Positions 1-64,000 of a DNA stretch of 64,000 nt are shown here, piece by piece. Source of the DNA: Spirosoma fluviale (GTDB lineage: Bacteria > Bacteroidota > Bacteroidia > Cytophagales > Spirosomataceae); assembly GCA_945901025.1 (NCBI GenBank), contig CAMDJW010000003.1:107337-171336 (forward strand). Direction: 5' to 3'. The position numbers were made by a program, and so were the translations under genes. Positions within the stretch are counted from its first letter, which is position 1, and the number at the start of each line of letters is the position of its first letter. Under the pieces are notes generated by a model. That model did no database searches and was not told where the DNA came from. It saw only the letters and a program-made list of their open reading frames with translations.

Positions 1-1141
1 AATTGTTTTCAGCCCTTATTTCACGCATCCATCGGAGGGCTTTTTCTGCGTATTTTAATTCGCTTTTGTAGCTTGAATAACAAATCAACATGGGGATCAG
101 GGTGTTGATGCATATCGATTCAAAAGCCGATTGGCCAATGACCGAATGGTTGCCTTTTCCTTTTTTACCAAAATGATAATGTTTTTGCCAATACTCATTG
201 AGCGGGGTCTCAAATAAAGTTTTGATTGTTTTTAAATCTTGCATTTCTAATAGCAACGAAATTAAACTACAATTTGACCGAATCAGTTCGGCAAATTGAG
301 CGATTCGAACCGTGGGGAAATTGGGTGGACGCATACGTAAAAACTTCCAATCGGAGTGATTTAAATAGGTATTTGGCCAGTCATGTTTCTTTTTTAAATG
401 AATAAATTCTCTTCGTAATTCCCATTGGTATTCATCTCGGATGTCTTCATCCAACATACCCGCTAAGCCAAATAAGGAAGCTTCAATTCCGAAGTTTCGA
501 TCTCGGTACCGTAATATCAATTTTAAGGGCATCGATTGGGCCAATCTGAACATCGGCTCCGCATTGACAGAAAACCCAAAGCTTCTGGCCATTGACTGAT
601 AAAAAGTTTCCTCCCAATCTCCTTGTGTACTAATTAATAATTGCTCGATTTGTTTGACTTTTTTTGCTTGCCTTTCTTGCAAGCATTGGGCAATCATCTT
701 TTCTTTTAATGACTCGTTCACTGACTCAAACATAGTTCCACAGGGAAGGTTAGCCCCGCCGACTGATTTTTGTATTTCATAGGCCGCAATTGTTTCAGGA
801 TTTACTTGGGTCGATAAGCAAAGAGAAGGAATCGAAGTGCCATTTTGATATTTGATCATTAAGTCATCATTCCAAACCACATGTAAAATGACATTTTCAT
901 ACGACGGATCTTTTTGATGTGCGTGCTGAATCCAGTCCGACGCATTGATATGTAGCTCCACGGTTCCAACCCAGTCTAACTCATTAATTCTGATTTTAGC
1001 TTGTTGGAAATCTGCACCTGCATTGGAATTTTCTATGCCTGGATGAATGATCGATACTTTATCGCCAGTGGATGTCAACAAATTTTGGTGATTGAACAAC
1101 TGATTTTTCCACAAATACGAGATGAATAATTCATTGACCAT
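1..1141 (-). CDS. DUF2851 family protein (partial; runs off the left edge; absent from the ORF track)
   Basis: Manual translation from ATG at 1141: MVNELFISYLWKNQLF...NAGADFQQAKIRINELDWVGTVELHINASDWIQHAHQKDPSYENVILHVVW, typical of DUF2851. The stretches I translated (both ends) are in the same stop-free frame. Confidence 0.88.
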   Translation of the reverse strand, partial: MVNELFISYLWKNQLFNHQNLLTSTGDKVSIIHPGIENSNAGADFQQAKIRINELDWVGTVELHINASDWIQHAHQKDPSYENVILHVVWNDDLMIKYQNGTSIPSLCLSTQVNPETIAAYEIQKSVGGANLPCGTMFESVNESLKEKMIAQCLQERQAKKVKQIEQLLISTQGDWEETFYQSMARSFGFSVNAEPMFRLAQSMPLKLILRYRDRNFGIEASLFGLAGMLDEDIRDEYQWELRREFIHLKKKHDWPNTYLNHSDWKFLRMRPPNFPTVRIAQFAELIRSNCSLISLLLEMQDLKTIKTLFETPLNEYWQKHYHFGKKGKGNHSVIGQSAFESICINTLIPMLICYSSYKSELKYAEKALRWMREIRAENN

Positions 1142-1275
1142 GACGCGATTTTTTTATGATCCGAAGGTAAACGAACTACCGATAATTTAACTGATAATCT
1201 AGATCAGGTAATTGATAAACTATTTTGTTGATTCGCGTTGTCACGTGTTTGGTTCTCGTGTTTGGTTCGGATATT

Positions 1276-1383
1276 GTAGAGACGCGATACTTCGCGTCTA
1301 ATTTTTTTTGTGCAATAGAAATAGACGCGAGTTATCGCGTCTCTACAGGTTGGGATTTTAGACGCGAAGTATCGTGTCTCTAC
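1276..1383. repeat. Cluster of three 25-bp GTAG-type REP-like palindromes (one forward, two reverse)
   Basis: gtagagacgcgatacttcgcgtcta (1276-1300), tagacgcgagttatcgcgtctctac (1322-1346), tagacgcgaagtatcgtgtctctac (1359-1383). Confidence 0.85.
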
Positions 1384-2264
1384 TATTTGGATTTATTGAC
1401 CACGTAAATACCCGCAAGCAAGACCAGCATAAAAATGATTTGCGAGAAGTAAATCGCTTCGCCGTCGAAAAAGCCCCATCCCACCGCTACAATAGGAATT
1501 AAATAGGTAACCGAACTTGCGATGACCGCTGTGGTCCATTTAATGATTTGATTAAATAACAACATACCCAGGGCAGAACCTAAAAGACCTAAACCGATGC
1601 CAGATACTAATGGCCAAAGATGTTCAGGGTCCACCGGAACGCTGAAAAACCCAGAAAATCCCATAATTCCCAAGGCGATAGGACCTATCATCATGAAAAT
1701 TCCGGAAGTGGAAGTTAAGGGATGTAGGCCAGATAATTTGGTTTTAACGATGTGCATGTTGATGCCATATAATAGGGTGGCAAGAACCACCCAAAGGGCA
1801 TGCACATTAAAATCAATTTGAAACCCTTTCCCTGAAACGAGTAATCCGATGCATCCTACAAGGCCAATTAATATTCCTAAGGTCTGCTTGACGATAAATT
1901 TTTGAGCAAAAAATAAAATGCCAATGATCAATGCAAATAGGGGAGTGAAAGCATTCAACATGCCCGAAAGTGCGCTAGAAAGATGCTGGCCTGCCAGAGA
2001 AAAAAGTAAAGCCGGAAGCATATTTCCAGTTAATCCAGCAAATAACAAGGGTTTCCACTGTTCAGGAGCAATGTGTTTTCTGCGTTGCCAGAAAAAGGGA
2101 ATAAAAAATATAGTCGCTGAAAAGATTCGTAAGGCACCCACTTGCATGGCTGAATAGCCAACGAGGCTTTTTTTGACTAATATAAATGAACTACCCCAAA
2201 TAAGAGAAAGCAATAATATCGCTAGAAAAACAAATAGCGGGGACTTAGTTTCAGTAGTCTTCAT
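1383..2264 (-). CDS. DMT/EamA family transporter
   Basis: 293 aa, about 10 hydrophobic helices, IWGSSF N-terminal motif, duplicated EamA layout. Confidence 0.9.
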   Translation of the reverse strand: MKTTETKSPLFVFLAILLLSLIWGSSFILVKKSLVGYSAMQVGALRIFSATIFFIPFFWQRRKHIAPEQWKPLLFAGLTGNMLPALLFSLAGQHLSSALSGMLNAFTPLFALIIGILFFAQKFIVKQTLGILIGLVGCIGLLVSGKGFQIDFNVHALWVVLATLLYGINMHIVKTKLSGLHPLTSTSGIFMMIGPIALGIMGFSGFFSVPVDPEHLWPLVSGIGLGLLGSALGMLLFNQIIKWTTAVIASSVTYLIPIVAVGWGFFDGEAIYFSQIIFMLVLLAGIYVVNKSK

Positions 2265-2270
2265 GAAAAA

Positions 2271-3263
2271 TTAACGGACAAATTCAGGTTGGTAAAATTC
2301 AGAAACCTCCTGCAAAATAGCCTTGATTTCATCCAAGGACATAGAAGTAACTAGCCTGCTTCTAAAAGGTTTAAAATGATCCATTCCCCGGAAATAATTT
2401 GCATAATGCCGGCGCATCTCCACAATTCCCCCATGATTACCTTTCCAACGAATCGAAAAGTCTAAATGTGTTTCACATACATTGATACGTTCTTGGACAC
2501 TTGGAGGTGGCAAATGATTTCCAGTGGCCACATAATGTTTGATCTCTTTAAAAATCCATGGATAGCCAATCGACGCACGGCCAATCATCACCCCGTCCAC
2601 CCCATATCTATTTTTATATTCCAACGCCTTCTCTGGAGAATCAATATCCCCATTTCCGAAAATTGGAATTTTAATGCGTGGATTCTCTTTTACTTTTGAT
2701 ATCAATCGCCAGTCGGCCTCCCCCTTATACATCTGAACACGAGTACGCCCATGAACTGTAAGTGCCTGAATACCAATATCCTGAAGGCGTTCAGCCACAT
2801 CTTCGATATTTTTTGTGGAATCATCCCAACCTAATCGCGTCTTTACGGTGACAGGTAAATGAGTTGATTTGACCACGGCAGAAGTCATGGCCACCATTTT
2901 GGGAATATCTTGTAATAATGCGGCTCCCGCACCTTTGCAGGCGACTTGCTTGACGGGGCAACCGTAATTTATGTCGATTAAATCGGGTCCCGCTTGGGTC
3001 GCGATCTCAGTACAGGTGGCCATGGTCTCAATGGAACTACCAAATAATTGAATGCCAATCGGCCTTTCGTATTCAAAAATATCTAATTTCTGAACGCTCT
3101 TAGCCGCGTCCCTAATTAACCCTTCTGAGGAAATAAATTCAGTATACATCATATCAACCCCATTTGCCTTGCAAACTGCACGAAACGGGGGATCCGACAC
3201 ATCCTCCATCGGCGCTAAAAGCAATGGGAAATCTCCTAATTCGATGTTACCTATTTTGATCAT
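2271..3263 (-). CDS. dusB: tRNA-dihydrouridine synthase DusB
   Basis: LAPMEDVSD, DINYGCP (catalytic Cys), VTVKTRLGW, HGRTR and GNGDI motifs; start moved to MIKIGN (3263). Confidence 0.93.
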   Translation of the reverse strand: MIKIGNIELGDFPLLLAPMEDVSDPPFRAVCKANGVDMMYTEFISSEGLIRDAAKSVQKLDIFEYERPIGIQLFGSSIETMATCTEIATQAGPDLIDINYGCPVKQVACKGAGAALLQDIPKMVAMTSAVVKSTHLPVTVKTRLGWDDSTKNIEDVAERLQDIGIQALTVHGRTRVQMYKGEADWRLISKVKENPRIKIPIFGNGDIDSPEKALEYKNRYGVDGVMIGRASIGYPWIFKEIKHYVATGNHLPPPSVQERINVCETHLDFSIRWKGNHGGIVEMRRHYANYFRGMDHFKPFRSRLVTSMSLDEIKAILQEVSEFYQPEFVR

Positions 3264-3296
3264 TCTGTTTAAAAATTGCTTAAATTTACGACCATT

Positions 3297-4244
3297 ATGG
3301 AAGAAAACTATCATCTGGGGCCAAACGCTTGGCTTTCTCTTACGTCAAAATTAGTAACTCTTTTTGGATTTTTCCTGTTAGGAAGCTTTTTTGGGCAGTT
3401 TTTTGGCCTATTGGCAGTGGTTTATATTATTGGATTTCCTACGGCCAACATAGAACAATTTCAGAAAATGGTCATGGATTTCATGGTTCATCCGGAGAAA
3501 TATGAAAATGCATTTCATGGCATGATGGCCTTGCAATGGTTTACAGCCTTATTTACTTTTGTCATTGGCTCTTGGGCTTACCTTCATTACATTGAAAAAC
3601 GTTCAATCTCAGAATTGAATGTAGGCGAAACCCCAAGTTGGAAAATATTTTTATGGTCTATTTTGACTATTTTAGTCTCAATGCCTTTATTGGAATACAT
3701 CATCCAGTTAAATCAAAATTTGATTTTACCTGCGGGTTTTGAAGAGTTAGAATCTTGGATGAAGACTTCGGAACAAAACATGGACCAATTGACAAAATTT
3801 CTATTAAACTTTACTTCACCTACTGATTTTGCTATCGCGATTGCGGTGATTGGTGGTATGGCTGCCTTAGGAGAAGAAATCTTCTTTAGGGGCGTTCTTC
3901 AGTCGCTCTTTGAGCGCTACATTGGAAATGCGCATGTGGCCATTTGGGTTTCGGCTGCCATTTTTAGTTTTATCCACATGCAGTTTTACGGATTTTTCCC
4001 GAGGCTTTTTTTAGGTGCCTTTTTTGGATATTTGTATGTATGGTTTAGAACCATTTGGGTTCCGATTGCCGCGCACTTTTTTAATAATGCTTGGACGCTT
4101 TTGATGCATTATTTATACCAACAAAAACAAATTCAAATTAATCCGGAAGAGATGGGTGCCATGGTTCCTTGGTGGTCGGCTTTATTATCCGTTGCCTTAG
4201 TTGCTTTTTATGTCAAACGATTATATACTTTTAAAACGGATTAA
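3297..4244 (+). CDS. CPBP family intramembrane metalloprotease (CAAX/Abi)
   Basis: EEIFFRG, FSFIH and AHFFNN motifs; multi-TM; likely start MEENY (3297). Confidence 0.9.
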   Translation: MEENYHLGPNAWLSLTSKLVTLFGFFLLGSFFGQFFGLLAVVYIIGFPTANIEQFQKMVMDFMVHPEKYENAFHGMMALQWFTALFTFVIGSWAYLHYIEKRSISELNVGETPSWKIFLWSILTILVSMPLLEYIIQLNQNLILPAGFEELESWMKTSEQNMDQLTKFLLNFTSPTDFAIAIAVIGGMAALGEEIFFRGVLQSLFERYIGNAHVAIWVSAAIFSFIHMQFYGFFPRLFLGAFFGYLYVWFRTIWVPIAAHFFNNAWTLLMHYLYQQKQIQINPEEMGAMVPWWSALLSVALVAFYVKRLYTFKTD

Positions 4245-4245
4245 C

Positions 4246-4443
4246 ATGGAGGATTGGAAAATCATAGGGCAATCAAGAACCGGAATCGATTTAGAAGTAC
4301 AGAAGGGTTTGTTAGAAGAAATATATCAAATTCCCGCCGTGGTGATCAATAAAAAATTCAGTGCCTATGATTTAGGGAGTTGGGAATTGTATGTGCACAA
4401 AGATAATTTTGAGCAAGCCGACCTAATTTTAAACAAGCAATAA
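4246..4443 (+). CDS. Small DUF2007-like (putative signal-transducing) protein
   Basis: 65 aa, IPAVVINKKFSAY..G..ELYV pattern; sits between CPBP and cdsA with 1-nt gaps. Confidence 0.7.
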   Translation: MEDWKIIGQSRTGIDLEVQKGLLEEIYQIPAVVINKKFSAYDLGSWELYVHKDNFEQADLILNKQ

Positions 4444-4444
4444 T

Positions 4445-5278
4445 ATGGGTTTAAAAGAGATGAGTAATTTACAGCAGAGAGTCATTGCAGCAATCGTCGC
4501 TGTGCCATTTTTGCTCTTTTGCGTGCTTTACAGCGATTACACTTTTTTAGCTCTTTTTCTATTTATTGGCGTTTGTGCCCAACTAGAATTTTACAAATTA
4601 GTAGGAAGTTTTGGGGGGAATTTGCCACTCACTTTTTATGGTACTTTTTGTGGGGTTGTCCTTCAATTATTAACTTTTTTTATTGAAAAAGGGGAAATTG
4701 GCTACCATAATTATTACATACTCTCGCCCTTGTGTGCGCTGATTTTTTTCATCAAACTTTATAAAGCCAAAGACGAAAAGCCCTTTAAGAACATTGCCTA
4801 TACATTTTTAGGCATTATCTATGTGGCCTTGCCTTTTGCGCTTTTAACGGTGTTGGCTTTCATCCAAAATGATAACTATGACCCCAACATTGTTTTGGGT
4901 TGCTTGTTTTTGCTTTGGGCCAGTGATTCAGGAGCTTATTTTGCTGGAACGAAATTTGGCAAAACGAAATTGTTTGAGCGAGTTTCTCCCAAAAAATCGT
5001 GGGAAGGAAGCGTGGGTGGTTTAATTGCAGCCATGGGGGTTGCTTACATTATTTCCATGTATTACACCAATTATGCTCCTTGGCAATGGTTTTCCATTGG
5101 TTTTATCATTGTTGTGGCAGGGACTTATGGTGATTTGGTAGAATCTTTGTTTAAGCGAAGCATGAATATCAAAGATTCAGCCAATACCATCCCAGGACAT
5201 GGAGGCTTTCTAGATCGCTTTGATGGCTTGCTTCTATCGATCCCGTTCATCATTACCTTTTTGAAATTATTTACTTAA
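4445..5278 (+). CDS. cdsA: Phosphatidate cytidylyltransferase
   Basis: SPKKSWEG, GDLVESLFKR, KDSANTIPGHGGFLDRFD signature. Confidence 0.95.
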   Translation: MGLKEMSNLQQRVIAAIVAVPFLLFCVLYSDYTFLALFLFIGVCAQLEFYKLVGSFGGNLPLTFYGTFCGVVLQLLTFFIEKGEIGYHNYYILSPLCALIFFIKLYKAKDEKPFKNIAYTFLGIIYVALPFALLTVLAFIQNDNYDPNIVLGCLFLLWASDSGAYFAGTKFGKTKLFERVSPKKSWEGSVGGLIAAMGVAYIISMYYTNYAPWQWFSIGFIIVVAGTYGDLVESLFKRSMNIKDSANTIPGHGGFLDRFDGLLLSIPFIITFLKLFT

Positions 5279-5336
5279 GCATGTGTTTAACTAATTTTAA
5301 TACCTAGCTCCAGATAAAATTCGTTTAATTTGTAAA

Positions 5337-6050
5337 ATGTTAAATAAAGGCCTCGTTTTTACGCTACTATTTTGTTTGTCCATGGGAAAAGTATTCTCTC
5401 AGGGGCAGGATAAAACGATATTATTCCAAGTGCAAATTGTGGCCAACAATGGATCTGAGTATTTGCCGATGGCCTATGTATATAATCCGAAAGCAGGTAG
5501 GGGAGCATTAAGTGATAATTTCGGCCGAGCAGATTTATTGGTTTTTCCTGGTGATAGCCTTGTTTTTACTTATATAGGCTACAAAAAACAATATTACATC
5601 ATTCCTAAGTCAGTGGAGCAGGTCCAACAAAAAATCATTTCCATGGATGAAGATTCTAAGATGTTGGCCGAAGTAAAAGTATTTCCTCATGCTTCCGAAG
5701 AGGAGTTTAAACAAGCATTTCTTAATATGCGTTTGCGGGATGAGCGCCAAAGAGCCATTTTGGCTAATAACCTAGAACAGTCTAAGTTGAACGTTTTTGC
5801 GCTCCAAGCAGGATTAGGGGCGGCGTCTAATTTCCGGAATTTCTCTGATATGATGACCTCGGCTCAGTCCAATAAGTCTTTTTACGCGAGTCCTTTGTTA
5901 TCTCTCACTAATCCCTTCGCTTGGATGAGCTTTATTCAATCCGTCAAGAATGGAGATTTGAAAAAGAAAGATTGGAAGAAGGCTTATGAATTTATGCCTA
6001 AAGAAAATATATCGAGGCAAATGTTTTTACGAGATAATTCGAATAATTAG
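5337..6050 (+). CDS. Secreted carboxypeptidase-regulatory-like domain protein
   Basis: Signal peptide; G..SD..G.....V.PGDSLVFTYIGY pattern of CarboxypepD_reg-like domains. Confidence 0.7.
   Translation: MLNKGLVFTLLFCLSMGKVFSQGQDKTILFQVQIVANNGSEYLPMAYVYNPKAGRGALSDNFGRADLLVFPGDSLVFTYIGYKKQYYIIPKSVEQVQQKIISMDEDSKMLAEVKVFPHASEEEFKQAFLNMRLRDERQRAILANNLEQSKLNVFALQAGLGAASNFRNFSDMMTSAQSNKSFYASPLLSLTNPFAWMSFIQSVKNGDLKKKDWKKAYEFMPKENISRQMFLRDNSNN
6012..6050 (+). repeat. Left copy of a 39-bp imperfect direct repeat (last 13 codons of the upstream gene)
   Basis: tcgaggcaaatgtttttacgagataattcgaataattag; 34/39 identical to 7326-7364. Confidence 0.85.
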
Positions 6051-6140
6051 GGTCGATTTATCTAACTCGTGCTAATCATCACAGAATCCAGTCCCCATGG
6101 AATTGAATTCATTGAGTAATCCAAGAATAAAAGATCAGGA

Positions 6141-6228
6141 AATCATTTTATCGCTCAAAATCTAATCATTTATCGCTCATATTATAGCTTTTGTGAGCGA
6201 CAAATTATATTTTTGTGAGCGACAAATT
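6141..6228. promoter_or_regulatory. Four-box TCGCTCA/TGAGCGA operator-like array upstream of the HTH-Fic gene
   Basis: tcgctca at 6151 and 6173; tgagcga at 6194 and 6216 (spacings 22/21/22 bp); 18-bp direct repeat ttttgtgagcgacaaatt at 6189 and 6211. Confidence 0.6.
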
Positions 6229-6232
6229 TAAA

Positions 6233-7282
6233 ATGGCAAAGAAACCTACCTTTTCTACTACTGAGATTCTTGAATATATTAAGAATAATCCTCTATGCTC
6301 TTCCATTGAGATATTAAGTGGCATAAGTCAAGAAATGAGTATTGCGACCTTGAAAAGGGTATTGCAAGATTTAATTTCATCCTCTTTAGTGAATAAATTG
6401 GGTGAATTGAAAAATAGGCGATATGAAATTAGTCCCGTTTATGAAATTATCAGACCTATTGACGTCAATCAGTATTTTGAAAAAGAGATAGACGAAAGAA
6501 TTATTCAAGATAGATTTAATCATGAGTTGATGAGTGAAACTCTTAGGACGATTTCTTTATTTACCGATAATGAAAATGATTATTTAATTGCTTTGCAAGC
6601 TCAGTTTAAATCAAACTCTTCAAAATTATCTAGTAGTGAATATAAAAATGAGTTAGAACGGTTAGCCATAGATTTGAGTTGGAAGTCATCTCAAATTGAG
6701 GGGAATACCTATACCTTATTGGAGACTGAGCGACTTTTAAAGGATAAAGAAACTGCTGCAGGTAAGACAAAGGATGAAGCGATCATGTTATTGAACCATA
6801 AAGACGCTTTAGACTTTATAATAGGTCATCCTGAGTTTATTAAGCCAATAACGGTTTCGAGTATTGAAGATATTCATAGTATATTGGCTAAGGATTTAGG
6901 TATTACAAGAAATATCAGGAGGGGGAGGGTTGGGATTTCTGGTACCAACTATAAACCGTTGGAAAATGAGTTTCAAATTAAAGAAGCTCTAGAATCAATG
7001 TGTGTTGTTATAAATGCTAAGGAAAGTATTTTTGAAAAGGCATTGTTAGCGCTTATGTTAATATCTTATATACAACCTTTTTCAGATGGAAATAAAAGAA
7101 CTGCTCGAATAATAAGTAATGCTATTTTGATGAATAATCACTACTGTCCTATTTCATTTAGAACCATTAATTCAATAGAGTATAAGAAGGCTATGTTGAT
7201 TTTTTTTGAGCAAACCAATATAAATCCTTTTAAAAATGTGTTTATAGGTCAATTTGAATTTGCTGTAAATACTTATTTTTAA
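6233..7282 (+). CDS. Fic family protein with N-terminal winged HTH
   Basis: HTH (SIATLKRVLQDL), inhibitory SSQIEGN, Fic loop QPFSDGNKRTAR; start taken as ATG 6233 (ORF track GTG 6215 lies inside the repeat). Confidence 0.9.
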   Translation: MAKKPTFSTTEILEYIKNNPLCSSIEILSGISQEMSIATLKRVLQDLISSSLVNKLGELKNRRYEISPVYEIIRPIDVNQYFEKEIDERIIQDRFNHELMSETLRTISLFTDNENDYLIALQAQFKSNSSKLSSSEYKNELERLAIDLSWKSSQIEGNTYTLLETERLLKDKETAAGKTKDEAIMLLNHKDALDFIIGHPEFIKPITVSSIEDIHSILAKDLGITRNIRRGRVGISGTNYKPLENEFQIKEALESMCVVINAKESIFEKALLALMLISYIQPFSDGNKRTARIISNAILMNNHYCPISFRTINSIEYKKAMLIFFEQTNINPFKNVFIGQFEFAVNTYF

Positions 7283-7305
7283 GATAATCCTAAAACTTAG
7301 TAGGG

Positions 7306-7342
7306 TCGCCTCGAAATCAATCATTTCGAGGCGAATGTTTTT
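7306..7342 (+). terminator. Intrinsic terminator after fic
   Basis: Perfect 12-bp stem tcgcctcgaaat/atttcgaggcga, 5-nt loop, then atgttttt. Confidence 0.7.
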
Positions 7343-7364
7343 ACGGGATAATTCAAAAAATTAA
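7326..7364 (+). repeat. Right copy of the 39-bp direct repeat
   Basis: tcgaggcgaatgtttttacgggataattcaaaaaattaa; reads SRRMFLRDNSKN* versus SRQMFLRDNSNN* in the left copy. Confidence 0.85.
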
Positions 7365-7386
7365 GGCTAAGTTTTACGATCAATCA

Positions 7387-7612
7387 TTAACAATTTTTCT
7401 CTATCCACTCCTTCGGCGTCATCTTAAATTCGCTTTGAAAGGCCACAAAAAAGGATGATTTATTCTTGAATCCACATTGTGTTCCAATGCCTTCAATGGA
7501 CATTTTTGTGGGTACCCGCTTTAAACAATTCAATTGCATACTCCACGCGTTTACTTTTACTATATTCAGGATATGAAATGTTCAAATCTTTGTTGAAACA
7601 ACAAGAAGAAAA
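7387..7612 (-). pseudogene. AraC-family regulator C-terminal HTH remnant (frameshifted, 5' truncated)
   Basis: Minus strand reads FSSCCFNKDLNISYPEYSKSKRVEYAIELFKAGTHK, shifts frame in an A-run, then MSIEGIGTQCGFKNKSSFFVAFQSEFKMTPKEWIEKNC*; in-frame stops upstream. Confidence 0.8.
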
Positions 7613-7658
7613 TCAACCTTTTATTACTTAAGTTCTTAAGTAAATTTATTTTGACACC

Positions 7659-8396
7659 CTACCGAAAACCTATTATGGCTAGCATGCGCCCGGTGATTCC
7701 TTTCTCCTTGCGATGGGAAAAGAAAAGGTCGTTGTTTTCAATGGTGCAATAGTCCGAAATTTCAATTTGGGAAATTCCAATGTTTCTCAACTGCGCTTCA
7801 TTGCTTGCTTTTAAATCTACATGCCAACGAGCACCCCGCTTTTCCTTAAAATCAAACTGCTCTGCCACTTCATCGCCCACTTCAAAATGTGCCAAGCTAA
7901 TGCAAGGGCCGATATAGGCCATTATGTCGGCAGGATTAGAACCCTGGGAAATCATCGCGGAGGCGGTTTTGGAAACGATTTGAGCGACGGTTCCTTTCCA
8001 GCCAGCATGGATCGCAGCCGCACAACCACGCAGGGGATCGGCCAGTAAAATTGGACAACAATCCGCTATGCCAACTCCCGCAAAAATACCTGGTGCATGT
8101 GCGATTATAGCATCGTATCCTGAGGTATATCCAGGTTCTTTCGTTTCCCAAATAACATCTGCATGAACCTGATAGGACCGCGCAAGCGCCTGAGGGGAAA
8201 TACCTAAATCACGACAAAAAAGAGAAAGATTTTGTTGGACCATATCCGGATGATCATCCGTATGAATGCCCAAATTTAGCGTCTGATAGGCCGCTGTACT
8301 TTTTCCTCCGTGGCGAGTGCTGACACCCGCCACGAGTTGAGGAATATGTTTGAAAATGGTAGGAATAATGACTCTTTCCGAAGAATTAGTCATCAT
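7659..8396 (-). CDS. pgeF: PgeF/YfiH (laccase-domain, FAMIN-like) protein
   Basis: STRHGG, LNLG, QVH, ADCCPILL, AAIHAGWKG, GPCIS..FEVG, FFSHR...GRM motifs. Confidence 0.92.
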   Translation of the reverse strand: MMTNSSERVIIPTIFKHIPQLVAGVSTRHGGKSTAAYQTLNLGIHTDDHPDMVQQNLSLFCRDLGISPQALARSYQVHADVIWETKEPGYTSGYDAIIAHAPGIFAGVGIADCCPILLADPLRGCAAAIHAGWKGTVAQIVSKTASAMISQGSNPADIMAYIGPCISLAHFEVGDEVAEQFDFKEKRGARWHVDLKASNEAQLRNIGISQIEISDYCTIENNDLFFSHRKEKGITGRMLAIIGFR

Positions 8397-9024
8397 AACT
8401 CAAACCATATTGCTTTAATACATCCGCTGGAACACCTTTCCACTCATTCGGTGTATTTCCTTTATACCCTAAATCATCAATACCAATTCTGGAGGTATAA
8501 AAACCTGTCGCAGTTAAATTACGCATCAACGTAAAAAAGTTAACGCCTTGTGAGAATTGCTTTTTCGCCTTTTCAGGGTAGGCAATATCATCTACGATAT
8601 TGATTCGCTGAGCAGGTGTGATCTGCGTAAACAACTTAGAAAAGCGACGATTCGATTCGCTATCCAACCACCTCAATCCCCCACGAACAGGAGTTTTGAA
8701 CTCTGGCTTATCTTTCACAATAAACTCAATAAATCCAGTTACGCCAGACTGCGACGCACTTCCAGATTTTTTATCTGCCGGAATGATGATGTCCGAAAGG
8801 ATGGTAATAGTATCTAATTCATGTTTGTTTAAAAACACTTCGGCCATCAATTTAGCATCTCTTTCTGCCTCATCTTTGGTTCTTCCACCTGGAATTTTTA
8901 AGGCTGCAGCTTTAGGAACGCCATTGGCATTTTCCAATTGCTCCATCGCTCTTGCATCCGGATTTAAAACGGCTAATCCTAAGGAACTTAAACCGATATT
9001 TTTTAAATAATCTCTTCTTTTCAT
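8386..9024 (-). CDS. Gluconate 2-dehydrogenase subunit 3 family protein (Tat small subunit)
   Basis: MKRRDYLK twin-Arg signal; IIPAD..SGSA..GV..FIEF and FF...RNLTATGFYTS motifs; adjacent to the GMC gene. Confidence 0.88.
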   Translation of the reverse strand: MKRRDYLKNIGLSSLGLAVLNPDARAMEQLENANGVPKAAALKIPGGRTKDEAERDAKLMAEVFLNKHELDTITILSDIIIPADKKSGSASQSGVTGFIEFIVKDKPEFKTPVRGGLRWLDSESNRRFSKLFTQITPAQRINIVDDIAYPEKAKKQFSQGVNFFTLMRNLTATGFYTSRIGIDDLGYKGNTPNEWKGVPADVLKQYGLSYDD

Positions 9025-9025
9025 C

Positions 9026-10780
9026 TTATAAATTGGCTTTTTTTCTTTGGTCTATAATATATTCTGAAGTTCTAAGCGATAAGGCTAAAATGGTCCATGT
9101 CGCATTTTTATCCCCTTGCGATACGAATGGAGAAGAATCTGCTAAAAATAAATTCTTCACATCATGCGCTTGGCAATTTGAATTTACGACAGAAGTGCTA
9201 GAATTATTTCCCATCCGGGCTGTTCCCACTTCATGGATAATTCTACCTGGATCGGCCAAACCATAATTGGTATCCGCACCCGGTTTTTTACCTAAGGCTT
9301 CACCACCCATTTCCTGAATGATTTGCTCAAAGGTATCTTGCATGTGTTTCGCTTGCTTAATCTCGTAATCACTCCATTTGTAGTTAAAGCGAACGACCGG
9401 TATACCGTATTTGTCCACAACATTTGGATCGATTTCGCAATAATTATCTTCTCTTGGCACAGGTTCCCCACGTCCAGCAAAACCTACATAAGAACCATAA
9501 TAGCGGCGATAATCTTCTTTCAAAGTTGCACCGTATCCACCGGCAGCTTTACGAAGTCCATCGCGCGTATAGTTTTCTTTTCCATTTAATCCTTCAATTC
9601 CCCAGCCAAAACCGTAACTCGGCATGCCCATTCCACCACCATACTCAATGTGGTATCCACGAGGGAAATCTAATTTAGTATTATCACCCCACCAAGGCGT
9701 GTACACGTGTAATCCACCCACGCCATCTTCATTGTACACCTTACGGTCAAATAATTTAGGAATGATGGCAGAACGCGAAGCACCCGTCGAATCGTTGATG
9801 TATTTACCAACTACCCCACTCGAATTTGCAATACCATCTGGGAAACGAGAACTCTTTGAATTTAATAATAGTCGGGCCGTTTCACCTGCAGATGCAGCTA
9901 ACATCACAATTTTTCCTCTTACGGAATATTCTTGCAAAGTGCCTGTGTGCACATAAGAAACACCAGTCGCTAAACCAGTAGCCGCATCTGTCATGACTTC
10001 TCTGGCCATCGCAAATGGCAGCAAGGTTAAATTTCCAGTCGCCATGGCTGGCTTTACCAACACAGATGAAGAAGAAAAGTCAGCATAAGCTGAACATCCA
10101 CGATTACATTGTGCACAGTAAAAACATGAGCCACGCTCGCTGTTTATGGGTTTTGTTAGGATGGATAAGCGAGAAGGGTAAGTGGGAATTCCCAAAGCCT
10201 TGTTGGCCTTCTTGATCATCAACTCATGTAAACGAGGTTTAGGCGGCGGCAAGAAAAATCCATCTGGATCATTTCTAAGTCCTTCGTTGGTGCCAAAAAC
10301 CCCTAACATTTTATCTATTTTATCATAAAATGGCTTCATGTCGTCGTAGCCAATCGGCCAGTCATCTCCTAAACCATCGATGCTTTTTCTCTTAAAATCA
10401 TCCGGGCCAAAACGCAAGGAAATACGTCCCCAATGATTCGTTCTTCCTCCCACCATACGCGCACGAAACCAGTCAAATTTAGTCCCGTTTTTACGAGTAT
10501 AAGGTTCTCCGTCGATTTCCCAGCCACCATAAGCAGCATCAAAATCTCCGAAAGCTCTGGTCGTTCCAGTTCCTCTGCGAGGGGATTCGTAAGGCCATTT
10601 TAATTGGGTGATGTTCTTAGGGTCAGCCGGATCAAAGGGTTGGCCTGCCTCTAACACACAAACTTTAGCGCCAGCCTTTGTTAATGTATGTGCAGCCATT
10701 CCTCCTCCTGCTCCTGAACCCACAATGACTACATCAAAAACCTCTTGTTGTGATTGAATGTAAATTGAATTATTGATCAT
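9026..10780 (-). CDS. GMC family FAD oxidoreductase (glycoside 3-dehydrogenase-like large subunit)
   Basis: GSGAGGG FAD motif, GGRTNHWGRISLR, C..C..C...C cluster (CFYCAQCNRGC), IIHEVGTARMG, N.TWTILALS. Confidence 0.9.
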   Translation of the reverse strand: MINNSIYIQSQQEVFDVVIVGSGAGGGMAAHTLTKAGAKVCVLEAGQPFDPADPKNITQLKWPYESPRRGTGTTRAFGDFDAAYGGWEIDGEPYTRKNGTKFDWFRARMVGGRTNHWGRISLRFGPDDFKRKSIDGLGDDWPIGYDDMKPFYDKIDKMLGVFGTNEGLRNDPDGFFLPPPKPRLHELMIKKANKALGIPTYPSRLSILTKPINSERGSCFYCAQCNRGCSAYADFSSSSVLVKPAMATGNLTLLPFAMAREVMTDAATGLATGVSYVHTGTLQEYSVRGKIVMLAASAGETARLLLNSKSSRFPDGIANSSGVVGKYINDSTGASRSAIIPKLFDRKVYNEDGVGGLHVYTPWWGDNTKLDFPRGYHIEYGGGMGMPSYGFGWGIEGLNGKENYTRDGLRKAAGGYGATLKEDYRRYYGSYVGFAGRGEPVPREDNYCEIDPNVVDKYGIPVVRFNYKWSDYEIKQAKHMQDTFEQIIQEMGGEALGKKPGADTNYGLADPGRIIHEVGTARMGNNSSTSVVNSNCQAHDVKNLFLADSSPFVSQGDKNATWTILALSLRTSEYIIDQRKKANL

Positions 10781-10826
10781 TATTTTTCTATAGGTTTAAA
10801 GAATGGTAAAAGTATAAAATTTGAGT

Positions 10827-10834
10827 TATTTTTG
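10827..10834 (+). promoter_or_regulatory. Bacteroidota -7 promoter element (TAnnTTTG) upstream of mutS
   Basis: TATTTTTG matches the consensus; overlaps the ORF-track start, implying a downstream start codon. Confidence 0.5.
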
Positions 10835-10855
10835 CTTTCATTACCCGTAATTATT

Positions 10856-13486
10856 TTGGCAAAAAATATAAAAAATGGAGAAGAACCTTTGAAAAAAGGG
10901 GAGACTCCCTTATCCCGACAGTTTAATCAGATCAAGGCTAAATATCCTGGAGCAATATTATTGTTTCGAGTGGGGGATTTCTATGAGACTTTTGGGGAAG
11001 ATGCGGTGAAAGCGTCCAAAATTTTGGGCATTGTGTTGACTCGCCGAAATAATGGAAATGCAGATGATCATTTGGCGGGATTTCCACATCATTCGCTGGA
11101 TACTTATTTGCCTAAATTAGTTCGGGCGGGCCAACGTGTCGCTATTTGCGACCAATTGGAAGATCCTGCTTCCGCCAAAGGAATTGTGAAAAGGGGGGTG
11201 ACGGAATTAGTGACGCCAGGGGTTTCTTTTAATGACCAAGTGCTTGATATTAAGCGCAATAACTATGTGGCGGCTTTGTCCTATTCGGAGAAAGAAGCCT
11301 TGTTTGGCCTCGCTTTTTTAGATATTTCCACGGGTGAATTTATGTGTTCTCAGGGGCCTTTGGCCTACATTCAGAAGATGGTGCAAAGCTTTATGCCTTC
11401 TGAAATTTTATATCCTAAAAAATATCGCGCGCTTTATTTAGAACATTTTGGAGATGCCTTCCACTCGTTTACGTTGGAGGAATGGATTTTTACCCATGAA
11501 TTTGCCTATCCGTTGATGACCCAACATTTTAAGACCCAAAATTTAAAGGGTTTTGGAATTGAAGATATGCCGCTGGGTGTGATTGCGGCTGGTGTGATAT
11601 TGCATTATTTGGCGGAGACGGAGCATAAGCAAGTGGGCCATATTTCCACAATACAGCGAATAGAGGAAGATAAATATGTGTGGTTGGACCGATTTACCAT
11701 TCGAAATTTGGAGTTAATTCATTCGGTTCAGGAAGGTGGTGTACCATTGATTCAGTTGATGGATCAAACGCTCACTCCTATGGGCGCTCGCTTGTTGAGA
11801 AAGTGGATGGTCCTACCTTTAAAAGATTTGAAGGCCATTAATGAACGCCAAGAGGGGGTCGCTGGGCTTATTTCATCTGCTGATTTATTGGATTCTTTAG
11901 TTCATTTATTGAAGCCTGTGGGTGATTTGGAACGTTTGATTTCCAAAGTGGCCGCCACACGGGTGAATCCGCGGGAGTTATTGCAATTGAAACGGGCGCT
12001 CCAACAAATCCCCGAGATCAAGGAATTGTTGGCCAATCAATCTTCTACTTATTTGGCGAAATGGGCGGACCATTTAAATCCTTGCCTTAAACTGGTACAG
12101 AAAATAGACGAGGCTTTGCGGGAAGATGCGCCTATGTTGATTCATCAGGGAGGAATTATTAAAACGGGCTTTTTGCCGGAACTTGACGAATTACATTTGT
12201 TGTCCTCCAATGGCAAGGAATATTTAGCTTCTATGCAGAAGCGTGAAATTGAACGTACGGGCATCAGTTCCTTGAAAATATCGTATAATCGGGTTTTTGG
12301 GTATTATTTGGAAGTAACGCATGCGCACAAAGATCGCGTGCCGGCCGAGTGGATTCGCAAGCAAACCTTGGTGAATGCGGAGCGCTATATTACGGAAGAG
12401 TTGAAAATTTATGAGGAGAAGATTTTAACGGCGGAGGATAAAATCGCGTCGATTGAGTTGGTCATTTTCAATGAATTGGTGCGGGAAGCTTTGGGGTATC
12501 TGGAACTCATTCAGATCAATGCAACCGGCTTGGCTACCTTAGATGTGTTGACGAGCTTTGCAGTAGTCGCTCAAAAAAATAAGTATGCAAGGCCTGTTTT
12601 ACATGAGGGCGATGCGATTGAGATTATTGCGGGTCGACATCCCGTGATTGAAATGTCTTTGGCCGCAGGGGAGGACTATGTTCCCAATGATGTGTTTTTG
12701 GATCATGAGACCCAACAAATCATGATGATTACGGGGCCTAATATGGCGGGAAAATCGGCTCTTTTGAGGCAGACCGCCCTAATCGTTTTATTGGCCCAAA
12801 TGGGCTCATTTGTCCCGGCAGATTCAGCCAATATCGGTTTAGTCGATAAGGTATTTACTCGGGTGGGTGCTTCGGATAACTTGTCCAAAGGCGAGTCCAC
12901 CTTCATGGTTGAGATGACAGAGACCGCTGCTATTTTAAATAATTTGTCTAGTCGGTCTTTGGTTTTGTTGGATGAAATCGGTCGGGGCACCTCGACTTAC
13001 GATGGCGTGTCGATGGCCTGGGCGATTGCCGAGCATCTACATAATCACCCTAAAAACAGTGCTAAGACATTATTTGCCACCCATTACCATGAATTAAACC
13101 AGTTGGCCGAAGACTTTCCCCGCATTAAAAACTACCATGTGTCGGTCAAAGAAGTGGGCAATAAAATTGTTTTTCTTCGCAAATTATTGCCGGGTGGTTC
13201 GGCGCATAGTTTTGGTATTCATGTGGCCCAAATGGCCGGAATGCCCAATTCGTTAGTCTTGAGGGCGCATGAAATTTTACAAAATTTAGAGAAAGATCAT
13301 TCGTTGGACGACCATGTGGAACGCTTGAAAGAGATGCCCAAAGCAAATTTCCAAATGAGTTTATTTGGCGCCGAAATTCCGGAGGGATTACAAAAAGTGC
13401 AGGACCAATTAAACGCTTTGGATGTTAATACACTTTCGCCGATTGAGGCGTTGCTGAAGTTGAATGAGCTGAAACGGTTATTGTAA
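10856..13486 (+). CDS. mutS: DNA mismatch repair protein MutS
   Basis: FRVGDFYETF, Walker A GPNMAGKS, STFMVEM, DEIGRGTST, FATHYHEL; start uncertain (TTG 10856 or 10889). Confidence 0.97.
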   Translation: MAKNIKNGEEPLKKGETPLSRQFNQIKAKYPGAILLFRVGDFYETFGEDAVKASKILGIVLTRRNNGNADDHLAGFPHHSLDTYLPKLVRAGQRVAICDQLEDPASAKGIVKRGVTELVTPGVSFNDQVLDIKRNNYVAALSYSEKEALFGLAFLDISTGEFMCSQGPLAYIQKMVQSFMPSEILYPKKYRALYLEHFGDAFHSFTLEEWIFTHEFAYPLMTQHFKTQNLKGFGIEDMPLGVIAAGVILHYLAETEHKQVGHISTIQRIEEDKYVWLDRFTIRNLELIHSVQEGGVPLIQLMDQTLTPMGARLLRKWMVLPLKDLKAINERQEGVAGLISSADLLDSLVHLLKPVGDLERLISKVAATRVNPRELLQLKRALQQIPEIKELLANQSSTYLAKWADHLNPCLKLVQKIDEALREDAPMLIHQGGIIKTGFLPELDELHLLSSNGKEYLASMQKREIERTGISSLKISYNRVFGYYLEVTHAHKDRVPAEWIRKQTLVNAERYITEELKIYEEKILTAEDKIASIELVIFNELVREALGYLELIQINATGLATLDVLTSFAVVAQKNKYARPVLHEGDAIEIIAGRHPVIEMSLAAGEDYVPNDVFLDHETQQIMMITGPNMAGKSALLRQTALIVLLAQMGSFVPADSANIGLVDKVFTRVGASDNLSKGESTFMVEMTETAAILNNLSSRSLVLLDEIGRGTSTYDGVSMAWAIAEHLHNHPKNSAKTLFATHYHELNQLAEDFPRIKNYHVSVKEVGNKIVFLRKLLPGGSAHSFGIHVAQMAGMPNSLVLRAHEILQNLEKDHSLDDHVERLKEMPKANFQMSLFGAEIPEGLQKVQDQLNALDVNTLSPIEALLKLNELKRLL

Positions 13487-13599
13487 AGACGCGATACTTC
13501 GCGTCTATTTTCTGCAACATGATGATTTATGCTAATTCAAATCAGACGCGAGGTATCGCGTCTCTACATTTTTTCAGACGCGAGGTATCGCGTCTCTAC
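13483..13599. repeat. Second cluster of three REP-like palindromes between convergent mutS and nadK
   Basis: gtaaagacgcgatacttcgcgtcta (13483-13507); cagacgcgaggtatcgcgtctctac twice (13543-13567, 13575-13599). Confidence 0.85.
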
Positions 13600-13603
13600 A
13601 GTT

Positions 13604-14485
13604 TCAATTCCTCACATCCAATCCCCAATTCAATTTATTGCGGAGTGTTTGAAGAAAATCGTCGCCGGGAATTTTGACGATTTTGCCTGAAAATGCAGCC
13701 TTTTTGACTTCAATGGATATTTTGCTATCGATCACTCGGGATCTCGAATCGATGGAAATCAGGAAATTATGACTTCGACTGCTTACCTCAAATTTTAGAA
13801 CGGAGTCACTAGAAACAATTAAGGGACGCACATTTAAATTATGTGGGCTCACCGGCGCAATAATAAATGAGTCCGAAGTAGGGATGACAATAGGTCCGCC
13901 AACGGAAAGTGAATAACCCGTAGATCCTGTAGCTGTCGATACAATGATGCCGTCGGCCCAATAAGTATTCAAATAATTGCCGTCTAAAAATGTTTTGATT
14001 TGAATCATCGAAGACGAATCGGTCTTCATGATACCTACTTCATTTAGGCCAAAATCTTTGCCTTTAAATAAATCTATTTCGGCATCCACTGAGACTAAAT
14101 ATCGGTCTTCGATGGTATATTCGTTCGATAAAACATGTTGCAAAGCCTGGGGAACTTCTTCGGGTGAAAGTGTGGCCAAGAAACCTAATCGGCCTGTGTT
14201 AATTCCCAAAATAGGTATTTCCTTAGCGCCCACGTGGCTTAAAGTCTCTAAAAATGTTCCATCTCCACCAATACTCCAGGCCATTTGAACATTTTCTGGG
14301 CCTTGATCTACTGAATAACTTTGAAATTCATCTACTCCGAATCCATGCTCTTTCAAGTGGGCAATAAAGCTTTCTGAAATTTGAATCTTTTCGTTTTTCG
14401 ATGAGATATCCGCCCATAATTTTTCCATCACAGGCTTCATATCTGCCGAAAACTCCTTTCCGTGAATGGCTAATGGGAAATTCAA
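13604..14485 (-). CDS. nadK: NAD kinase
   Basis: GGDGT, GINTGRLGFL, NE, ADGIIVSTATGSTGYSLSVGGP. Confidence 0.95.
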   Translation of the reverse strand: MNFPLAIHGKEFSADMKPVMEKLWADISSKNEKIQISESFIAHLKEHGFGVDEFQSYSVDQGPENVQMAWSIGGDGTFLETLSHVGAKEIPILGINTGRLGFLATLSPEEVPQALQHVLSNEYTIEDRYLVSVDAEIDLFKGKDFGLNEVGIMKTDSSSMIQIKTFLDGNYLNTYWADGIIVSTATGSTGYSLSVGGPIVIPTSDSFIIAPVSPHNLNVRPLIVSSDSVLKFEVSSRSHNFLISIDSRSRVIDSKISIEVKKAAFSGKIVKIPGDDFLQTLRNKLNWGLDVRN

Positions 14486-14488
14486 AGC

Positions 14489-15157
14489 TTAAGGATTTAA
14501 ATATTTCAGCAATAAATCAAAGCGCGATTGGTCCACTTCTTCATGGTTGCCAAACATGAATGCCTTTTCAATATGAATTTCGTGTCGCTCTAAGCTTTTT
14601 ACGATGGCAGAAAATTGGTCTGTTTGAATTTGTAAAATTAACTCTGGCCAAACGTGATCTTCTTTCGTGGACTTGGTTAAATAACTTCTCGTTATTAAGC
14701 CATTATTTTCTTCAATTATTTTGGCAATCACGCTCATTGAGTCTCTTTGGGTATGAAAGACAATGCGAATAATTCCTCCATTTTGAGCATTAAATCCTGT
14801 GTAAAATAAAGTTTTAGCGATGGATTGCCAAGTCAAATATCCTTGATATTTCATTTGATCATCTACTACAGGAATGACCCCAAAACCACTTTCCTCAAAA
14901 AAGGGTAGACTCGCTAAAATGTCCTCTTCCGTTTCTATTTTTACCTGATTGAGCTCATGCTGAAATTGGTCAATTTTACCATCCGGATGCATGGCTTTCA
15001 TTAACATTTCCTCGGTGATATTTCCGATCCATTGTTTTTTATCTAGCACAGAAATAACGTTCATGTTATTGGAGTGCATGATTTTCAAGGATTTTTGCAC
15101 CGAATCTTGAATGGAAATGGTGGGAAAATCAAAGGATAGAAACGCGAGTGCCATCAT
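14489..15157 (-). CDS. CBS domain protein (CBS pair plus ACT-like C-terminus)
   Basis: Two CBS repeats (ISVLDKKQWIGNITE; IPVVDDQMKYQGYLT); upstream of nadK as commonly seen in Bacteroidota. Confidence 0.8.
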   Translation of the reverse strand: MMALAFLSFDFPTISIQDSVQKSLKIMHSNNMNVISVLDKKQWIGNITEEMLMKAMHPDGKIDQFQHELNQVKIETEEDILASLPFFEESGFGVIPVVDDQMKYQGYLTWQSIAKTLFYTGFNAQNGGIIRIVFHTQRDSMSVIAKIIEENNGLITRSYLTKSTKEDHVWPELILQIQTDQFSAIVKSLERHEIHIEKAFMFGNHEEVDQSRFDLLLKYLNP

Positions 15158-15921
15158 GACGCAATGGGATTATTTTCTAACCAGGTTGACAAAATGCGAT
15201 TAAACTCATCGGGTTGTTCCATCATGGGCGCGTGGCAACATTTATCAATGAAATGCAATACTGATCCTGGAATTAATTGATTGAATTCATGACCTACATG
15301 GGGTGGGGTAATAGTGTCATTTAATCCCCAAATCAAAAGCGTTGGGGTTTTAATGCGCACAATATCTTTGGCCATATTATTTCTCTGCGCTGATTTTGCA
15401 ATGGCGATGATGCGCAATACTTTTGGGATGCTATTAATGATCTCAAATACTTCGTCGACCAATTCCTTAGTTGCCGTTTTAGGATCATAAAAGGTATATT
15501 CAATGCGTTCCTTAATAAATTCGTAATCGCCACGTTTAGGATAAGTCCCTCCCATAGAATTCTCAAATAAACCGGAAGAACCCGTTAAAATAAGCCTTTC
15601 TACTTTATGAGCATGTTTTAATGTATATATCAAAGCCACGTGACCCCCTAATGAATTTCCGATTAAACTAAAGGTTTCTAGTTTTTTGAATGCGACAAAT
15701 TCCTCGAGAAAAACGGTTAATCCTTCACACCCCGCCTCTTTAATGGGCATATCGTGGATCGGCATGAGTGGAATGATGACTCTGTACTTTTGACTAAACA
15801 GATTAATGACGCCTTCCCAGTTGCTTAAGGCGCCAAACAATCCATGAAGTAAAAGTAGAATTTCACCTTTTCCTTCATCAATGTATTGGTAATTGTTTTC
15901 CTCCTTGATACTAAAGTTCAT
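15154..15921 (-). CDS. Alpha/beta fold hydrolase
   Basis: LLHGLFG, GNSLGG nucleophile elbow, IWGLND, CCHAPM; likely start MNFSIK (15921). Confidence 0.9.
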   Translation of the reverse strand: MNFSIKEENNYQYIDEGKGEILLLLHGLFGALSNWEGVINLFSQKYRVIIPLMPIHDMPIKEAGCEGLTVFLEEFVAFKKLETFSLIGNSLGGHVALIYTLKHAHKVERLILTGSSGLFENSMGGTYPKRGDYEFIKERIEYTFYDPKTATKELVDEVFEIINSIPKVLRIIAIAKSAQRNNMAKDIVRIKTPTLLIWGLNDTITPPHVGHEFNQLIPGSVLHFIDKCCHAPMMEQPDEFNRILSTWLENNPIAS

Positions 15922-16006
15922 TCCGAGCTGCCATTTAATCTGCAAATTAGTAAAAACACTTCAAACTTTTGTAAGTTTAAAACGTTTATGAAAATATAAA
16001 CTTAAT

Positions 16007-17221
16007 ATGAATTCAATTGTGATCGTAGGCGGCGGGATAGCAGGTCTACAAGCAGCTCAAATTTTACAAAGGAAAGGACTTGATTTTATTTTAATTGAAA
16101 AATCAATGTCATTAGGCGGTAGAGTCCAAAGTGAAGAATTTCAAGGGTATATCTTAGATCACGGTTTCCAAGTTTTACAGACGGCGTATCCGGAAGTCCA
16201 ACGAAGTCTGCAATTATCTAAATGGGATTTATCTTATTTTCAATCGGGTGCTTATGTGTTGAATGAGGGAAAATTCAAACCCTTTCTCAATCCCTTAAAA
16301 TCGCCTCTTTTATTTTTAAAAAATCTCAATGCAGCCGGGGCTACTATTTTTGATTTTTTGAGGTTGGCTTGGATTTGGTTAAAAACGCAGGGTTCGATTT
16401 CACCGATAAATTCGGACCCAGAAACTACTTCTGAACTTATTTCTAGATATCGTTTTTCAGAAAAATTTCAACGCAATTTTTTAAGGCCTTTTTTTTCCGG
16501 TATATTTTTAGATGATCAATTGGGCCCGCCGGCATCCTTGTTTTTCTATTATATGAAGCAGTTTTTAGAAGGGAGAGCCGCATTGCCCAAACAGGGCATG
16601 GGTGCTATCGCGCTAGATTTAGCTTCTGGAATTCCTAAAGATAAAATAAGAACTGGGGTTTCCGTAACCGAAATTAAGGGGAAATCGCTTCAATTAAATA
16701 ATGGGGATACACTTCATTTTGACCATTTATTAGTAGCGACAGATCCCAAACAAGCCTGTGAATTATTGAAAATTGATTTTCCTCCACAGGCTCATTTTGG
16801 TTCCAAGACCTTTTATTTCAGTATGGACAAAAAGCTTGAGACTTTATTGCCGCTTATTCATTTGATGCCATTATATTCGAGTCCATTGCTGCATTTTTCT
16901 TGCCTGAGCCAAGTAAATTCTGCGCTTGCCCCGGAAGGAAAGCATTTAATTTCAGCGACTAGTCTGCAGATGGATCTTACGGACAAAGAAGTGGCGCAGG
17001 AATTAGCGCGGGTTTTAGGTCTTTCACCGAACGATTTTATATTCTTGAAATCTTTTTCAATCCCTCACTCTTTATTTAAGGTGGGGTTTTTTACTGAAGT
17101 TTGTCAAAAAGCGGCAGAGGAAAATATTATGTTAGTAGGAGATTACACTCTTTTTCCATCTTTGCAAGCGGCCCTATCCTCAGGCCGAAATGCGGCAGAA
17201 AAAATCCTGCAAGATTTGTAA
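16007..17221 (+). CDS. NAD(P)/FAD-dependent oxidoreductase (amine oxidase/protoporphyrinogen oxidase-like)
   Basis: VIVGGGIAG, GGRVQS, LDHGFQVL, GD....S...AL.SG..AA. Confidence 0.82.
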   Translation: MNSIVIVGGGIAGLQAAQILQRKGLDFILIEKSMSLGGRVQSEEFQGYILDHGFQVLQTAYPEVQRSLQLSKWDLSYFQSGAYVLNEGKFKPFLNPLKSPLLFLKNLNAAGATIFDFLRLAWIWLKTQGSISPINSDPETTSELISRYRFSEKFQRNFLRPFFSGIFLDDQLGPPASLFFYYMKQFLEGRAALPKQGMGAIALDLASGIPKDKIRTGVSVTEIKGKSLQLNNGDTLHFDHLLVATDPKQACELLKIDFPPQAHFGSKTFYFSMDKKLETLLPLIHLMPLYSSPLLHFSCLSQVNSALAPEGKHLISATSLQMDLTDKEVAQELARVLGLSPNDFIFLKSFSIPHSLFKVGFFTEVCQKAAEENIMLVGDYTLFPSLQAALSSGRNAAEKILQDL

Positions 17222-17257
17222 ACTGATTAAGCTCAATAATTTTTTTCTGTTTTTGCG

Positions 17258-17265
17258 TATATTTG
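17258..17265 (+). promoter_or_regulatory. Bacteroidota -7 promoter element upstream of the haloperoxidase gene
   Basis: TATATTTG, exact TAnnTTTG match ending 19 nt before the ATG. Confidence 0.55.
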
Positions 17266-17284
17266 CCTCCAATTAAACTCTGAT

Positions 17285-18601
17285 ATGAAAAAAGTCCTAC
17301 TCCTTATTTTTGTTAGCATGGTATTGGTTGCTTGTCAGAAATCGAATCCAAATTTTCAAAAGGATGCGGCAAATCCCGAGTTTTTAATCAGGGCAGAGTT
17401 GATGTTGACCGAGAGCATTATTCATGATATTTTTGCCCCACCCGTTTCGGCTCGTATTTATATGTATGCCGGTATCGCAGGGTATGAAGCGGCTATACCT
17501 GGAGATAAAAAATTCAAATCGCTCGTGGGCCAATTAAATGGCTTTGAGAAAATACCTCAACCGGAAAAGGGGTTGGAGTATTGTTTCCCATTGGCATCTA
17601 CTAGGGCCTATTTGGCTGTGGGGAAAAAATTGACTTTTGCCCAAGAAATGTACAAGGAGTTTGACAAGAAATTAGAAGAAGATTATCAGAAAATTGGCAT
17701 ACCCTCGGACGTTTACGAAAGGTCTATTGCCTACGGAGATTCAGTGGCTGCTGCTGTCATGCGCTATGCAGCTAAGGATAATTATAAGCAAACAAGAGGT
17801 TTACGGTTTACGGTAACGAATTTGCCAGGAACTTGGACCCCTACGCCGCCAGCTTACTTGGACGCAGTAGAACCCTATTGGACTAAAATTCGTCCCGTAA
17901 CGCTAGATTCAGCGTCCCAGTTTAGAGCTCCAGCTCCCTCAAAATTTGATTTAACCAAGGGCAGTCCTTATTACAAGGAGGTGATGGAATCTTATGAAAC
18001 GGTCAAAAATTTGACAGAGGAGCAAAGAAATATTGCTAATTTTTGGGATTGTAATCCGTTTAAAATGAATATCACGGGTCATGCGATGTTTGCGACCAAG
18101 AAAATGTCACCAGGTGGACATTGGTTGGGCATCGTGGGGCAAGTATCTCGCCAATTACATAAATCCTATCTAGAAACGGCGGAGGCATTAGCTCTGACAT
18201 CCATTGGAATCTTTGATGGGTTTATCGCGTGTTGGGATGAAAAATATAGATCTATTCGCATCAGGCCTGAAACGATTATTAATGCGAGCATCGATAAATC
18301 ATGGGTTCCTGTATTGCAAACTCCACCTTTTCCGGAATATACTTCAGGGCATAGCACCATTTCGAGGGCTGCCGCGGAGGTTTTGACAAACTTATATGGG
18401 ACTAATGTTGCCTTTGAGGATTCTACCGAGATACCCTATGGTTTACCCCCAAGAAAATTTAAATCATTTATTCAAGCATCAGATGAGGCGTCGATTTCTC
18501 GTTTATATGGAGGGATTCATTTTATGCCAGCCTTAAACGAGGGAGCTATACAAGGAGGTAAAGTAGGCCAACATCTTTTAACTCGGGTCAAGACGCGCTG
18601 A
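17285..18601 (+). CDS. Vanadium-dependent haloperoxidase/PAP2 family lipoprotein
   Basis: Lipobox VLVAC; K-x6-RP (KYRSIRIRP), PPFPEYTSGH, SRLYGGIH. Confidence 0.88.
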   Translation: MKKVLLLIFVSMVLVACQKSNPNFQKDAANPEFLIRAELMLTESIIHDIFAPPVSARIYMYAGIAGYEAAIPGDKKFKSLVGQLNGFEKIPQPEKGLEYCFPLASTRAYLAVGKKLTFAQEMYKEFDKKLEEDYQKIGIPSDVYERSIAYGDSVAAAVMRYAAKDNYKQTRGLRFTVTNLPGTWTPTPPAYLDAVEPYWTKIRPVTLDSASQFRAPAPSKFDLTKGSPYYKEVMESYETVKNLTEEQRNIANFWDCNPFKMNITGHAMFATKKMSPGGHWLGIVGQVSRQLHKSYLETAEALALTSIGIFDGFIACWDEKYRSIRIRPETIINASIDKSWVPVLQTPPFPEYTSGHSTISRAAAEVLTNLYGTNVAFEDSTEIPYGLPPRKFKSFIQASDEASISRLYGGIHFMPALNEGAIQGGKVGQHLLTRVKTR

Positions 18602-28528: not shown

Positions 28529-29482
28529 ATGAAAAAGATAAAAGTAATCCTTTCGCTGATGTTCTTGGGAGCATTTGTGATGCAATCTTGTATCAAGGAT
28601 GATGTGGTTGAATTAGGCGATACTGGATCAGTATTTGTTAAAATCAACGATGGCCCTACTAAGGCTTTGTATTATGAGCCATTTACGACTAAGAAGAATG
28701 TAGTAGTCTTTAACGTGCGTAGAGATGTGAATTCTGCTGCGGAGTTGGCTAAAGCGGCTACCGTATCGATTATCGACGCACCTGAGTTGGTTGCTGCTTA
28801 TAACAAGGAGAACGATGAAAGCTTTGAGGCATTGCCTACTTCCATTTTCACTTATGTAACGGATCCTTCGGTAACCAAATCGGGAAATAAGTTTACGGTT
28901 ACTTTTGCGCCGAATGAATTTGCGAAGAATATCGAAATCAGCTTAGATGGTTCTAAGTGGGATTTATCGAAAAAATTCGCGATTGGTTATAAGGTGACTG
29001 AAGCTCCAGGGGCTAAGATTTCTAGCGCTCAGAAGCAAATCATTACATTGATCAGTTTGAAGAACAAGTATGACGGGGTGTATTTATTGACCGGTGCGCA
29101 TAACCGTGTTCCTTACAACTTCCCATACAAAACGGTCGTTTACATGATGACAGCGGGTGCTAATTCAGTTATTTATTACTGGCCAGATGTAGGTTCTTAT
29201 GGTCACCCGATCGGATTGGGCCCAGATCCTGAAAATGATTTGAGCTGGTATGGTCCTGGCATTTCACCTGTTGTGGAATTTGATCCTAATACAGACGAAG
29301 TAGCTCGTGTGTTCAATAATCCTCCGAATGCTACGGTTATTACTAAATTTACGTTGGCTGGTGTGGCTAACTCAAATAGGTATGACGCAGCTACAAAGAA
29401 AATGTTTATTAGTTGGAATTACAATGGCAGAGCCGATCGTGCATTTGTTGACACCTTGACATTCATTCAGCCGAGGCAATAA
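28529..29482 (+). CDS. DUF1735 (BT_3987-like) surface lipoprotein
   Basis: Lipobox MQSC; LVAAYNKEN.ESFEALP pattern; KNKYDGVY at the start of a second domain; follows susD. Confidence 0.75.
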   Translation: MKKIKVILSLMFLGAFVMQSCIKDDVVELGDTGSVFVKINDGPTKALYYEPFTTKKNVVVFNVRRDVNSAAELAKAATVSIIDAPELVAAYNKENDESFEALPTSIFTYVTDPSVTKSGNKFTVTFAPNEFAKNIEISLDGSKWDLSKKFAIGYKVTEAPGAKISSAQKQIITLISLKNKYDGVYLLTGAHNRVPYNFPYKTVVYMMTAGANSVIYYWPDVGSYGHPIGLGPDPENDLSWYGPGISPVVEFDPNTDEVARVFNNPPNATVITKFTLAGVANSNRYDAATKKMFISWNYNGRADRAFVDTLTFIQPRQ

Positions 29483-29501
29483 AATTGATTGTTTGATGTT
29501 G

Positions 29502-29531
29502 AAAAAAGGCAGCGATTTCGCTGCCTTTTTT
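29502..29531 (+). terminator. Intrinsic (bidirectional-type) terminator
   Basis: aaaaaaggcagcg-attt-cgctgcctttttt. Confidence 0.9.
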
Positions 29532-29746
29532 GTGTTATTTCAATATTTGCTTTTTTATATTTAGGTTAAAAATTAAAATTTATAATAAAAGTCTAATAGT
29601 CTACAGCTAAAATAACGTCATATTCTTATTTTTTCTCTTGCTTTTGTTTTTTTTAGTACGAAAAATAGAAACAATTTGCAAAAAAGTCGGTTTAACAAAA
29701 TATAATTTTTTAATTTTGTCATTAACATTCATTTAAATAAACAAAC

Positions 29747-32700
29747 ATGAAAAAACTCTTACTAATTTGGGTTTTAGTAGCAGCTAGTGTTAGCTCGTTA
29801 TTTGCTCAAAACAGAACAGTAACAGGAAAGGTCACTTCCTCAGAAGATGGTGGCGGATTACCTGGTGTCAGTATTAGCACTAAGGGTTCCAATAAAGGGA
29901 CCACATCAAGTGTAGATGGTTCTTATTCCATTTCCGTGGGGGAAGGAGCTTCATTGGTATTTAGCTTTGTAGGCTATAATGCTCAAACAGTTACAGTAGG
30001 TAACCGTTCAGTGGTTGATGTTAAATTGTCCATTGACAATACCCAACTTTCTGAAGTAGTTGTCGTAGGTTATGGCACGAAAAAGCGTGTTGAATTTACC
30101 GGTGCGGCTTCTACCATTAAAGCAGCAGCTATCGCCGAGCGTCCTGTACAAAGTTTTTCACAAGGTTTAACGGGCCAAGCAGCAGGTGTGAACATCACAC
30201 AGCCCAATGGTTTATTGAATAATCCTCCAGTGATTCGTGTACGTGGTTTAAGTTCATTATCACTTAGCTCATTTCCTTTGGTGGTGATTGACGGGATACC
30301 AATTTCTACAGATAACGTTTCAGCTAACTCGACGACCAATAACCCTTTAGCGGATATTAATCCATCGGACATTGAGTCGATTGACGTATTGAAAGATGCT
30401 GCTTCTGCCGCTATTTATGGTTCTCGTGCAGGTGCTGGAGTTTTATTGATTACTACGAAGCGTGGAAAATCAGGAAAAGCTAAGGTATCGATTGATTCTT
30501 GGGCCGGTGTAAGTGATGCGGTTCGTTTGCCAGATGTTTTAAATGCTGAGCAATACATGTACCATAAAAATATGGCGATTGGTAATGCATTGAAATTAAA
30601 TCCAAATGCAGTATCATCGACTCAAAGAAATTCGGCTAACCAATCTTTCTTGCCAAATTACAATCCGGATGGATCTTTGATCGACACGGATTGGGCAAAA
30701 GTAGTTTACCAAACAGCCTTTTCTCAAAATCATAATATGACAATTACTGGGGGAACCGATAAGACTTCTTACTATTTCTCTGCTGGATTTTCAGACCAAG
30801 AAGGTTTTTTACGTAGCAATAGCTTCCAACGTCGTTCTGGTCGTTTCAATATGGATCACCAAGCAACAAACTGGTTGAAGTTTACGACTAATTTCAATTA
30901 TTCAAATACGTACAACATGGCACCGATTTCAGGATCAAATCCGGGTGGTGCATTTAATACGTCAGGATTAGGTCGTATCGCAGTGGCTCAGGTACCTAAC
31001 TTGCCAGCTTATTTACCAGATGGTAATTATAATTTAGAGAACAACACCGTAGGTCGTTTGAACAACTTACTTCCGGCACAGTTTCCAAACCCAGCTGTTG
31101 TACGTGATTTAGATAAAATCACTTCTGAAAACACCCGTTTGATTGCAAATTTAGGTGCTGAAATTAAGATCACAGAGGGTCTGAATTTTAGAACAAGTTA
31201 TTCATGGGATCGCAGAAACACAGAAAATGTTCGTTTCTTTAATCCTTTCAATGGAGATGGTTGGGCTGCTAGTGGTGATGCTTACAACAATACCGCTCGT
31301 TCCGACAACTGGAACTTGATTAACACGTTACAGTACAATGTGAAGTTGGGCGAAAACCACAACATCTCAGCGGTTTTAGGTTCAGATTCACAAAAAACAC
31401 GCGTGTTAAACTGGGGAGCTCAACGTCAAGGATTAGCTGACTTTTTCTTTACTGATTTCCAAGGAAATTTTGGAACTAATTTAGCTGCGGGTAACGGAAT
31501 TTACCAAGTGTCTTATGAGGCTTATTTAGGAAGTTTCAGTTATAATTATGCAGGTAAATATTTCTTAAGTGGAAATTACCGCCGTGATGGAAACTCTGCT
31601 CTTTCTGCGGATAACCGTTGGGGTGATTTCGGCGGAGTATCAGCCGGTTGGACTGTTTCTGAAGAGAAGTTCTTCAAAAATACTAGCCTAGGAAATAAAA
31701 TTTCTAACCTTCGTTTAAAAGCATCATGGGGTAAAGTGGGTAACGGTAACGTTCCTAATGCCTACGGTTCTTATTCTACTTTTGGTTCTGGTTTATATGG
31801 TGCAGCGCCAACATTGGCGTTTAACCAAGCAGGAAATAAGGATTTGAAATGGGAGACAAGTGAGCAGACCAATTTTGGTATCGATATTAGTTTCTTAAAC
31901 GATCGTATTTCAATAGAGGCCAATTATTACAATAAGGATATCAATAATTTGATTTTGAACGTTCCACAAGCACCTTCAAAGGGTATTCCTGGAAACTCAA
32001 TTTTGGCTAACGTAGGTTCCATGTATAACCGAGGATATGAATTAGCTATCACAGCGACGCCAATTAACAATGGAGGATTTACTTGGACCACGAACGTTAA
32101 TTTTGCAACCAACGAAAACATGGTTACTTCCTTAGTAGATGCGAATACGCCTATTTTAACGGCAACATCTGGTTTAGAGACTACCTCGATTACGAAAGTG
32201 GGTTATTCAGCTGCACAAATTTACGGAGTTAAAACAGGTGGAGTTAATCCAGCTAACGGGCGTCGTATATACATCAGAAAAGATGGTGTTAAAGTACAAT
32301 ACCAACACTTAGGCGGAGCAGATGCTTGGACTTTATTAGATGGAACGCGTACAGTATCTGTTTCTTCAGAACAACAAATCTTAGGAAATACAATGCCAAC
32401 TTTCTACGGAGGATTTAATAATACTTTCCGTTATGCAGGTTTTGATCTTGGAATGAACTTTACTTTCTCTGGAGGTAACTTGATTTACAATGGTTCTCAA
32501 GCTGGTTTGCGTGACCAACGTGTATGGAACAATTCAGTGGATGTGTTAAATTCTTGGACTAAAGAAGGACAAATCACAGATATTCCTCGTGCTGTTTATG
32601 GAGATAACGTTTCGAATGGTTCATCTTTCTTAATTGATGCCAATATTCAAAAAGGAGATTTTATTCGTTTGCAGACGGCTACTTTGGGATATAAGATTCC

Positions 32701-32896
32701 TGCCAACTTAACTAAATTAGGTATTAACAGTCTTCGTGTGTATGCACAGGCAAACAATGCTTTTTTATGGACAGAGTATGCGGGTGTTGACCCTGAAATC
32801 TCAACCAATGGAGATACAAATTTAGCTTCAGGTATTGAGCGTAACTCAATTCCACAAGCTAGGTCATTTACAATTGGTCTTAACATAGGTTTATAA
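29747..32896 (+). CDS. SusC/RagA family TonB-dependent transporter (second)
   Basis: VVVVGYG, PLVVIDGIP, NPLADINPSDIESIDVLKDAASAAIYGSRAGAGVLLITTKRG, P.ARSFTIGLNIGL. Confidence 0.96.
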   Translation: MKKLLLIWVLVAASVSSLFAQNRTVTGKVTSSEDGGGLPGVSISTKGSNKGTTSSVDGSYSISVGEGASLVFSFVGYNAQTVTVGNRSVVDVKLSIDNTQLSEVVVVGYGTKKRVEFTGAASTIKAAAIAERPVQSFSQGLTGQAAGVNITQPNGLLNNPPVIRVRGLSSLSLSSFPLVVIDGIPISTDNVSANSTTNNPLADINPSDIESIDVLKDAASAAIYGSRAGAGVLLITTKRGKSGKAKVSIDSWAGVSDAVRLPDVLNAEQYMYHKNMAIGNALKLNPNAVSSTQRNSANQSFLPNYNPDGSLIDTDWAKVVYQTAFSQNHNMTITGGTDKTSYYFSAGFSDQEGFLRSNSFQRRSGRFNMDHQATNWLKFTTNFNYSNTYNMAPISGSNPGGAFNTSGLGRIAVAQVPNLPAYLPDGNYNLENNTVGRLNNLLPAQFPNPAVVRDLDKITSENTRLIANLGAEIKITEGLNFRTSYSWDRRNTENVRFFNPFNGDGWAASGDAYNNTARSDNWNLINTLQYNVKLGENHNISAVLGSDSQKTRVLNWGAQRQGLADFFFTDFQGNFGTNLAAGNGIYQVSYEAYLGSFSYNYAGKYFLSGNYRRDGNSALSADNRWGDFGGVSAGWTVSEEKFFKNTSLGNKISNLRLKASWGKVGNGNVPNAYGSYSTFGSGLYGAAPTLAFNQAGNKDLKWETSEQTNFGIDISFLNDRISIEANYYNKDINNLILNVPQAPSKGIPGNSILANVGSMYNRGYELAITATPINNGGFTWTTNVNFATNENMVTSLVDANTPILTATSGLETTSITKVGYSAAQIYGVKTGGVNPANGRRIYIRKDGVKVQYQHLGGADAWTLLDGTRTVSVSSEQQILGNTMPTFYGGFNNTFRYAGFDLGMNFTFSGGNLIYNGSQAGLRDQRVWNNSVDVLNSWTKEGQITDIPRAVYGDNVSNGSSFLIDANIQKGDFIRLQTATLGYKIPANLTKLGINSLRVYAQANNAFLWTEYAGVDPEISTNGDTNLASGIERNSIPQARSFTIGLNIGL

Positions 32897-32915
32897 TTTT
32901 AAAGGAGATAAGAAA

Positions 32916-34358
32916 ATGAAATTATTCACAAACAAAATTGGAATCTTGTCTATCGCCTTAGCGATGACGGTTTCTTCTTGTAATAAGGAATTCTTGAACG
33001 CAGTTCCTGAATTAGATTTGTCTGATGCGACGGTATTTAATACACCGGCTCGTGTTTTATCCCAAGTTAATGGACTTTATGGTTCAGCTAAGTCGGGAAG
33101 TTTATTTGGAGGTCGTTATTTAATTTATAATGATATCCGTGGAGAGGATTGGGTTAACCGTACGACGAACTCGGTAACTGGGTATTCTACGTACCAAGGA
33201 AACCAAGATCCTTCAGATTCGTATTTAGCCAACTTCTGGGTAGTGGGATATTCTACGATCAATCGAGCTAATTTATTTTTAGAGGGATTGGCTAAAAATC
33301 CTACTGCAGTTTCGGCTACTTTAGCTGCGAATTACAGAGGAGAGGCTAAGTTCTTACGTGCTTTAACTTATTTCTCTTTGGTACAGTATTTTGCAAAACC
33401 TTTTATTTTAGATAAGGGAGCTTCTGCTGGATTGCCATTGCGTTTAAAAGGAGAAACTTCTTCTGCAAACAATGCATTAGCTCGTAGTTCAGTAGCACAG
33501 ATTTATGATCAAATTTTAAAAGATTTGAATGAAGCTGAAGCTGAATTACCTGATACTTATGCGTCTGCATTGTTAAATACAACACGTGCACACAAGAATT
33601 CGGCGATCGCTTTAAAGACAAGAGTATTGTTGGCCAAAGCAGATTACGCAGGTGTTATCACGGAAGCAAATAAAATTGTTTCTGCGGCTGCGCCTTTTAG
33701 AGGAACTGCTCGCGTAGCGCATGCCTTGCAGGCTGATGTATCTGCCGTGTTCAAAGCACCTTATACTACATCTGAGTCAATTTTCTCTTTTCCAATGGAT
33801 GCAACAAACGCTCCAGGTACTCAAAACCAATTGGGCTATTACTTCAATGCAGGAAACGTCGAGTATTATTTAAATACGGGTACTACGGGTATTTATAGCC
33901 AAGCACAATTTCGGGCTATCGATGATCGTAAGACGAAATTGACGGTAGCTAAAACAGCAGTAGCTAATTTTCCATCCAGCATTAAATTCAGTGGAGTGAA
34001 TCCTTATATTGACTATGTGCCGAACATTCGTTATGCGGAAGTTTTGTTAAACTTAGCGGAGGCAGAAGCAGAAGCAGGAAACGCAACGCGTGCTTTAGCG
34101 CTATTAACTGCGGTGCACCAACGTTCTGACGCTACTTATGTTTTTGGTACCCTTGCAAAGGCGGACTTAATTAAGGCTATTTTAATTGAACGTAGAATTG
34201 AATTCATAGCGGAAGGTTTCCGTGCGAATGATGTTCTTCGCCGTGGTGAGCCTTTAAATTCATTTGGCGCTGGAGCAGTGATTCAATCATCTGATCCACG
34301 TTACATTTACGGAATTCCATTAACAGAAATTCAAACGAATCCTGCGATTGGAAAATAA
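32916..34358 (+). CDS. RagB/SusD family lipoprotein (second)
   Basis: Lipobox VSSC, GEAKFLRALTYF, RYAEVLLNLAEA, ERRIEFIAEGFR. Confidence 0.95.
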   Translation: MKLFTNKIGILSIALAMTVSSCNKEFLNAVPELDLSDATVFNTPARVLSQVNGLYGSAKSGSLFGGRYLIYNDIRGEDWVNRTTNSVTGYSTYQGNQDPSDSYLANFWVVGYSTINRANLFLEGLAKNPTAVSATLAANYRGEAKFLRALTYFSLVQYFAKPFILDKGASAGLPLRLKGETSSANNALARSSVAQIYDQILKDLNEAEAELPDTYASALLNTTRAHKNSAIALKTRVLLAKADYAGVITEANKIVSAAAPFRGTARVAHALQADVSAVFKAPYTTSESIFSFPMDATNAPGTQNQLGYYFNAGNVEYYLNTGTTGIYSQAQFRAIDDRKTKLTVAKTAVANFPSSIKFSGVNPYIDYVPNIRYAEVLLNLAEAEAEAGNATRALALLTAVHQRSDATYVFGTLAKADLIKAILIERRIEFIAEGFRANDVLRRGEPLNSFGAGAVIQSSDPRYIYGIPLTEIQTNPAIGK

Positions 34359-34396
34359 GATTTGCATATGTCCTTAAGGACGTGTCGAATGGGTAT

Positions 34397-34429
34397 AAAA
34401 AAAGGTGACTCGAAGAGTCACCTTTTTTT
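34397..34429. terminator. Bidirectional intrinsic terminator
   Basis: aaaaaaaggtgactc-gaa-gagtcaccttttttt. Confidence 0.9.
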
Positions 34430-34549
34430 ATGGGTTTACTATTAGATGATAAACTAGATGCTAATTTTAATTTAATCTGTGCTTCTGTGGCATCAATGCA
34501 ATTTGACAATAATTACCTGTTCTTTATGCCCTTTATCTGGTTTAAGCAA

Positions 34550-34594
34550 TTCAAAAGGTTTATGCTATTAGTTTAAATAACATAAACCTTTGAA
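34550..34594 (-). terminator. Imperfect AT-rich hairpin just downstream of the M13 gene
   Basis: ttcaaaaggtttatgctatt / aataacataaacctttgaa; pairs with a G-U and one bulge on the minus strand. Confidence 0.5.
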
Positions 34595-34602
34595 TGATTC
34601 GC

Positions 34603-36633
34603 TTACCAAATTTTAATTCGGTCCTCAGGTTTCTTGTATAATTTATCTCCTGGTTTCACATTAAATGCTTCATACCAAGCATCCATATTGACTGGAGTTC
34701 CAATGGTTCGATATTGGCCGGGCGAGTGAGGATCTGTTTTGATCATTTGTGCTGCCATCTCTGGTCTAGATGCTCCTCTCCAAACTTGAGCCCATGCCAA
34801 AAAGAATCGTTGGTCCGGCGTCAGCCCATCAATTTTCTTTTTAGATTGTCCCTGTTTAGTCATCTTAAATGCTTCGTACGCAATATTCAATCCACCTAAG
34901 TCTCCTATGTTTTCACCCATCGTAAATTTTCCATTTACATGAATGGTGTCTACCACCGTATATTGATCAAATTGAGCTCCTAATTGGATCGTTTTAGCTT
35001 TAAACCTAGATAAATCTTCAGGCGTCCACCAGTTTCTTAAGGTGCCATCATTATCGTATTGGCTTCCTGAATCGTCAAATCCATGTGACATTTCATGGCC
35101 AATAACCGCTGCAATTCCTCCATAATTCAGCGCATCATCTGCATCTGCTGAGAAAAATGGGAATTGCAAAATACCTGCAGGAAAGACAATCTCATTCATC
35201 GTCGCGTTATAATACGCATTGACCGTTGGCGGAGTCATGCCCCATCGAGTCCGATCTACCGGTTTTCCTATTTGGTTTATGTTATCTTGATAGGACCAAA
35301 TACTCGCATTCTTCATGTTTTGGTAAAATGAATCAGCATTTATTTCCAGCCCATCATAATTTTTCCATTTATCAGGGTATCCAACTTTGGGAGTAAACGC
35401 ATTTAGTTTGTCTAATGCCTTCTTTTTAGTGGGCTCCGACATCCAATCGAGTCTATTGATTCGATTGGCGAAGGCAGTACGCATATTGACCAACAATTCC
35501 TTCATACGTTCTTTTGCCTCAGGTTTAAAGTGTTTCGCCACATATAACTGGCCCAAAAGTTCGCCTATTGTTCCATCCGTCAGCGTTGACATACGTTGCC
35601 AACGAGGAGTTTGGGTTTCCTGGCCACTTAAGAATTTGGCATAATCAAAACTCGCTTTTACAAATGGACTACTTAAATAGGATGCTGATCCTTTTAAAAT
35701 ATTCCAAGTCAAATAGGATTTTAAATTTTCAATCGGCGTATCCGTCAACGTATTGTTTACTTCAACTAAAAATTTAGGTGCGCTAACTAAGATGGAATCT
35801 TGAGATGGGATACCCAATAATTTGAATTGCTCATTCCAATTAATGTTGGGCGTTTGCTTTTGAAAATCAGCCAATAGAAATTTATTGTAGGTTTTATATG
35901 GATCACGCATTTCAACACGCGCCATTTGTGCTGTGGCAAGCCTTTTTTCTATTAGGAAAATTTGTTCCGCATTTGATTTGGCCTGATTGGTAGGTGTGCC
36001 GATCAACTCAAATAAGGTTACGATGTATTTTTTAAATGCTTCCTGAATCTTCAAGGTACGAGCATCGGTCTTTAAATAATAATCACGATCGGGCAATGAA
36101 GTTCCTCCTTGGCCAAATTGCGGCACCATCTTTTTTACATTTTTTCGATCTTGGCTAACATAAGACCCAAAGAATGGAGAACCTAGGCCCTGCGTTTTAA
36201 ATCGAGCTATTTCTCTCAATAAATCTTCTCTAGATTGAATATCTTGTACCTTTTTCAAATCTGATTTAATGGGATCAAAACCTAAAGATTCAATTCTTAA
36301 GCTGTCCATCGCTGCTATGTAAAAATCAGCAACTCTTCTTTCGACAGATCCTTTTGCTGACGATTTTTGCTTGGCTACTGTCTCTTCTAGTATTAGTTTA
36401 ACTGCTTTAATATTAAAATCCCTAATTTCATTAAAACTACCCCAGCGACTTTCTTTGGCAGGAATTGGATGATTTTTTACCCAGATTCCATTCGAATATT
36501 CGACGAAATCATTGCCAGGTTTTACGGATAAGTTCATATTCGACTTGTCGATGAACTTGAAATTTTGTGCAGAAATGGTATTTGAAAATAATATTCCTAC
36601 AGATAAGACAAACAACGATAACTTTTTCTTCAT
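34603..36633 (-). CDS. M13 family metalloendopeptidase (neprilysin/PepO-like), secreted
   Basis: VNAYY, HEMSH (HExxH), GENIGD, DPHSP..R; signal peptide. Confidence 0.95.
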   Translation of the reverse strand: MKKKLSLFVLSVGILFSNTISAQNFKFIDKSNMNLSVKPGNDFVEYSNGIWVKNHPIPAKESRWGSFNEIRDFNIKAVKLILEETVAKQKSSAKGSVERRVADFYIAAMDSLRIESLGFDPIKSDLKKVQDIQSREDLLREIARFKTQGLGSPFFGSYVSQDRKNVKKMVPQFGQGGTSLPDRDYYLKTDARTLKIQEAFKKYIVTLFELIGTPTNQAKSNAEQIFLIEKRLATAQMARVEMRDPYKTYNKFLLADFQKQTPNINWNEQFKLLGIPSQDSILVSAPKFLVEVNNTLTDTPIENLKSYLTWNILKGSASYLSSPFVKASFDYAKFLSGQETQTPRWQRMSTLTDGTIGELLGQLYVAKHFKPEAKERMKELLVNMRTAFANRINRLDWMSEPTKKKALDKLNAFTPKVGYPDKWKNYDGLEINADSFYQNMKNASIWSYQDNINQIGKPVDRTRWGMTPPTVNAYYNATMNEIVFPAGILQFPFFSADADDALNYGGIAAVIGHEMSHGFDDSGSQYDNDGTLRNWWTPEDLSRFKAKTIQLGAQFDQYTVVDTIHVNGKFTMGENIGDLGGLNIAYEAFKMTKQGQSKKKIDGLTPDQRFFLAWAQVWRGASRPEMAAQMIKTDPHSPGQYRTIGTPVNMDAWYEAFNVKPGDKLYKKPEDRIKIW

Positions 36634-36691
36634 ATTTTTTAATGTTAATGAATGATTAAATTAATAGATTTATAACTTTAAAACTACCAAC

Positions 36692-38737
36692 ATGAAGAAA
36701 TTGTTACTAATTATCAGCGGTCTATTTATATTTATTCATATTTCATTCGGTCAAAATCATGTCTCTAAACCTTTGACCCATGAAATAATGGTCAAACTTA
36801 AAAAAGTAGGTGCCCCTGCAATTTCGCCTGATGGTAAATCGGTTGTCTACAGCCAAGTAGAAACCTCTTATAATTTGGACGAACAAACAACGGATTTATG
36901 GTTGGCCCACACCGATGGAAAAACAAGTCCCAGGAGAATTACCTCTTCCAAAAGTGGGGAGGATAATTATTTTTGGTCACCTTCAGGAGATAAAATTTAT
37001 TTTACCGCCAAAAGAGATGGCGATGAAGCGCCCCAATTATACTCATTGCCTTTAAATGGGGGAGAAGCGCAAAGAATAACATCTATTTCTACTGGTATTT
37101 CTGCCGCAAAAATATCCTCGGATGGTCGTTGGTTAGCCTTCACATCTCGCGTGTTTCCTTCCGCGTTTACAGATTCTTTGAGTAAAAAAATGGCGGAGGA
37201 TAAGAAAAAAATCAAAGCGAAAGTACGCGTATATACCTCATTCCCTGTTCGTTATTGGGACTCCTGGTTGGACGAGAAACAAGCGCACATTTTCGCCATG
37301 GATTTATCAGCTATTGGTTCTCAACCCGTTAATTTATTCAAAGATGTTTCCCTAGTAAAATCTCAAGGATTCAACTTGGGTTCGTTCTCATTTGCACCAG
37401 ACAATAAATCCATCGTTTTTTCTGCCAGTACGGATTATAATACGACTGCTTATCAATCGTCAACTTCCAATTTATTTCAAGTCAATCTTCAGGGTGGCAA
37501 AGAGACCCAATTAACCTCCGATGGAATTGATTATGCCACGGTTGATTTTTCAAGTGATGGCCGTTTTTTAATTACTTCAGGATCAGAAAATGGAAATAAG
37601 CTGTATTACATTAATCGATTGTTTAGATATTCATGGCCTTCCATGTCAAGTAAAATGGAATTAGCTTCGAAACTAGACCGACCCATGAACGATTTTAAAA
37701 TGGTGGGATCTGATATTTTGGCTAGTATTGAAGATCAGGGGGTGGATAGAATCATTAAAATTTCGATTGGTTCAGGTGAAATAAGTTCCGTATTAGGTGG
37801 CCAAATGGGTTCTTATACAGCTGTTTCACCGGCGAGTGGTGGAAATTTTGCCTTTACATATCAACATTTAGGTGCTCCCCCAGAAGTATTTGCTTTCGTT
37901 AGTGGCCAACAAATACCCATCTCAAAAAGCAATGATCAGGTGCTTGCAGCTTTAGACATTCCGAGGCCAGAAGTAATATGGACGGTGACTAGTCGGGGTA
38001 AAAAAGTGAGAAGTTTTGTATTGAAACCAGCGGGTTTTGATCTAAATAAAAGATATCCCTTGTTTGTGTTAATGCATGGAGGACCCGCGATTTCAATTAA
38101 GGATAATTTTGGGTATCGTTGGAATGCACATATTTTAGGTGCGCCAGGTTATGTGTTGATCATGACGGATTATACGGGTTCCACGGGATATGGCGAAAAA
38201 TTCACACAGGATATTCAGTTGGATCCTTTCCGAGGACCAGGGAATGAAATTTTGGAGGCTGCAGCGGATGCCATTAAGCGCTTTTCGTTTATAGATGGAA
38301 CGCGACAAGCGGCTGGCGGAGCTTCGTATGGTGGGCACTTAGCCAACTGGATGCAGGCGACCACTTCACACTTTAAATGCTTAATTGCACATTCGGGTTT
38401 AGTTAATTCGGAGGCGCAATGGGGTACTTCGGATGTGATTTGGGGTCGTGAATTGATGAACGGGGGTGCGCCTTGGGTACCCACAAAAACCTGGAAAGAG
38501 CAGAATCCAATGCGCTACGCAGCTAATTTCAAAACACCGATGTTGCTGACAGTAGGGGAGAATGACTTCCGTGTACCCATCAATAATACCTTAGAAAACT
38601 GGAGCATTCATCAGCGCTTAAAAATTCCAAGTAAATTGATTGTTTTTCCAAGCGAAAATCATTGGATTTTAAATCCTGAAAATTCAAAGTTTCATTATCA
38701 GGAAGTTGGCAACTGGTTGAGCACCTATTTAAAATAA
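36692..38737 (+). CDS. S9 family peptidase (acylaminoacyl/prolyl oligopeptidase-like)
   Basis: TolB-like propeller, HGGP, GASYGG Ser, GENDFRVP Asp, ENHWI His. Confidence 0.93.
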   Translation: MKKLLLIISGLFIFIHISFGQNHVSKPLTHEIMVKLKKVGAPAISPDGKSVVYSQVETSYNLDEQTTDLWLAHTDGKTSPRRITSSKSGEDNYFWSPSGDKIYFTAKRDGDEAPQLYSLPLNGGEAQRITSISTGISAAKISSDGRWLAFTSRVFPSAFTDSLSKKMAEDKKKIKAKVRVYTSFPVRYWDSWLDEKQAHIFAMDLSAIGSQPVNLFKDVSLVKSQGFNLGSFSFAPDNKSIVFSASTDYNTTAYQSSTSNLFQVNLQGGKETQLTSDGIDYATVDFSSDGRFLITSGSENGNKLYYINRLFRYSWPSMSSKMELASKLDRPMNDFKMVGSDILASIEDQGVDRIIKISIGSGEISSVLGGQMGSYTAVSPASGGNFAFTYQHLGAPPEVFAFVSGQQIPISKSNDQVLAALDIPRPEVIWTVTSRGKKVRSFVLKPAGFDLNKRYPLFVLMHGGPAISIKDNFGYRWNAHILGAPGYVLIMTDYTGSTGYGEKFTQDIQLDPFRGPGNEILEAAADAIKRFSFIDGTRQAAGGASYGGHLANWMQATTSHFKCLIAHSGLVNSEAQWGTSDVIWGRELMNGGAPWVPTKTWKEQNPMRYAANFKTPMLLTVGENDFRVPINNTLENWSIHQRLKIPSKLIVFPSENHWILNPENSKFHYQEVGNWLSTYLK

Positions 38738-38764
38738 TTTCCCTAGCTTTTTAACTTTTTAAAT

Positions 38765-39847
38765 TTAGTAAAGCTGAACCATAACTCCCTTTTTGATAGA
38801 TTCATCGCAGGCAAAAGCTATGCGAAGGCTGTTTACGGCGTCATCTAAATGATCCTTTAAATCTACGTTTTCTTGAATAGCTTGTAAGAAATAGAGTTGC
38901 TCGCGATCACATAATTCTTGATGATTTGGCTCGTCGGTTAGGTTCACCCATTCGTCATCCCGGCTGAAATCATTGTTGGCATCTAAGTCGGCCCAATGAA
39001 CGCGAAGGGATTCTGTTTTTGTGTGAGCTTCGATGGAGGAAGATTTGCCTTCGCCACCGGCTTCTTTAGCCACGATGGAAACGGAACCTTTGGGTCCAAA
39101 GACATCTTTGACAAAATAAGCAGTTTGGGAAATCATGGGACCCCAACCCGCTTCGTACCAACCTACTGATCCATCTTCAAAATAAATTTGAAGTTGGCCA
39201 TAGTTGTAATTTCCTGCCGGAATATCCTCCGTCATTCTGGCGCCGATCGCGGAAACTCGAACGGGTTTCGATCGGGTCATTTGGCACATAACGTCAATAT
39301 AATGAACTCCACAATCGACGATAGGGCTTAAGCTCTTCATTAAATTACGATGCACATCCCACATGTATCCGTGACTTTGCTGGTTTAAATTCATCCGCAT
39401 CACCAAAGGCTTGCCTAGATTTTTTGTGATTTCTATGAATTTAATCCAAGATGGATGGTGACGTAAAATATAACCTACGACTAATTTTTTACCTGATTTC
39501 AACACAGCCTTTGCTACATTTTCTGCTCCAGCTAATGAATCGGCAATTGGTTTTTCTAAAAATACATGGCAACCGGCCTCTAAAGCAGCGACTGAAAAAG
39601 CCTCATGGGTATCAGGGTAGGTAGAAATACACACGGCATCAGGTTTTGTTTCCTTAAGCGCTGCATAATAATCGGAATACAATGCTTGGCCACCTCCTAA
39701 TTCCTGATTTAATTTTTCCTTACTGGCACCGGTGGAAACGAGTCCACATATTTCAAATCCTGGAATGGTATGATAGGCTTTTGCATGTGAAGCGCCCATG
39801 TTACCACATCCTACTACCAATACGCGAATATTTTTTGATTGAGTCAT
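38765..39847 (-). CDS. Gfo/Idh/MocA family oxidoreductase
   Basis: VVGCGNMG, HVFLEKP, DCGVHYID. Confidence 0.92.
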   Translation of the reverse strand: MTQSKNIRVLVVGCGNMGASHAKAYHTIPGFEICGLVSTGASKEKLNQELGGGQALYSDYYAALKETKPDAVCISTYPDTHEAFSVAALEAGCHVFLEKPIADSLAGAENVAKAVLKSGKKLVVGYILRHHPSWIKFIEITKNLGKPLVMRMNLNQQSHGYMWDVHRNLMKSLSPIVDCGVHYIDVMCQMTRSKPVRVSAIGARMTEDIPAGNYNYGQLQIYFEDGSVGWYEAGWGPMISQTAYFVKDVFGPKGSVSIVAKEAGGEGKSSSIEAHTKTESLRVHWADLDANNDFSRDDEWVNLTDEPNHQELCDREQLYFLQAIQENVDLKDHLDDAVNSLRIAFACDESIKKGVMVQLY

Positions 39848-40026
39848 TTTGAATTTTTTATCTCTTGAAATTAAAAAGAATGATTAGAATTAACATCTTT
39901 TTTGAAAATCTATTGTTGAAATTATTAAATAATAATAAAAATAATTTATTGTATCAAAAATATACATTAACTTGTGGTATATGTTGTAAAGTTTAGAATA
40001 TTTTGATGAAGTAAATTGGAGAATAC

Positions 40027-40059
40027 AAAAAAATCCTGGCCTTTGACCAGGATTTTTTT
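40027..40059. terminator. Bidirectional-type terminator downstream of the SDR gene
   Basis: aaaaaaatcctgg-cctttga-ccaggattttttt. Confidence 0.85.
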
Positions 40060-40137
40060 TTGATTAATGGTGCAAAAATCAGCTTGGAATTGGCTCAATT
40101 ATTGATTTTGTTTTGATCTAGCAAAGTTTTTTTAATC

Positions 40138-40854
40138 TTAGTATTCTTGGAAAAGTGGATGAATCATTAATTCATCAATGACCACATGCGCGGGTTGATT
40201 CATGATGTAAAAAATACTATTAGCCATATCTTCACAAGATAACCAATCTTTATGCGACTCTGAACCTTGGGGTTCTGTGTGAAACATCGTGTCAACCAAG
40301 CCTGAATAGACGGTAGATACTTTTATGCCATCTCTTCTGACTTCTTTTCTTAGCGCTTCGGTAAATGCATGTTGGGCATATTTTGATGAACAATACAAGG
40401 CTCCCCCATCAAAAACCCGTTTCGCCACATCAGACGCTACTGAAATAATATGCCCTTTTTTTGCTTCCTTCATACATGGCAAAACTGCTTTTGAGAATAG
40501 AAATGTTCCTTTAACATTGGTGTTAAATATGGTATCCCAAGATTGGCCTGAAAAAGATTCTGTTGGTCCAAAAGTCCCAGTCCCCGCATTATTGATTAAG
40601 AAATCTATTTTTTGAAAGGTATGCGCCGTTTTGTCGATGGTTTGTTGGACAAATGCCTCATCCGAAACATCACCCATAAAATACAAAGGTCGATGTCCTA
40701 TTTCGGTTATTTCGGCTGCCAAATCTTTTAATTCACCTTGGCTTCTGGCGACAATGGATAATTGGAAATTATTTTTGGCTAACAATAGCGCTAGTGCACG
40801 TCCAATTCCCTTGGAGGCTCCTGTGATAATGGCGGTTTTTATTTGGGATTGCAT
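40138..40854 (-). CDS. SDR family oxidoreductase
   Basis: TGASKGIG, NNAG, YCSSK. Confidence 0.92.
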   Translation of the reverse strand: MQSQIKTAIITGASKGIGRALALLLAKNNFQLSIVARSQGELKDLAAEITEIGHRPLYFMGDVSDEAFVQQTIDKTAHTFQKIDFLINNAGTGTFGPTESFSGQSWDTIFNTNVKGTFLFSKAVLPCMKEAKKGHIISVASDVAKRVFDGGALYCSSKYAQHAFTEALRKEVRRDGIKVSTVYSGLVDTMFHTEPQGSESHKDWLSCEDMANSIFYIMNQPAHVVIDELMIHPLFQEY

Positions 40855-41018
40855 TTTCTATTTGGATTAAATATGGTGTATAAATTTATTGTTTTATTAT
40901 TAGATATAATTTCAATAAATGATTTAATTCATAAAATTGATTTAAATATTTAAAATGCATTTAATTGAAATATATTTTTATTAATTTAAATAATTCCAAT
41001 AAAATTAAATTTAAAGCC

Positions 41019-41447
41019 ATGAAAAAAGTCATTGACATATTGGCCAAAAAAGGGTCTAACGTAATTTCAGTTTCTCCTGAAGCAAAAATCATTTCAGCCT
41101 TACAGATTATGCAGGAGAAGAATATAGGTTCTGTAGTGGTGATACAAGAGGGCAAGTATATGGGTATTTTGACGGAGCGCGATTATGCTAGAAAAGTAAT
41201 TTTATTAGACAAAAACTCATCAGAAACCTCAGTAGCAGAAATTATGACGACTGATTTGCCTTTGATCGATCGAACCACCAGCCTTGAATCTTGCATGGTT
41301 ATCATGTCGGAGAAAAACATTCGATATTTACCTGTCGTGGAGGAGGGGGAACTGATGGGAATTATTTCGATCAATGATTTAATTCGATCTACGATTCAAA
41401 ATCATTTAGAAATGATCGAGTATCTCAAGAATTACATTCATACCTAA
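41019..41447 (+). CDS. Stand-alone CBS-pair protein
   Basis: GILTERDYARKVIL, IRYLPVVE.GEL.GIISINDL; likely start MKKVID (41019). Confidence 0.88.
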   Translation: MKKVIDILAKKGSNVISVSPEAKIISALQIMQEKNIGSVVVIQEGKYMGILTERDYARKVILLDKNSSETSVAEIMTTDLPLIDRTTSLESCMVIMSEKNIRYLPVVEEGELMGIISINDLIRSTIQNHLEMIEYLKNYIHT

Positions 41448-42314
41448 ATGAAGACAAACAGTGACCTTAAAAAGATTTGTTTTTTAGTAAATCCACAGAA
41501 AAGTATTATTAAACCTTATTATGAATGGATTTTGGCTGAAGTAGCTGAAAAAAGACCTACATGGTTCATTCATTTATTTCATCAACAATGGCCTGCCGAC
41601 TTACAAAATTTTGACGAAGTTTGGATCATGGGGGGCGATGGTACCTTCAATTATTTTGTGAATAAATATCCCACATGCTCTATTCCCATAGGTTTATTTG
41701 AAGGGGGGACCGGAAATGATTTTCATTGGAAAGTTTTTGGCAAAATTTCAAAAAAAGAACATTTGGACCATATTTTGAATGGTCATACAGCGAGTTACGA
41801 CGCTGGACAGGTTAATGACATGATTTTTTTAAATGGGGTGGGGGTCGGCATTGAAGGGGATGTGTTAAAATCGATGCAGGCCATTCGATTTATAGGTGGA
41901 ACTTTAGGGTATTATTTGGCGGCGATACCCCAACTATTTAAATTTAAATCCTATGAGATTACCTTTGATCGCGGAGGAAAAACAATCGTTAAGAAAGTAT
42001 TTTTGTGCATGATTTTTAATTCCTCCAGAGCAGGTGGTGGATTCCATTTTTTTCCGATGGCCTCCATTCAAGATGGCGTGTTGGATATGATGTTATGCAA
42101 TCCCATAGCTGTCATTAAACGTCTTTTTTATATGCCCTTAATTCAAAAAGGCAAGCATGTGAACTATTCTTTTTTGGAATTCTCCACCATACAATCTACG
42201 AAAATTCAATGCAATCGAGTTTTATGTGCCAGTGTGGATGGAGAAGATTTAACGTCTGATACTTTTGATTTTAAAATTCTTCCTGCTAAATTCAAGTATT
42301 TTGTCCCAAATTAA
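41448..42314 (+). CDS. Diacylglycerol/lipid kinase family protein (YegS/BmrU)
   Basis: VNP, GGDGT, GGTGNDF, DG motifs. Confidence 0.88.
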   Translation: MKTNSDLKKICFLVNPQKSIIKPYYEWILAEVAEKRPTWFIHLFHQQWPADLQNFDEVWIMGGDGTFNYFVNKYPTCSIPIGLFEGGTGNDFHWKVFGKISKKEHLDHILNGHTASYDAGQVNDMIFLNGVGVGIEGDVLKSMQAIRFIGGTLGYYLAAIPQLFKFKSYEITFDRGGKTIVKKVFLCMIFNSSRAGGGFHFFPMASIQDGVLDMMLCNPIAVIKRLFYMPLIQKGKHVNYSFLEFSTIQSTKIQCNRVLCASVDGEDLTSDTFDFKILPAKFKYFVPN

Positions 42315-42334
42315 TCTCAATAAATTCAAAATTC

Positions 42335-43768
42335 ATGCTTCGTAAAAATATATTTTTATTCCTTTTGTCAACCATTTCATTACTAGCTAATGCTCAGGAT
42401 CTCGATAAGAAAAAAGCCATCGCTCGCATCAGTAAATTGGAATCAACTTATGGCCAGATCGCACAAAAAATATGGAGTTTAGCCGAGGTGGGTTATAAGG
42501 AAAAGCAAAGTTCATTGCTGCTTCAGGAAACCTTAAAACAAGCTGGATTTACTATAGAAGCTGGCGTGGCTGATATACCAACGGCCTTTGTGGCGACTTT
42601 TGGCCAGGGAAAACCAGTCATTGGGATCATGGCAGAATATGACGCTTTGCCAGGTTTATCACAGGATAGTATCCCTGTTAAACGTTCATTAGGGGGTAAT
42701 TCTGGGCATGCTTGTGGCCATCATTTGTTTGGAACAGGTTCTGTGGCAGCGGCCATTGCGGTCAAAGATTGGATGAAAGAAACGGGTCAAAAAGGTACTA
42801 TTAAATTATATGGTTGTCCCGCTGAGGAAGGGGGTGCGGGGAAAGTTTACATGGTCCGAGCAGGTTTATTTACCCAAGCAGATGTCATGTTGCATTGGCA
42901 TCCCAATGATGAAAATACGGTGGCAGCTTCTTCTTCGCTGGCCAATAAAGCAGGAAAATTTCGTTTTTATGGATTGTCGTCTCATGCCGCTGCCTCACCT
43001 GAAAGGGGACGTTCTGCCCTAGACGCTGTGGAGGCCATGGATTACATGGTCAATATGATGCGTGAACATGTGCCGGCGTCCACAAGAATTCATTATGTCA
43101 TCACGAATGGCGGAAAGGCTCCTAATATTGTTCCTGATTTTGCAGAGGTATATTATTACATTCGCTCACCAAATCGAAACATTGTTTTTGACGTTTGGGA
43201 TCGCGTAGAAAAAGCAGCTGAAGGTGCTGCGCTAGGGACCGGAACTAAATTTGAAGTCGAACTGATCAGTGGTGTATATGAGATTTTACCCAATGAGTAT
43301 TTGGCGGGAGTCATGGCGGCTAATTTAAAGACGGTTGGCGGATATGTGCTTTCTCCGACAGAAACTGCTTTCGCGAAGCAACTCCAACAAACCCCCGGGA
43401 TGGAGGCTATGGATTTAAATACAACGAATCAAGTATTTTTAAATCGGCCTGATCCGAGTTCGGGTGGGTCCACGGACGTGGGGGATGTGTCATGGATGGT
43501 GCCAACCATCGGTTTAGGAACCGCCACTTGGGTTCCGGGAACATCGGCACATAGTTGGCAAGCAGTTGCTTCCGGCGGAACCAGCATAGGCCGAAAAGGA
43601 ATGATGGTCGCAGCAAAAACGATTGCCTTATCGGCCATTGACCTATTCAAAAATCCCAAAATGATTCAAGAGGCAACCGAAGAATGGAACAAAAGACGCG
43701 GTACAGATTTTCAATATAAGTCCTTATTAGGAAACCGGAAGCCACCTTTAAATTATCGGGATAATTAA
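42335..43768 (+). CDS. M20 amidohydrolase (AbgB-like), secreted
   Basis: AEYDALPG, HACGHHLFG, PAEEGGAGK, GGSTDVGDVSW; signal peptide. Confidence 0.9.
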   Translation: MLRKNIFLFLLSTISLLANAQDLDKKKAIARISKLESTYGQIAQKIWSLAEVGYKEKQSSLLLQETLKQAGFTIEAGVADIPTAFVATFGQGKPVIGIMAEYDALPGLSQDSIPVKRSLGGNSGHACGHHLFGTGSVAAAIAVKDWMKETGQKGTIKLYGCPAEEGGAGKVYMVRAGLFTQADVMLHWHPNDENTVAASSSLANKAGKFRFYGLSSHAAASPERGRSALDAVEAMDYMVNMMREHVPASTRIHYVITNGGKAPNIVPDFAEVYYYIRSPNRNIVFDVWDRVEKAAEGAALGTGTKFEVELISGVYEILPNEYLAGVMAANLKTVGGYVLSPTETAFAKQLQQTPGMEAMDLNTTNQVFLNRPDPSSGGSTDVGDVSWMVPTIGLGTATWVPGTSAHSWQAVASGGTSIGRKGMMVAAKTIALSAIDLFKNPKMIQEATEEWNKRRGTDFQYKSLLGNRKPPLNYRDN

Positions 43769-44033
43769 AATAGGTGATTATATTTTTGATTTTAGGTCCG
43801 AAATATTAAAAATATATTTCAGCGTTTGCATAAAATGCTATTGAAAAGAGTAAGAAATTTTTATCAAAATTAAATTTAGATTAAATTGTAATCCTCTATC
43901 GTTTAATTACATATATTCACTACCGTCACGATTATTTTGTAACGTTATTTTTATTATATTCACAAGTTAGTTTCCTTAGGAATCCAAATTTTATGAGTGT
44001 TTATAATCTATTTGTTCTATAAATACCTATCCG

Positions 44034-47000
44034 ATGAAATCTGTCATTGCGTTACTGTTATTTCTACCATTTTTTGCTGTTTCTCAAAATACTGATTCAA
44101 AAGATTTTGAGCAAGGCAATTTTTTCATTTCGCATTACAAAAGAGATTTTCTGAGGTCCGCGTTTGGTAATTATGTAGTACTTCAAGATAAGGAAGGGGT
44201 CATTTATGTCGGCAACGTTAGAAACGGTTTAATCGAATTTGACGGACAAAGGGTTAGACGGGTATTACAGAATGGAAAGCCGATGAGTGCTTTTGTTCGT
44301 GATGCGGAAACAGATTCAAAAAATACGATTTACGTAGGCTTTGCGGGAGTTAATTTTGGCTATTTGGAAAAAAATAAATTTGGTCAAAATGAGTATATAT
44401 CACTTTCCGATAAACTACCCAAAAAGGATGAGGTTACTTCTACCTTTTGGGGTTTAAAGGTCCATCAAGATACTTTATTTTTTCAAACAGAGAATGCGGT
44501 TTATTTATTTAAGGATAAAAAGTACTTGCGTTCATATAAGTTTAAGGATGATATTCATATTATGCTAGGTTCGCCGGATGGGGTTTATTTAAGGATATGG
44601 GGCAAGGGATTATTTAAGTATTCTGCTAAAAATGGATTTTCGGTCATCAAAGGTTCAGAAAAATTATTTGCTCAAAATCGGATTGAAGCAAATTACCAAT
44701 TGGACAACGGGGATCACCTGTTGGTTTCTCGAAACATCGGATTAATCAGGATGACGAAGAAAGGCGAATTCCTGCCTGTGAATAATCCGTATGCCAACAA
44801 ATTCGTCATTGAGGGTTTGGGTTATATTAATGATAAAGTCATGCGCAATGGCAAGATTGCCATTATTACGATGAATAAGGGCATATTATTTCTAAATCAA
44901 GATTTAAGCACAAACGCGGAGGTTGGCATAAGTTCTGGTTTAGCTGAACCTGGCTTAAGATTTGTCATGCAAGACCGTGTAGGAGATATTTGGGGAGCAA
45001 ATTCAGGAGCCACTAAAATCTCTTTTGATCCTTCTTTGACTAATTTTTCTTCCTTAAATGGAATTGTAGGTACAGTATCTGATATCATTAGGCACAAGGG
45101 AAAATTAATCATTCGAACAGGAAAAGATTTATTCCAATTTATCCCTAAAAAGTCAATTACTGAAACTTCGGTATTTAAGTCTTTGGATGTTAAAGAGTTA
45201 GGGGGTTCTTTGACTTTATTTAATGATCAAATTGTATGTACCAATAATTATTCGATTAACGCCGTTTTAAATGGGAAGAAGATTAAAATTTCAGATACCT
45301 ATCGAAGCGGTAATTCCATTCAATCTAAACTAAATCCTTCTTTATTATTTAGTAGTAACTCCGCTTATGGACTTTTGCTACATCAATTTAATGGTAAGGT
45401 CTGGAAGCAAATTAAAATTATTGGTGGGGAGAAATACAATGGAAGTAATATTTCAGAGTTGGAACCAGGGAAAATTGTCCTTTCAACTCGAAAAGGGCTT
45501 GTACAATATACGTATGATCCATCGGGACAAGGTACTTTTAAGCCCCTTCCTCAGGACAAATTATTTGCTCAAACAAAGCAATTGAAAAGAATTGTTTATT
45601 TAAAAGATAACATTTTAGCCACTTGTGATTCGTCCAATAATGTTTTTATTGTGGACACCAAAGCTCAAAAACTTAGATATTCAGGCTTCAGTTTAGATGA
45701 AATGGTTTCGGGTGAACTATGGAATTATACTTATAATAAAGAAGCGGGATATGGTTGGTTAGTCTGTAAAAAAGGATTATTCAAAACTTATTTTGACTTG
45801 AAAAAAGGATTTACATTTAAAAAATACCCTTTTTATAAAGTGGATTTAGATGAGTTGAGTTACAATGTTTTACCAGAAGGAAGTGGTGATGATGAGGTTA
45901 TTTGGTTTGGTTCGCAGGAAAGCAAATTGTATCGCTACGTTCCTGCTTTGGCTTTAAAAGAACCAGCCCAACAATTTAAAGCCTTAATTCGATCGATCTC
46001 TTCCAATGGTGAGCCTGTTCCCATTGTGCCTGAAACACTTCCTTTTTCTCAAAACAACCTGGTGTTTGAAGTAGCCTATCCTTTATATGGAACAGAGAAC
46101 AAGACAACGTTTAGTTATTGGCTCGAAAATCAGGATGATACCTGGAGTGAATATATCAAGGATTTTAAAAAGGAATATACCAATTTAAGTGAAGGTACTT
46201 ATACCTTTCATGTAAGAGCCATGGACGCTAGTGGCCATGTGAGTGAGGAAACTAGCGTCAAATTTAAAATTTCTCCACCTTGGTATCGAACCATTTTTGC
46301 TTACCTAGTTTACCTAGGATTGCTAGTCTATATGTTTATTTTATTTGGAAAATACCAAGCAAAAAAATCAAGAGGTAAGGCAGAGGATGAGCGTAGGATT
46401 GCTGAATTAGAGGCGGCAAAGGATCTGCAAAATAGAATGTTGCCTAAAATCTTGCCTAAGGTGGACGGCTTAGATATAGCTAGTTACTTACAAACATCAT
46501 CAGAAGTAGGTGGTGATTATTACGACTTTCATCCTCAACCAGATGGTAGTTTGGTCGCAGTTTGTGGCGACGCGACCGGACATGGAACGGCAGCGGGTAT
46601 GTTGGTGTCCATCACCAAAGCCGGTTTAATCGGTCTTCCTCTAGATGAACCTAATAAAATGCTGTATGACTTAAACCGACTTGTTAAAAAAGTGGATTTG
46701 GGGATTTTAAGAATGAGTTTAAATATCGTTCATTTCAAAAAGAACAAATTGAAACTTAGTTCCGCGGCTATGCCACCGTGTTATTTATATGTAGCCAAGA
46801 CGAAGAAGATTGAAGAAATACAAATCAGTGGTTTGCCTTTAGGTGGATTGTATGGGGCTACTTTTGATATGGAAGAACGCTCATTTTCAAAAGGAGATAT
46901 TTTTGTTATTGCTTCGGATGGTTTACCAGAAGCGCCTAACTTAAAAGGAGAGCAGTTGGGTTATCAGGCTGTTGAAGATTGTATTTTAGCCAGTGCAGAA

Positions 47001-47108
47001 AAATCTGCCACAGAAATTAAGGATGCTTTGGTGGTATTAGGAAGTGATTGGTTGGCTGGCCAAACAACCCCTGACGATATTACGATTGTAATTATAAAAC
47101 ATGTTTGA
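44034..47108 (+). CDS. Membrane sensor PP2C/SpoIIE phosphatase (beta-propeller + Y_Y_Y + TM + SpoIIE)
   Basis: Signal peptide, YTNLSEGTYTFHVRA, TM after PPWYRT, EVGGDYYDF, GDATGHG, SDGLPEA, PDDITIV. Confidence 0.9.
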   Translation: MKSVIALLLFLPFFAVSQNTDSKDFEQGNFFISHYKRDFLRSAFGNYVVLQDKEGVIYVGNVRNGLIEFDGQRVRRVLQNGKPMSAFVRDAETDSKNTIYVGFAGVNFGYLEKNKFGQNEYISLSDKLPKKDEVTSTFWGLKVHQDTLFFQTENAVYLFKDKKYLRSYKFKDDIHIMLGSPDGVYLRIWGKGLFKYSAKNGFSVIKGSEKLFAQNRIEANYQLDNGDHLLVSRNIGLIRMTKKGEFLPVNNPYANKFVIEGLGYINDKVMRNGKIAIITMNKGILFLNQDLSTNAEVGISSGLAEPGLRFVMQDRVGDIWGANSGATKISFDPSLTNFSSLNGIVGTVSDIIRHKGKLIIRTGKDLFQFIPKKSITETSVFKSLDVKELGGSLTLFNDQIVCTNNYSINAVLNGKKIKISDTYRSGNSIQSKLNPSLLFSSNSAYGLLLHQFNGKVWKQIKIIGGEKYNGSNISELEPGKIVLSTRKGLVQYTYDPSGQGTFKPLPQDKLFAQTKQLKRIVYLKDNILATCDSSNNVFIVDTKAQKLRYSGFSLDEMVSGELWNYTYNKEAGYGWLVCKKGLFKTYFDLKKGFTFKKYPFYKVDLDELSYNVLPEGSGDDEVIWFGSQESKLYRYVPALALKEPAQQFKALIRSISSNGEPVPIVPETLPFSQNNLVFEVAYPLYGTENKTTFSYWLENQDDTWSEYIKDFKKEYTNLSEGTYTFHVRAMDASGHVSEETSVKFKISPPWYRTIFAYLVYLGLLVYMFILFGKYQAKKSRGKAEDERRIAELEAAKDLQNRMLPKILPKVDGLDIASYLQTSSEVGGDYYDFHPQPDGSLVAVCGDATGHGTAAGMLVSITKAGLIGLPLDEPNKMLYDLNRLVKKVDLGILRMSLNIVHFKKNKLKLSSAAMPPCYLYVAKTKKIEEIQISGLPLGGLYGATFDMEERSFSKGDIFVIASDGLPEAPNLKGEQLGYQAVEDCILASAEKSATEIKDALVVLGSDWLAGQTTPDDITIVIIKHV

Positions 47109-47136
47109 TCAATTATAAAACGAACGAACTAAATCT

Positions 47137-49077
47137 ATGAAAAACTTTATTTATTCATTCTTTATTTTGATTTTGGTATGTGTTGGAGGCATGAATGTAT
47201 TAAATGCCCAAAATAATTTGAATGTTAGGGATTCATTGCTTAAAATTGAGAAGACAAGTGATAAGTCTCTAAAAGCAAAAATCTATATAGGTTTAGCCGT
47301 TAATTTAATTAATAGTAAACTAGATTCATCGCTTATTTTTCTTAACAAAGCAGAAATTTTAGCCAAAGATATTAATTCAAGTGAATTGCTTGAACAAATT
47401 AATTTATTATTTGCTAATGGTGAAAATATTTATTCTGGGAATTATACATCAGCCCTTTATCATGCATTTGATGCATTGAAGTATCGGAAAATTAATTTAG
47501 ACAAGGGTAACAAAACAGCTCTTGAAAAAAATAGTGCCTTTTATTTTACAAATCCTTACAATGATCTTTATTACCAAATCGCTTACATATACGCGCACTT
47601 AGGGAATAAAGACAAATGCTTAGAGTATTTGTATAAAATGGATCCTGAGTTATTAAATTTTAACTCTGCCAAAAATGCAGAAGTAACAGTTCCAACCACC
47701 CAAAGATTAGCGCATTTAGTCGATATATTCTTATTAATTAATGATACAGGTAAAGCACAAAAGTATTTAGTTATCGCTCAAAGAAATAATAAGAAACTGC
47801 CCTATATGAAACAATGGGGGTACCCCTATATTTTGGAAGGAAATCTTAATGTGCAGATAGGTTCCTATGAAAAAGCAATCAAAGCCTATCACAATGCTAT
47901 TCCCATTCAGTTGTTTTACAAAAGGCTTAAAGGAGCTTTGGAGGCATATTATGGCATATCAGAGGCTTATTATAAACTCAATATTCCAGACTCTAGTTTG
48001 AAATATGGTAACCTATTTAATGAGCTTTCTAAAAAGTATTCTTACACCTTAGGTGCATTGAGTAATTATAAATTGTTATCCAAAGTCTACAATAGTTTGG
48101 GTCAAGATAGCCAAGCATTTTTGTATTTAAAGAAAGCAAATGATTTACGCGATAGCCTTTACAGTGAAAAGCAGGTTAATCAGGCGCAGAATTTTGCCCT
48201 TGTCGAGCAGGATAAAAATGATGCGTTGGATGAGCAAAAAGAGAAAACAAAGCTATTGATCGGAGGTATTTGTGTTTTATTTGTGTTAGCGATTTTTGTC
48301 CTATTGATGGTTCAATCAAGCGCTCAAAAGCGCAAATTTGCTAAAATAGAAGAGACTCGAAAAACAAAAGAATTAGAAGCGGCGAAAAAAATGCAGATAG
48401 GCTTTTTGCCTAAATTATTGCCAACAAACAATGATTTGGAAATAGCTACTTTTATTCGTTCTTCCACTGAAGTAGGCGGAGATTATTATGATTTTATTGT
48501 CAAGCCAGATAAAACGATTTTATCCATTTGTGGAGATGCAACCGGACATGGTGTGGCCTCAGGGATGATGGTTTCCGTGACAAAGGCTAGTTTAATCAGT
48601 ATTACAGAAACGAACATCAATTTAATCCTGAAAAAATTAAATCAAGTCATTCGTAAGATCGATTTAGGTACTTTGAGAATGAGCTTAAACATCATTGAGG
48701 TGAAAGATGACAAGATACGGATGACGTCTGCGGCTATGCCTCCGATATTTTTATACAAATCGGCTACTAAAAAAGTAGAAGAAATCATGCAAACAAATTT
48801 GCCTTTGGGTGGTCTTGGAAATGAAGATTTTGACCTGATTGAAAGGGATTTTGAGTCAGGAGATGTGGTCATTCAGTTATCAGATGGTTTGCCTGAAGCA
48901 CCGAATCCAGCTGGGGAGATGTATGATTATGATCGAGTAAAAGACCATTTAGAAGCTGTAGGGTCTAAATCTGCGGATGAAATTAAAAATTCTTTTATTT
49001 TAGAGGCGGATAAATGGCTGGATGGTTTGCATAACCCAGATGATATAACGTTTGTAATAATCAAAAAAAATAAATGA
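47137..49077 (+). CDS. Membrane sensor PP2C/SpoIIE phosphatase (TPR-like extracytoplasmic region + TM + SpoIIE)
   Basis: Signal peptide, helical TPR-like repeats, TM LLIGGICVLFVLAIFVLLM, EVGGDYYDF, GDATGHG, SDGLPEA, PDDITFV. Confidence 0.88.
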   Translation: MKNFIYSFFILILVCVGGMNVLNAQNNLNVRDSLLKIEKTSDKSLKAKIYIGLAVNLINSKLDSSLIFLNKAEILAKDINSSELLEQINLLFANGENIYSGNYTSALYHAFDALKYRKINLDKGNKTALEKNSAFYFTNPYNDLYYQIAYIYAHLGNKDKCLEYLYKMDPELLNFNSAKNAEVTVPTTQRLAHLVDIFLLINDTGKAQKYLVIAQRNNKKLPYMKQWGYPYILEGNLNVQIGSYEKAIKAYHNAIPIQLFYKRLKGALEAYYGISEAYYKLNIPDSSLKYGNLFNELSKKYSYTLGALSNYKLLSKVYNSLGQDSQAFLYLKKANDLRDSLYSEKQVNQAQNFALVEQDKNDALDEQKEKTKLLIGGICVLFVLAIFVLLMVQSSAQKRKFAKIEETRKTKELEAAKKMQIGFLPKLLPTNNDLEIATFIRSSTEVGGDYYDFIVKPDKTILSICGDATGHGVASGMMVSVTKASLISITETNINLILKKLNQVIRKIDLGTLRMSLNIIEVKDDKIRMTSAAMPPIFLYKSATKKVEEIMQTNLPLGGLGNEDFDLIERDFESGDVVIQLSDGLPEAPNPAGEMYDYDRVKDHLEAVGSKSADEIKNSFILEADKWLDGLHNPDDITFVIIKKNK

Positions 49078-49096
49078 TATTTAATAAAATGAAAAA

Positions 49097-49513
49097 ATGG
49101 ATAAACCTAAAATTGAATTAAAACTCCCGATTATAGCCAACATGGAGCTGGTGGCTATTAATACGGCTGAGGTGATTGCCAAGCACATGGATTTGAGCGA
49201 AGATAAAGCCGCTGAAATTAGTATGGCGCTTATTGAGGCATGTATAAATGCATTTGAGCACTCTCAAGCTCAAAACAATGTATTCATTCACTTTATTCTG
49301 GAAGATGACTCCTTGGTCATTAAAGTGATTGATCAAGGAATTGGCTTTGACAAATCAAAAGTCCAAATTCCAAAAATTGAAAATAAGTTGGGCACCGATG
49401 AACGTAAACGCGGCTGGGGTTTACAACTCATTAAAGAATTAATGGATTCCGTAGAGTTCGAGTCCACAAAAGAAGGTACAACCGTAACAATGACAAAAAA
49501 GAAAGAATCATGA
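49097..49513 (+). CDS. RsbW/SpoIIAB-like Ser/Thr kinase (HATPase_c_2)
   Basis: MALIEACINAFEH N-box, DQGIGFD G1, RGWGLQLIKELMD G2, GTTVTM. Confidence 0.92.
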   Translation: MDKPKIELKLPIIANMELVAINTAEVIAKHMDLSEDKAAEISMALIEACINAFEHSQAQNNVFIHFILEDDSLVIKVIDQGIGFDKSKVQIPKIENKLGTDERKRGWGLQLIKELMDSVEFESTKEGTTVTMTKKKES

Positions 49514-49851
49514 GCCAATTTAACGTTAACATACAAGAAGAGAACGATTTAGTCATTTTAATCACGGAGGGCTATTTGAATAATGAAGGAGGAGAAATGA
49601 TTTCAGGCATTTGCTACGAAAACATAGCCAATGGAAAGACCCGATTTTTATTAGACATGGCCCAGACTAAAGTGGTCAACAGTATTGGAGTTTCTATCCT
49701 GATTGAAATCATTGAAAAATTGCAAGAAGTAGATGGGAAATTAGGATACTATAATCTGGCTCCTATCGTCGACAAGACTTTTAAGATTATGGGTTTGACG
49801 AAATACTCATCCGTTTACGCAACCAAAGAAGAAGCATTAGCTGACTTTTAA
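49510..49851 (+). CDS. STAS-domain RsbV/SpoIIAA-like antagonist
   Basis: 113 aa; VVNSIGVSIL with Ser58 at the phosphoacceptor position; VDKTFKIMGL; ATGA overlap with the kinase. Confidence 0.92.
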   Translation: MSQFNVNIQEENDLVILITEGYLNNEGGEMISGICYENIANGKTRFLLDMAQTKVVNSIGVSILIEIIEKLQEVDGKLGYYNLAPIVDKTFKIMGLTKYSSVYATKEEALADF

Positions 49852-50004
49852 TTTCTTTTAAAAATAATCTTCTAATAAACTTTATTGGGGTTTATATAAT
49901 GGCTGTAATGGAATTTAAATTCTTTATGTAAAAAAGAACGTATTTTTTTGCGATCATTCATTGTATTAAATTTTGATGTAATTTAATGTGGTTAAAATAA
50001 AAAC

Positions 50005-52101
50005 ATGAATAATATTGCATTCAAACAGCTCGAATTAGAGACTTTGCTTGAAATCACCAATACCCTGATTGAACATGAGGACGTGGATGATTTATTGCAA
50101 GATATTTTAATTCGAACCTGTGGGATTTTGGATGCTTCCTGTGGTTTTGTTTTAATTGAAGAAAAGAATTCTGATTTATTTGTCCCAAAGGCCGTTTTTA
50201 ATCTGAATGAAAAAGTCCTATCGAAGATAATCTTCAATAAAAAAAGAGGCTTTTTGAATACCTTAGCTACTCAGCAAGAGAAACATTCCTGTATTCCTGT
50301 TGAGACTAATCTTCTAGAAAAATTAGAGAAATCCTTTGCCCTTGCTGCACCCATTACGGGGAAAAATCAATTGCTGGGTTCGATTATTATTTTTGATAAA
50401 GAACTCAGAAATGGCAAATCAGATTTCTCCGTGGAGGATGCCGCGATGCTTTCGGCCATATCTGTTCAGGCAAGCGTAGCTTATAACAATACCTTTTTAT
50501 TGGATACACTTTTAGAATCGAAACGCTTTAATGATAACATCATGGAGTCGATTCATACAGGTGTTATTACGACAAATTTGTTTGGGGAAATTGATTACGT
50601 CAATAAAACGGCGGTCAAAATCGCACACATTTCAGCCGAGGAATGCCTCGGCAATCATTATCAAATTGTGTTTGAGAAGGATCCTGATTTATTAATTATT
50701 TTAGAAAAGGTTGAGCAGGAAATCAGGGTTTATTCGGAACAAAACTTTTTGATCAAAGTAGGCCATGAATCGGTCAATGTAAACCTGACGATCTCGCCTT
50801 TGATCGATGATTTAGGGGAGCAAATCGGCACGGTCATTGCCATGGAGGATATCTCTTACCTCGACAAAATTAAGAGCACTTTCAAGAAATATGTATCGAA
50901 ACAGATCGTTGACAAGATTTTAGAAAATGAAGATTTATTAAATCTTGGGGGCCAAGAATTAACCCTAACTACTTTATTTACAGACATCCGTGGTTTCACC
51001 AATATGAGTGAGCGCATGGATCCGATCGATGTGGTAAAAACCTTGAATGAATATTTTGACTTGATGATCGAAGTGGTTTTTAAGTACAACGGCACCTTGG
51101 ACAAGATTATTGGTGATGCCCTGATGGTTATTTATGGTGCGCCCATCTATGGCCACGATGACACCCAAAGAGCTTTATTGACCGCCATTGAAATGCAGAA
51201 ATTGCTTATCGATTTCAATGTGCTTAGAAAGGAAAAAGGAATGGATCCCATTGAAATCGGCATAGGAATCAATCGAGGAAAGGCCATTGCCGGAAATATA
51301 GGTTCTAAGGACCAAATGAATTATACGGTGATTGGAGATGCCGTTAATTTAGCATCCCGATTATGTTCAAATGCTGGACCAGGCCAAATACTGGTTTCTG
51401 AATCCGTTGTGTCTGACGTAGATGCCTCCGGACTTTTTGATTTTCAAAAGTTGGACGCCATTAAGGTAAAAGGTAAAGAAAATGAGGTTCAGATTTATGC
51501 CCTTTCTAAATGTTTTTGTACCCCAAAGGTGTTGGAAGTATATGATTTGGTGATAACAGAGATGCTTGTCAACTTATCTCCCAATTTATTTTATCATTCG
51601 ATTTATCATACGCTCGATGTATTTACAAGTGCCCGTAAAATTGCCTTGTCAGAAGGAATAGGAGAACATGATTTAGAGCTGGTCATGGTGGCTGCACTTT
51701 TTCATGATACTGGTTTTTTAGTTCAGGCCGATGGGCATGAGGAGATTTCTTGCCAATACGCAAAGGATCATTTGTTTCATATTGGCTTTACTTTGCCTGA
51801 AATTGAAACTATTTGTGGAATGATTAGGGCCACTAAAATTCCACAAAAACCACAAAATAGATTAGAAGAAATTATCGCGGATGCGGATTTAGATTATTTA
51901 GGTCGGGATGATTTTTTTACCATTGGCGGCCAATTATTCAACGAGTTAAAAGCCAGAAATGTGGTCAACGAAGAATCTGTTTGGGATCAAATACAAATTA
52001 AATTCTTAGAAAATCATCATTATTTTACAGATACGACTCGCAATTTAAGAGCAGAGCAAAAAGAAAAACATTTACAAATTATTAAATCAAAATATTCATG
52101 A
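50005..52101 (+). CDS. GAF-PAS-class III adenylate cyclase-HD domain protein
   Basis: GAF (~15-165), PAS (~175-285), cyclase FTDIRGFT / DKIIGDALM / NYTVIGDAVNLASRL, C-terminal YHSIYHTLDV..ALFHDTG..HEE..DADL. Confidence 0.9.
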   Translation: MNNIAFKQLELETLLEITNTLIEHEDVDDLLQDILIRTCGILDASCGFVLIEEKNSDLFVPKAVFNLNEKVLSKIIFNKKRGFLNTLATQQEKHSCIPVETNLLEKLEKSFALAAPITGKNQLLGSIIIFDKELRNGKSDFSVEDAAMLSAISVQASVAYNNTFLLDTLLESKRFNDNIMESIHTGVITTNLFGEIDYVNKTAVKIAHISAEECLGNHYQIVFEKDPDLLIILEKVEQEIRVYSEQNFLIKVGHESVNVNLTISPLIDDLGEQIGTVIAMEDISYLDKIKSTFKKYVSKQIVDKILENEDLLNLGGQELTLTTLFTDIRGFTNMSERMDPIDVVKTLNEYFDLMIEVVFKYNGTLDKIIGDALMVIYGAPIYGHDDTQRALLTAIEMQKLLIDFNVLRKEKGMDPIEIGIGINRGKAIAGNIGSKDQMNYTVIGDAVNLASRLCSNAGPGQILVSESVVSDVDASGLFDFQKLDAIKVKGKENEVQIYALSKCFCTPKVLEVYDLVITEMLVNLSPNLFYHSIYHTLDVFTSARKIALSEGIGEHDLELVMVAALFHDTGFLVQADGHEEISCQYAKDHLFHIGFTLPEIETICGMIRATKIPQKPQNRLEEIIADADLDYLGRDDFFTIGGQLFNELKARNVVNEESVWDQIQIKFLENHHYFTDTTRNLRAEQKEKHLQIIKSKYS

Positions 52102-52970
52102 GTGCTCAATCAACCAAAGAAAATATCCAAGACTTTTTCTATGCTGTCGTAGGCATTTTATTTGCCGGATTTGCTTTAAAGAGTTTTTTAGTTCCTAATC
52201 ATTTTTTGGATGGGGGGGTGACCGGAGTGGCACTTTTGATTCATGAAACCTACCACATTCCCATTACGATGTTGGTCGTATTTTGTAATGTGCCATTTAT
52301 TATCATGGGCGGCTATTTAATTAGTAAAAGTTTTGCCATTCGAACCTTAATAGCCGTTATAGGTTTGGCTTTAGCCCTAACTTTTATTCCATACCCAGTC
52401 ATTACCTCTGATAAATTATTGATTTCAATTTTTGGCGGAGTATTTTTAGGGGTGGGTATTGGCTTGGGAATGAGGGGTGGTTGTGCCATCGACGGGATTG
52501 AAGTATTAGCCTTATATACCTTGAGGCGCTCCGGTTTCACCATTTCTGAAATCATTTTAGGGATCAATGTCATCTTGTTTTTAATTGCCGCGATTGGCTT
52601 AGGCATGGTTACGGCACTTTATGCCATGTTGACCTATTTTATTGCTACTCGGAGCATTGATTATGTCGTCGAAGGTTTAGAGGAATACATCGGTGTGACC
52701 ATCATTTCCAAAAACCATGAAGAAATTAAAAAGGCAGTGGTTATGCAGATGGGGAAGGGTATTACCGTATATAAAGGCGAGCGTGGCTTCATGAAAGATA
52801 GTTTTGATGTGAGTCACCCAACCGATATTTTGTATACCATTATGACGCGTTTCGAGGTGAGGCATTTACGAAATTTAGTTCTGGAATATGATGCGAATGC
52901 ATTCATTTTTACGAATATCATCAAAGAAGCAGCTGGTGGCGTATTGCTCAAAAGGAAAGGGGATCATTAG
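52098..52970 (+). CDS. YitT family membrane protein (DUF161 + C-terminal DUF2179)
   Basis: FLVPNHFLDGGVTG, GG..LGVGIGL.MRGG..IDGIE, GKGITVYKGERG, DANAFI; ATGA overlap with the cyclase gene. Confidence 0.9.
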   Translation: MSAQSTKENIQDFFYAVVGILFAGFALKSFLVPNHFLDGGVTGVALLIHETYHIPITMLVVFCNVPFIIMGGYLISKSFAIRTLIAVIGLALALTFIPYPVITSDKLLISIFGGVFLGVGIGLGMRGGCAIDGIEVLALYTLRRSGFTISEIILGINVILFLIAAIGLGMVTALYAMLTYFIATRSIDYVVEGLEEYIGVTIISKNHEEIKKAVVMQMGKGITVYKGERGFMKDSFDVSHPTDILYTIMTRFEVRHLRNLVLEYDANAFIFTNIIKEAAGGVLLKRKGDH

Positions 52971-53026
52971 GTAGCACACTCCAATAAAATCTTTTTTTGC
53001 AAATCATTTTGTAAATAAAAACCTTT

Positions 53027-53044
53027 TATCGTAATATTGCAATA
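53027..53044. promoter_or_regulatory. Candidate ArsR operator
   Basis: tatcgtaatattgcaata, 14/18 self-complementary, ending 12 nt before the arsR ATG. Confidence 0.55.
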
Positions 53045-53056
53045 TAATAATATGAT

Positions 53057-53392
53057 ATGGGGATTACCAAAACCGATTTGTTTTCAAGTGAGCAAAATGC
53101 CATGGCACATATGGCTAAAGTTTTAGGACATCCGGCTCGAATAGCTATTTTACAGTATTTGGTGAAGTCAAGCTCCTGTATCAATGGGGATTTGGTTCAT
53201 GAATTGGGACTTGCCCAAGCAACTATTTCCCAACATTTACGCGAATTAAAAGAAATCGGGTTTATTCAAGGAACGATCGAAGGTGTATCTGTTTGCTATT
53301 GCATTAATCCAGAAAAATGGGCTGAATTTAGCCAACTATTTGGAGCATTCTTTGACGATTATTATACCACACAAAAATCTAACTGTTGTTAA
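53057..53392 (+). CDS. arsR: ArsR/SmtB family transcriptional regulator
   Basis: KVLGHPARIAIL, LAQATISQHLRELK, C-terminal CC; heads the arsI/arsC genes. Confidence 0.88.
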   Translation: MGITKTDLFSSEQNAMAHMAKVLGHPARIAILQYLVKSSSCINGDLVHELGLAQATISQHLRELKEIGFIQGTIEGVSVCYCINPEKWAEFSQLFGAFFDDYYTTQKSNCC

Positions 53393-53394
53393 TT

Positions 53395-53901
53395 ATGAGC
53401 TTTCCACGTATGCATGTGTCACTTTATGTCAGCAATCTTGCGGCTTCTGTGAATTTTTATTCAACTTTTTTTGGCCAGCCGGCTAACAAGGTAAAGCCAG
53501 GATACGCAAAATATATATTAGATAAGCCTTCTTTAATTATTTCATTTATCGAAAATTCAGGCCGTGTTCAATCAAATTTTGGACACCTAGGTTTTCAAGT
53601 GGAAACATTTGAGGAGATGTCTAATTTATTAGAAAAAGCACGCGCTCAAGGAATAGTATCCAAAGAGGAAATAGGTACATCATGCTGTTACGCGGTACTA
53701 GATAAATTTTGGGCTACAGATCCCGATGGTGTTCAGTGGGAAGTTTATTACTTTCATGAAGATGCCGAATTTAATGATCCACATTATGCCTTAGAAGATG
53801 CTGCCGCTTGTTGCATGCCACCAGTTTCCCAAAAAGAAAAAATAAATTTATCCGAAATAGCTACGACTAGTTCCTGTGCCCCAGGTTCAGGATGCTGTTA
53901 A
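53395..53901 (+). CDS. arsI: ArsI/CadI family VOC metalloenzyme (putative C-As lyase) with Cys-rich tail
   Basis: RMHVSL, GHLGFQV, vicinal TSCCYA, WATDPDGVQWE; tail ACC...SCAPGSGCC; start 53395. Confidence 0.8.
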   Translation: MSFPRMHVSLYVSNLAASVNFYSTFFGQPANKVKPGYAKYILDKPSLIISFIENSGRVQSNFGHLGFQVETFEEMSNLLEKARAQGIVSKEEIGTSCCYAVLDKFWATDPDGVQWEVYYFHEDAEFNDPHYALEDAAACCMPPVSQKEKINLSEIATTSSCAPGSGCC

Positions 53902-53912
53902 TTAATCATGCA

Positions 53913-54512
53913 ATGAATCATACTTTAAACGCAAATTTAGAATCAATTTTATCTCTATCTATAAGTGATGAACGTAAATCTTTGCTTCAGGAATTAATCG
54001 ATTACATCAAATCAAAGCGTGAAAAGGGCCAGCCCATCCGACTAAATTTCATTTGTACCCATAATTCTAGAAGGTCACAGTTTTCCCAAATCTGGGCGCA
54101 AACCGCTGCCGATTATTTTGAAATTCCCGCTTTTTGCTACTCGGGTGGCGTGGAAGTGACAGCATGCAATGAGCGAACGATTCATTCTTTGGAACGTTCA
54201 GGCTTTATCATTTCCAAACATGGTCACTCGAACCCAATCTATTTCATATTACATGAAAAAGACGCCAGGCCCATCATTGTCTTTTCAAAATTGTATGACG
54301 ATGTCATAAATCCCCACGGAAACTTTGCAACGATTATGACTTGTTCACATGCAGATGAAAATTGTCCTTTTATTCCTGGCGCTGAGGCAAGAATCCCCGT
54401 TCGATACGAGGATCCAAAGGAGTTTGACGATACTGATCTTGAGTCTCAAAAATATGACGAACGTTCCAAACAAATAGCCAGCGAAATGTTTTACGTTTTT
54501 TCGAGGGTTTAA
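53913..54512 (+). CDS. arsC: LMWP-fold arsenate reductase-like protein
   Basis: CTHNSRRS P-loop (CX5R), TCSHADENCP, YEDPK; start MNHTL (53913). Confidence 0.78.
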   Translation: MNHTLNANLESILSLSISDERKSLLQELIDYIKSKREKGQPIRLNFICTHNSRRSQFSQIWAQTAADYFEIPAFCYSGGVEVTACNERTIHSLERSGFIISKHGHSNPIYFILHEKDARPIIVFSKLYDDVINPHGNFATIMTCSHADENCPFIPGAEARIPVRYEDPKEFDDTDLESQKYDERSKQIASEMFYVFSRV

Positions 54513-54513
54513 G

Positions 54514-54939
54514 TTAACTAGTGTGGTCTCTGACGATGAGCCAACGGCCCTTTATTTTCTTCATTAAAATGGTGAAATATCCACCCACATCTCCTTTTTT
54601 AGGGCGGACTAATTGCCATTTACCCAATATCCAGGCTGTTTTACCAGCCGTCACATCGATTTCCTTAATGTCAAAGGTTAAATTTCCCATCGTTTCCTGA
54701 TCCGGATACGTGGTCAGGTATCTTTGTAATGTAGCTTTCCAGCCACTTGTAATGCCATTTTTGCCAATAAACTTCAGGTCTTCCGATTTTTCGTAGTACT
54801 CCATGAATCCTGGAACATCCCCCTTATTCCATAAGTTTACTTGTGTTTGTAAGACAAGTTCAATTTCTTTTTGATCTGTTTTCGCTTGCCTAAATAAGGA
54901 ATGAAATGGCAATAAAATGAGCAGAATAAACAATTTCAT
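54514..54939 (-). CDS. NTF2/SnoaL-like (DUF4440/YybH) secreted protein
   Basis: WNKGDV.GFMEYY, GW.ATLQRY...YP, GYFTIL.KKI.G.W.IVRDHTS; start MKLFIL (54939). Confidence 0.85.
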   Translation of the reverse strand: MKLFILLILLPFHSLFRQAKTDQKEIELVLQTQVNLWNKGDVPGFMEYYEKSEDLKFIGKNGITSGWKATLQRYLTTYPDQETMGNLTFDIKEIDVTAGKTAWILGKWQLVRPKKGDVGGYFTILMKKIKGRWLIVRDHTS

Positions 54940-55066
54940 AGGTTGTAAGGTTAGCTTTAAACAAATTTGTCGACAAATTTTCAAATTTGGTAGCAATATA
55001 AATGCTAAATTTTTAATTGATCGATTATTGTATCATTTTTGTTAAATAATTAAATCAACCTGTTTT

Positions 55067-57898
55067 ATGAACAAAATTTACTCTCTATTAGCTTGTTTGT
55101 GTTTTTTACATATATCAAGTTCCTTTGCTCAAGTCCCTGACGAAAACCGATTTGTCAAAACAGTATTGGCTGAGAAGTTGGACGAGCCCATGATGATGAC
55201 ATTTTTACCTGATGGCCGAATTCTATTGGCCGAACGTAAGGGTGACGTAAAGCAATTTGATCCCAAAACAAAACAAACTAAAGTGCTTGCTCATATTAAT
55301 GTAAACACTAAATACACCAACCGCATCGGAACCGTTCGCGAAGCGGAAGAAGGTTTACAGGGTATTATTTTAGATCCTAACTTTAAAGAAAATCATTGGC
55401 TTTATGTGTATTACGCGCATCCTTCAGAGAAGAAACACGTGTTGTCTCGTATCGAGTTAAAGGGGGAGGAGTTATTGGTAGACCAACAAAAAATCATCTT
55501 AGATGTTCCTGTTCAACGCGAGGAATGTTGCCATACAGGTGGTGGAATGACTTTTGATAAATCAGGAAATTTATTTTTAACCATCGGAAACAACACCAGT
55601 AATAGCAATAATGATGGATATTCACCTATAGACGAACGCCCGGGCCAAGCTTATTGGGATGATCAAAGAGGTGCTGCTTCTACCAATGACTTACGTGGAA
55701 AAATCTTACGCATTCATCCTGAAAAAGACGGTACTTACTCAATTCCGAAAGGAAATTTATTCCCTGTAGGAACACCAAAAACAAAGCCTGAAATTTATAC
55801 GATGGGTCACAGAAATCCTTGGCGTGTCAGTGTAGACTCAAAAACTGGATTTATTTATTGGGGTGAAGTGGGCCCAGATGCCTCAGTGGACGGACCTAAA
55901 GGACCTCGTGGATATGACGAATTTAATCAAGCTAAGGGTCCAGGATTTTTCGGTTGGCCTTATTTCATCGGGAATAATATTCCTTATACCGACTTTAATT
56001 TCGAGACTTTAGCGATGGGGCCCAAGTTCAATCCAGCGAATCCGATCAACGATTCACCTAATAATACAGGTTTACGCGAATTACCTCCCGCACAAAATGC
56101 TTTCTTATGGTATCCTTATGCTAATTCTGAAGAGTTTCCATTGATGGGAGCCGCTGGTAGAAGTGCAACAGGCGGACCCGTGTACCATCGTTCTGATTTC
56201 CCAACGGCAAAAAGAGCTTTCCCAGCTTATTATGAAGGGAAATGGTTGATTGTTGAATTTATGCGCGGTTGGATCATGGCCGTGACCATGGACGAAAAAG
56301 GAAATTATAAATCCATGGAGCGCTTCCTTCCAAGCCAATCTTTTGGATCTGCCATCGATATGAGCTTTAGCCCAGATGGTGATTTATATGTTTTGGAATA
56401 TGGCTCTGCCTGGTTCAAAGGGAACGACAACGCACGATTAGTTAAAGTTGAATATCAAGGAGGAAACCGTAAGCCTCAAGTAGAAATATCCGCATCTAAA
56501 TTAAAAGGTGCGGCTCCTTTTAAAACGAACTTGTCTGCGGAAGGAACGAAAGATTTTGATGGGGATGCGTTAACTTATACTTGGACCGTTAAGAAATTAG
56601 GTACTTTGGTTAAGACTTTAAAAGGAGCAAGTCCTGAATTGGTTTTGACAAATCCAGGTACTTACCAAGTTACGTTAAAAGCTACGGATGCTAAAGGTGC
56701 AAGCAACACAAACGCGCTTGAAGTTTTAGTGGGCAATGAAGCTCCTGAAGTAGATATTGTTTTAAATTCGGCCAATAAATCCTTTTATTTCCCTGGACAA
56801 AAAATTAATTATCAGGTGACTGTAAAAGATAAGGAAGACGGTGTTTTAGGAAATGGAATTAAAGAAGATGCCGTGGCTGCCACAATTGATTATATACCTT
56901 CAGGTTATGACCCGATTGAAATGGCTCAGTCTCATCGTAAGGCCGACAGTGATTTGTTTGCTTCCTCGGGTTTGCGTTTGATCAATCAAAGTGACTGCAA
57001 ATCTTGTCACATTAAAAATGTACGTTCCGTAGGACCTAGCTACCAAGAAGTGGCTGAAAAATATAAAGGACAAAATATGATTGACCAATTGTCTAACAAA
57101 GTTATTATGGGTGGAAATGGAGTTTGGGGTGACCATGCGATGGCTGCACACCCACAAATTTCAAAAGCAGATGCCAAAACCATGGTGACTTATATCATGA
57201 GTCTATCAGATCCCAAAGCGAATAATTCGATCGGATTGAAGGGTGATCTTTCGCCAACAATTCCTCAAGATCAAGCCACTACGAAAGGTGTTTTCGTTGT
57301 TCGTGCTACCTATTTAGATAAGGGAAACAAAAAGATGGCTCCTGTACAATCAGAAAAGTGGGTTTTATTACGTCACCCATTTTTAAATCCTGAAAAGGCA
57401 GATGTACAATCAGGTATTGAGCAATTGGTTACTCCTTCTAAATCGACCAATATGGTGGGTCAAAATCCATATGTTGGATTTAAGGCGATCGATTTAACGG
57501 GTATCAAATCATTGGATATCACTGCGACAGCTCCGGGAAGATCTAGCGCTTCTGGTGGAGTGATTGAAGTGCATGTGGGTTCGCCTACAGGCCCGGTGAT
57601 TGGTAAAACGAGTTTTATTGCGGTTTCTCAAGCAAGTTTTGGAGGTCCTCCAGCGGCTGCTAATCCCAATGCGGCTCAAAAAGGGGCTCCTCTAGGAACA
57701 CCAGTAGTGGCTCCTTCTACTCCCGCACAAGCTGGTGGAGGTGGTGGCGGTATGCGCCGTGGTGCTCCAATGCCAGCGATTAAAGTGGACATTCAAGCAA
57801 CTACCGGATTACAAGATTTGTATTTTGTCGCGGTTAATCCTAAAGCAGCTGTAGCTCAAACCGTAGTACAGCTTATAGGTATAGAAGCAAAATTATAA
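55067..57898 (+). CDS. GSDH (PQQ-dependent sugar dehydrogenase-like) propeller + PKD + cytochrome c + CBM-like domain protein
   Basis: CCHTGG, NDLRGKILRIHP, GHRNPWR, WGEVGPD; PKD (LTYTW..; PGTYQVTLKATD); CKSCH haem motif with VGPSY and M ligand (HAMAAH). Confidence 0.88.
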   Translation: MNKIYSLLACLCFLHISSSFAQVPDENRFVKTVLAEKLDEPMMMTFLPDGRILLAERKGDVKQFDPKTKQTKVLAHINVNTKYTNRIGTVREAEEGLQGIILDPNFKENHWLYVYYAHPSEKKHVLSRIELKGEELLVDQQKIILDVPVQREECCHTGGGMTFDKSGNLFLTIGNNTSNSNNDGYSPIDERPGQAYWDDQRGAASTNDLRGKILRIHPEKDGTYSIPKGNLFPVGTPKTKPEIYTMGHRNPWRVSVDSKTGFIYWGEVGPDASVDGPKGPRGYDEFNQAKGPGFFGWPYFIGNNIPYTDFNFETLAMGPKFNPANPINDSPNNTGLRELPPAQNAFLWYPYANSEEFPLMGAAGRSATGGPVYHRSDFPTAKRAFPAYYEGKWLIVEFMRGWIMAVTMDEKGNYKSMERFLPSQSFGSAIDMSFSPDGDLYVLEYGSAWFKGNDNARLVKVEYQGGNRKPQVEISASKLKGAAPFKTNLSAEGTKDFDGDALTYTWTVKKLGTLVKTLKGASPELVLTNPGTYQVTLKATDAKGASNTNALEVLVGNEAPEVDIVLNSANKSFYFPGQKINYQVTVKDKEDGVLGNGIKEDAVAATIDYIPSGYDPIEMAQSHRKADSDLFASSGLRLINQSDCKSCHIKNVRSVGPSYQEVAEKYKGQNMIDQLSNKVIMGGNGVWGDHAMAAHPQISKADAKTMVTYIMSLSDPKANNSIGLKGDLSPTIPQDQATTKGVFVVRATYLDKGNKKMAPVQSEKWVLLRHPFLNPEKADVQSGIEQLVTPSKSTNMVGQNPYVGFKAIDLTGIKSLDITATAPGRSSASGGVIEVHVGSPTGPVIGKTSFIAVSQASFGGPPAAANPNAAQKGAPLGTPVVAPSTPAQAGGGGGGMRRGAPMPAIKVDIQATTGLQDLYFVAVNPKAAVAQTVVQLIGIEAKL

Positions 57899-57899
57899 T

Positions 57900-59375
57900 A
57901 TGCCAAAAATTACTTCGAGTGCACATTTATTTGCTAACTCGGTTGCGATTTTAGACCCCAATGGGGAGTATAGTTACCAACAATTAATCGATGCGTCCAA
58001 CCAATGGGCGTATCGATTTTTGTTAGGGGCAACTGATTTAGATGGTGCTCGAGTGGCCTTTATGGTCCAACCCGGTTTTCATTATGTAGCAGTCCAATGG
58101 GGAATATGGAAAGCCGGTGGAGTGGCCGTTCCCTTATGTGTCACCTATCCAGTCGCCTCTTTGCAATATGTTTTGGAGGATACGGGGGCTTCTAAGGTGG
58201 TGATTGATACCGATTTTCAAGAAGTTTTATTGCCGTATGTGCAGTCAAGGCAATTGAAATACCATTTAGTTTATGAAGAAGTGAACTCACAGGAAATAAG
58301 TTTGCCTGAGGTTTCCTCTGACCGTCCCGCGATGATTTTGTATACGTCTGGAACCACTACACTACCCAAGGGGGTGGTAACCACGCATGGAAATATTGAT
58401 TTTCAAATGAATTGCCTGGTGCAAGCATGGGAGTGGAAAGCGACGGATCGAACCCTTTGTATTTTACCTCTGCATCATATCCATGGGATTATCAATGTGA
58501 TCGGTTGTAGTTTGTCGGTAGGAGCCACGTGTGAATTTATGCCCAAGTTCAATGCAGTCGAAGTTTTTAGCCGATTGCAATCTGGCGAATTGACTGTTTT
58601 TATGGCGGTTCCAACCATATATTTTAAACTCATATCGCATTGGGATACCTTGTCAGTTGCAGACCAACATGTCATATATGACATGTTGGTTAAATTCCGA
58701 TTAATGGTTTCTGGATCTGCTGCATTACCAGTTTCTGTGATGGAAAAATGGCATATCATCAGTGGACATTGGCTATTAGAACGGTATGGTATGACGGAAA
58801 TTGCGATGGCCATCAGCAATCCATTCCATGGGGAAAGAAGACCCGGGCATGTCGGTCTTCCATTGCCCGGAGTTTCCGTGCGTTTGATGGGGGATAATGA
58901 AGAAATTAAAGAAGATTTAGAGCCTGGAGAAATACAAATCAAGGGGCCTAATGTTTTCCAATCGTATTGGAATAAACCCACGGCGACCCAAGAAACGTTC
59001 ACGGAAGACGGTTGGTTTAAAACGGGGGATGTGGCCCACTTAGACGGTGGATATTATAAAATTTTAGGACGTAGTTCCGTGGATATTATCAAGTCAGGCG
59101 GGTATAAACTTTCAGCTTTAGAGATTGAAGAGGTGTTACGCGTCCACCCGGATATCGAAGATTGCGGGGTCGTGGGTTTGCCTGATGATGAGTGGGGCGA
59201 AGTAGTTGCCGCCGTTTTAGTCTTAAAAAATGTCATTTCAAAAGAAGAAATTAATACCTGGTTGCGTGAGCGTTTACCCGGGTATAAGGTTCCTAGACTG
59301 TATCATTTTGTGGAGGAATTGCCCCGAAATGCCATGGGAAAAGTGACCAAAAATGACCTGAAAGTAATGTTTTAA
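57900..59375 (+). CDS. Acyl-CoA synthetase (MatB/ACSF3-like AMP-binding enzyme)
   Basis: YTSGTTTLPKG, ERYGMTE, GWFKTGD, GYKVPR, ELPRNAMGK. Confidence 0.9.
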   Translation: MPKITSSAHLFANSVAILDPNGEYSYQQLIDASNQWAYRFLLGATDLDGARVAFMVQPGFHYVAVQWGIWKAGGVAVPLCVTYPVASLQYVLEDTGASKVVIDTDFQEVLLPYVQSRQLKYHLVYEEVNSQEISLPEVSSDRPAMILYTSGTTTLPKGVVTTHGNIDFQMNCLVQAWEWKATDRTLCILPLHHIHGIINVIGCSLSVGATCEFMPKFNAVEVFSRLQSGELTVFMAVPTIYFKLISHWDTLSVADQHVIYDMLVKFRLMVSGSAALPVSVMEKWHIISGHWLLERYGMTEIAMAISNPFHGERRPGHVGLPLPGVSVRLMGDNEEIKEDLEPGEIQIKGPNVFQSYWNKPTATQETFTEDGWFKTGDVAHLDGGYYKILGRSSVDIIKSGGYKLSALEIEEVLRVHPDIEDCGVVGLPDDEWGEVVAAVLVLKNVISKEEINTWLRERLPGYKVPRLYHFVEELPRNAMGKVTKNDLKVMF

Positions 59376-59402
59376 TAGGTATTTCTTAAATGAAATCTAG
59401 GT

Positions 59403-60749
59403 ATGAAAAAAATAGTTATTGTTTTCCTTTTTTTGAGTTTTGGGGTTCAGGCGCAAAAAAACATTACCACTGCTTCAGATGCCACAGCTCCCTTGCATGC
59501 ATTAAAGCCTGATTACCCCACGCCTTATGGTGTACCTGCCGTCTCTGAGATTCAAAAAACGATCGATCGGGTATTTGAATATTTAGAAAAAGCAACGCCT
59601 TCTCATTTTGTGGATAAAAGTTCCGGTCGGCCATGGACGCCTGAACTTAGCTATTCAGACCAAGTCGTTTTCGCGAAGGGAGATTTTAGACCTATTTCCT
59701 ATGAATGGGGCGTAACTTATTCGGGGATGCTGAACTTATACCAATTGACCGGTGAGGCTAAATACCGAGATTATGTTTTCAAGCGCTTGGATTTAATTTC
59801 ATCCACCCTTGAATCGGCTCGAAAGTACGATGAATCGAATAAGTTAAAACCACATACCTTAAAAGGTTTAATTCAGCCCAAAGCCTTAGATGATATCGGC
59901 GCTATGGCCATGGCTGTTTTGAAGGCAAAAAAATCAGGTTTTTCGTCGCACATGTCATATGTGACACAGCGCGCCTCTGAATTTATTTTGAAGGAAGAGC
60001 ATCGTTTGCCCGATGGTACATTGGTTCGTATTCGGCCCTTGAAAAACACGATGTGGCTGGATGATGTGTATATGGCGATTCCGGCGTTGCTCCAACTAGG
60101 CATTGCGAATCAGCAAGAAAATTATTTTGATGAGTCATTTAAGCAATTTTTAGCCTATCAAAAGCGGATGTTTAATCCCTCATTGAATGTTTTTATGCAT
60201 GGGTATTTAGAAGGAGCGGAAGAACATCCAGAGTTTCATTGGGCCAGAGCGAATGGTTGGGCTTTGTTGACCACTTCAGAAATGCTGATGTATTTACCGG
60301 CCAACCATCCGGGTCGGAAATTCATGTTGGGCCAATTGAAAAACCACTTAAAAGGCTTGATGAGTTTGCAAGATGGTACGGGATTTTGGCATCAATTATT
60401 AGATAAAAACGATTCGTATTTAGAAACTTCTGCCACGGCCATTTATGCGTATGTCATCGCGAATGCCATTAATAAGGGTTGGCTCGATCCTAAGATTTAT
60501 GCCCCCGCGGCTATATTAGCTTGGAATGCGGTTAATTCTCGCGTCAATGCACAGGGGCAAGTAGAAGGCACTTGTGTGGGAACCGGTTTAGCTTGGGATC
60601 CCGCATTTTATTATTTCAGACCGATTTCTCCTTTTGCGGCTCATGGCTATGGACCTACTTTATTGGCCGGTTCAGCGATGATGGAAATGTTGAAAAAGTA
60701 CTCATTTGAAATCAACGATTCAGCGGTTCATTTAAATACAAAGAATTAG
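59403..60749 (+). CDS. Glycoside hydrolase family 105 (unsaturated rhamnogalacturonyl/uronyl hydrolase)
   Basis: SYEWGV, ALDD, WLDDVYM, HWARANGW, WHQLLD, ETSATA, CVGTG, HGYGP. Confidence 0.9.
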   Translation: MKKIVIVFLFLSFGVQAQKNITTASDATAPLHALKPDYPTPYGVPAVSEIQKTIDRVFEYLEKATPSHFVDKSSGRPWTPELSYSDQVVFAKGDFRPISYEWGVTYSGMLNLYQLTGEAKYRDYVFKRLDLISSTLESARKYDESNKLKPHTLKGLIQPKALDDIGAMAMAVLKAKKSGFSSHMSYVTQRASEFILKEEHRLPDGTLVRIRPLKNTMWLDDVYMAIPALLQLGIANQQENYFDESFKQFLAYQKRMFNPSLNVFMHGYLEGAEEHPEFHWARANGWALLTTSEMLMYLPANHPGRKFMLGQLKNHLKGLMSLQDGTGFWHQLLDKNDSYLETSATAIYAYVIANAINKGWLDPKIYAPAAILAWNAVNSRVNAQGQVEGTCVGTGLAWDPAFYYFRPISPFAAHGYGPTLLAGSAMMEMLKKYSFEINDSAVHLNTKN

Positions 60750-61714
60750 TAATCCTTCAAACCCAGTAATTTTTCTCCTAAGTCGCTGAGTACGGCAACA
60801 GGCTGGGATTTTTCTAATTGCCTCGGGTCACCAGGAAAGGCATAACCTTCCGGCGCAATTTTATGTTGCCATGAGTTGACGCGCCATTGTTTCAACGCAT
60901 CATTATGTGGTTCTGCGGGCATCATGGAAATATATTGCGCCACTCGAACTTTGTCGTTCGTCAAATTAGGTCTGATGCCATGGGCTAACAAAGAATTGAA
61001 AATCAATAAATCCCCTGCTTCTAATTTTACTTTATGCAATTGGAAGCCTGTCGTGTCTGGTTTAAAACGATCTCGGTCTTCAGGTTGAGTTTTTTTCCAT
61101 GTATCGTATGATCGATATAATTCAGGAATGCATTGAAATCCACCCATATTTTCATCCATTTGATCTGCTAATGCTAACACTCCTTGCACATTAACGGGTT
61201 TTGTCTCTGGGTCATAATCCCAATGAATGAAGCCCTTGAATGGTTTATCGGGTTGTACGGGAAAATTCAAGTTGCAACGATCGATCGTCACCCATAAATC
61301 TTCTACGCCCCAAACATCCACAAAGGCATCATAAACCCGTTGAGATTGCCTGTTTTCCCATAATAATGGATGATTATACATTTCAACCATTCCCGATCCG
61401 ATGAGTTCCTTCATTTGCATTTCGGCTCTTGGCTCTGTGTACCAGGTTTCGGGTTGGCCGGAATCTTTTTCCTCAAAATCCCAAATTGCTTTTGCCGTAC
61501 GTGCGGCAGCTTCTTTGCTAATGGCATTTTTCACGATAATAAAACCGTTTTCTTTCCAAAAATTAAATTCCTCTTCGCTCAGCGCGCGTAGCGGTTTTCC
61601 ATTACTCCGATCATTTAATTTCGTGATACTGCTCTTTGAAATGGATGGATTTCCGGGAATGTCCTCATGCTCATTTTTAAGAGCCATAGTCGGAGTCATG
61701 GATTTGTTTTGCAT
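60746..61714 (-). CDS. Phytanoyl-CoA dioxygenase (PhyH) family Fe(II)/2OG oxygenase
   Basis: FWKENGFII, HWD facial motif, NVQGVLAL, GDLLIFNSLLAHG, R..QYISM. Confidence 0.88.
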   Translation of the reverse strand: MQNKSMTPTMALKNEHEDIPGNPSISKSSITKLNDRSNGKPLRALSEEEFNFWKENGFIIVKNAISKEAAARTAKAIWDFEEKDSGQPETWYTEPRAEMQMKELIGSGMVEMYNHPLLWENRQSQRVYDAFVDVWGVEDLWVTIDRCNLNFPVQPDKPFKGFIHWDYDPETKPVNVQGVLALADQMDENMGGFQCIPELYRSYDTWKKTQPEDRDRFKPDTTGFQLHKVKLEAGDLLIFNSLLAHGIRPNLTNDKVRVAQYISMMPAEPHNDALKQWRVNSWQHKIAPEGYAFPGDPRQLEKSQPVAVLSDLGEKLLGLKDY

Positions 61715-61829
61715 CTTTAAATAATTTTTGGTTTTGCAAATTAGTGTTTTGTATAATTCACCCGGCTAATATTGTTAAAAAAATGAGTAAAAAACATATA
61801 TTAAATACTTTGTAAATAAACAATAAACG

Positions 61830-62594
61830 ATGCAGAATTTATTTGATTTAAAGGGTAAGGTAGCTATTGTAACGGGCTGCAAACGTGGAATTGGCATGGA
61901 AATGGCTATTGGTTTGGCGGAGGCCGGTGCCGATATTATAGGCGTTTCAGCTTCCTTGGAGTTAAATGGTTCTGCTATTGAAAAGGCTGTCAAAGCATTG
62001 GGGAGAAATTTTAAAGCCTATCAGGCCGACTTTTCAGACCGGGAGTCTTTATACGATTTTATTAAGTCCGTGTTGAGAGATTATCCTAAGGTGGATATTT
62101 TGGTTAATAATGCAGGGACTATTTTGCGCGATCCAGCGGCAGAGCATTCGGATGAATATTGGGATGAGGTATTAGAGGTTAATTTATCTTCCCAATTTAT
62201 TTTGAGTCGGGAGATCGGTCGGACCATGCTACAAGCGGGATCCGGAAAAATCATTTTTACTGCTTCCTTATTAAGTTTTCAGGGAGGGATTAATGTACCT
62301 AGTTATGCAGCGAGTAAAGGAGGGATTGCCAGATTAACGATGGCTTTGGCCAATGAATGGGCAGGAAAGGGAATTAATGTGAATGCGATTGCACCAGGAT
62401 ATATCTCCACGGATAATACCTCGGCTTTGCGTGAAGACAAGGAAAGAAGCGCTTCTATCTTGGGGAGGATTCCGGCGGGTCGTTGGGGTGATGCGAAAGA
62501 CTTTAAAGGTCCAGTAGTTTTTTTAGCCTCTGAAGCATCTAACTATGTGCATGGAACTATTTTGACCGTGGATGGCGGTTGGATGGGACGGTAA
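61830..62594 (+). CDS. kduD: 2-dehydro-3-deoxy-D-gluconate 5-dehydrogenase
   Basis: TGCKRGIG, VNNAG, ASLLSFQGGINVPSYAASKGG, NVNAIAPGY, RIPAGRWG, VDGGWMGR. Confidence 0.88.
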   Translation: MQNLFDLKGKVAIVTGCKRGIGMEMAIGLAEAGADIIGVSASLELNGSAIEKAVKALGRNFKAYQADFSDRESLYDFIKSVLRDYPKVDILVNNAGTILRDPAAEHSDEYWDEVLEVNLSSQFILSREIGRTMLQAGSGKIIFTASLLSFQGGINVPSYAASKGGIARLTMALANEWAGKGINVNAIAPGYISTDNTSALREDKERSASILGRIPAGRWGDAKDFKGPVVFLASEASNYVHGTILTVDGGWMGR

Positions 62595-62747
62595 TTTTCT
62601 TTGTCCGGCTGATTTTGAAATCGCAGGTAATTTTTGTTATTTTCGTGCTTGCATCAAAAATGTATTTTTAGGCTTAATCAAGTGTTGATTGGTTTACATA
62701 TATCATGAACCGTTTGGCATTTTAAATTTTAAACAAAACCTATTTCA

Positions 62748-63914
62748 ATGAAAAAATTAATTTTAGTTTTTGCTTTGCTAAGTTCAGGAGCCTTTGCTCA
62801 GAAAATTGATATTAATAAGCAATTTGCTTTAGCAGGCCAACAATACCTTCGGATGTTGGCAGATCATCCAGATACTTCCGTAACGATACATTCGGCTAAG
62901 GCTGATGGGACTTACCGCAATTTGCCTTCAAGTTGGTGGTGCTCGGGATTTTTTCCTGGAGGTCTTTGGTATTTATTCGAAAAAACAAAAGATCCCAAAT
63001 GGGCAAAAGCAGCACGTTTGTGGACCGAAGCTGTTAGAAAAGAGCAGTATAATACGGGAACGCATGACTTAGGTTTTATGATGTTTGATTCCTTTGGAAA
63101 TGGTTTGCGTTTGACGAAAGATCCAGCGTATAAAAAAGTTTTAATTCAGTCCGCTAAATCCTTAGCTACTCGATTTGATCCTAAGATCGGCTTAATTAAA
63201 TCATGGAATAGTTTTAAGGGGGGGTATAAATATCCAGTGATTATTGATAACATGATGAATTTGGAATTGTTGTTTTGGGCTTCCCGTGAGACAGGAGATC
63301 AGCGTTTTCATGACATCGCCATTACGCATGCGGATAATACGATCAAGAATCATTTTAGACCTGATTATTCTTCTTATCATGTGATTTGTTACGATCCTGA
63401 AGGTAAAGTTTTGGTTAAAAAACAGCATCAGGGGTATCAGGATGAAACAACTTGGTCTCGTGGACATGCATGGGCGATTTATGGATATGTAGCGATGTAT
63501 CGCGAAACGAAGGATAAAAAATACCTGGATTTTGCTCAAAAAATCACTGATTTTTATTTGAATCATCCGAATTTACCCAAGGATAAAATTCCGTATTGGG
63601 ACTTTAATGCCCCTAATATTCCGAATGAAGAAAGAGATGCTTCAGCGGGTGCGATTACAGCTTCGGCATTATTGGAATTAAGTAAATATTCAGGAGCAAA
63701 AGGAAAAAGGTATTACAATGATGCGGTAACGATAATGGAATCTTTATCTAGTCCGGCATACCGAGCAGCTTTAGGAGAAAATAACAACTTCTTGATCAAG
63801 CATTGCGTAGGGGCAAAAGGATTAAATTCTGAGATAGACGTTCCCTTGATTTATGCGGATTATTATTATCTGGAGGCTTTGTTGAGGTTGCAGAATTTTA
63901 ACAAAAAGAGATAA
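62748..63914 (+). CDS. Glycoside hydrolase family 88 (unsaturated glucuronyl hydrolase)
   Basis: WCSGFFPG.LW, THDLGF, VIIDNMMNLELLF, WSRGHAW, IPYWDF, RDASA, YADYYYLEAL. Confidence 0.93.
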   Translation: MKKLILVFALLSSGAFAQKIDINKQFALAGQQYLRMLADHPDTSVTIHSAKADGTYRNLPSSWWCSGFFPGGLWYLFEKTKDPKWAKAARLWTEAVRKEQYNTGTHDLGFMMFDSFGNGLRLTKDPAYKKVLIQSAKSLATRFDPKIGLIKSWNSFKGGYKYPVIIDNMMNLELLFWASRETGDQRFHDIAITHADNTIKNHFRPDYSSYHVICYDPEGKVLVKKQHQGYQDETTWSRGHAWAIYGYVAMYRETKDKKYLDFAQKITDFYLNHPNLPKDKIPYWDFNAPNIPNEERDASAGAITASALLELSKYSGAKGKRYYNDAVTIMESLSSPAYRAALGENNNFLIKHCVGAKGLNSEIDVPLIYADYYYLEALLRLQNFNKKR

Positions 63915-63928
63915 TTCTTTATCGGCTT

Positions 63929-63977
63929 AAAACAGGTAGCTTTCCTAATTTAAAAATTCAGGAAAGCTACCTGTTTT
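63929..63977 (+). terminator. Long hairpin after the GH88 gene
   Basis: 18-bp perfect stem aaaacaggtagctttcct / aggaaagctacctgtttt. Confidence 0.8.
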
Positions 63978-64000
63978 GTGACATTTTTTGTAAATTTATA

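Follow-up and report, generated by a model that had tools for sequence, protein, structure and literature searches.

The segment between positions 6051 and 7325 of the window, the whole 64,000-nt stretch of DNA analysed here, is best explained as a strain-variable, single-gene defence or toxin-like islet, in which a wHTH-Fic cassette of predicted autorepressed function follows an older spacer of ~90 nt. The best explanation also places this islet in a recombination hot spot, between the host gene 'CPDreg' and its convergent gene. We favour, with moderate confidence, an old illegitimate insertion that duplicated its target; homologous exchange, gene conversion and loss then acted at this convergent junction, where the two genes formerly overlapped by 24 nt. 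The sequences compared suggest that the islet arrived and spreads via ordinary recombination of chromosome fragments rather than through an integrase att site. The islet, which lies in the chromosome of a freshwater Aquirufa bacterium, is a well-resolved natural case of a tiny defence or toxin-like gene that is gained, swapped and lost without mobile-element machinery. The features of the locus are as follows.

5337–6050, + strand: host gene 'CPDreg', secreted, CarboxypepD_reg-like domain; intact 237-aa ORF whose last 13 codons form repeat copy 1
6000–6052, + strand: repeat copy 1 (core 6012–6050), the functional 3′ end of the host gene
6051–6139, no strand: left spacer, ~90 nt, old and non-coding; common to Fic, AbiE and decayed variants and absent at empty sites (13-genome alignment)
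6128–6232, + strand: operator/promoter array, with palindromic box 0 (~6128–6143) and four boxes
6233–7282, + strand: wHTH-Fic gene, 349 aa, start codon at 6233, motif QPFSDGNKRTAR, SSQIEGN
7282–7308, + strand: third partial copy, AGATAATCCTAAAACTTAG plus TAGGGTCG, made of the host gene end and the first left-spacer bases (compare 6032–6056)
7306–7344, + strand: terminator-like hairpin (7306–7334; 12-bp stem, 5-nt loop), then a T-run
7314–7366, + strand: repeat copy 2 (core 7326–7364), a displaced non-coding gene end that runs into the native AraC allele 2 junction
7365–7607, − strand: AraC allele 2 remnant, the C-terminal HTH of a membrane AraC-type regulator; the remainder is deleted up to pgeF
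7659–8396, − strand: pgeF/YfiH-type gene (PF02578, E = 1.9e-70)

The duplicated gene end and the Fic cassette

The initial annotation had reported that the end of the host gene at 6012–6050 (TCGAGGCAAATGTTTTTACGAGATAATTCGAATAATTAG) recurs at 7326–7364 (TCGAGGCGAATGTTTTTACGGGATAATTCAAAAAATTAA), and this holds, with 34/39 positions identical and translations of SRQMFLRDNSNN for copy 1 and SRRMFLRDNSKN for copy 2, each followed by a stop. A repeat search lengthens the match to 53 nt with 81% identity (6000–6052 and 7314–7366), or about 55 nt at ~81% overall, so that it spans the final 13–18 codons of the host gene. The local alignment score of 29 lies far above that of shuffled flanks (9.9 ± 1.0, maximum 13.5), and the likeness is therefore not due to chance. 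This is the sole such pair in the 2.64-Mb genome (blastn-short E = 6e-6); all other matches to the repeat across that genome are 12–16 nt noise, and a search of it for further copies of the repeat, spacer or operators found none.

The same annotation had listed an operator array, an HTH-Fic gene and a terminator as the only content between the repeats, had judged this content AT-richer than its flanks by eye, and had seen no integrase. We recover all three components (four boxes, a PF02661 gene and a hairpin), and no integrase is present in or near the islet; Fic is its sole gene, and no recombinase is encoded within it. The G+C content of 6051–7325 is 0.315 (Fic gene, 0.310) against 0.384 for the flanking cdsA, 0.387 for the host gene and 0.378 for the genome, and the AT-richness is real, yet modest. 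Also present, beyond that content list, are the ~90 nt of older spacer, the third partial copy and a terminator arm inside copy 2.

The Fic protein matches PF02661 over residues 206–299 (51.8 bits; gathering cut-off, 24) and the PADLOC models SoFic (1.8e-17) and PDC-S04, and the closest solved structure is FICD (E = 1e-12); its scores against NCBIfam Fic equivalogs are far under their cut-offs. In its motif, QPFSDGNKRTAR, Gln replaces the catalytic His and is followed by a Doc-like GNKR, and the His-containing HxFx(D/E)GNGRxxR of AMPylating Fic and SoFic proteins is absent. This Gln is found in 78/78 homologues read, with the consensus Q(P/A)(F/Y)xDGNKRxxR. With SoFic, other FIC-domain abortive-infection proteins and Doc toxins, the islet family shares the Fic fold, the SoFic match, an inhibitory-helix-like SSQIEGN, the GNKR and a stand-alone gene; it differs from them in having Gln for the catalytic His in every member read, and in a wHTH and a four-to-five-box operator that would point to autoregulation.

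Two operator boxes, at 6148 and 6170, read TTATCGCTCA, and two others, at 6194 and 6216, read TGAGCGACAA. The homologues that were read from across Bacteroidota have this layout upstream too, with a box sequence that varies by lineage (TTATCGCTCA, TTATCAATCA or TATAGCTCA). Binding of the wHTH domain to the predicted four or five boxes would repress the cassette's own promoter. Although without the catalytic His, this conserved Fic subfamily combines strong horizontal spread with a tightly conserved, predicted autoregulatory operator layout. Downstream of the gene, the hairpin folds with z = −3.5, and 0/200 shuffles fold as well. The first part of copy 2 consists of the hairpin 3′ arm and T-run (the U-tract of the putative Fic terminator), which copy 2 would now supply to the cassette. 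The stem is less perfect in three other Fic-bearing genomes (G070, L114 and L079).

The host gene is kept downstream of cdsA in 40/41 relatives. Its CarbopepD_reg_2 match (E = 7.8e-6) falls under the Pfam gathering score, and its N-terminal BamP/SusC matches are weak; the gene is lipoprotein-like. No tRNA or tmRNA that could serve as a target was found at the window locus, either by reading or with Rfam, which gives no match at E ≤ 1 in 5000–8500, the left spacer included.

Occupancy of the junction and exchange among relatives

Single-copy empty sites, for which the initial annotation had proposed to align relatives, are present both in close relatives and on lake metagenome contigs (G023, G018:C216, L072–L078, L112, L120 and L121). 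At these sites one gene-end copy runs straight into a convergent AraC gene. The islet is a genuine, strain-variable insertion. Relatives do not all carry fic together with both repeat copies, and a local tandem duplication is not the likelier source of copy 2 (see below). The empty sites seen are all differences between strains. Two strains of a single population, 98.9% identical, differ by the presence of the islet, and empty, Fic, AbiE and decayed states occur at one junction whose flanks are 88–99% identical between genomes.

The Fic islet is also found adjoining other AraC alleles, and one genome (G070) carries a second Fic gene at the far end, adjoining pgeF. Some relatives have the left spacer and operators of the Fic islet followed by an AbiEi/AbiEii pair instead of Fic. 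The two genes are adjacent and match PF11459 and PF17194 (1e-56 and 1.3e-31) and PF08843 (6.2e-28), as well as the PADLOC models AbiEi (5.8e-87) and AbiEii (5.7e-111). The left end of this variant is that of the Fic islet, while its right junction differs and its right remnant is shorter. The gene-end remnant at right joints measures ~15 nt in G009 and G018, 17–24 nt in G064, 24 nt in the third copy and 39–55 nt in the window.

The junction itself has an older history. In one relative (G015), the 3′ ends of the host gene and pgeF overlap by 24 nt, and ancestrally the two genes were convergent partners with this overlap. The pgeF end is still alignable with the duplicated segment, and an older insertion, of the AraC block, likewise left a duplicate of the overlapped host-gene/pgeF segment. 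Full-length 389-aa AraC-type genes occur in G070, G064, L078 and L121; in the window, an ORF at 7387–7539 matches HTH_18/HTH_AraC, and homology to G070 stops at 7607. Nested duplicates of an originally overlapping convergent gene end record successive insertions and could help to find similar hot spots. Like known defence hot spots between core genes, the junction holds Fic (with its SoFic model match), AbiEi/AbiEii or nothing, varies among strains and has had its cargo swapped across species; it differs from them in its position, where two convergent genes that once overlapped come to their ends, and in the nested duplicate left by each insertion round. The targeting of a protein-coding gene, as first proposed, is better explained by such a convergent-junction hot spot, together with selection that keeps both genes whole.

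Different parts of the locus have diverged to very different extents. At four-fold sites, divergence is 0.01–0.07 for Fic and 0.32–0.73 for cdsA and the host gene. In the protein tree, the Fic sister is a Flavobacteriaceae MAG (support 97/94), and the other Aquirufa Fic clade stands apart; Fic is foreign. Together, the four-fold-site divergence and the tree rule out simple vertical inheritance of Fic. The spacer at 6057–6139 is 0.66–0.86 identical among Fic-bearing genomes, about the neutral level. Because this spacer, next to copy 1, has drifted like neutral sites, the islet is old at this locus, which agrees with the old event that had been suggested from the five repeat mismatches. Only ~6130–7310, a segment within the repeats, was recently exchanged.

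The one datable transfer, into a more distant species (L079), can be followed at both ends by comparison with its donor type, L114. Identity rises from ~0.75 to 0.93–1.0 at window ~5940–5967, inside the host gene and at least 45 nt upstream of the repeat, and the recipient's own C-terminus type (..MYLRGAANK-stop) has been replaced. Identity then stays high until ~7477, about 100 nt past copy 2, where it stops abruptly inside the AraC remnant. An identity ramp on one side and an abrupt stop on the other fit homology-facilitated illegitimate recombination, with one homologous junction and one non-homologous. L079 has one and the same sequence in both copies (41/41), against 4–5 differing sites in L114, which indicates gene conversion between the copies.

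As shown by comparison, the later history of the islet is ordinary homologous recombination of chromosome fragments among Aquirufa lineages. It includes a recent Fic allele sweep, replacement of Fic by AbiEi/AbiEii, transfer to a more distant species, inter-copy gene conversion and deletions.

Insertion routes weighed against the boundaries

On the favoured account, foreign, AT-richer DNA carrying the cassette would have entered the host gene within its last ~55 nt. The joining step would be an illegitimate, non-site-specific recombination that duplicated the target, either through a left homologous crossover with a right illegitimate joint or through an event of the template-switch type. Upstream, the gene would have stayed whole, ending in copy 1; downstream, a useless gene end would have been left as copy 2. 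Only those events that left both convergent genes intact would have survived. In the genomes compared, the cassette flank GATAATCC resembles the gene's GATAATTC.

Experiments in Acinetobacter, Streptococcus pneumoniae and Pseudomonas stutzeri have described both homology-facilitated and double illegitimate recombination when foreign DNA is taken up. The L079 transfer resembles the homology-facilitated process in having one homologous anchor, with an identity gradient in the host gene, and its other joint in unrelated DNA. A further likeness is that recipient DNA shows duplications or deletions of varying size at the joint; the present case differs in being deduced from natural populations alone.

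Two observations weigh against the favoured account. The islet/copy 2 joint lies at one position despite different AraC alleles (G000 and G070 against L114). To explain this, the account must assume that the joint arose once and that allele replacement or gene conversion came later; with a site-specific or Campbell-type mechanism it would come free. In addition, the empty sites L078 and L121 look recombinant: their left half resembles that of copy 1 in G070 and their right half that of copy 2 in the same genome, with the switch around a AAATGTTTTTA that both copies have.

The initial annotation had read the repeat as an att site, belonging either to a minimal or decayed integrative element or to a cassette that is mobilised in trans. 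In its explicit form, the gene end would be attB, the islet would carry attP, and its integration and excision would depend on a recombinase, of the tyrosine or Xer type, whose gene lies elsewhere. Direct repeats from a gene 3′ end, a restored gene, single-copy empty sites and a right joint that is alike in two AraC backgrounds are all as this would predict. AAATGTTTTTA is present in copies 1 and 2 of all four Fic-bearing genomes, the recombinant-looking empty sites centre on it, and an 11-5-11 palindrome lies just to its left; in Chitinophagaceae, a homologous cassette sits in repeat-unit arrays that end like a tRNA 3′ end. However, the 11-mer encodes the conserved QMFL and would be conserved in any case, and the palindrome is degraded in L114 and L079. 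This palindrome (7307–7333) is, by eye, unlike the dif consensus; a dif-like or attC-like reading of it, likewise judged by eye, is unconvincing.

The boundaries tell against site-specific integration as well. They are not constant at an att core, given the range of right remnants and the L079 breaks at ~5940–5967 and ~7477, which fall outside both repeats. AbiE variants keep the left end with a different and shorter right remnant, and the recently exchanged unit lies within the repeats, next to a would-be attL whose adjoining spacer has diverged neutrally. The islet lacks a recombinase, and the three tyrosine recombinases that PF00589 finds in the genome (two Xer-like and one of 401 aa) are all on other contigs. 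No tRNA lies beside the 401-aa recombinase, nor does a sequence similar to the islet's, and a tblastn search of 130 related loci with all three, a weak test, returned one Xer-like match only. We consider this reading improbable, and the att interpretation of the repeat is not supported. Genomic islands and integrative elements at the 3′ ends of tRNA, tmRNA or protein genes resemble the islet in their last-codon repeats (attL/attR), intact gene, AT-richer accessory cargo and single-copy empty sites; the islet differs in its want of an integrase or excisionase, its varying remnants, exchanged segments that do not end at the repeats, and its size of 1.3 kb with one gene. An att-like repeat alone is no proof of site-specific integration.

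RecA-dependent cycling of the Campbell type would dispense with an integrase: the copies would recombine, a circle with one copy would pop out, and a single crossover into the gene end of an empty genome would recreate the duplication. The copies do interact: in L079 they match at every position, and among four genomes copy 2, read in the host-gene frame, varies only synonymously. Such cycling would account for integrase-free site fidelity, for the recombinant-looking empty sites and for the same joint beside different AraC alleles. Yet homology of just 39–55 nt at 81–90% is a poor RecA substrate, the L079 event took flanking chromosome from both sides, and neither the first insertion nor the contrast between spacer divergence and Fic near-identity is explained. 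We regard this cycle, too, as unlikely.

Alleles of the copies can be traced to empty sites. The copy 1 type (..SNN-stop) is found at one of them (L077), and copy 2, read on into the bases that follow it (TAAGGCTAAG...), agrees with the junction seen at the AraC-allele-2 empty sites L078 and L121. Copies 1 and 3 are each followed by GGGTCG in the window and by AGGTCG in G070. The third copy may in part be the cassette's own flank, since in other families, too, its GATAA(T/C)CCT is seen past the stop codon of the homologue.

That the insert ends in a 24-nt partial copy of the unit end also speaks for a tandem origin, in which a ~60-nt unit, from the GCCT in codons M-P to a few bases beyond the stop, would first have been duplicated locally and foreign DNA would later have entered between the units. 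Without 6056–7307, the units would abut head to tail (..TTAGGGTC|GCCTCGAAAT..). Against this, a bare duplication without insert is seen in 0 of about 12 empty sites, and the first ~15 nt of unit 2 are only weakly similar to the gene; this order of events is highly improbable.

Fic cassettes elsewhere in Bacteroidota

Homologous Fic cassettes are flanked by lineage-specific direct repeats at 17/67 loci, compared with 2/212 control windows, which are not recent insertions. The duplicated targets include a gene 3′ end, a gene 5′ end, a terminator and a promoter region. No recombinase lies nearby, and some of the pairs are unique in their own genome; around a Ferruginibacter cassette, for instance, the 213-nt pair is unique in a complete genome of 5.2 Mb. 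The wHTH-Fic(Gln) cassette could on these grounds be a phylum-wide mobile unit, inserted by an undescribed mechanism that makes variable target duplications of 19–223 nt, with a cassette-linked activity or a replication template-switch as candidates. The Aquirufa gene-end repeat would then be an instance of a general signature and no locus-specific accident. The excess of flanked loci, the unique pairs, the variety of duplicated targets and the want of a nearby recombinase speak for this reading; the nature of the controls speaks against it, as does the finding that no terminal motifs are conserved just inside the direct repeats among 12 cassettes. We think it quite unlikely. Nevertheless, long local duplications bracket Fic cassettes with unusual frequency, and this may mean an insertion route that present models of islands and transposons leave out.

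Integron cassettes, CALIN arrays and IMEX resemble the islet as small integrase-less units with toxin-like or defence cargo, and a Chitinophagaceae relative (L128) has cassette arrays separated by repeats. The islet differs, by eye, in having neither attC R''/R' cores (GTTRRRY) nor a dif-like 11-6-11 boundary site, and its repeats are lineage-varying copies of the local target. No R''/R' pair (GTTRRRY/RYYYAAC) was seen by eye at the islet boundaries, and the flank is not recopied in the genome. In the Chitinophagaceae arrays, the repeat units have tRNA-3′-like ends, in which neither ARAGORN nor Rfam calls a gene. Carriage of Fic by phage was considered and rejected, as close relatives are absent from the phage collection and from IMG/VR. 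A copy 58% identical to the islet Fic is present on a Bacteroides finegoldii plasmid.

Duplicated host gene end and content of the islet

The host gene (5337-6050), which lies downstream of cdsA and encodes a secreted protein with a CarboxypepD_reg-like domain, ends in a 39-nt core (copy 1, 6012-6050) that recurs at 7326-7364 (copy 2) with 34/39 positions identical, confirming the duplication reported in the initial annotation. The pair extends to 53-55 nt at ~81% identity (6000-6052 / 7314-7366), reaches a local alignment score of 29 (9.9 +/- 1.0 in shuffled flanks) and is unique within the 2.64-Mb genome (E = 6e-6). The intervening DNA is indeed AT-richer, with 31.5% G+C compared with 38-39% in the flanking genes and 37.8% in the genome. 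It holds the operator array, HTH-Fic gene and terminator already recognized in the initial annotation, together with a spacer and a third, partial gene-end copy.

Features of the Fic islet and its right flank
6051-6139: spacer, ~90 nt
6148 and 6170, 6194 and 6216: four operator boxes, TTATCGCTCA (first two) and TGAGCGACAA (last two)
6233-7282: wHTH-Fic gene, 349 aa (PF02661)
7282-7308: third, partial gene-end copy (24 nt), then the spacer's first bases
7306-7344: 12-bp hairpin and T-run; the 3' arm and T-run form the start of copy 2
7365-7607, minus strand: AraC-type gene remnant
7659-8396, minus strand: pgeF (YfiH-type), ancestral convergent partner of the host gene

Junction states and the convergent-gene hot spot

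The junction was surveyed in 64 genus genomes and 53 lake-metagenome contigs.

States of the junction in Aquirufa genomes (G; G000 carries the window) and in other loci and contigs (L)
Empty (host gene, ~20 nt, convergent full-length membrane AraC regulator): G023, G018:C216, L072-L078, L112, L120, L121
Fic islet beside AraC allele 2, both copies: G000, G070; the L070 contig ends within Fic, with only copy 1 visible
Fic islet beside AraC allele 3, both copies: L114
Fic islet in a more distant species, both copies: L079/L080 (host gene 82% aa identity)
AbiEi/AbiEii in place of Fic, spacer and operator boxes unchanged (Pfam and PADLOC): G009, G018:C121, G064
Decayed, ending in pgeF: G003, L081, G076, L071; G075 retains Fic's first eight codons

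Relatives thus include empty sites with a single gene-end copy, rather than all carrying fic with both. The islet is also present on one and absent from the other of two contigs from one MAG population (host gene 98.9% identical over 359 nt), and window copy 2 with its following bases matches the junction of AraC-allele-2 empty sites. Because of these three observations, the islet is an insertion and copy 2 the resident gene end, displaced. A local tandem duplication, which the initial annotation had named as a competing origin of copy 2, does not explain it better, and we consider a tandem duplication as the first event highly improbable.

In more distant Aquirufa, the host gene and pgeF are convergent, their 3' ends overlapping by 24 nt on opposite strands (G015; L015:2164-2187). 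Within the species group of the window, they are separated by a block whose first gene is AraC, and the old-overlap segment AATTAAGGCTAACAT is present twice, once behind the host gene's stop codon and once at the pgeF end. The Fic islet is thus a second round of insertion, again duplicating the host gene end. An insertion that duplicates a segment across a gene end leaves the gene whole; selection to keep both convergent genes intact, we infer, accounts for the type of events seen here. Homology of the window to G070 stops at 7607, and the AraC allele-2 remnant (~80 codons at 7365-7612, open frame only 50 aa) adjoins a deletion joint; the window has since lost most of AraC by deletion, along with everything up to pgeF, including a porin-like gene and large adhesin-like genes.

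The membrane AraC regulator occurs as three alleles with protein identity of only 41-65% (L032:7009-8178, L061:4664-5833, L114:3083-4246, L075); genomes with different alleles are ~90% identical in neighbouring genes. At the far end of the variable region, directly beside pgeF, lies a second, unrelated Fic gene (DUF4172-Fic-wHTH, canonical HPFEDGNGRIGR motif; L063:2361-3437 (G070:C185) and L071:5878-6948).

Segment ages, exchange between copies and the att-site reading

Among G000, G070, L114 and L079, four-fold-site divergence is 0.32-0.73 in cdsA and the host gene versus 0.01-0.07 in Fic, and spacer 6057-6139 has a nucleotide identity of 0.66-0.86, about neutral. The AbiE genes and their flanks have about equal four-fold-site divergence (G009, G018, G064). 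Since ages differ along it, the islet is old at this locus, recent movement being confined to about 6130-7310, inside the repeats; the neutral spacer divergence bears out the old event proposed initially. The two copies also recombine with each other. In L079 no position separates them (41/41 identical), but its donor type has 4-5 differences between the copies. Copy 2 reads ISRQMFLRDNSKN* in the four Fic-bearing genomes, bar one change in the window, a pattern expected from repeated conversion by the functional copy.

The transfer into L079 is the only one whose limits could be placed. L079 and L114 share ~75% identity across cdsA and the greater part of the host gene, jumping to 93-100% at window ~5940-5967, persisting through both copies and falling at ~7477 within the AraC-allele-3 remnant. 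The host protein ends in ..MYLRGAANK* in L079's relatives and in the donor-type ..MFLRDNSKN* in L079. L079 has thus imported a chromosome fragment whose left end was joined by homologous crossover and whose right end was joined illegitimately. Another variable patch, at L079:7886-10699, follows downstream of the islet (SLOG/DUF2493-like gene, two unknown genes, IS3-type transposase fragment).

These data bear on the proposal that the repeats are att sites of an element or cassette mobilized in trans. The AbiE variant has its left end in common with the Fic variant and is without that variant's hairpin or right joint. Right-hand remnants are inconsistent in length: ~15 nt in G009 and G018, 24 nt in the third window copy, 39-55 nt in window copy 2, and two in G064 (~15 nt and 17-24 nt). 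The islet is integrase-less, as initially noted, with no recombinase inside it, and the tyrosine recombinases found genome-wide are two Xer-like proteins and one unlinked 401-aa protein. The L079 breakpoints lie outside the repeats, so that transfer was not att-to-att, and the recently moved segment falls inside them. Together with unequal segment ages and copy conversion, this leaves the att reading unsupported; the gene-end repeat is unlikely to have served as an att site, and we judge site-specific integration in trans unlikely. RecA-driven Campbell-type cycling, another route to exchange through the copies, also seems doubtful. We lean towards a course in which illegitimate insertion would have founded the islet and duplicated its target, the host gene end, followed by homologous exchange, gene conversion between the copies, cargo replacement and deletion at a convergent-gene hot spot.

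The Fic family and repeats around its cassettes

The Fic gene occurs in only 9/64 genus members. In the protein tree its sister is from a Flavobacteriaceae MAG (support 97/94), families are freely mixed, and a second Aquirufa Fic clade is separate (100/100), lying upstream of hemN in four loci read (L057, L058, L059, L140) and not visibly so in L060. In several second-clade loci, Fic is flanked on both sides by REP-like hairpin sequence (TAGAGTAGAGATGGGGTA), some of which forms an exact direct repeat of 19 nt. The window Fic motif, QPFSDGNKRTAR (7073-7108, residues 281-292), has Gln for the catalytic His and a Doc-like GNKR. As Q(P/A)(F/Y)xDGNKRxxR is shared by 78/78 homologues read (L123-L202), the missing His is a family trait rather than decay; SSQIEGN is unchanged in 70 of the 78, most others having a one-residue variant. 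The protein belongs to a conserved non-canonical Fic subfamily.

Across the Bacteroidota homologues read, two forward boxes are followed by two reverse ones that stop 5-8 nt short of the start codon, often joined by a palindromic box 0 (6128-6232 in the window; Fic upstream regions of L123-L149). Box sequence changes by lineage (TTATCGCTCA, TTATCAATCA, TATAGCTCA), and this conserved layout suggests that the wHTH domain regulates its own gene. Among solved structures, human FICD comes closest (E = 1e-12), and PADLOC gives partial SoFic and PDC-S04 matches; with AbiE as alternative cargo, these lead us to guess at a toxin-like or abortive-infection role.

In other lineages, significant direct repeats of local sequence flank 17/67 homologous cassettes versus, by the same test, 2/212 shifted windows from the same loci, an imperfect control that is mostly core coding DNA rather than recent insertions. 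In Ferruginibacter, a 213-nt repeat (96% identity; L138:4555-4767 / 6282-6494), unique in the complete 5.2-Mb genome, brackets the cassette and covers the palindromic operator/promoter region of a downstream membrane-protein and small-HTH operon. The 53-nt pair in L171 comprises the next gene's start codon and signal peptide, and the duplicated segment in L152 is a terminator hairpin. Some pairs partly overlap repeat families, and the sequences just inside the flanking repeats of 12 cassettes showed no shared terminal motif. Either recent illegitimate insertions in these genomes commonly duplicate tens to hundreds of target bases, or the Fic cassette has its own insertion route.

A further example is an array in a Chitinophagaceae MAG (L128:1-5700; also L126, L129, L130 and L133). 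Here a 50-150-nt unit, present in four copies, lies between cassettes (MNT/HEPN pairs, Fic, GNAT acetyltransferase and others). The unit ends in GGTTCAAATCCCGGTCTCGCTACA, which resembles a tRNA 3' end; ARAGORN and Rfam called no intact tRNA or tmRNA.

What the first reader, a model, noticed from the sequence alone, without database searches (positions are those of the whole stretch)
44034..52970. Sigma-less partner-switching module apparently wired to a cAMP make/break enzyme (best candidate new system)
Seen: six co-directional genes encoding two membrane sensor PP2C phosphatases, an RsbW-like kinase, a STAS protein (Ser58 in VNSIG; ATGA-coupled to the kinase), a GAF-PAS-cyclase-HD protein and a coupled YitT protein. 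No sigma factor lies in or next to the locus. Known: RsbU/V/W normally gate sigma factors (Bacillus SigB/SigF), while Pseudomonas SiaA/B/C (sensor phosphatase, kinase, STAS-like protein) gate the diguanylate cyclase SiaD. Inference: this is a Bacteroidota analogue in which extracellular cues set STAS phosphorylation, which controls a class III nucleotidyl cyclase rather than a sigma factor or GGDEF enzyme. I know of no characterised example of this output. Caveat: a 153-bp gap precedes the cyclase gene.
Basis: partly seen in the sequence, partly recalled or inferred. Interest (0 to 1): 0.85.

Follow-up and report, generated by a model that had tools for sequence, protein, structure and literature searches.

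The report
Phospho-switch operon wired to adenylyl cyclase
Aquatic Bacteroidota carry a conserved operon in which membrane sensor phosphatases, a small kinase and its phospho-protein partner, parts that normally control a sigma factor, sit fused in gene order to a cAMP-making enzyme and a membrane channel-like protein, pointing to an undescribed way of turning outside cues into a cAMP signal.

Summary
The six genes are there exactly as described (44034-52970, + strand).

- **Starting from the cyclase:** 70 of 71 related genome loci with enough flank carry the kinase-STAS pair. Most have it within 0-20 nt of the cyclase start.
- **Starting from the STAS protein:** 55 of 61 metagenome loci have the cyclase directly downstream, and 4 more have it after an intervening phosphatase.

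No sigma factor is detectable in the window or in about 1.2 Mb of related loci. The catalytic and phospho-acceptor residues all look intact:
- STAS Ser58;
- the kinase N, G1 and G2 boxes;
- the PP2C metal motifs;
- the cyclase residues D327, D371, K367, T441, N448 and R452.

The K367/T441 pair predicts ATP as substrate, so the product should be cAMP.

One new result: every cyclase that carries the HD domain is followed at once by a membrane protein. It is YitT in the window's clade and a TMEM175 K+ channel homologue in Chitinophagales. Marine relatives have the HD domain as a separate gene lying next to a PycTM-like 2TM protein.

The "break" half of "make/break" is not shown. The HD domain resembles small YpgQ-type hydrolases at least as much as it resembles phosphodiesterases.

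I found no paper describing this wiring. Verdict: a real system and a new variant of partner switching; the mechanism is inferred, not demonstrated.

The parts
44034..47108 (+). Sensor phosphatase A. Layout: signal peptide, about 730-aa periplasmic region ending in a Y_Y_Y domain (the type found in Bacteroides hybrid two-component sensors), one TM (aa 751-774), cytoplasmic PP2C/SpoIIE domain (aa 836-1023).
   Evidence: Pfam SpoIIE 1.3e-25 and Y_Y_Y 2.6e-10. The periplasmic part matches HTCS sensor structures 3ott and 4a2l over the Y_Y_Y region only. The PP2C part matches Rv1364c and the SiaA PP2C domain 6k4e. Metal motifs GGDYYD (826), GDATGHG (845), SDGL (961) and PDDIT (1013) are present. 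Orthologues occur in most related loci.
47137..49077 (+). Sensor phosphatase B. Layout: signal/TM segment (aa 1-25), TPR-like periplasmic region, TM (aa 369-398), PP2C/SpoIIE domain (aa 458-643).
   Evidence: Pfam SpoIIE 1.7e-27 and weak TPR hits. It has the same four metal motifs at 447, 466, 582 and 634. Paralogues of this type occur in tandem arrays in Chitinophagales loci, where loci with at least 8 kb on each side carry 0-5 PP2C genes in all.
49097..49513 (+). RsbW/SpoIIAB-like serine kinase (138 aa, soluble).
   Evidence: Pfam HATPase_c_2 4.4e-25. Its best NCBIfam and PDB matches are RsbW and SpoIIAB. The N box EACINAFEHS (47), G1 DQGIGFD (79) and G2 RGWGL (105) are conserved in 55 distinct homologues. 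It is 67-97% identical across loci where the cyclase is only 46-50% identical. It lies directly upstream of STAS in 67 of 67 loci.
49510..49851 (+). STAS-domain phospho-protein (113 aa), with its start overlapping the kinase stop (ATGA). Ser58 is the predicted phospho-acceptor.
   Evidence: Pfam STAS 1.3e-7 and TIGR00377 2e-10. Ser58 and the block VVNSIGVSILIEIIEKLQ are all but unchanged in 63 distinct homologues; Ser58 itself is invariant. Ser58 aligns with the phospho-Ser of SpoIIAA (1th8_B).
49852..50004 (+). 153-nt AT-rich spacer between STAS and the cyclase. About 138 nt of it (49856-49993) is a lineage-specific, indel-variable insertion.
   Evidence: The spacer is -1 to 18 nt in most relatives and 84-143 nt only in the window's clade. 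Metatranscriptome contigs in 3 runs join 49855 to 49994. A DNA metagenome shows a similar deletion variant and alternative sequences at this spot. The spacer has no terminator-like hairpin, no exact TAnnTTTG box, no Rfam hit and no unusual fold. It is unique in the window.
50005..50520 (+). Cyclase N-terminal region (aa 1-172): an invariant helix (K7, L9-L15: LELETLL) followed by a divergent GAF domain with an FDKExR motif. This is the candidate docking and regulatory module.
   Evidence: Invariant columns in alignment A1. GAF families score only E about 1e-3 here but score clearly in homologues. AF2 pLDDT is 72-90 for aa 21-160. It shows weak similarity, including the FDKESR motif, to the GAF of a GAF-GGDEF protein that follows a sister kinase-STAS pair.
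50533..50856 (+). PAS domain of the cyclase (aa 177-284).
   Evidence: Pfam PAS 1.1e-11 and PAS_9 2.9e-8.
50965..51504 (+). Class III cyclase catalytic domain (aa 321-500), predicted to be an adenylyl cyclase of the Lys/Thr (class IIIb-like) type.
   Evidence: Pfam Guanylate_cyc 5.6e-31. D327, D371, K367, T441, N448 and R452 are invariant in A1. Alignment to solved cyclases shows Lys where the guanylyl cyclase Cya2 (2w01) has Glu, and Lys/Thr as in CyaB (3r5g).
51517..52098 (+). C-terminal HD metal-dependent phosphohydrolase domain (aa 505-698); substrate unknown.
   Evidence: Pfam HD 1.4e-9. The metal-ligand candidates H531, H567-D568 and D626, together with H535, H578-E579, D628 and D630, are invariant. 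The AF2 model has pLDDT 97.9. The best Foldseek matches are 2pq7, 2pjq and YpgQ, with PDE4D at TM about 0.65. It is a separate gene in Marinoscillum loci.
52098..52970 (+). YitT-family multi-pass membrane protein with a C-terminal DUF2179 domain. Its start overlaps the cyclase stop (ATGA).
   Evidence: Pfam YitT_membrane 2.9e-52 and DUF2179 1.8e-10. Several hydrophobic segments are present. All 66 HD-bearing cyclases with downstream DNA are followed at once by YitT (17) or TMEM175 (49).

Best explanation
This is one signalling operon of aquatic Bacteroidota: a partner-switching module whose output is a cyclic-nucleotide enzyme instead of a sigma factor.

**Shown by sequence and comparison**
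- One to several membrane-anchored PP2C phosphatases with large periplasmic domains, an RsbW-like kinase, a STAS protein with an invariant Ser58, and a soluble GAF-PAS-cyclase(-HD) protein are inherited together as a unit.
- The STAS and cyclase genes usually abut.
- All catalytic motifs are intact.

**Inferred mechanism**
1. The kinase keeps STAS phosphorylated on Ser58.
2. Ligand binding to the periplasmic domains changes PP2C activity and so sets the STAS-P to STAS ratio. Several phosphatases integrate several cues.
3. One phospho-form of STAS, most likely the unphosphorylated one as for SiaC and SypA, binds the invariant N-terminal helix/GAF-PAS region of the dimeric cyclase.
4. This switches synthesis of cAMP. 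The Lys367/Thr441 pair predicts ATP as substrate.

The C-terminal HD hydrolase and the translationally coupled membrane protein belong to the output side. That protein is YitT here and TMEM175 in Chitinophagales. Either the HD domain trims the nucleotide signal, or the enzyme works at or on the channel-like protein.
For: **Synteny starting from the cyclase**
- 70 of 71 genome loci with at least 1.2 kb upstream hold kinase plus STAS.
- 64 of 71 have STAS directly upstream on the same strand.
- This holds down to 46% cyclase identity.
- The distance from STAS stop to cyclase start is -1 to 18 nt in most loci.

**Synteny starting from STAS**
- The kinase is adjacent in 67 of 67 loci.
- The cyclase lies within 700 nt downstream in 55 of 61 loci, and 4 more have it after an inserted TPR protein and PP2C.

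**Linkage survives rearrangement**
- Order cyclase-YitT-PP2C-kinase-STAS in L008-L010.
- A PP2C inserted between STAS and cyclase in L011 and L012.
- HD split off as its own gene in L068-L076.

**The parts look functional**
- Ser58 is invariant, and the flanking STAS helix is conserved in at least 90% of 63 sequences.
- The kinase ATP-binding boxes are conserved.
- The PP2C metal motifs are present.
- The six cyclase catalytic residues are invariant.

**No competing output**
- No sigma factor was found in the window or in 85 loci.

**Expression**
- The locus is transcribed in lakes.
- RNA contigs from close relatives bridge the STAS-cyclase junction.

**Precedent from a sister clade**
- In one locus of a sister kinase-STAS clade the pair is followed, after a 167-aa ORF of unknown function, by a GAF-GGDEF diguanylate cyclase.
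- Its GAF shares the FDKExR motif with the window cyclase. This suggests a shared docking logic.

**Known analogues (my own knowledge, plus papers found)**
- SiaC-SiaD, HsbA-HsbD, SypA, and the Anabaena HenR module.
Against: - No interaction, phosphorylation or enzyme activity has been measured.
- I could not run a complex prediction, and the full-length AF2 model was poor (pTM 0.48).
- In the window's own clade a 153-nt spacer separates STAS from the cyclase. RNA contig depth is several-fold higher over kinase/STAS than over the cyclase, so a separate or attenuated transcript is possible there.
- Two STAS-selected loci (L146, L165) have unrelated genes downstream.
- The kinase is far more conserved than the cyclase. 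That would also fit the kinase, not STAS, being the hub that touches the output.
- The cyclase has its own GAF and PAS sensors and could be regulated without the switch.
- No cAMP receptor is encoded nearby.
Confidence: 0.6

Rival explanations
1. The kinase, not STAS, is the direct regulator. As an anti-sigma factor holds its sigma, the RsbW-like kinase binds (or phosphorylates) the cyclase and keeps it off or on. Dephosphorylated STAS pulls the kinase away, as in classical partner switching.
For: - The kinase is the most conserved protein of the module: 67-97% identity where the cyclase is 46-50% and STAS 54-75%. Several obligate binding surfaces would explain this.
- Its closest characterised relatives are true anti-sigma kinases.
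- All the synteny evidence fits this model equally well.
Against: - In the characterised sigma-less systems (SiaC, HsbA, SypA; my own knowledge and review PMC8256260) the STAS-like protein is the one that contacts the output.
- The gene that abuts or overlaps the cyclase is STAS, not the kinase.
Confidence: 0.17
2. The switch and the cyclase share an operon but not a pathway. The switch controls something else (a distal sigma or anti-sigma factor, or the YitT/TMEM175 membrane protein directly). The cyclase responds only to its own GAF/PAS inputs.
For: - The cyclase has two sensor domains of its own.
- There is a 153-nt spacer, and RNA depth is lower over the cyclase in the window's clade.
- Two STAS loci lack an adjacent cyclase.
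- The membrane protein is as tightly conserved in position as the switch.
Against: - Linkage is kept across three orders and through three kinds of rearrangement.
- STAS and cyclase genes overlap in most genomes. Such persistence is unusual for genes that are merely co-expressed.
- No sigma factor lies in about 1.2 Mb of related loci.
- HD-less marine cyclases keep the switch but lack the membrane gene, so the switch follows the cyclase, not the channel.
Confidence: 0.13
3. It is an anti-phage or abortive-infection system of the Pycsar/Pucsar kind. A cyclase makes a cyclic nucleotide that opens a membrane effector (PycTM-like, TMEM175 or YitT), with the phospho-switch acting as a safety catch.
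For: - The cyclase domain matches PADLOC PycC models (best 5.5e-22).
- Marinoscillum loci carry a full-length PycTM-like 2TM protein (2.3e-23) next to the split-off HD gene.
- A membrane protein always follows the HD-bearing cyclases.
- Cyclase plus TM-effector pairs that use purine nucleotides exist (bioRxiv 10.64898/2026.08.12.744502).
Against: - The PycC matches are weaker than the generic Pfam cyclase match (76 vs 108 bits).
- YitT, TMEM175, the kinase, STAS and the phosphatases have no PADLOC hits.
- The module is slowly evolving, and identity levels group by the taxa named in the locus records. It sits among housekeeping genes in a fixed neighbourhood within the clade: M20 peptidase upstream and an ars operon downstream.
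- Immune cyclases are reported to evolve fast.
- Periplasmic glycan-sensor-like and TPR inputs are not typical of phage sensing.
Confidence: 0.05

Closest known systems
SiaA/SiaB/SiaC/SiaD of Pseudomonas aeruginosa (partner switch controlling a diguanylate cyclase)
   Same: A membrane sensor PP2C phosphatase, a small kinase and a phosphorylatable switch protein are encoded in one operon with a nucleotide cyclase, and there is no sigma factor. The window's PP2C domains match the SiaA PP2C structure 6k4e and, weakly, the SiaA family model.
   Different: - The output here is a class III (adenylyl-type) cyclase with GAF, PAS and HD domains, not a GGDEF enzyme.
- The kinase is HATPase_c_2 (RsbW-like).
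- The SiaA equivalog score is 22 bits against a cut-off of 700, so these proteins are not orthologues.
- There are several phosphatases with different periplasmic domains.
- There is an added membrane protein.
HptB-HsbR-HsbA-HsbD pathway of Pseudomonas aeruginosa
   Same: A STAS protein (HsbA), whose phospho-state is set by a PP2C/kinase protein, binds and stimulates a nucleotide cyclase (HsbD). This is from my own knowledge.
   Different: The output there is a GGDEF cyclase. The input comes through a phosphorelay, not periplasmic PP2C sensors. HsbA also targets the anti-sigma factor FlgM. No class III cyclase is involved.
RsbU/RsbV/RsbW-SigB and SpoIIE/SpoIIAA/SpoIIAB-SigF of Bacillus
   Same: The same three protein families are involved. 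Ser58 aligns with the SpoIIAA phospho-Ser, and the kinase is closest to RsbW and SpoIIAB.
   Different: - No sigma factor is present in or near the locus.
- The gene order is kinase then STAS.
- Scores fall far below the equivalog cut-offs (64 vs 145 bits for RsbW).
- The output gene is a cyclase.
Class IIIb adenylyl cyclases CyaB (P. aeruginosa, 3r5g) and CyaC (Spirulina, 1wc0), and the guanylyl cyclase Cya2 (Synechocystis, 2w01)
   Same: The catalytic domain is 1e-27 to 1e-37 similar to these. It has the same metal Asp pair and the same Asn and Arg. The Lys/Thr substrate pair matches CyaB.
   Different: - Cya2, the closest by score, has Glu/Gly at the substrate pair and makes cGMP; the window protein has Lys/Thr.
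- None of the three is known to be encoded with a partner switch, an HD domain or a coupled membrane protein.
CAPE of Marchantia (combined adenylyl cyclase with phosphodiesterase; PMC5159850, PMC8115329, seen)
   Same: One polypeptide carries a class III cyclase together with a domain of the HD/PDE fold. This is the only described "make and break" cAMP enzyme I found.
   Different: CAPE has a bona fide class I PDE domain, at its N-terminus, and is eukaryotic. The HD domain here gives no PDEase Pfam hit and resembles YpgQ-like hydrolases at least as much.
Pycsar/Pucsar cyclase plus transmembrane-effector defence systems
   Same: A class III-fold cyclase sits next to a small membrane protein. 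A true PycTM-like protein is present in the Marinoscillum variants.
   Different: See the defence rival. The module is conserved, shows no defence-island features, carries extra GAF/PAS/HD domains and a phospho-switch, and in the window the membrane partner is YitT, which has no defence-family hit.
HenR/STAS partner-switching-like module of Anabaena (PMC13555669)
   Same: It is another recent case where a PP2C/STAS pair controls an enzyme (a glycosyltransferase) instead of a sigma factor.
   Different: The output enzyme and the phylum are different, and no cyclic nucleotide is involved.

Membership tests
Partner-switching system (RsbU/V/W type) | PP2C/SpoIIE-family Ser phosphatase with metal-binding Asp motifs | tested here: met
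   SpoIIE 1.3e-25 and 1.7e-27. Motifs GGDYYD, GDATGHG, SDGL and PDDIT are present in both proteins. Both align to the PP2C domains of Rv1364c and SiaA.
Partner-switching system (RsbU/V/W type) | Small GHKL Ser kinase (HATPase_c_2) with N, G1 and G2 boxes | tested here: met
   HATPase_c_2 4.4e-25. The boxes are conserved in 55 homologues. The nearest solved relatives are RsbW 6m36 and SpoIIAB.
Partner-switching system (RsbU/V/W type) | Single-domain STAS protein with a conserved phosphorylatable Ser/Thr at the start of helix 2 | tested here: met
   STAS 1.3e-7. Ser58 is invariant in 63 sequences and aligns with the SpoIIAA phospho-Ser.
Partner-switching system (RsbU/V/W type) | Cognate sigma factor encoded with, or targeted by, the kinase | tested here: not met
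   There is no sigma-family gene among the flanking genes. RpoE and SigB probes gave no hit in the 64-kb window or in 85 related loci (limited sensitivity). A distal target cannot be excluded.
Partner-switching system (RsbU/V/W type) | Phosphorylation-dependent exchange of binding partners | not testable with these tools
   This needs biochemistry.
SiaABCD-type switch controlling a nucleotide cyclase | Switch genes in one conserved operon with the cyclase they control | tested here: met
   70 of 71 loci starting from the cyclase and 59 of 61 starting from STAS. The genes abut in most loci.
SiaABCD-type switch controlling a nucleotide cyclase | Output is a GGDEF diguanylate cyclase; proteins orthologous to SiaA-D | tested here: not met
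   The output is Guanylate_cyc (class III), with no GGDEF hit. The SiaA model scores 22 bits against a cut-off of 700.
Class III adenylyl cyclase | Cyclase homology domain with two metal Asp residues, transition-state Asn and Arg | tested here: met
   Guanylate_cyc 5.6e-31. D327, D371, N448 and R452 are invariant in A1 and align with solved cyclases.
Class III adenylyl cyclase | Adenine-specifying pair (Lys plus Asp or Thr) | tested here: met
   K367/T441 are invariant. Lys stands where the guanylyl cyclase Cya2 has Glu, and the Lys/Thr pair matches CyaB.
Class III adenylyl cyclase | Measured cAMP synthesis | not testable with these tools
   An enzyme assay is needed.
Cyclic-nucleotide phosphodiesterase (for the HD domain) | Membership of a known PDE family (class I PDEase_I, class II, class III CpdA, HD-GYP) | tested here: inconclusive
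   - Only the generic HD family hits.
- By sequence, only 2pq7 is found.
- By fold, 2pq7, 2pjq and YpgQ come first, with PDE4D at TMq about 0.65 and E about 1e-2.
- The metal ligands are conserved.
Pycsar/Pucsar defence system | Cyclase paired with a CNBD-TIR or PycTM/3TM effector in a variable defence context | tested here: not met
   In the window, YitT has no PADLOC hit. A PycTM-like gene is present only in Marinoscillum variants. The locus is conserved and lies among housekeeping genes.

The most novel reading that the evidence does not exclude
The operon is a complete outside-to-membrane device. Several periplasmic sensor phosphatases set a STAS phospho-switch. The switch drives a bifunctional adenylyl cyclase/HD enzyme, which is physically or functionally coupled to an ion-conducting membrane protein. 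That protein is the TMEM175 K+ channel, YitT, or a PycTM-like pore, all interchangeable at the same gene position.

If so, it would be a housekeeping cousin of the cyclase-plus-membrane-effector immune systems. It would also give bacterial TMEM175 and the orphan YitT family their first functional context: cAMP- or HD-controlled membrane conductance.
Probability: 0.3. Interest if true: 0.85.

Novelty: new variant of a known kind. Interest (0 to 1): 0.68.

Why it matters
Partner switching is best known as a way to control sigma factors. A few cases control c-di-GMP cyclases or other enzymes. A class III adenylyl cyclase as the output has not, to my knowledge or in the searchable literature, been described.

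- **cAMP in Bacteroidota.** To my knowledge, cAMP signalling in this phylum has been little studied. This module is present in at least 127 matching genome stretches among 185,579 species representatives and in hundreds of lake and ocean metagenome contigs. It is also expressed in lakes.
- **A testable entry point.** It offers a route from extracellular cues to a second messenger in abundant planktonic Bacteroidota such as Aquirufa, Sediminibacterium and Marinoscillum. One of the sensor domains is of the type that Bacteroides uses to sense glycans.
- **Orphan families.** The conserved coupling to TMEM175 or YitT gives two orphan bacterial membrane-protein families a functional context. TMEM175 is the homologue of a human lysosomal K+ channel (from my own knowledge).
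- **A general rule.** A sister clade is wired to a GAF-GGDEF enzyme, which hints that STAS or kinase docking on GAF-type N-termini of nucleotide cyclases may be general.

Tried and rejected
1. **AF2 of a STAS-linker-cyclase N-terminus fusion** with a paired alignment, to test docking.
2. **AF2 of the full-length cyclase** with 16 sequences. The PAS and catalytic parts were poor (mean pLDDT 70, pTM 0.48), so it could not be used for domain packing.
3. **Identity of the HD domain.** By sequence only 2pq7 matched, at E 0.013. The fold search gave generic small HD hydrolases. No phosphodiesterase assignment was possible.
4. **Search for a cAMP receptor.** An E. coli CRP probe found nothing in the window or in 85 loci; this is a weak test.
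5. **Search for a sigma factor** with RpoE and SigB probes. None was found; this too has limited sensitivity.
6. **Regulatory features in the 153-nt gap.** I found no terminator-like site, no Bacteroidota -7 box TAnnTTTG, no Rfam family, no fold beyond shuffled controls (z = -0.2) and no repeat copy elsewhere in the window.
7. **Defence reading.** The PADLOC hits to PycC are weaker than the generic cyclase match, and the other five proteins have no hits. I therefore ranked this reading low.
8. **Literature.** Nine full-text searches covered partner switching, STAS, cyclase, Bacteroidota, TMEM175, YitT and HD-CE. They found no description of this wiring. YitT/DUF2179 function is not described in the papers found. 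Subscription-only papers are not covered.
9. **PDEase_II gene near some Chitinophagales loci.** It is present near only 5 loci, so I did not treat it as part of the module.

Full report
**1. What is in the window**

Positions 44034-52970 hold six co-directional ORFs with spacers of 28, 19, -4, 153 and -4 nt.

- **Pfam:** two SpoIIE/PP2C phosphatases, a HATPase_c_2 kinase, a STAS protein, a PAS-Guanylate_cyc-HD protein with a weak N-terminal GAF, and a YitT_membrane+DUF2179 protein.
- **Topology:** each phosphatase has an N-terminal signal-like segment, a long extracytoplasmic part, one TM helix and a cytoplasmic catalytic domain. The kinase, STAS protein and cyclase are soluble.
- **Sensor domains:** the first phosphatase ends its periplasmic part in a Y_Y_Y domain, as in Bacteroides hybrid two-component sensors. 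Homologues also score the Reg_prop propeller. The second phosphatase has TPR-like repeats.
- **Flanking genes:** oxidoreductases, a CBS protein, a YegS-like kinase and an M20 peptidase lie upstream. An ArsR-glyoxalase-ArsC set lies downstream. None is a sigma factor, and RpoE and SigB probes find none in the whole window.
- **Source organism:** a freshwater member of the Cytophagales related to Aquirufa. The cyclase is 95-96% identical to MAGs labelled Cytophagaceae and 85-88% identical to Aquirufa MAGs. A lake metagenome holds the sequence almost exactly.

**2. Do the parts look functional?**

- **STAS:** Ser58 aligns with the phosphorylated Ser of SpoIIAA. It is invariant in 63 distinct homologues, and the adjacent block VVNSIGVSILIEIIEKLQ is conserved in at least 90% of them.
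- **Kinase:** it keeps the N, G1 and G2 ATP-binding boxes and is closest to RsbW and SpoIIAB.
- **Phosphatases:** both keep the four PP2C metal motifs.
- **Cyclase domain:** both metal Asp residues, the Asn and the Arg are invariant across a 16-sequence alignment.
- **Substrate pair:** it is Lys367/Thr441. Aligned with solved enzymes, Lys stands where the guanylyl cyclase Cya2 has Glu, and the pair matches the adenylyl cyclase CyaB. The predicted product is therefore cAMP.
- **HD domain:** conserved His, Asp and Glu residues include the likely metal ligands, and the domain folds with very high confidence (pLDDT 97.9).
- **HD relatives:** its nearest solved relatives are two uncharacterised HD proteins and the NTP pyrophosphohydrolase YpgQ. 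PDE4 is a more distant fold match. Hydrolysis of cAMP is possible but not indicated over other substrates.

**3. The synteny test**

*Starting from the cyclase.* A scan of one genome per species gave 127 matching stretches, of which 80 were kept.
- Of the 71 loci with at least 1.2 kb upstream (these 80 plus the five), 70 carry both kinase and STAS. The exception is a truncated contig whose relatives have them downstream. In 64 of the 71, STAS lies directly upstream on the same strand.
- With ORFs called, the STAS stop and cyclase start are -1 to 18 nt apart in most loci. Only the window's clade has 84-143 nt.
- Linkage holds down to 46% cyclase identity and through rearrangements:
  - cyclase-YitT-PP2C-kinase-STAS in L008-L010;
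  - a phosphatase inserted between STAS and cyclase in L011 and L012;
  - kinase-STAS-TPR-PP2C-cyclase in L075;
  - the HD domain split off as a separate gene in Marinoscillum.

*Starting from the other genes.*
- Two kinase homologues looked up without reference to the cyclase gave five loci with the same order.
- A metagenome scan with a STAS alignment gave 80 loci.
- The kinase is adjacent in 67 of 67 of those loci.
- The cyclase starts within 700 nt downstream in 55 of the 61 loci with enough DNA.
- Four more loci are of the L075 type.
- Two have unrelated genes downstream.

*How discrete the family is.*
- The kinase clade collapses to essentially one 50%-identity cluster, with the next relatives at 51% or less.
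- Three contexts of those sister kinases (Calditrichota and others) again show kinase-STAS without a sigma factor. They are followed by a PP2C, by an unknown gene, or by an unknown gene and then a GAF-GGDEF diguanylate cyclase.
- The GAF of that diguanylate cyclase shares the FDKExR motif with the window's cyclase.

**4.

- All 66 HD-bearing cyclases with downstream DNA are followed immediately by a membrane protein whose gene overlaps or nearly touches the cyclase stop.
- That protein is YitT in 17 loci (the window's clade and its neighbours) and a TMEM175 homologue (Pfam 2.4e-27) in 49 Chitinophagales-type loci.
- The 11 HD-less cyclases have neither.
- In five Marinoscillum loci the separate HD gene lies tail to tail with a PycTM-like 2TM protein (PADLOC 2.3e-23).
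- So three unrelated membrane proteins occupy the place next to the HD-coding end. This argues that a membrane partner belongs to the output. How it belongs is unknown.

**5. Transcription**

- Lake metatranscriptomes contain contigs covering all the genes from phosphatase B to YitT.
- Contigs in three runs join 49855 to 49994, bridging STAS and cyclase in close relatives that lack 138 nt of the spacer.
- DNA metagenomes show a similar deletion and alternative sequences at the same spot, so the spacer is a strain-variable insertion.
- The spacer has no terminator-like hairpin, no Bacteroidota -7 box, no Rfam match and no unusual structure.
- Contig depth is several-fold higher over kinase/STAS than over the cyclase. 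That is a weak hint of attenuation or a second start in this clade; contig depth is a poor measure of expression.

**6. How it most likely works**

*Shown:* a co-inherited, co-oriented and mostly translationally coupled set of intact phosphatases, kinase, STAS, cyclase(-HD) and membrane protein, with no sigma factor.

*Inferred by analogy with characterised switches* (SiaABCD, HsbA-HsbD, SypA/SypE, Bacillus Rsb/SpoII; my own knowledge):
1. The kinase phosphorylates Ser58.
2. The sensor phosphatases remove the phosphate in response to periplasmic ligands.
3. One STAS form binds the cyclase, probably at its invariant N-terminal helix/GAF, and changes cAMP synthesis.

*Rivals:*
- The kinase may be the direct regulator. 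Its extreme conservation fits that.
- The switch may act on another target.
- It may be a defence system of the Pycsar/Pucsar kind. I rate this low because the module evolves slowly and sits in a fixed housekeeping neighbourhood, and only the generic cyclase domain hits defence models.

**7. Comparison and novelty**

- The system works like SiaABCD or HsbA-HsbD but is not a member of those families. The output is class III, not GGDEF, and family models score far below their cut-offs.
- It meets the three protein-family criteria of a partner switch and fails the sigma-factor criterion.
- The cyclase is a member of class III with an adenylyl-type substrate pair.
- Nine full-text searches found no description of a partner switch wired to a class III cyclase, of this GAF-PAS-cyclase-HD family, or of a cyclase-TMEM175 or cyclase-YitT link. 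The library lacks most subscription papers, so this is not proof of absence.
- I class it as a new variant of a known kind.

**8. Limits**

- Everything beyond gene content, conservation and expression is inference.
- Most loci come from metagenome-assembled genomes whose taxon labels are unreliable.
- The sigma-factor and CRP searches used single probes.
- I could not run complex prediction, and the full-length model was poor.

Noticed in passing
L083-L085, L018-L067 (e.g. L083:12890-13558): In Chitinophagales-type loci a 220-aa TMEM175 homologue (Pfam 2.4e-27, with the TM1 motif RISFFTDGVFAIAITLLV) overlaps the 3' end of the cyclase gene by about 20 nt. It occupies the place that YitT has in the window.
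   Followed up: yes
L068:7873-8979; also L069, L071, L074, L076: In Marinoscillum loci the cyclase lacks the HD domain. A stand-alone HD gene lies upstream of the switch, tail to tail with a 170-aa PycTM-like 2TM protein (PADLOC PycTM 2.3e-23). That is a family known from anti-phage Pycsar systems.
   Followed up: partly
window 49856-49993: A 138-nt AT-rich segment of the STAS-cyclase spacer is absent or replaced in closely related strains, in both RNA and DNA metagenome contigs. It is unique in the window and has no recognisable promoter, terminator or RNA family.
   Followed up: partly
L033:12815-20352, L042, L047, L057, L060: Some Chitinophagales loci carry tandem arrays of two to four TPR-PP2C sensor phosphatase paralogues downstream of TMEM175, in addition to the upstream one. 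These loci have up to five PP2C genes each.
   Followed up: partly
L010:13221-20006: One locus has two consecutive PP2C-kinase-STAS triplets whose kinase and STAS copies give the same percent identity and E-value to the window proteins, plus a STAS fragment. This is either a recent tandem duplication or an assembly artefact.
   Followed up: no
L083:1825-2805 (- strand); also L033, L048, L084, L085: A class II cAMP phosphodiesterase homologue with a signal peptide (PDEase_II 4.1e-41) lies on the opposite strand upstream of the cyclase: about 0.8 kb before the first phosphatase gene in L083, and 7-9 kb before the cyclase across these five Chitinophagales loci. It is too sporadic to count as part of the module.
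   Followed up: partly
L088:8001-10934: A sister-clade kinase-STAS pair (about 50% identical kinase) is followed by a 167-aa low-complexity protein and then a GAF-GGDEF diguanylate cyclase. An HD-family protein lies two genes further on.
   Followed up: partly
L077:1546-2046, L111, L120: In some marine HD-less loci a second, shorter cyclase-like gene lies directly upstream of the kinase, so the switch is flanked by two cyclases.
   Followed up: no
L041 and L051; L054 and L063: Two MAGs each contribute two different contigs carrying the module. Either these genomes have two copies or the bins mix strains.
   Followed up: no
window 40965-42314: A CBS-pair protein (with a weak DisA-type DAC hit, below cut-off) abuts a YegS/diacylglycerol-kinase-like gene with no spacer (stop at 41447, start at 41448). 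This pair and the M20 peptidase are conserved upstream of the module in close relatives.
   Followed up: no
window 53057-54512: An ArsR-family regulator, a glyoxalase-fold protein and a low-molecular-weight phosphatase/ArsC-like protein form a tight co-directional set just downstream. It is probably an arsenic-resistance operon and is conserved in close relatives.
   Followed up: no
window 55067-57898: A 943-aa protein combines a glucose/sorbosone dehydrogenase propeller, a PKD domain and a cytochrome c domain.
   Followed up: no
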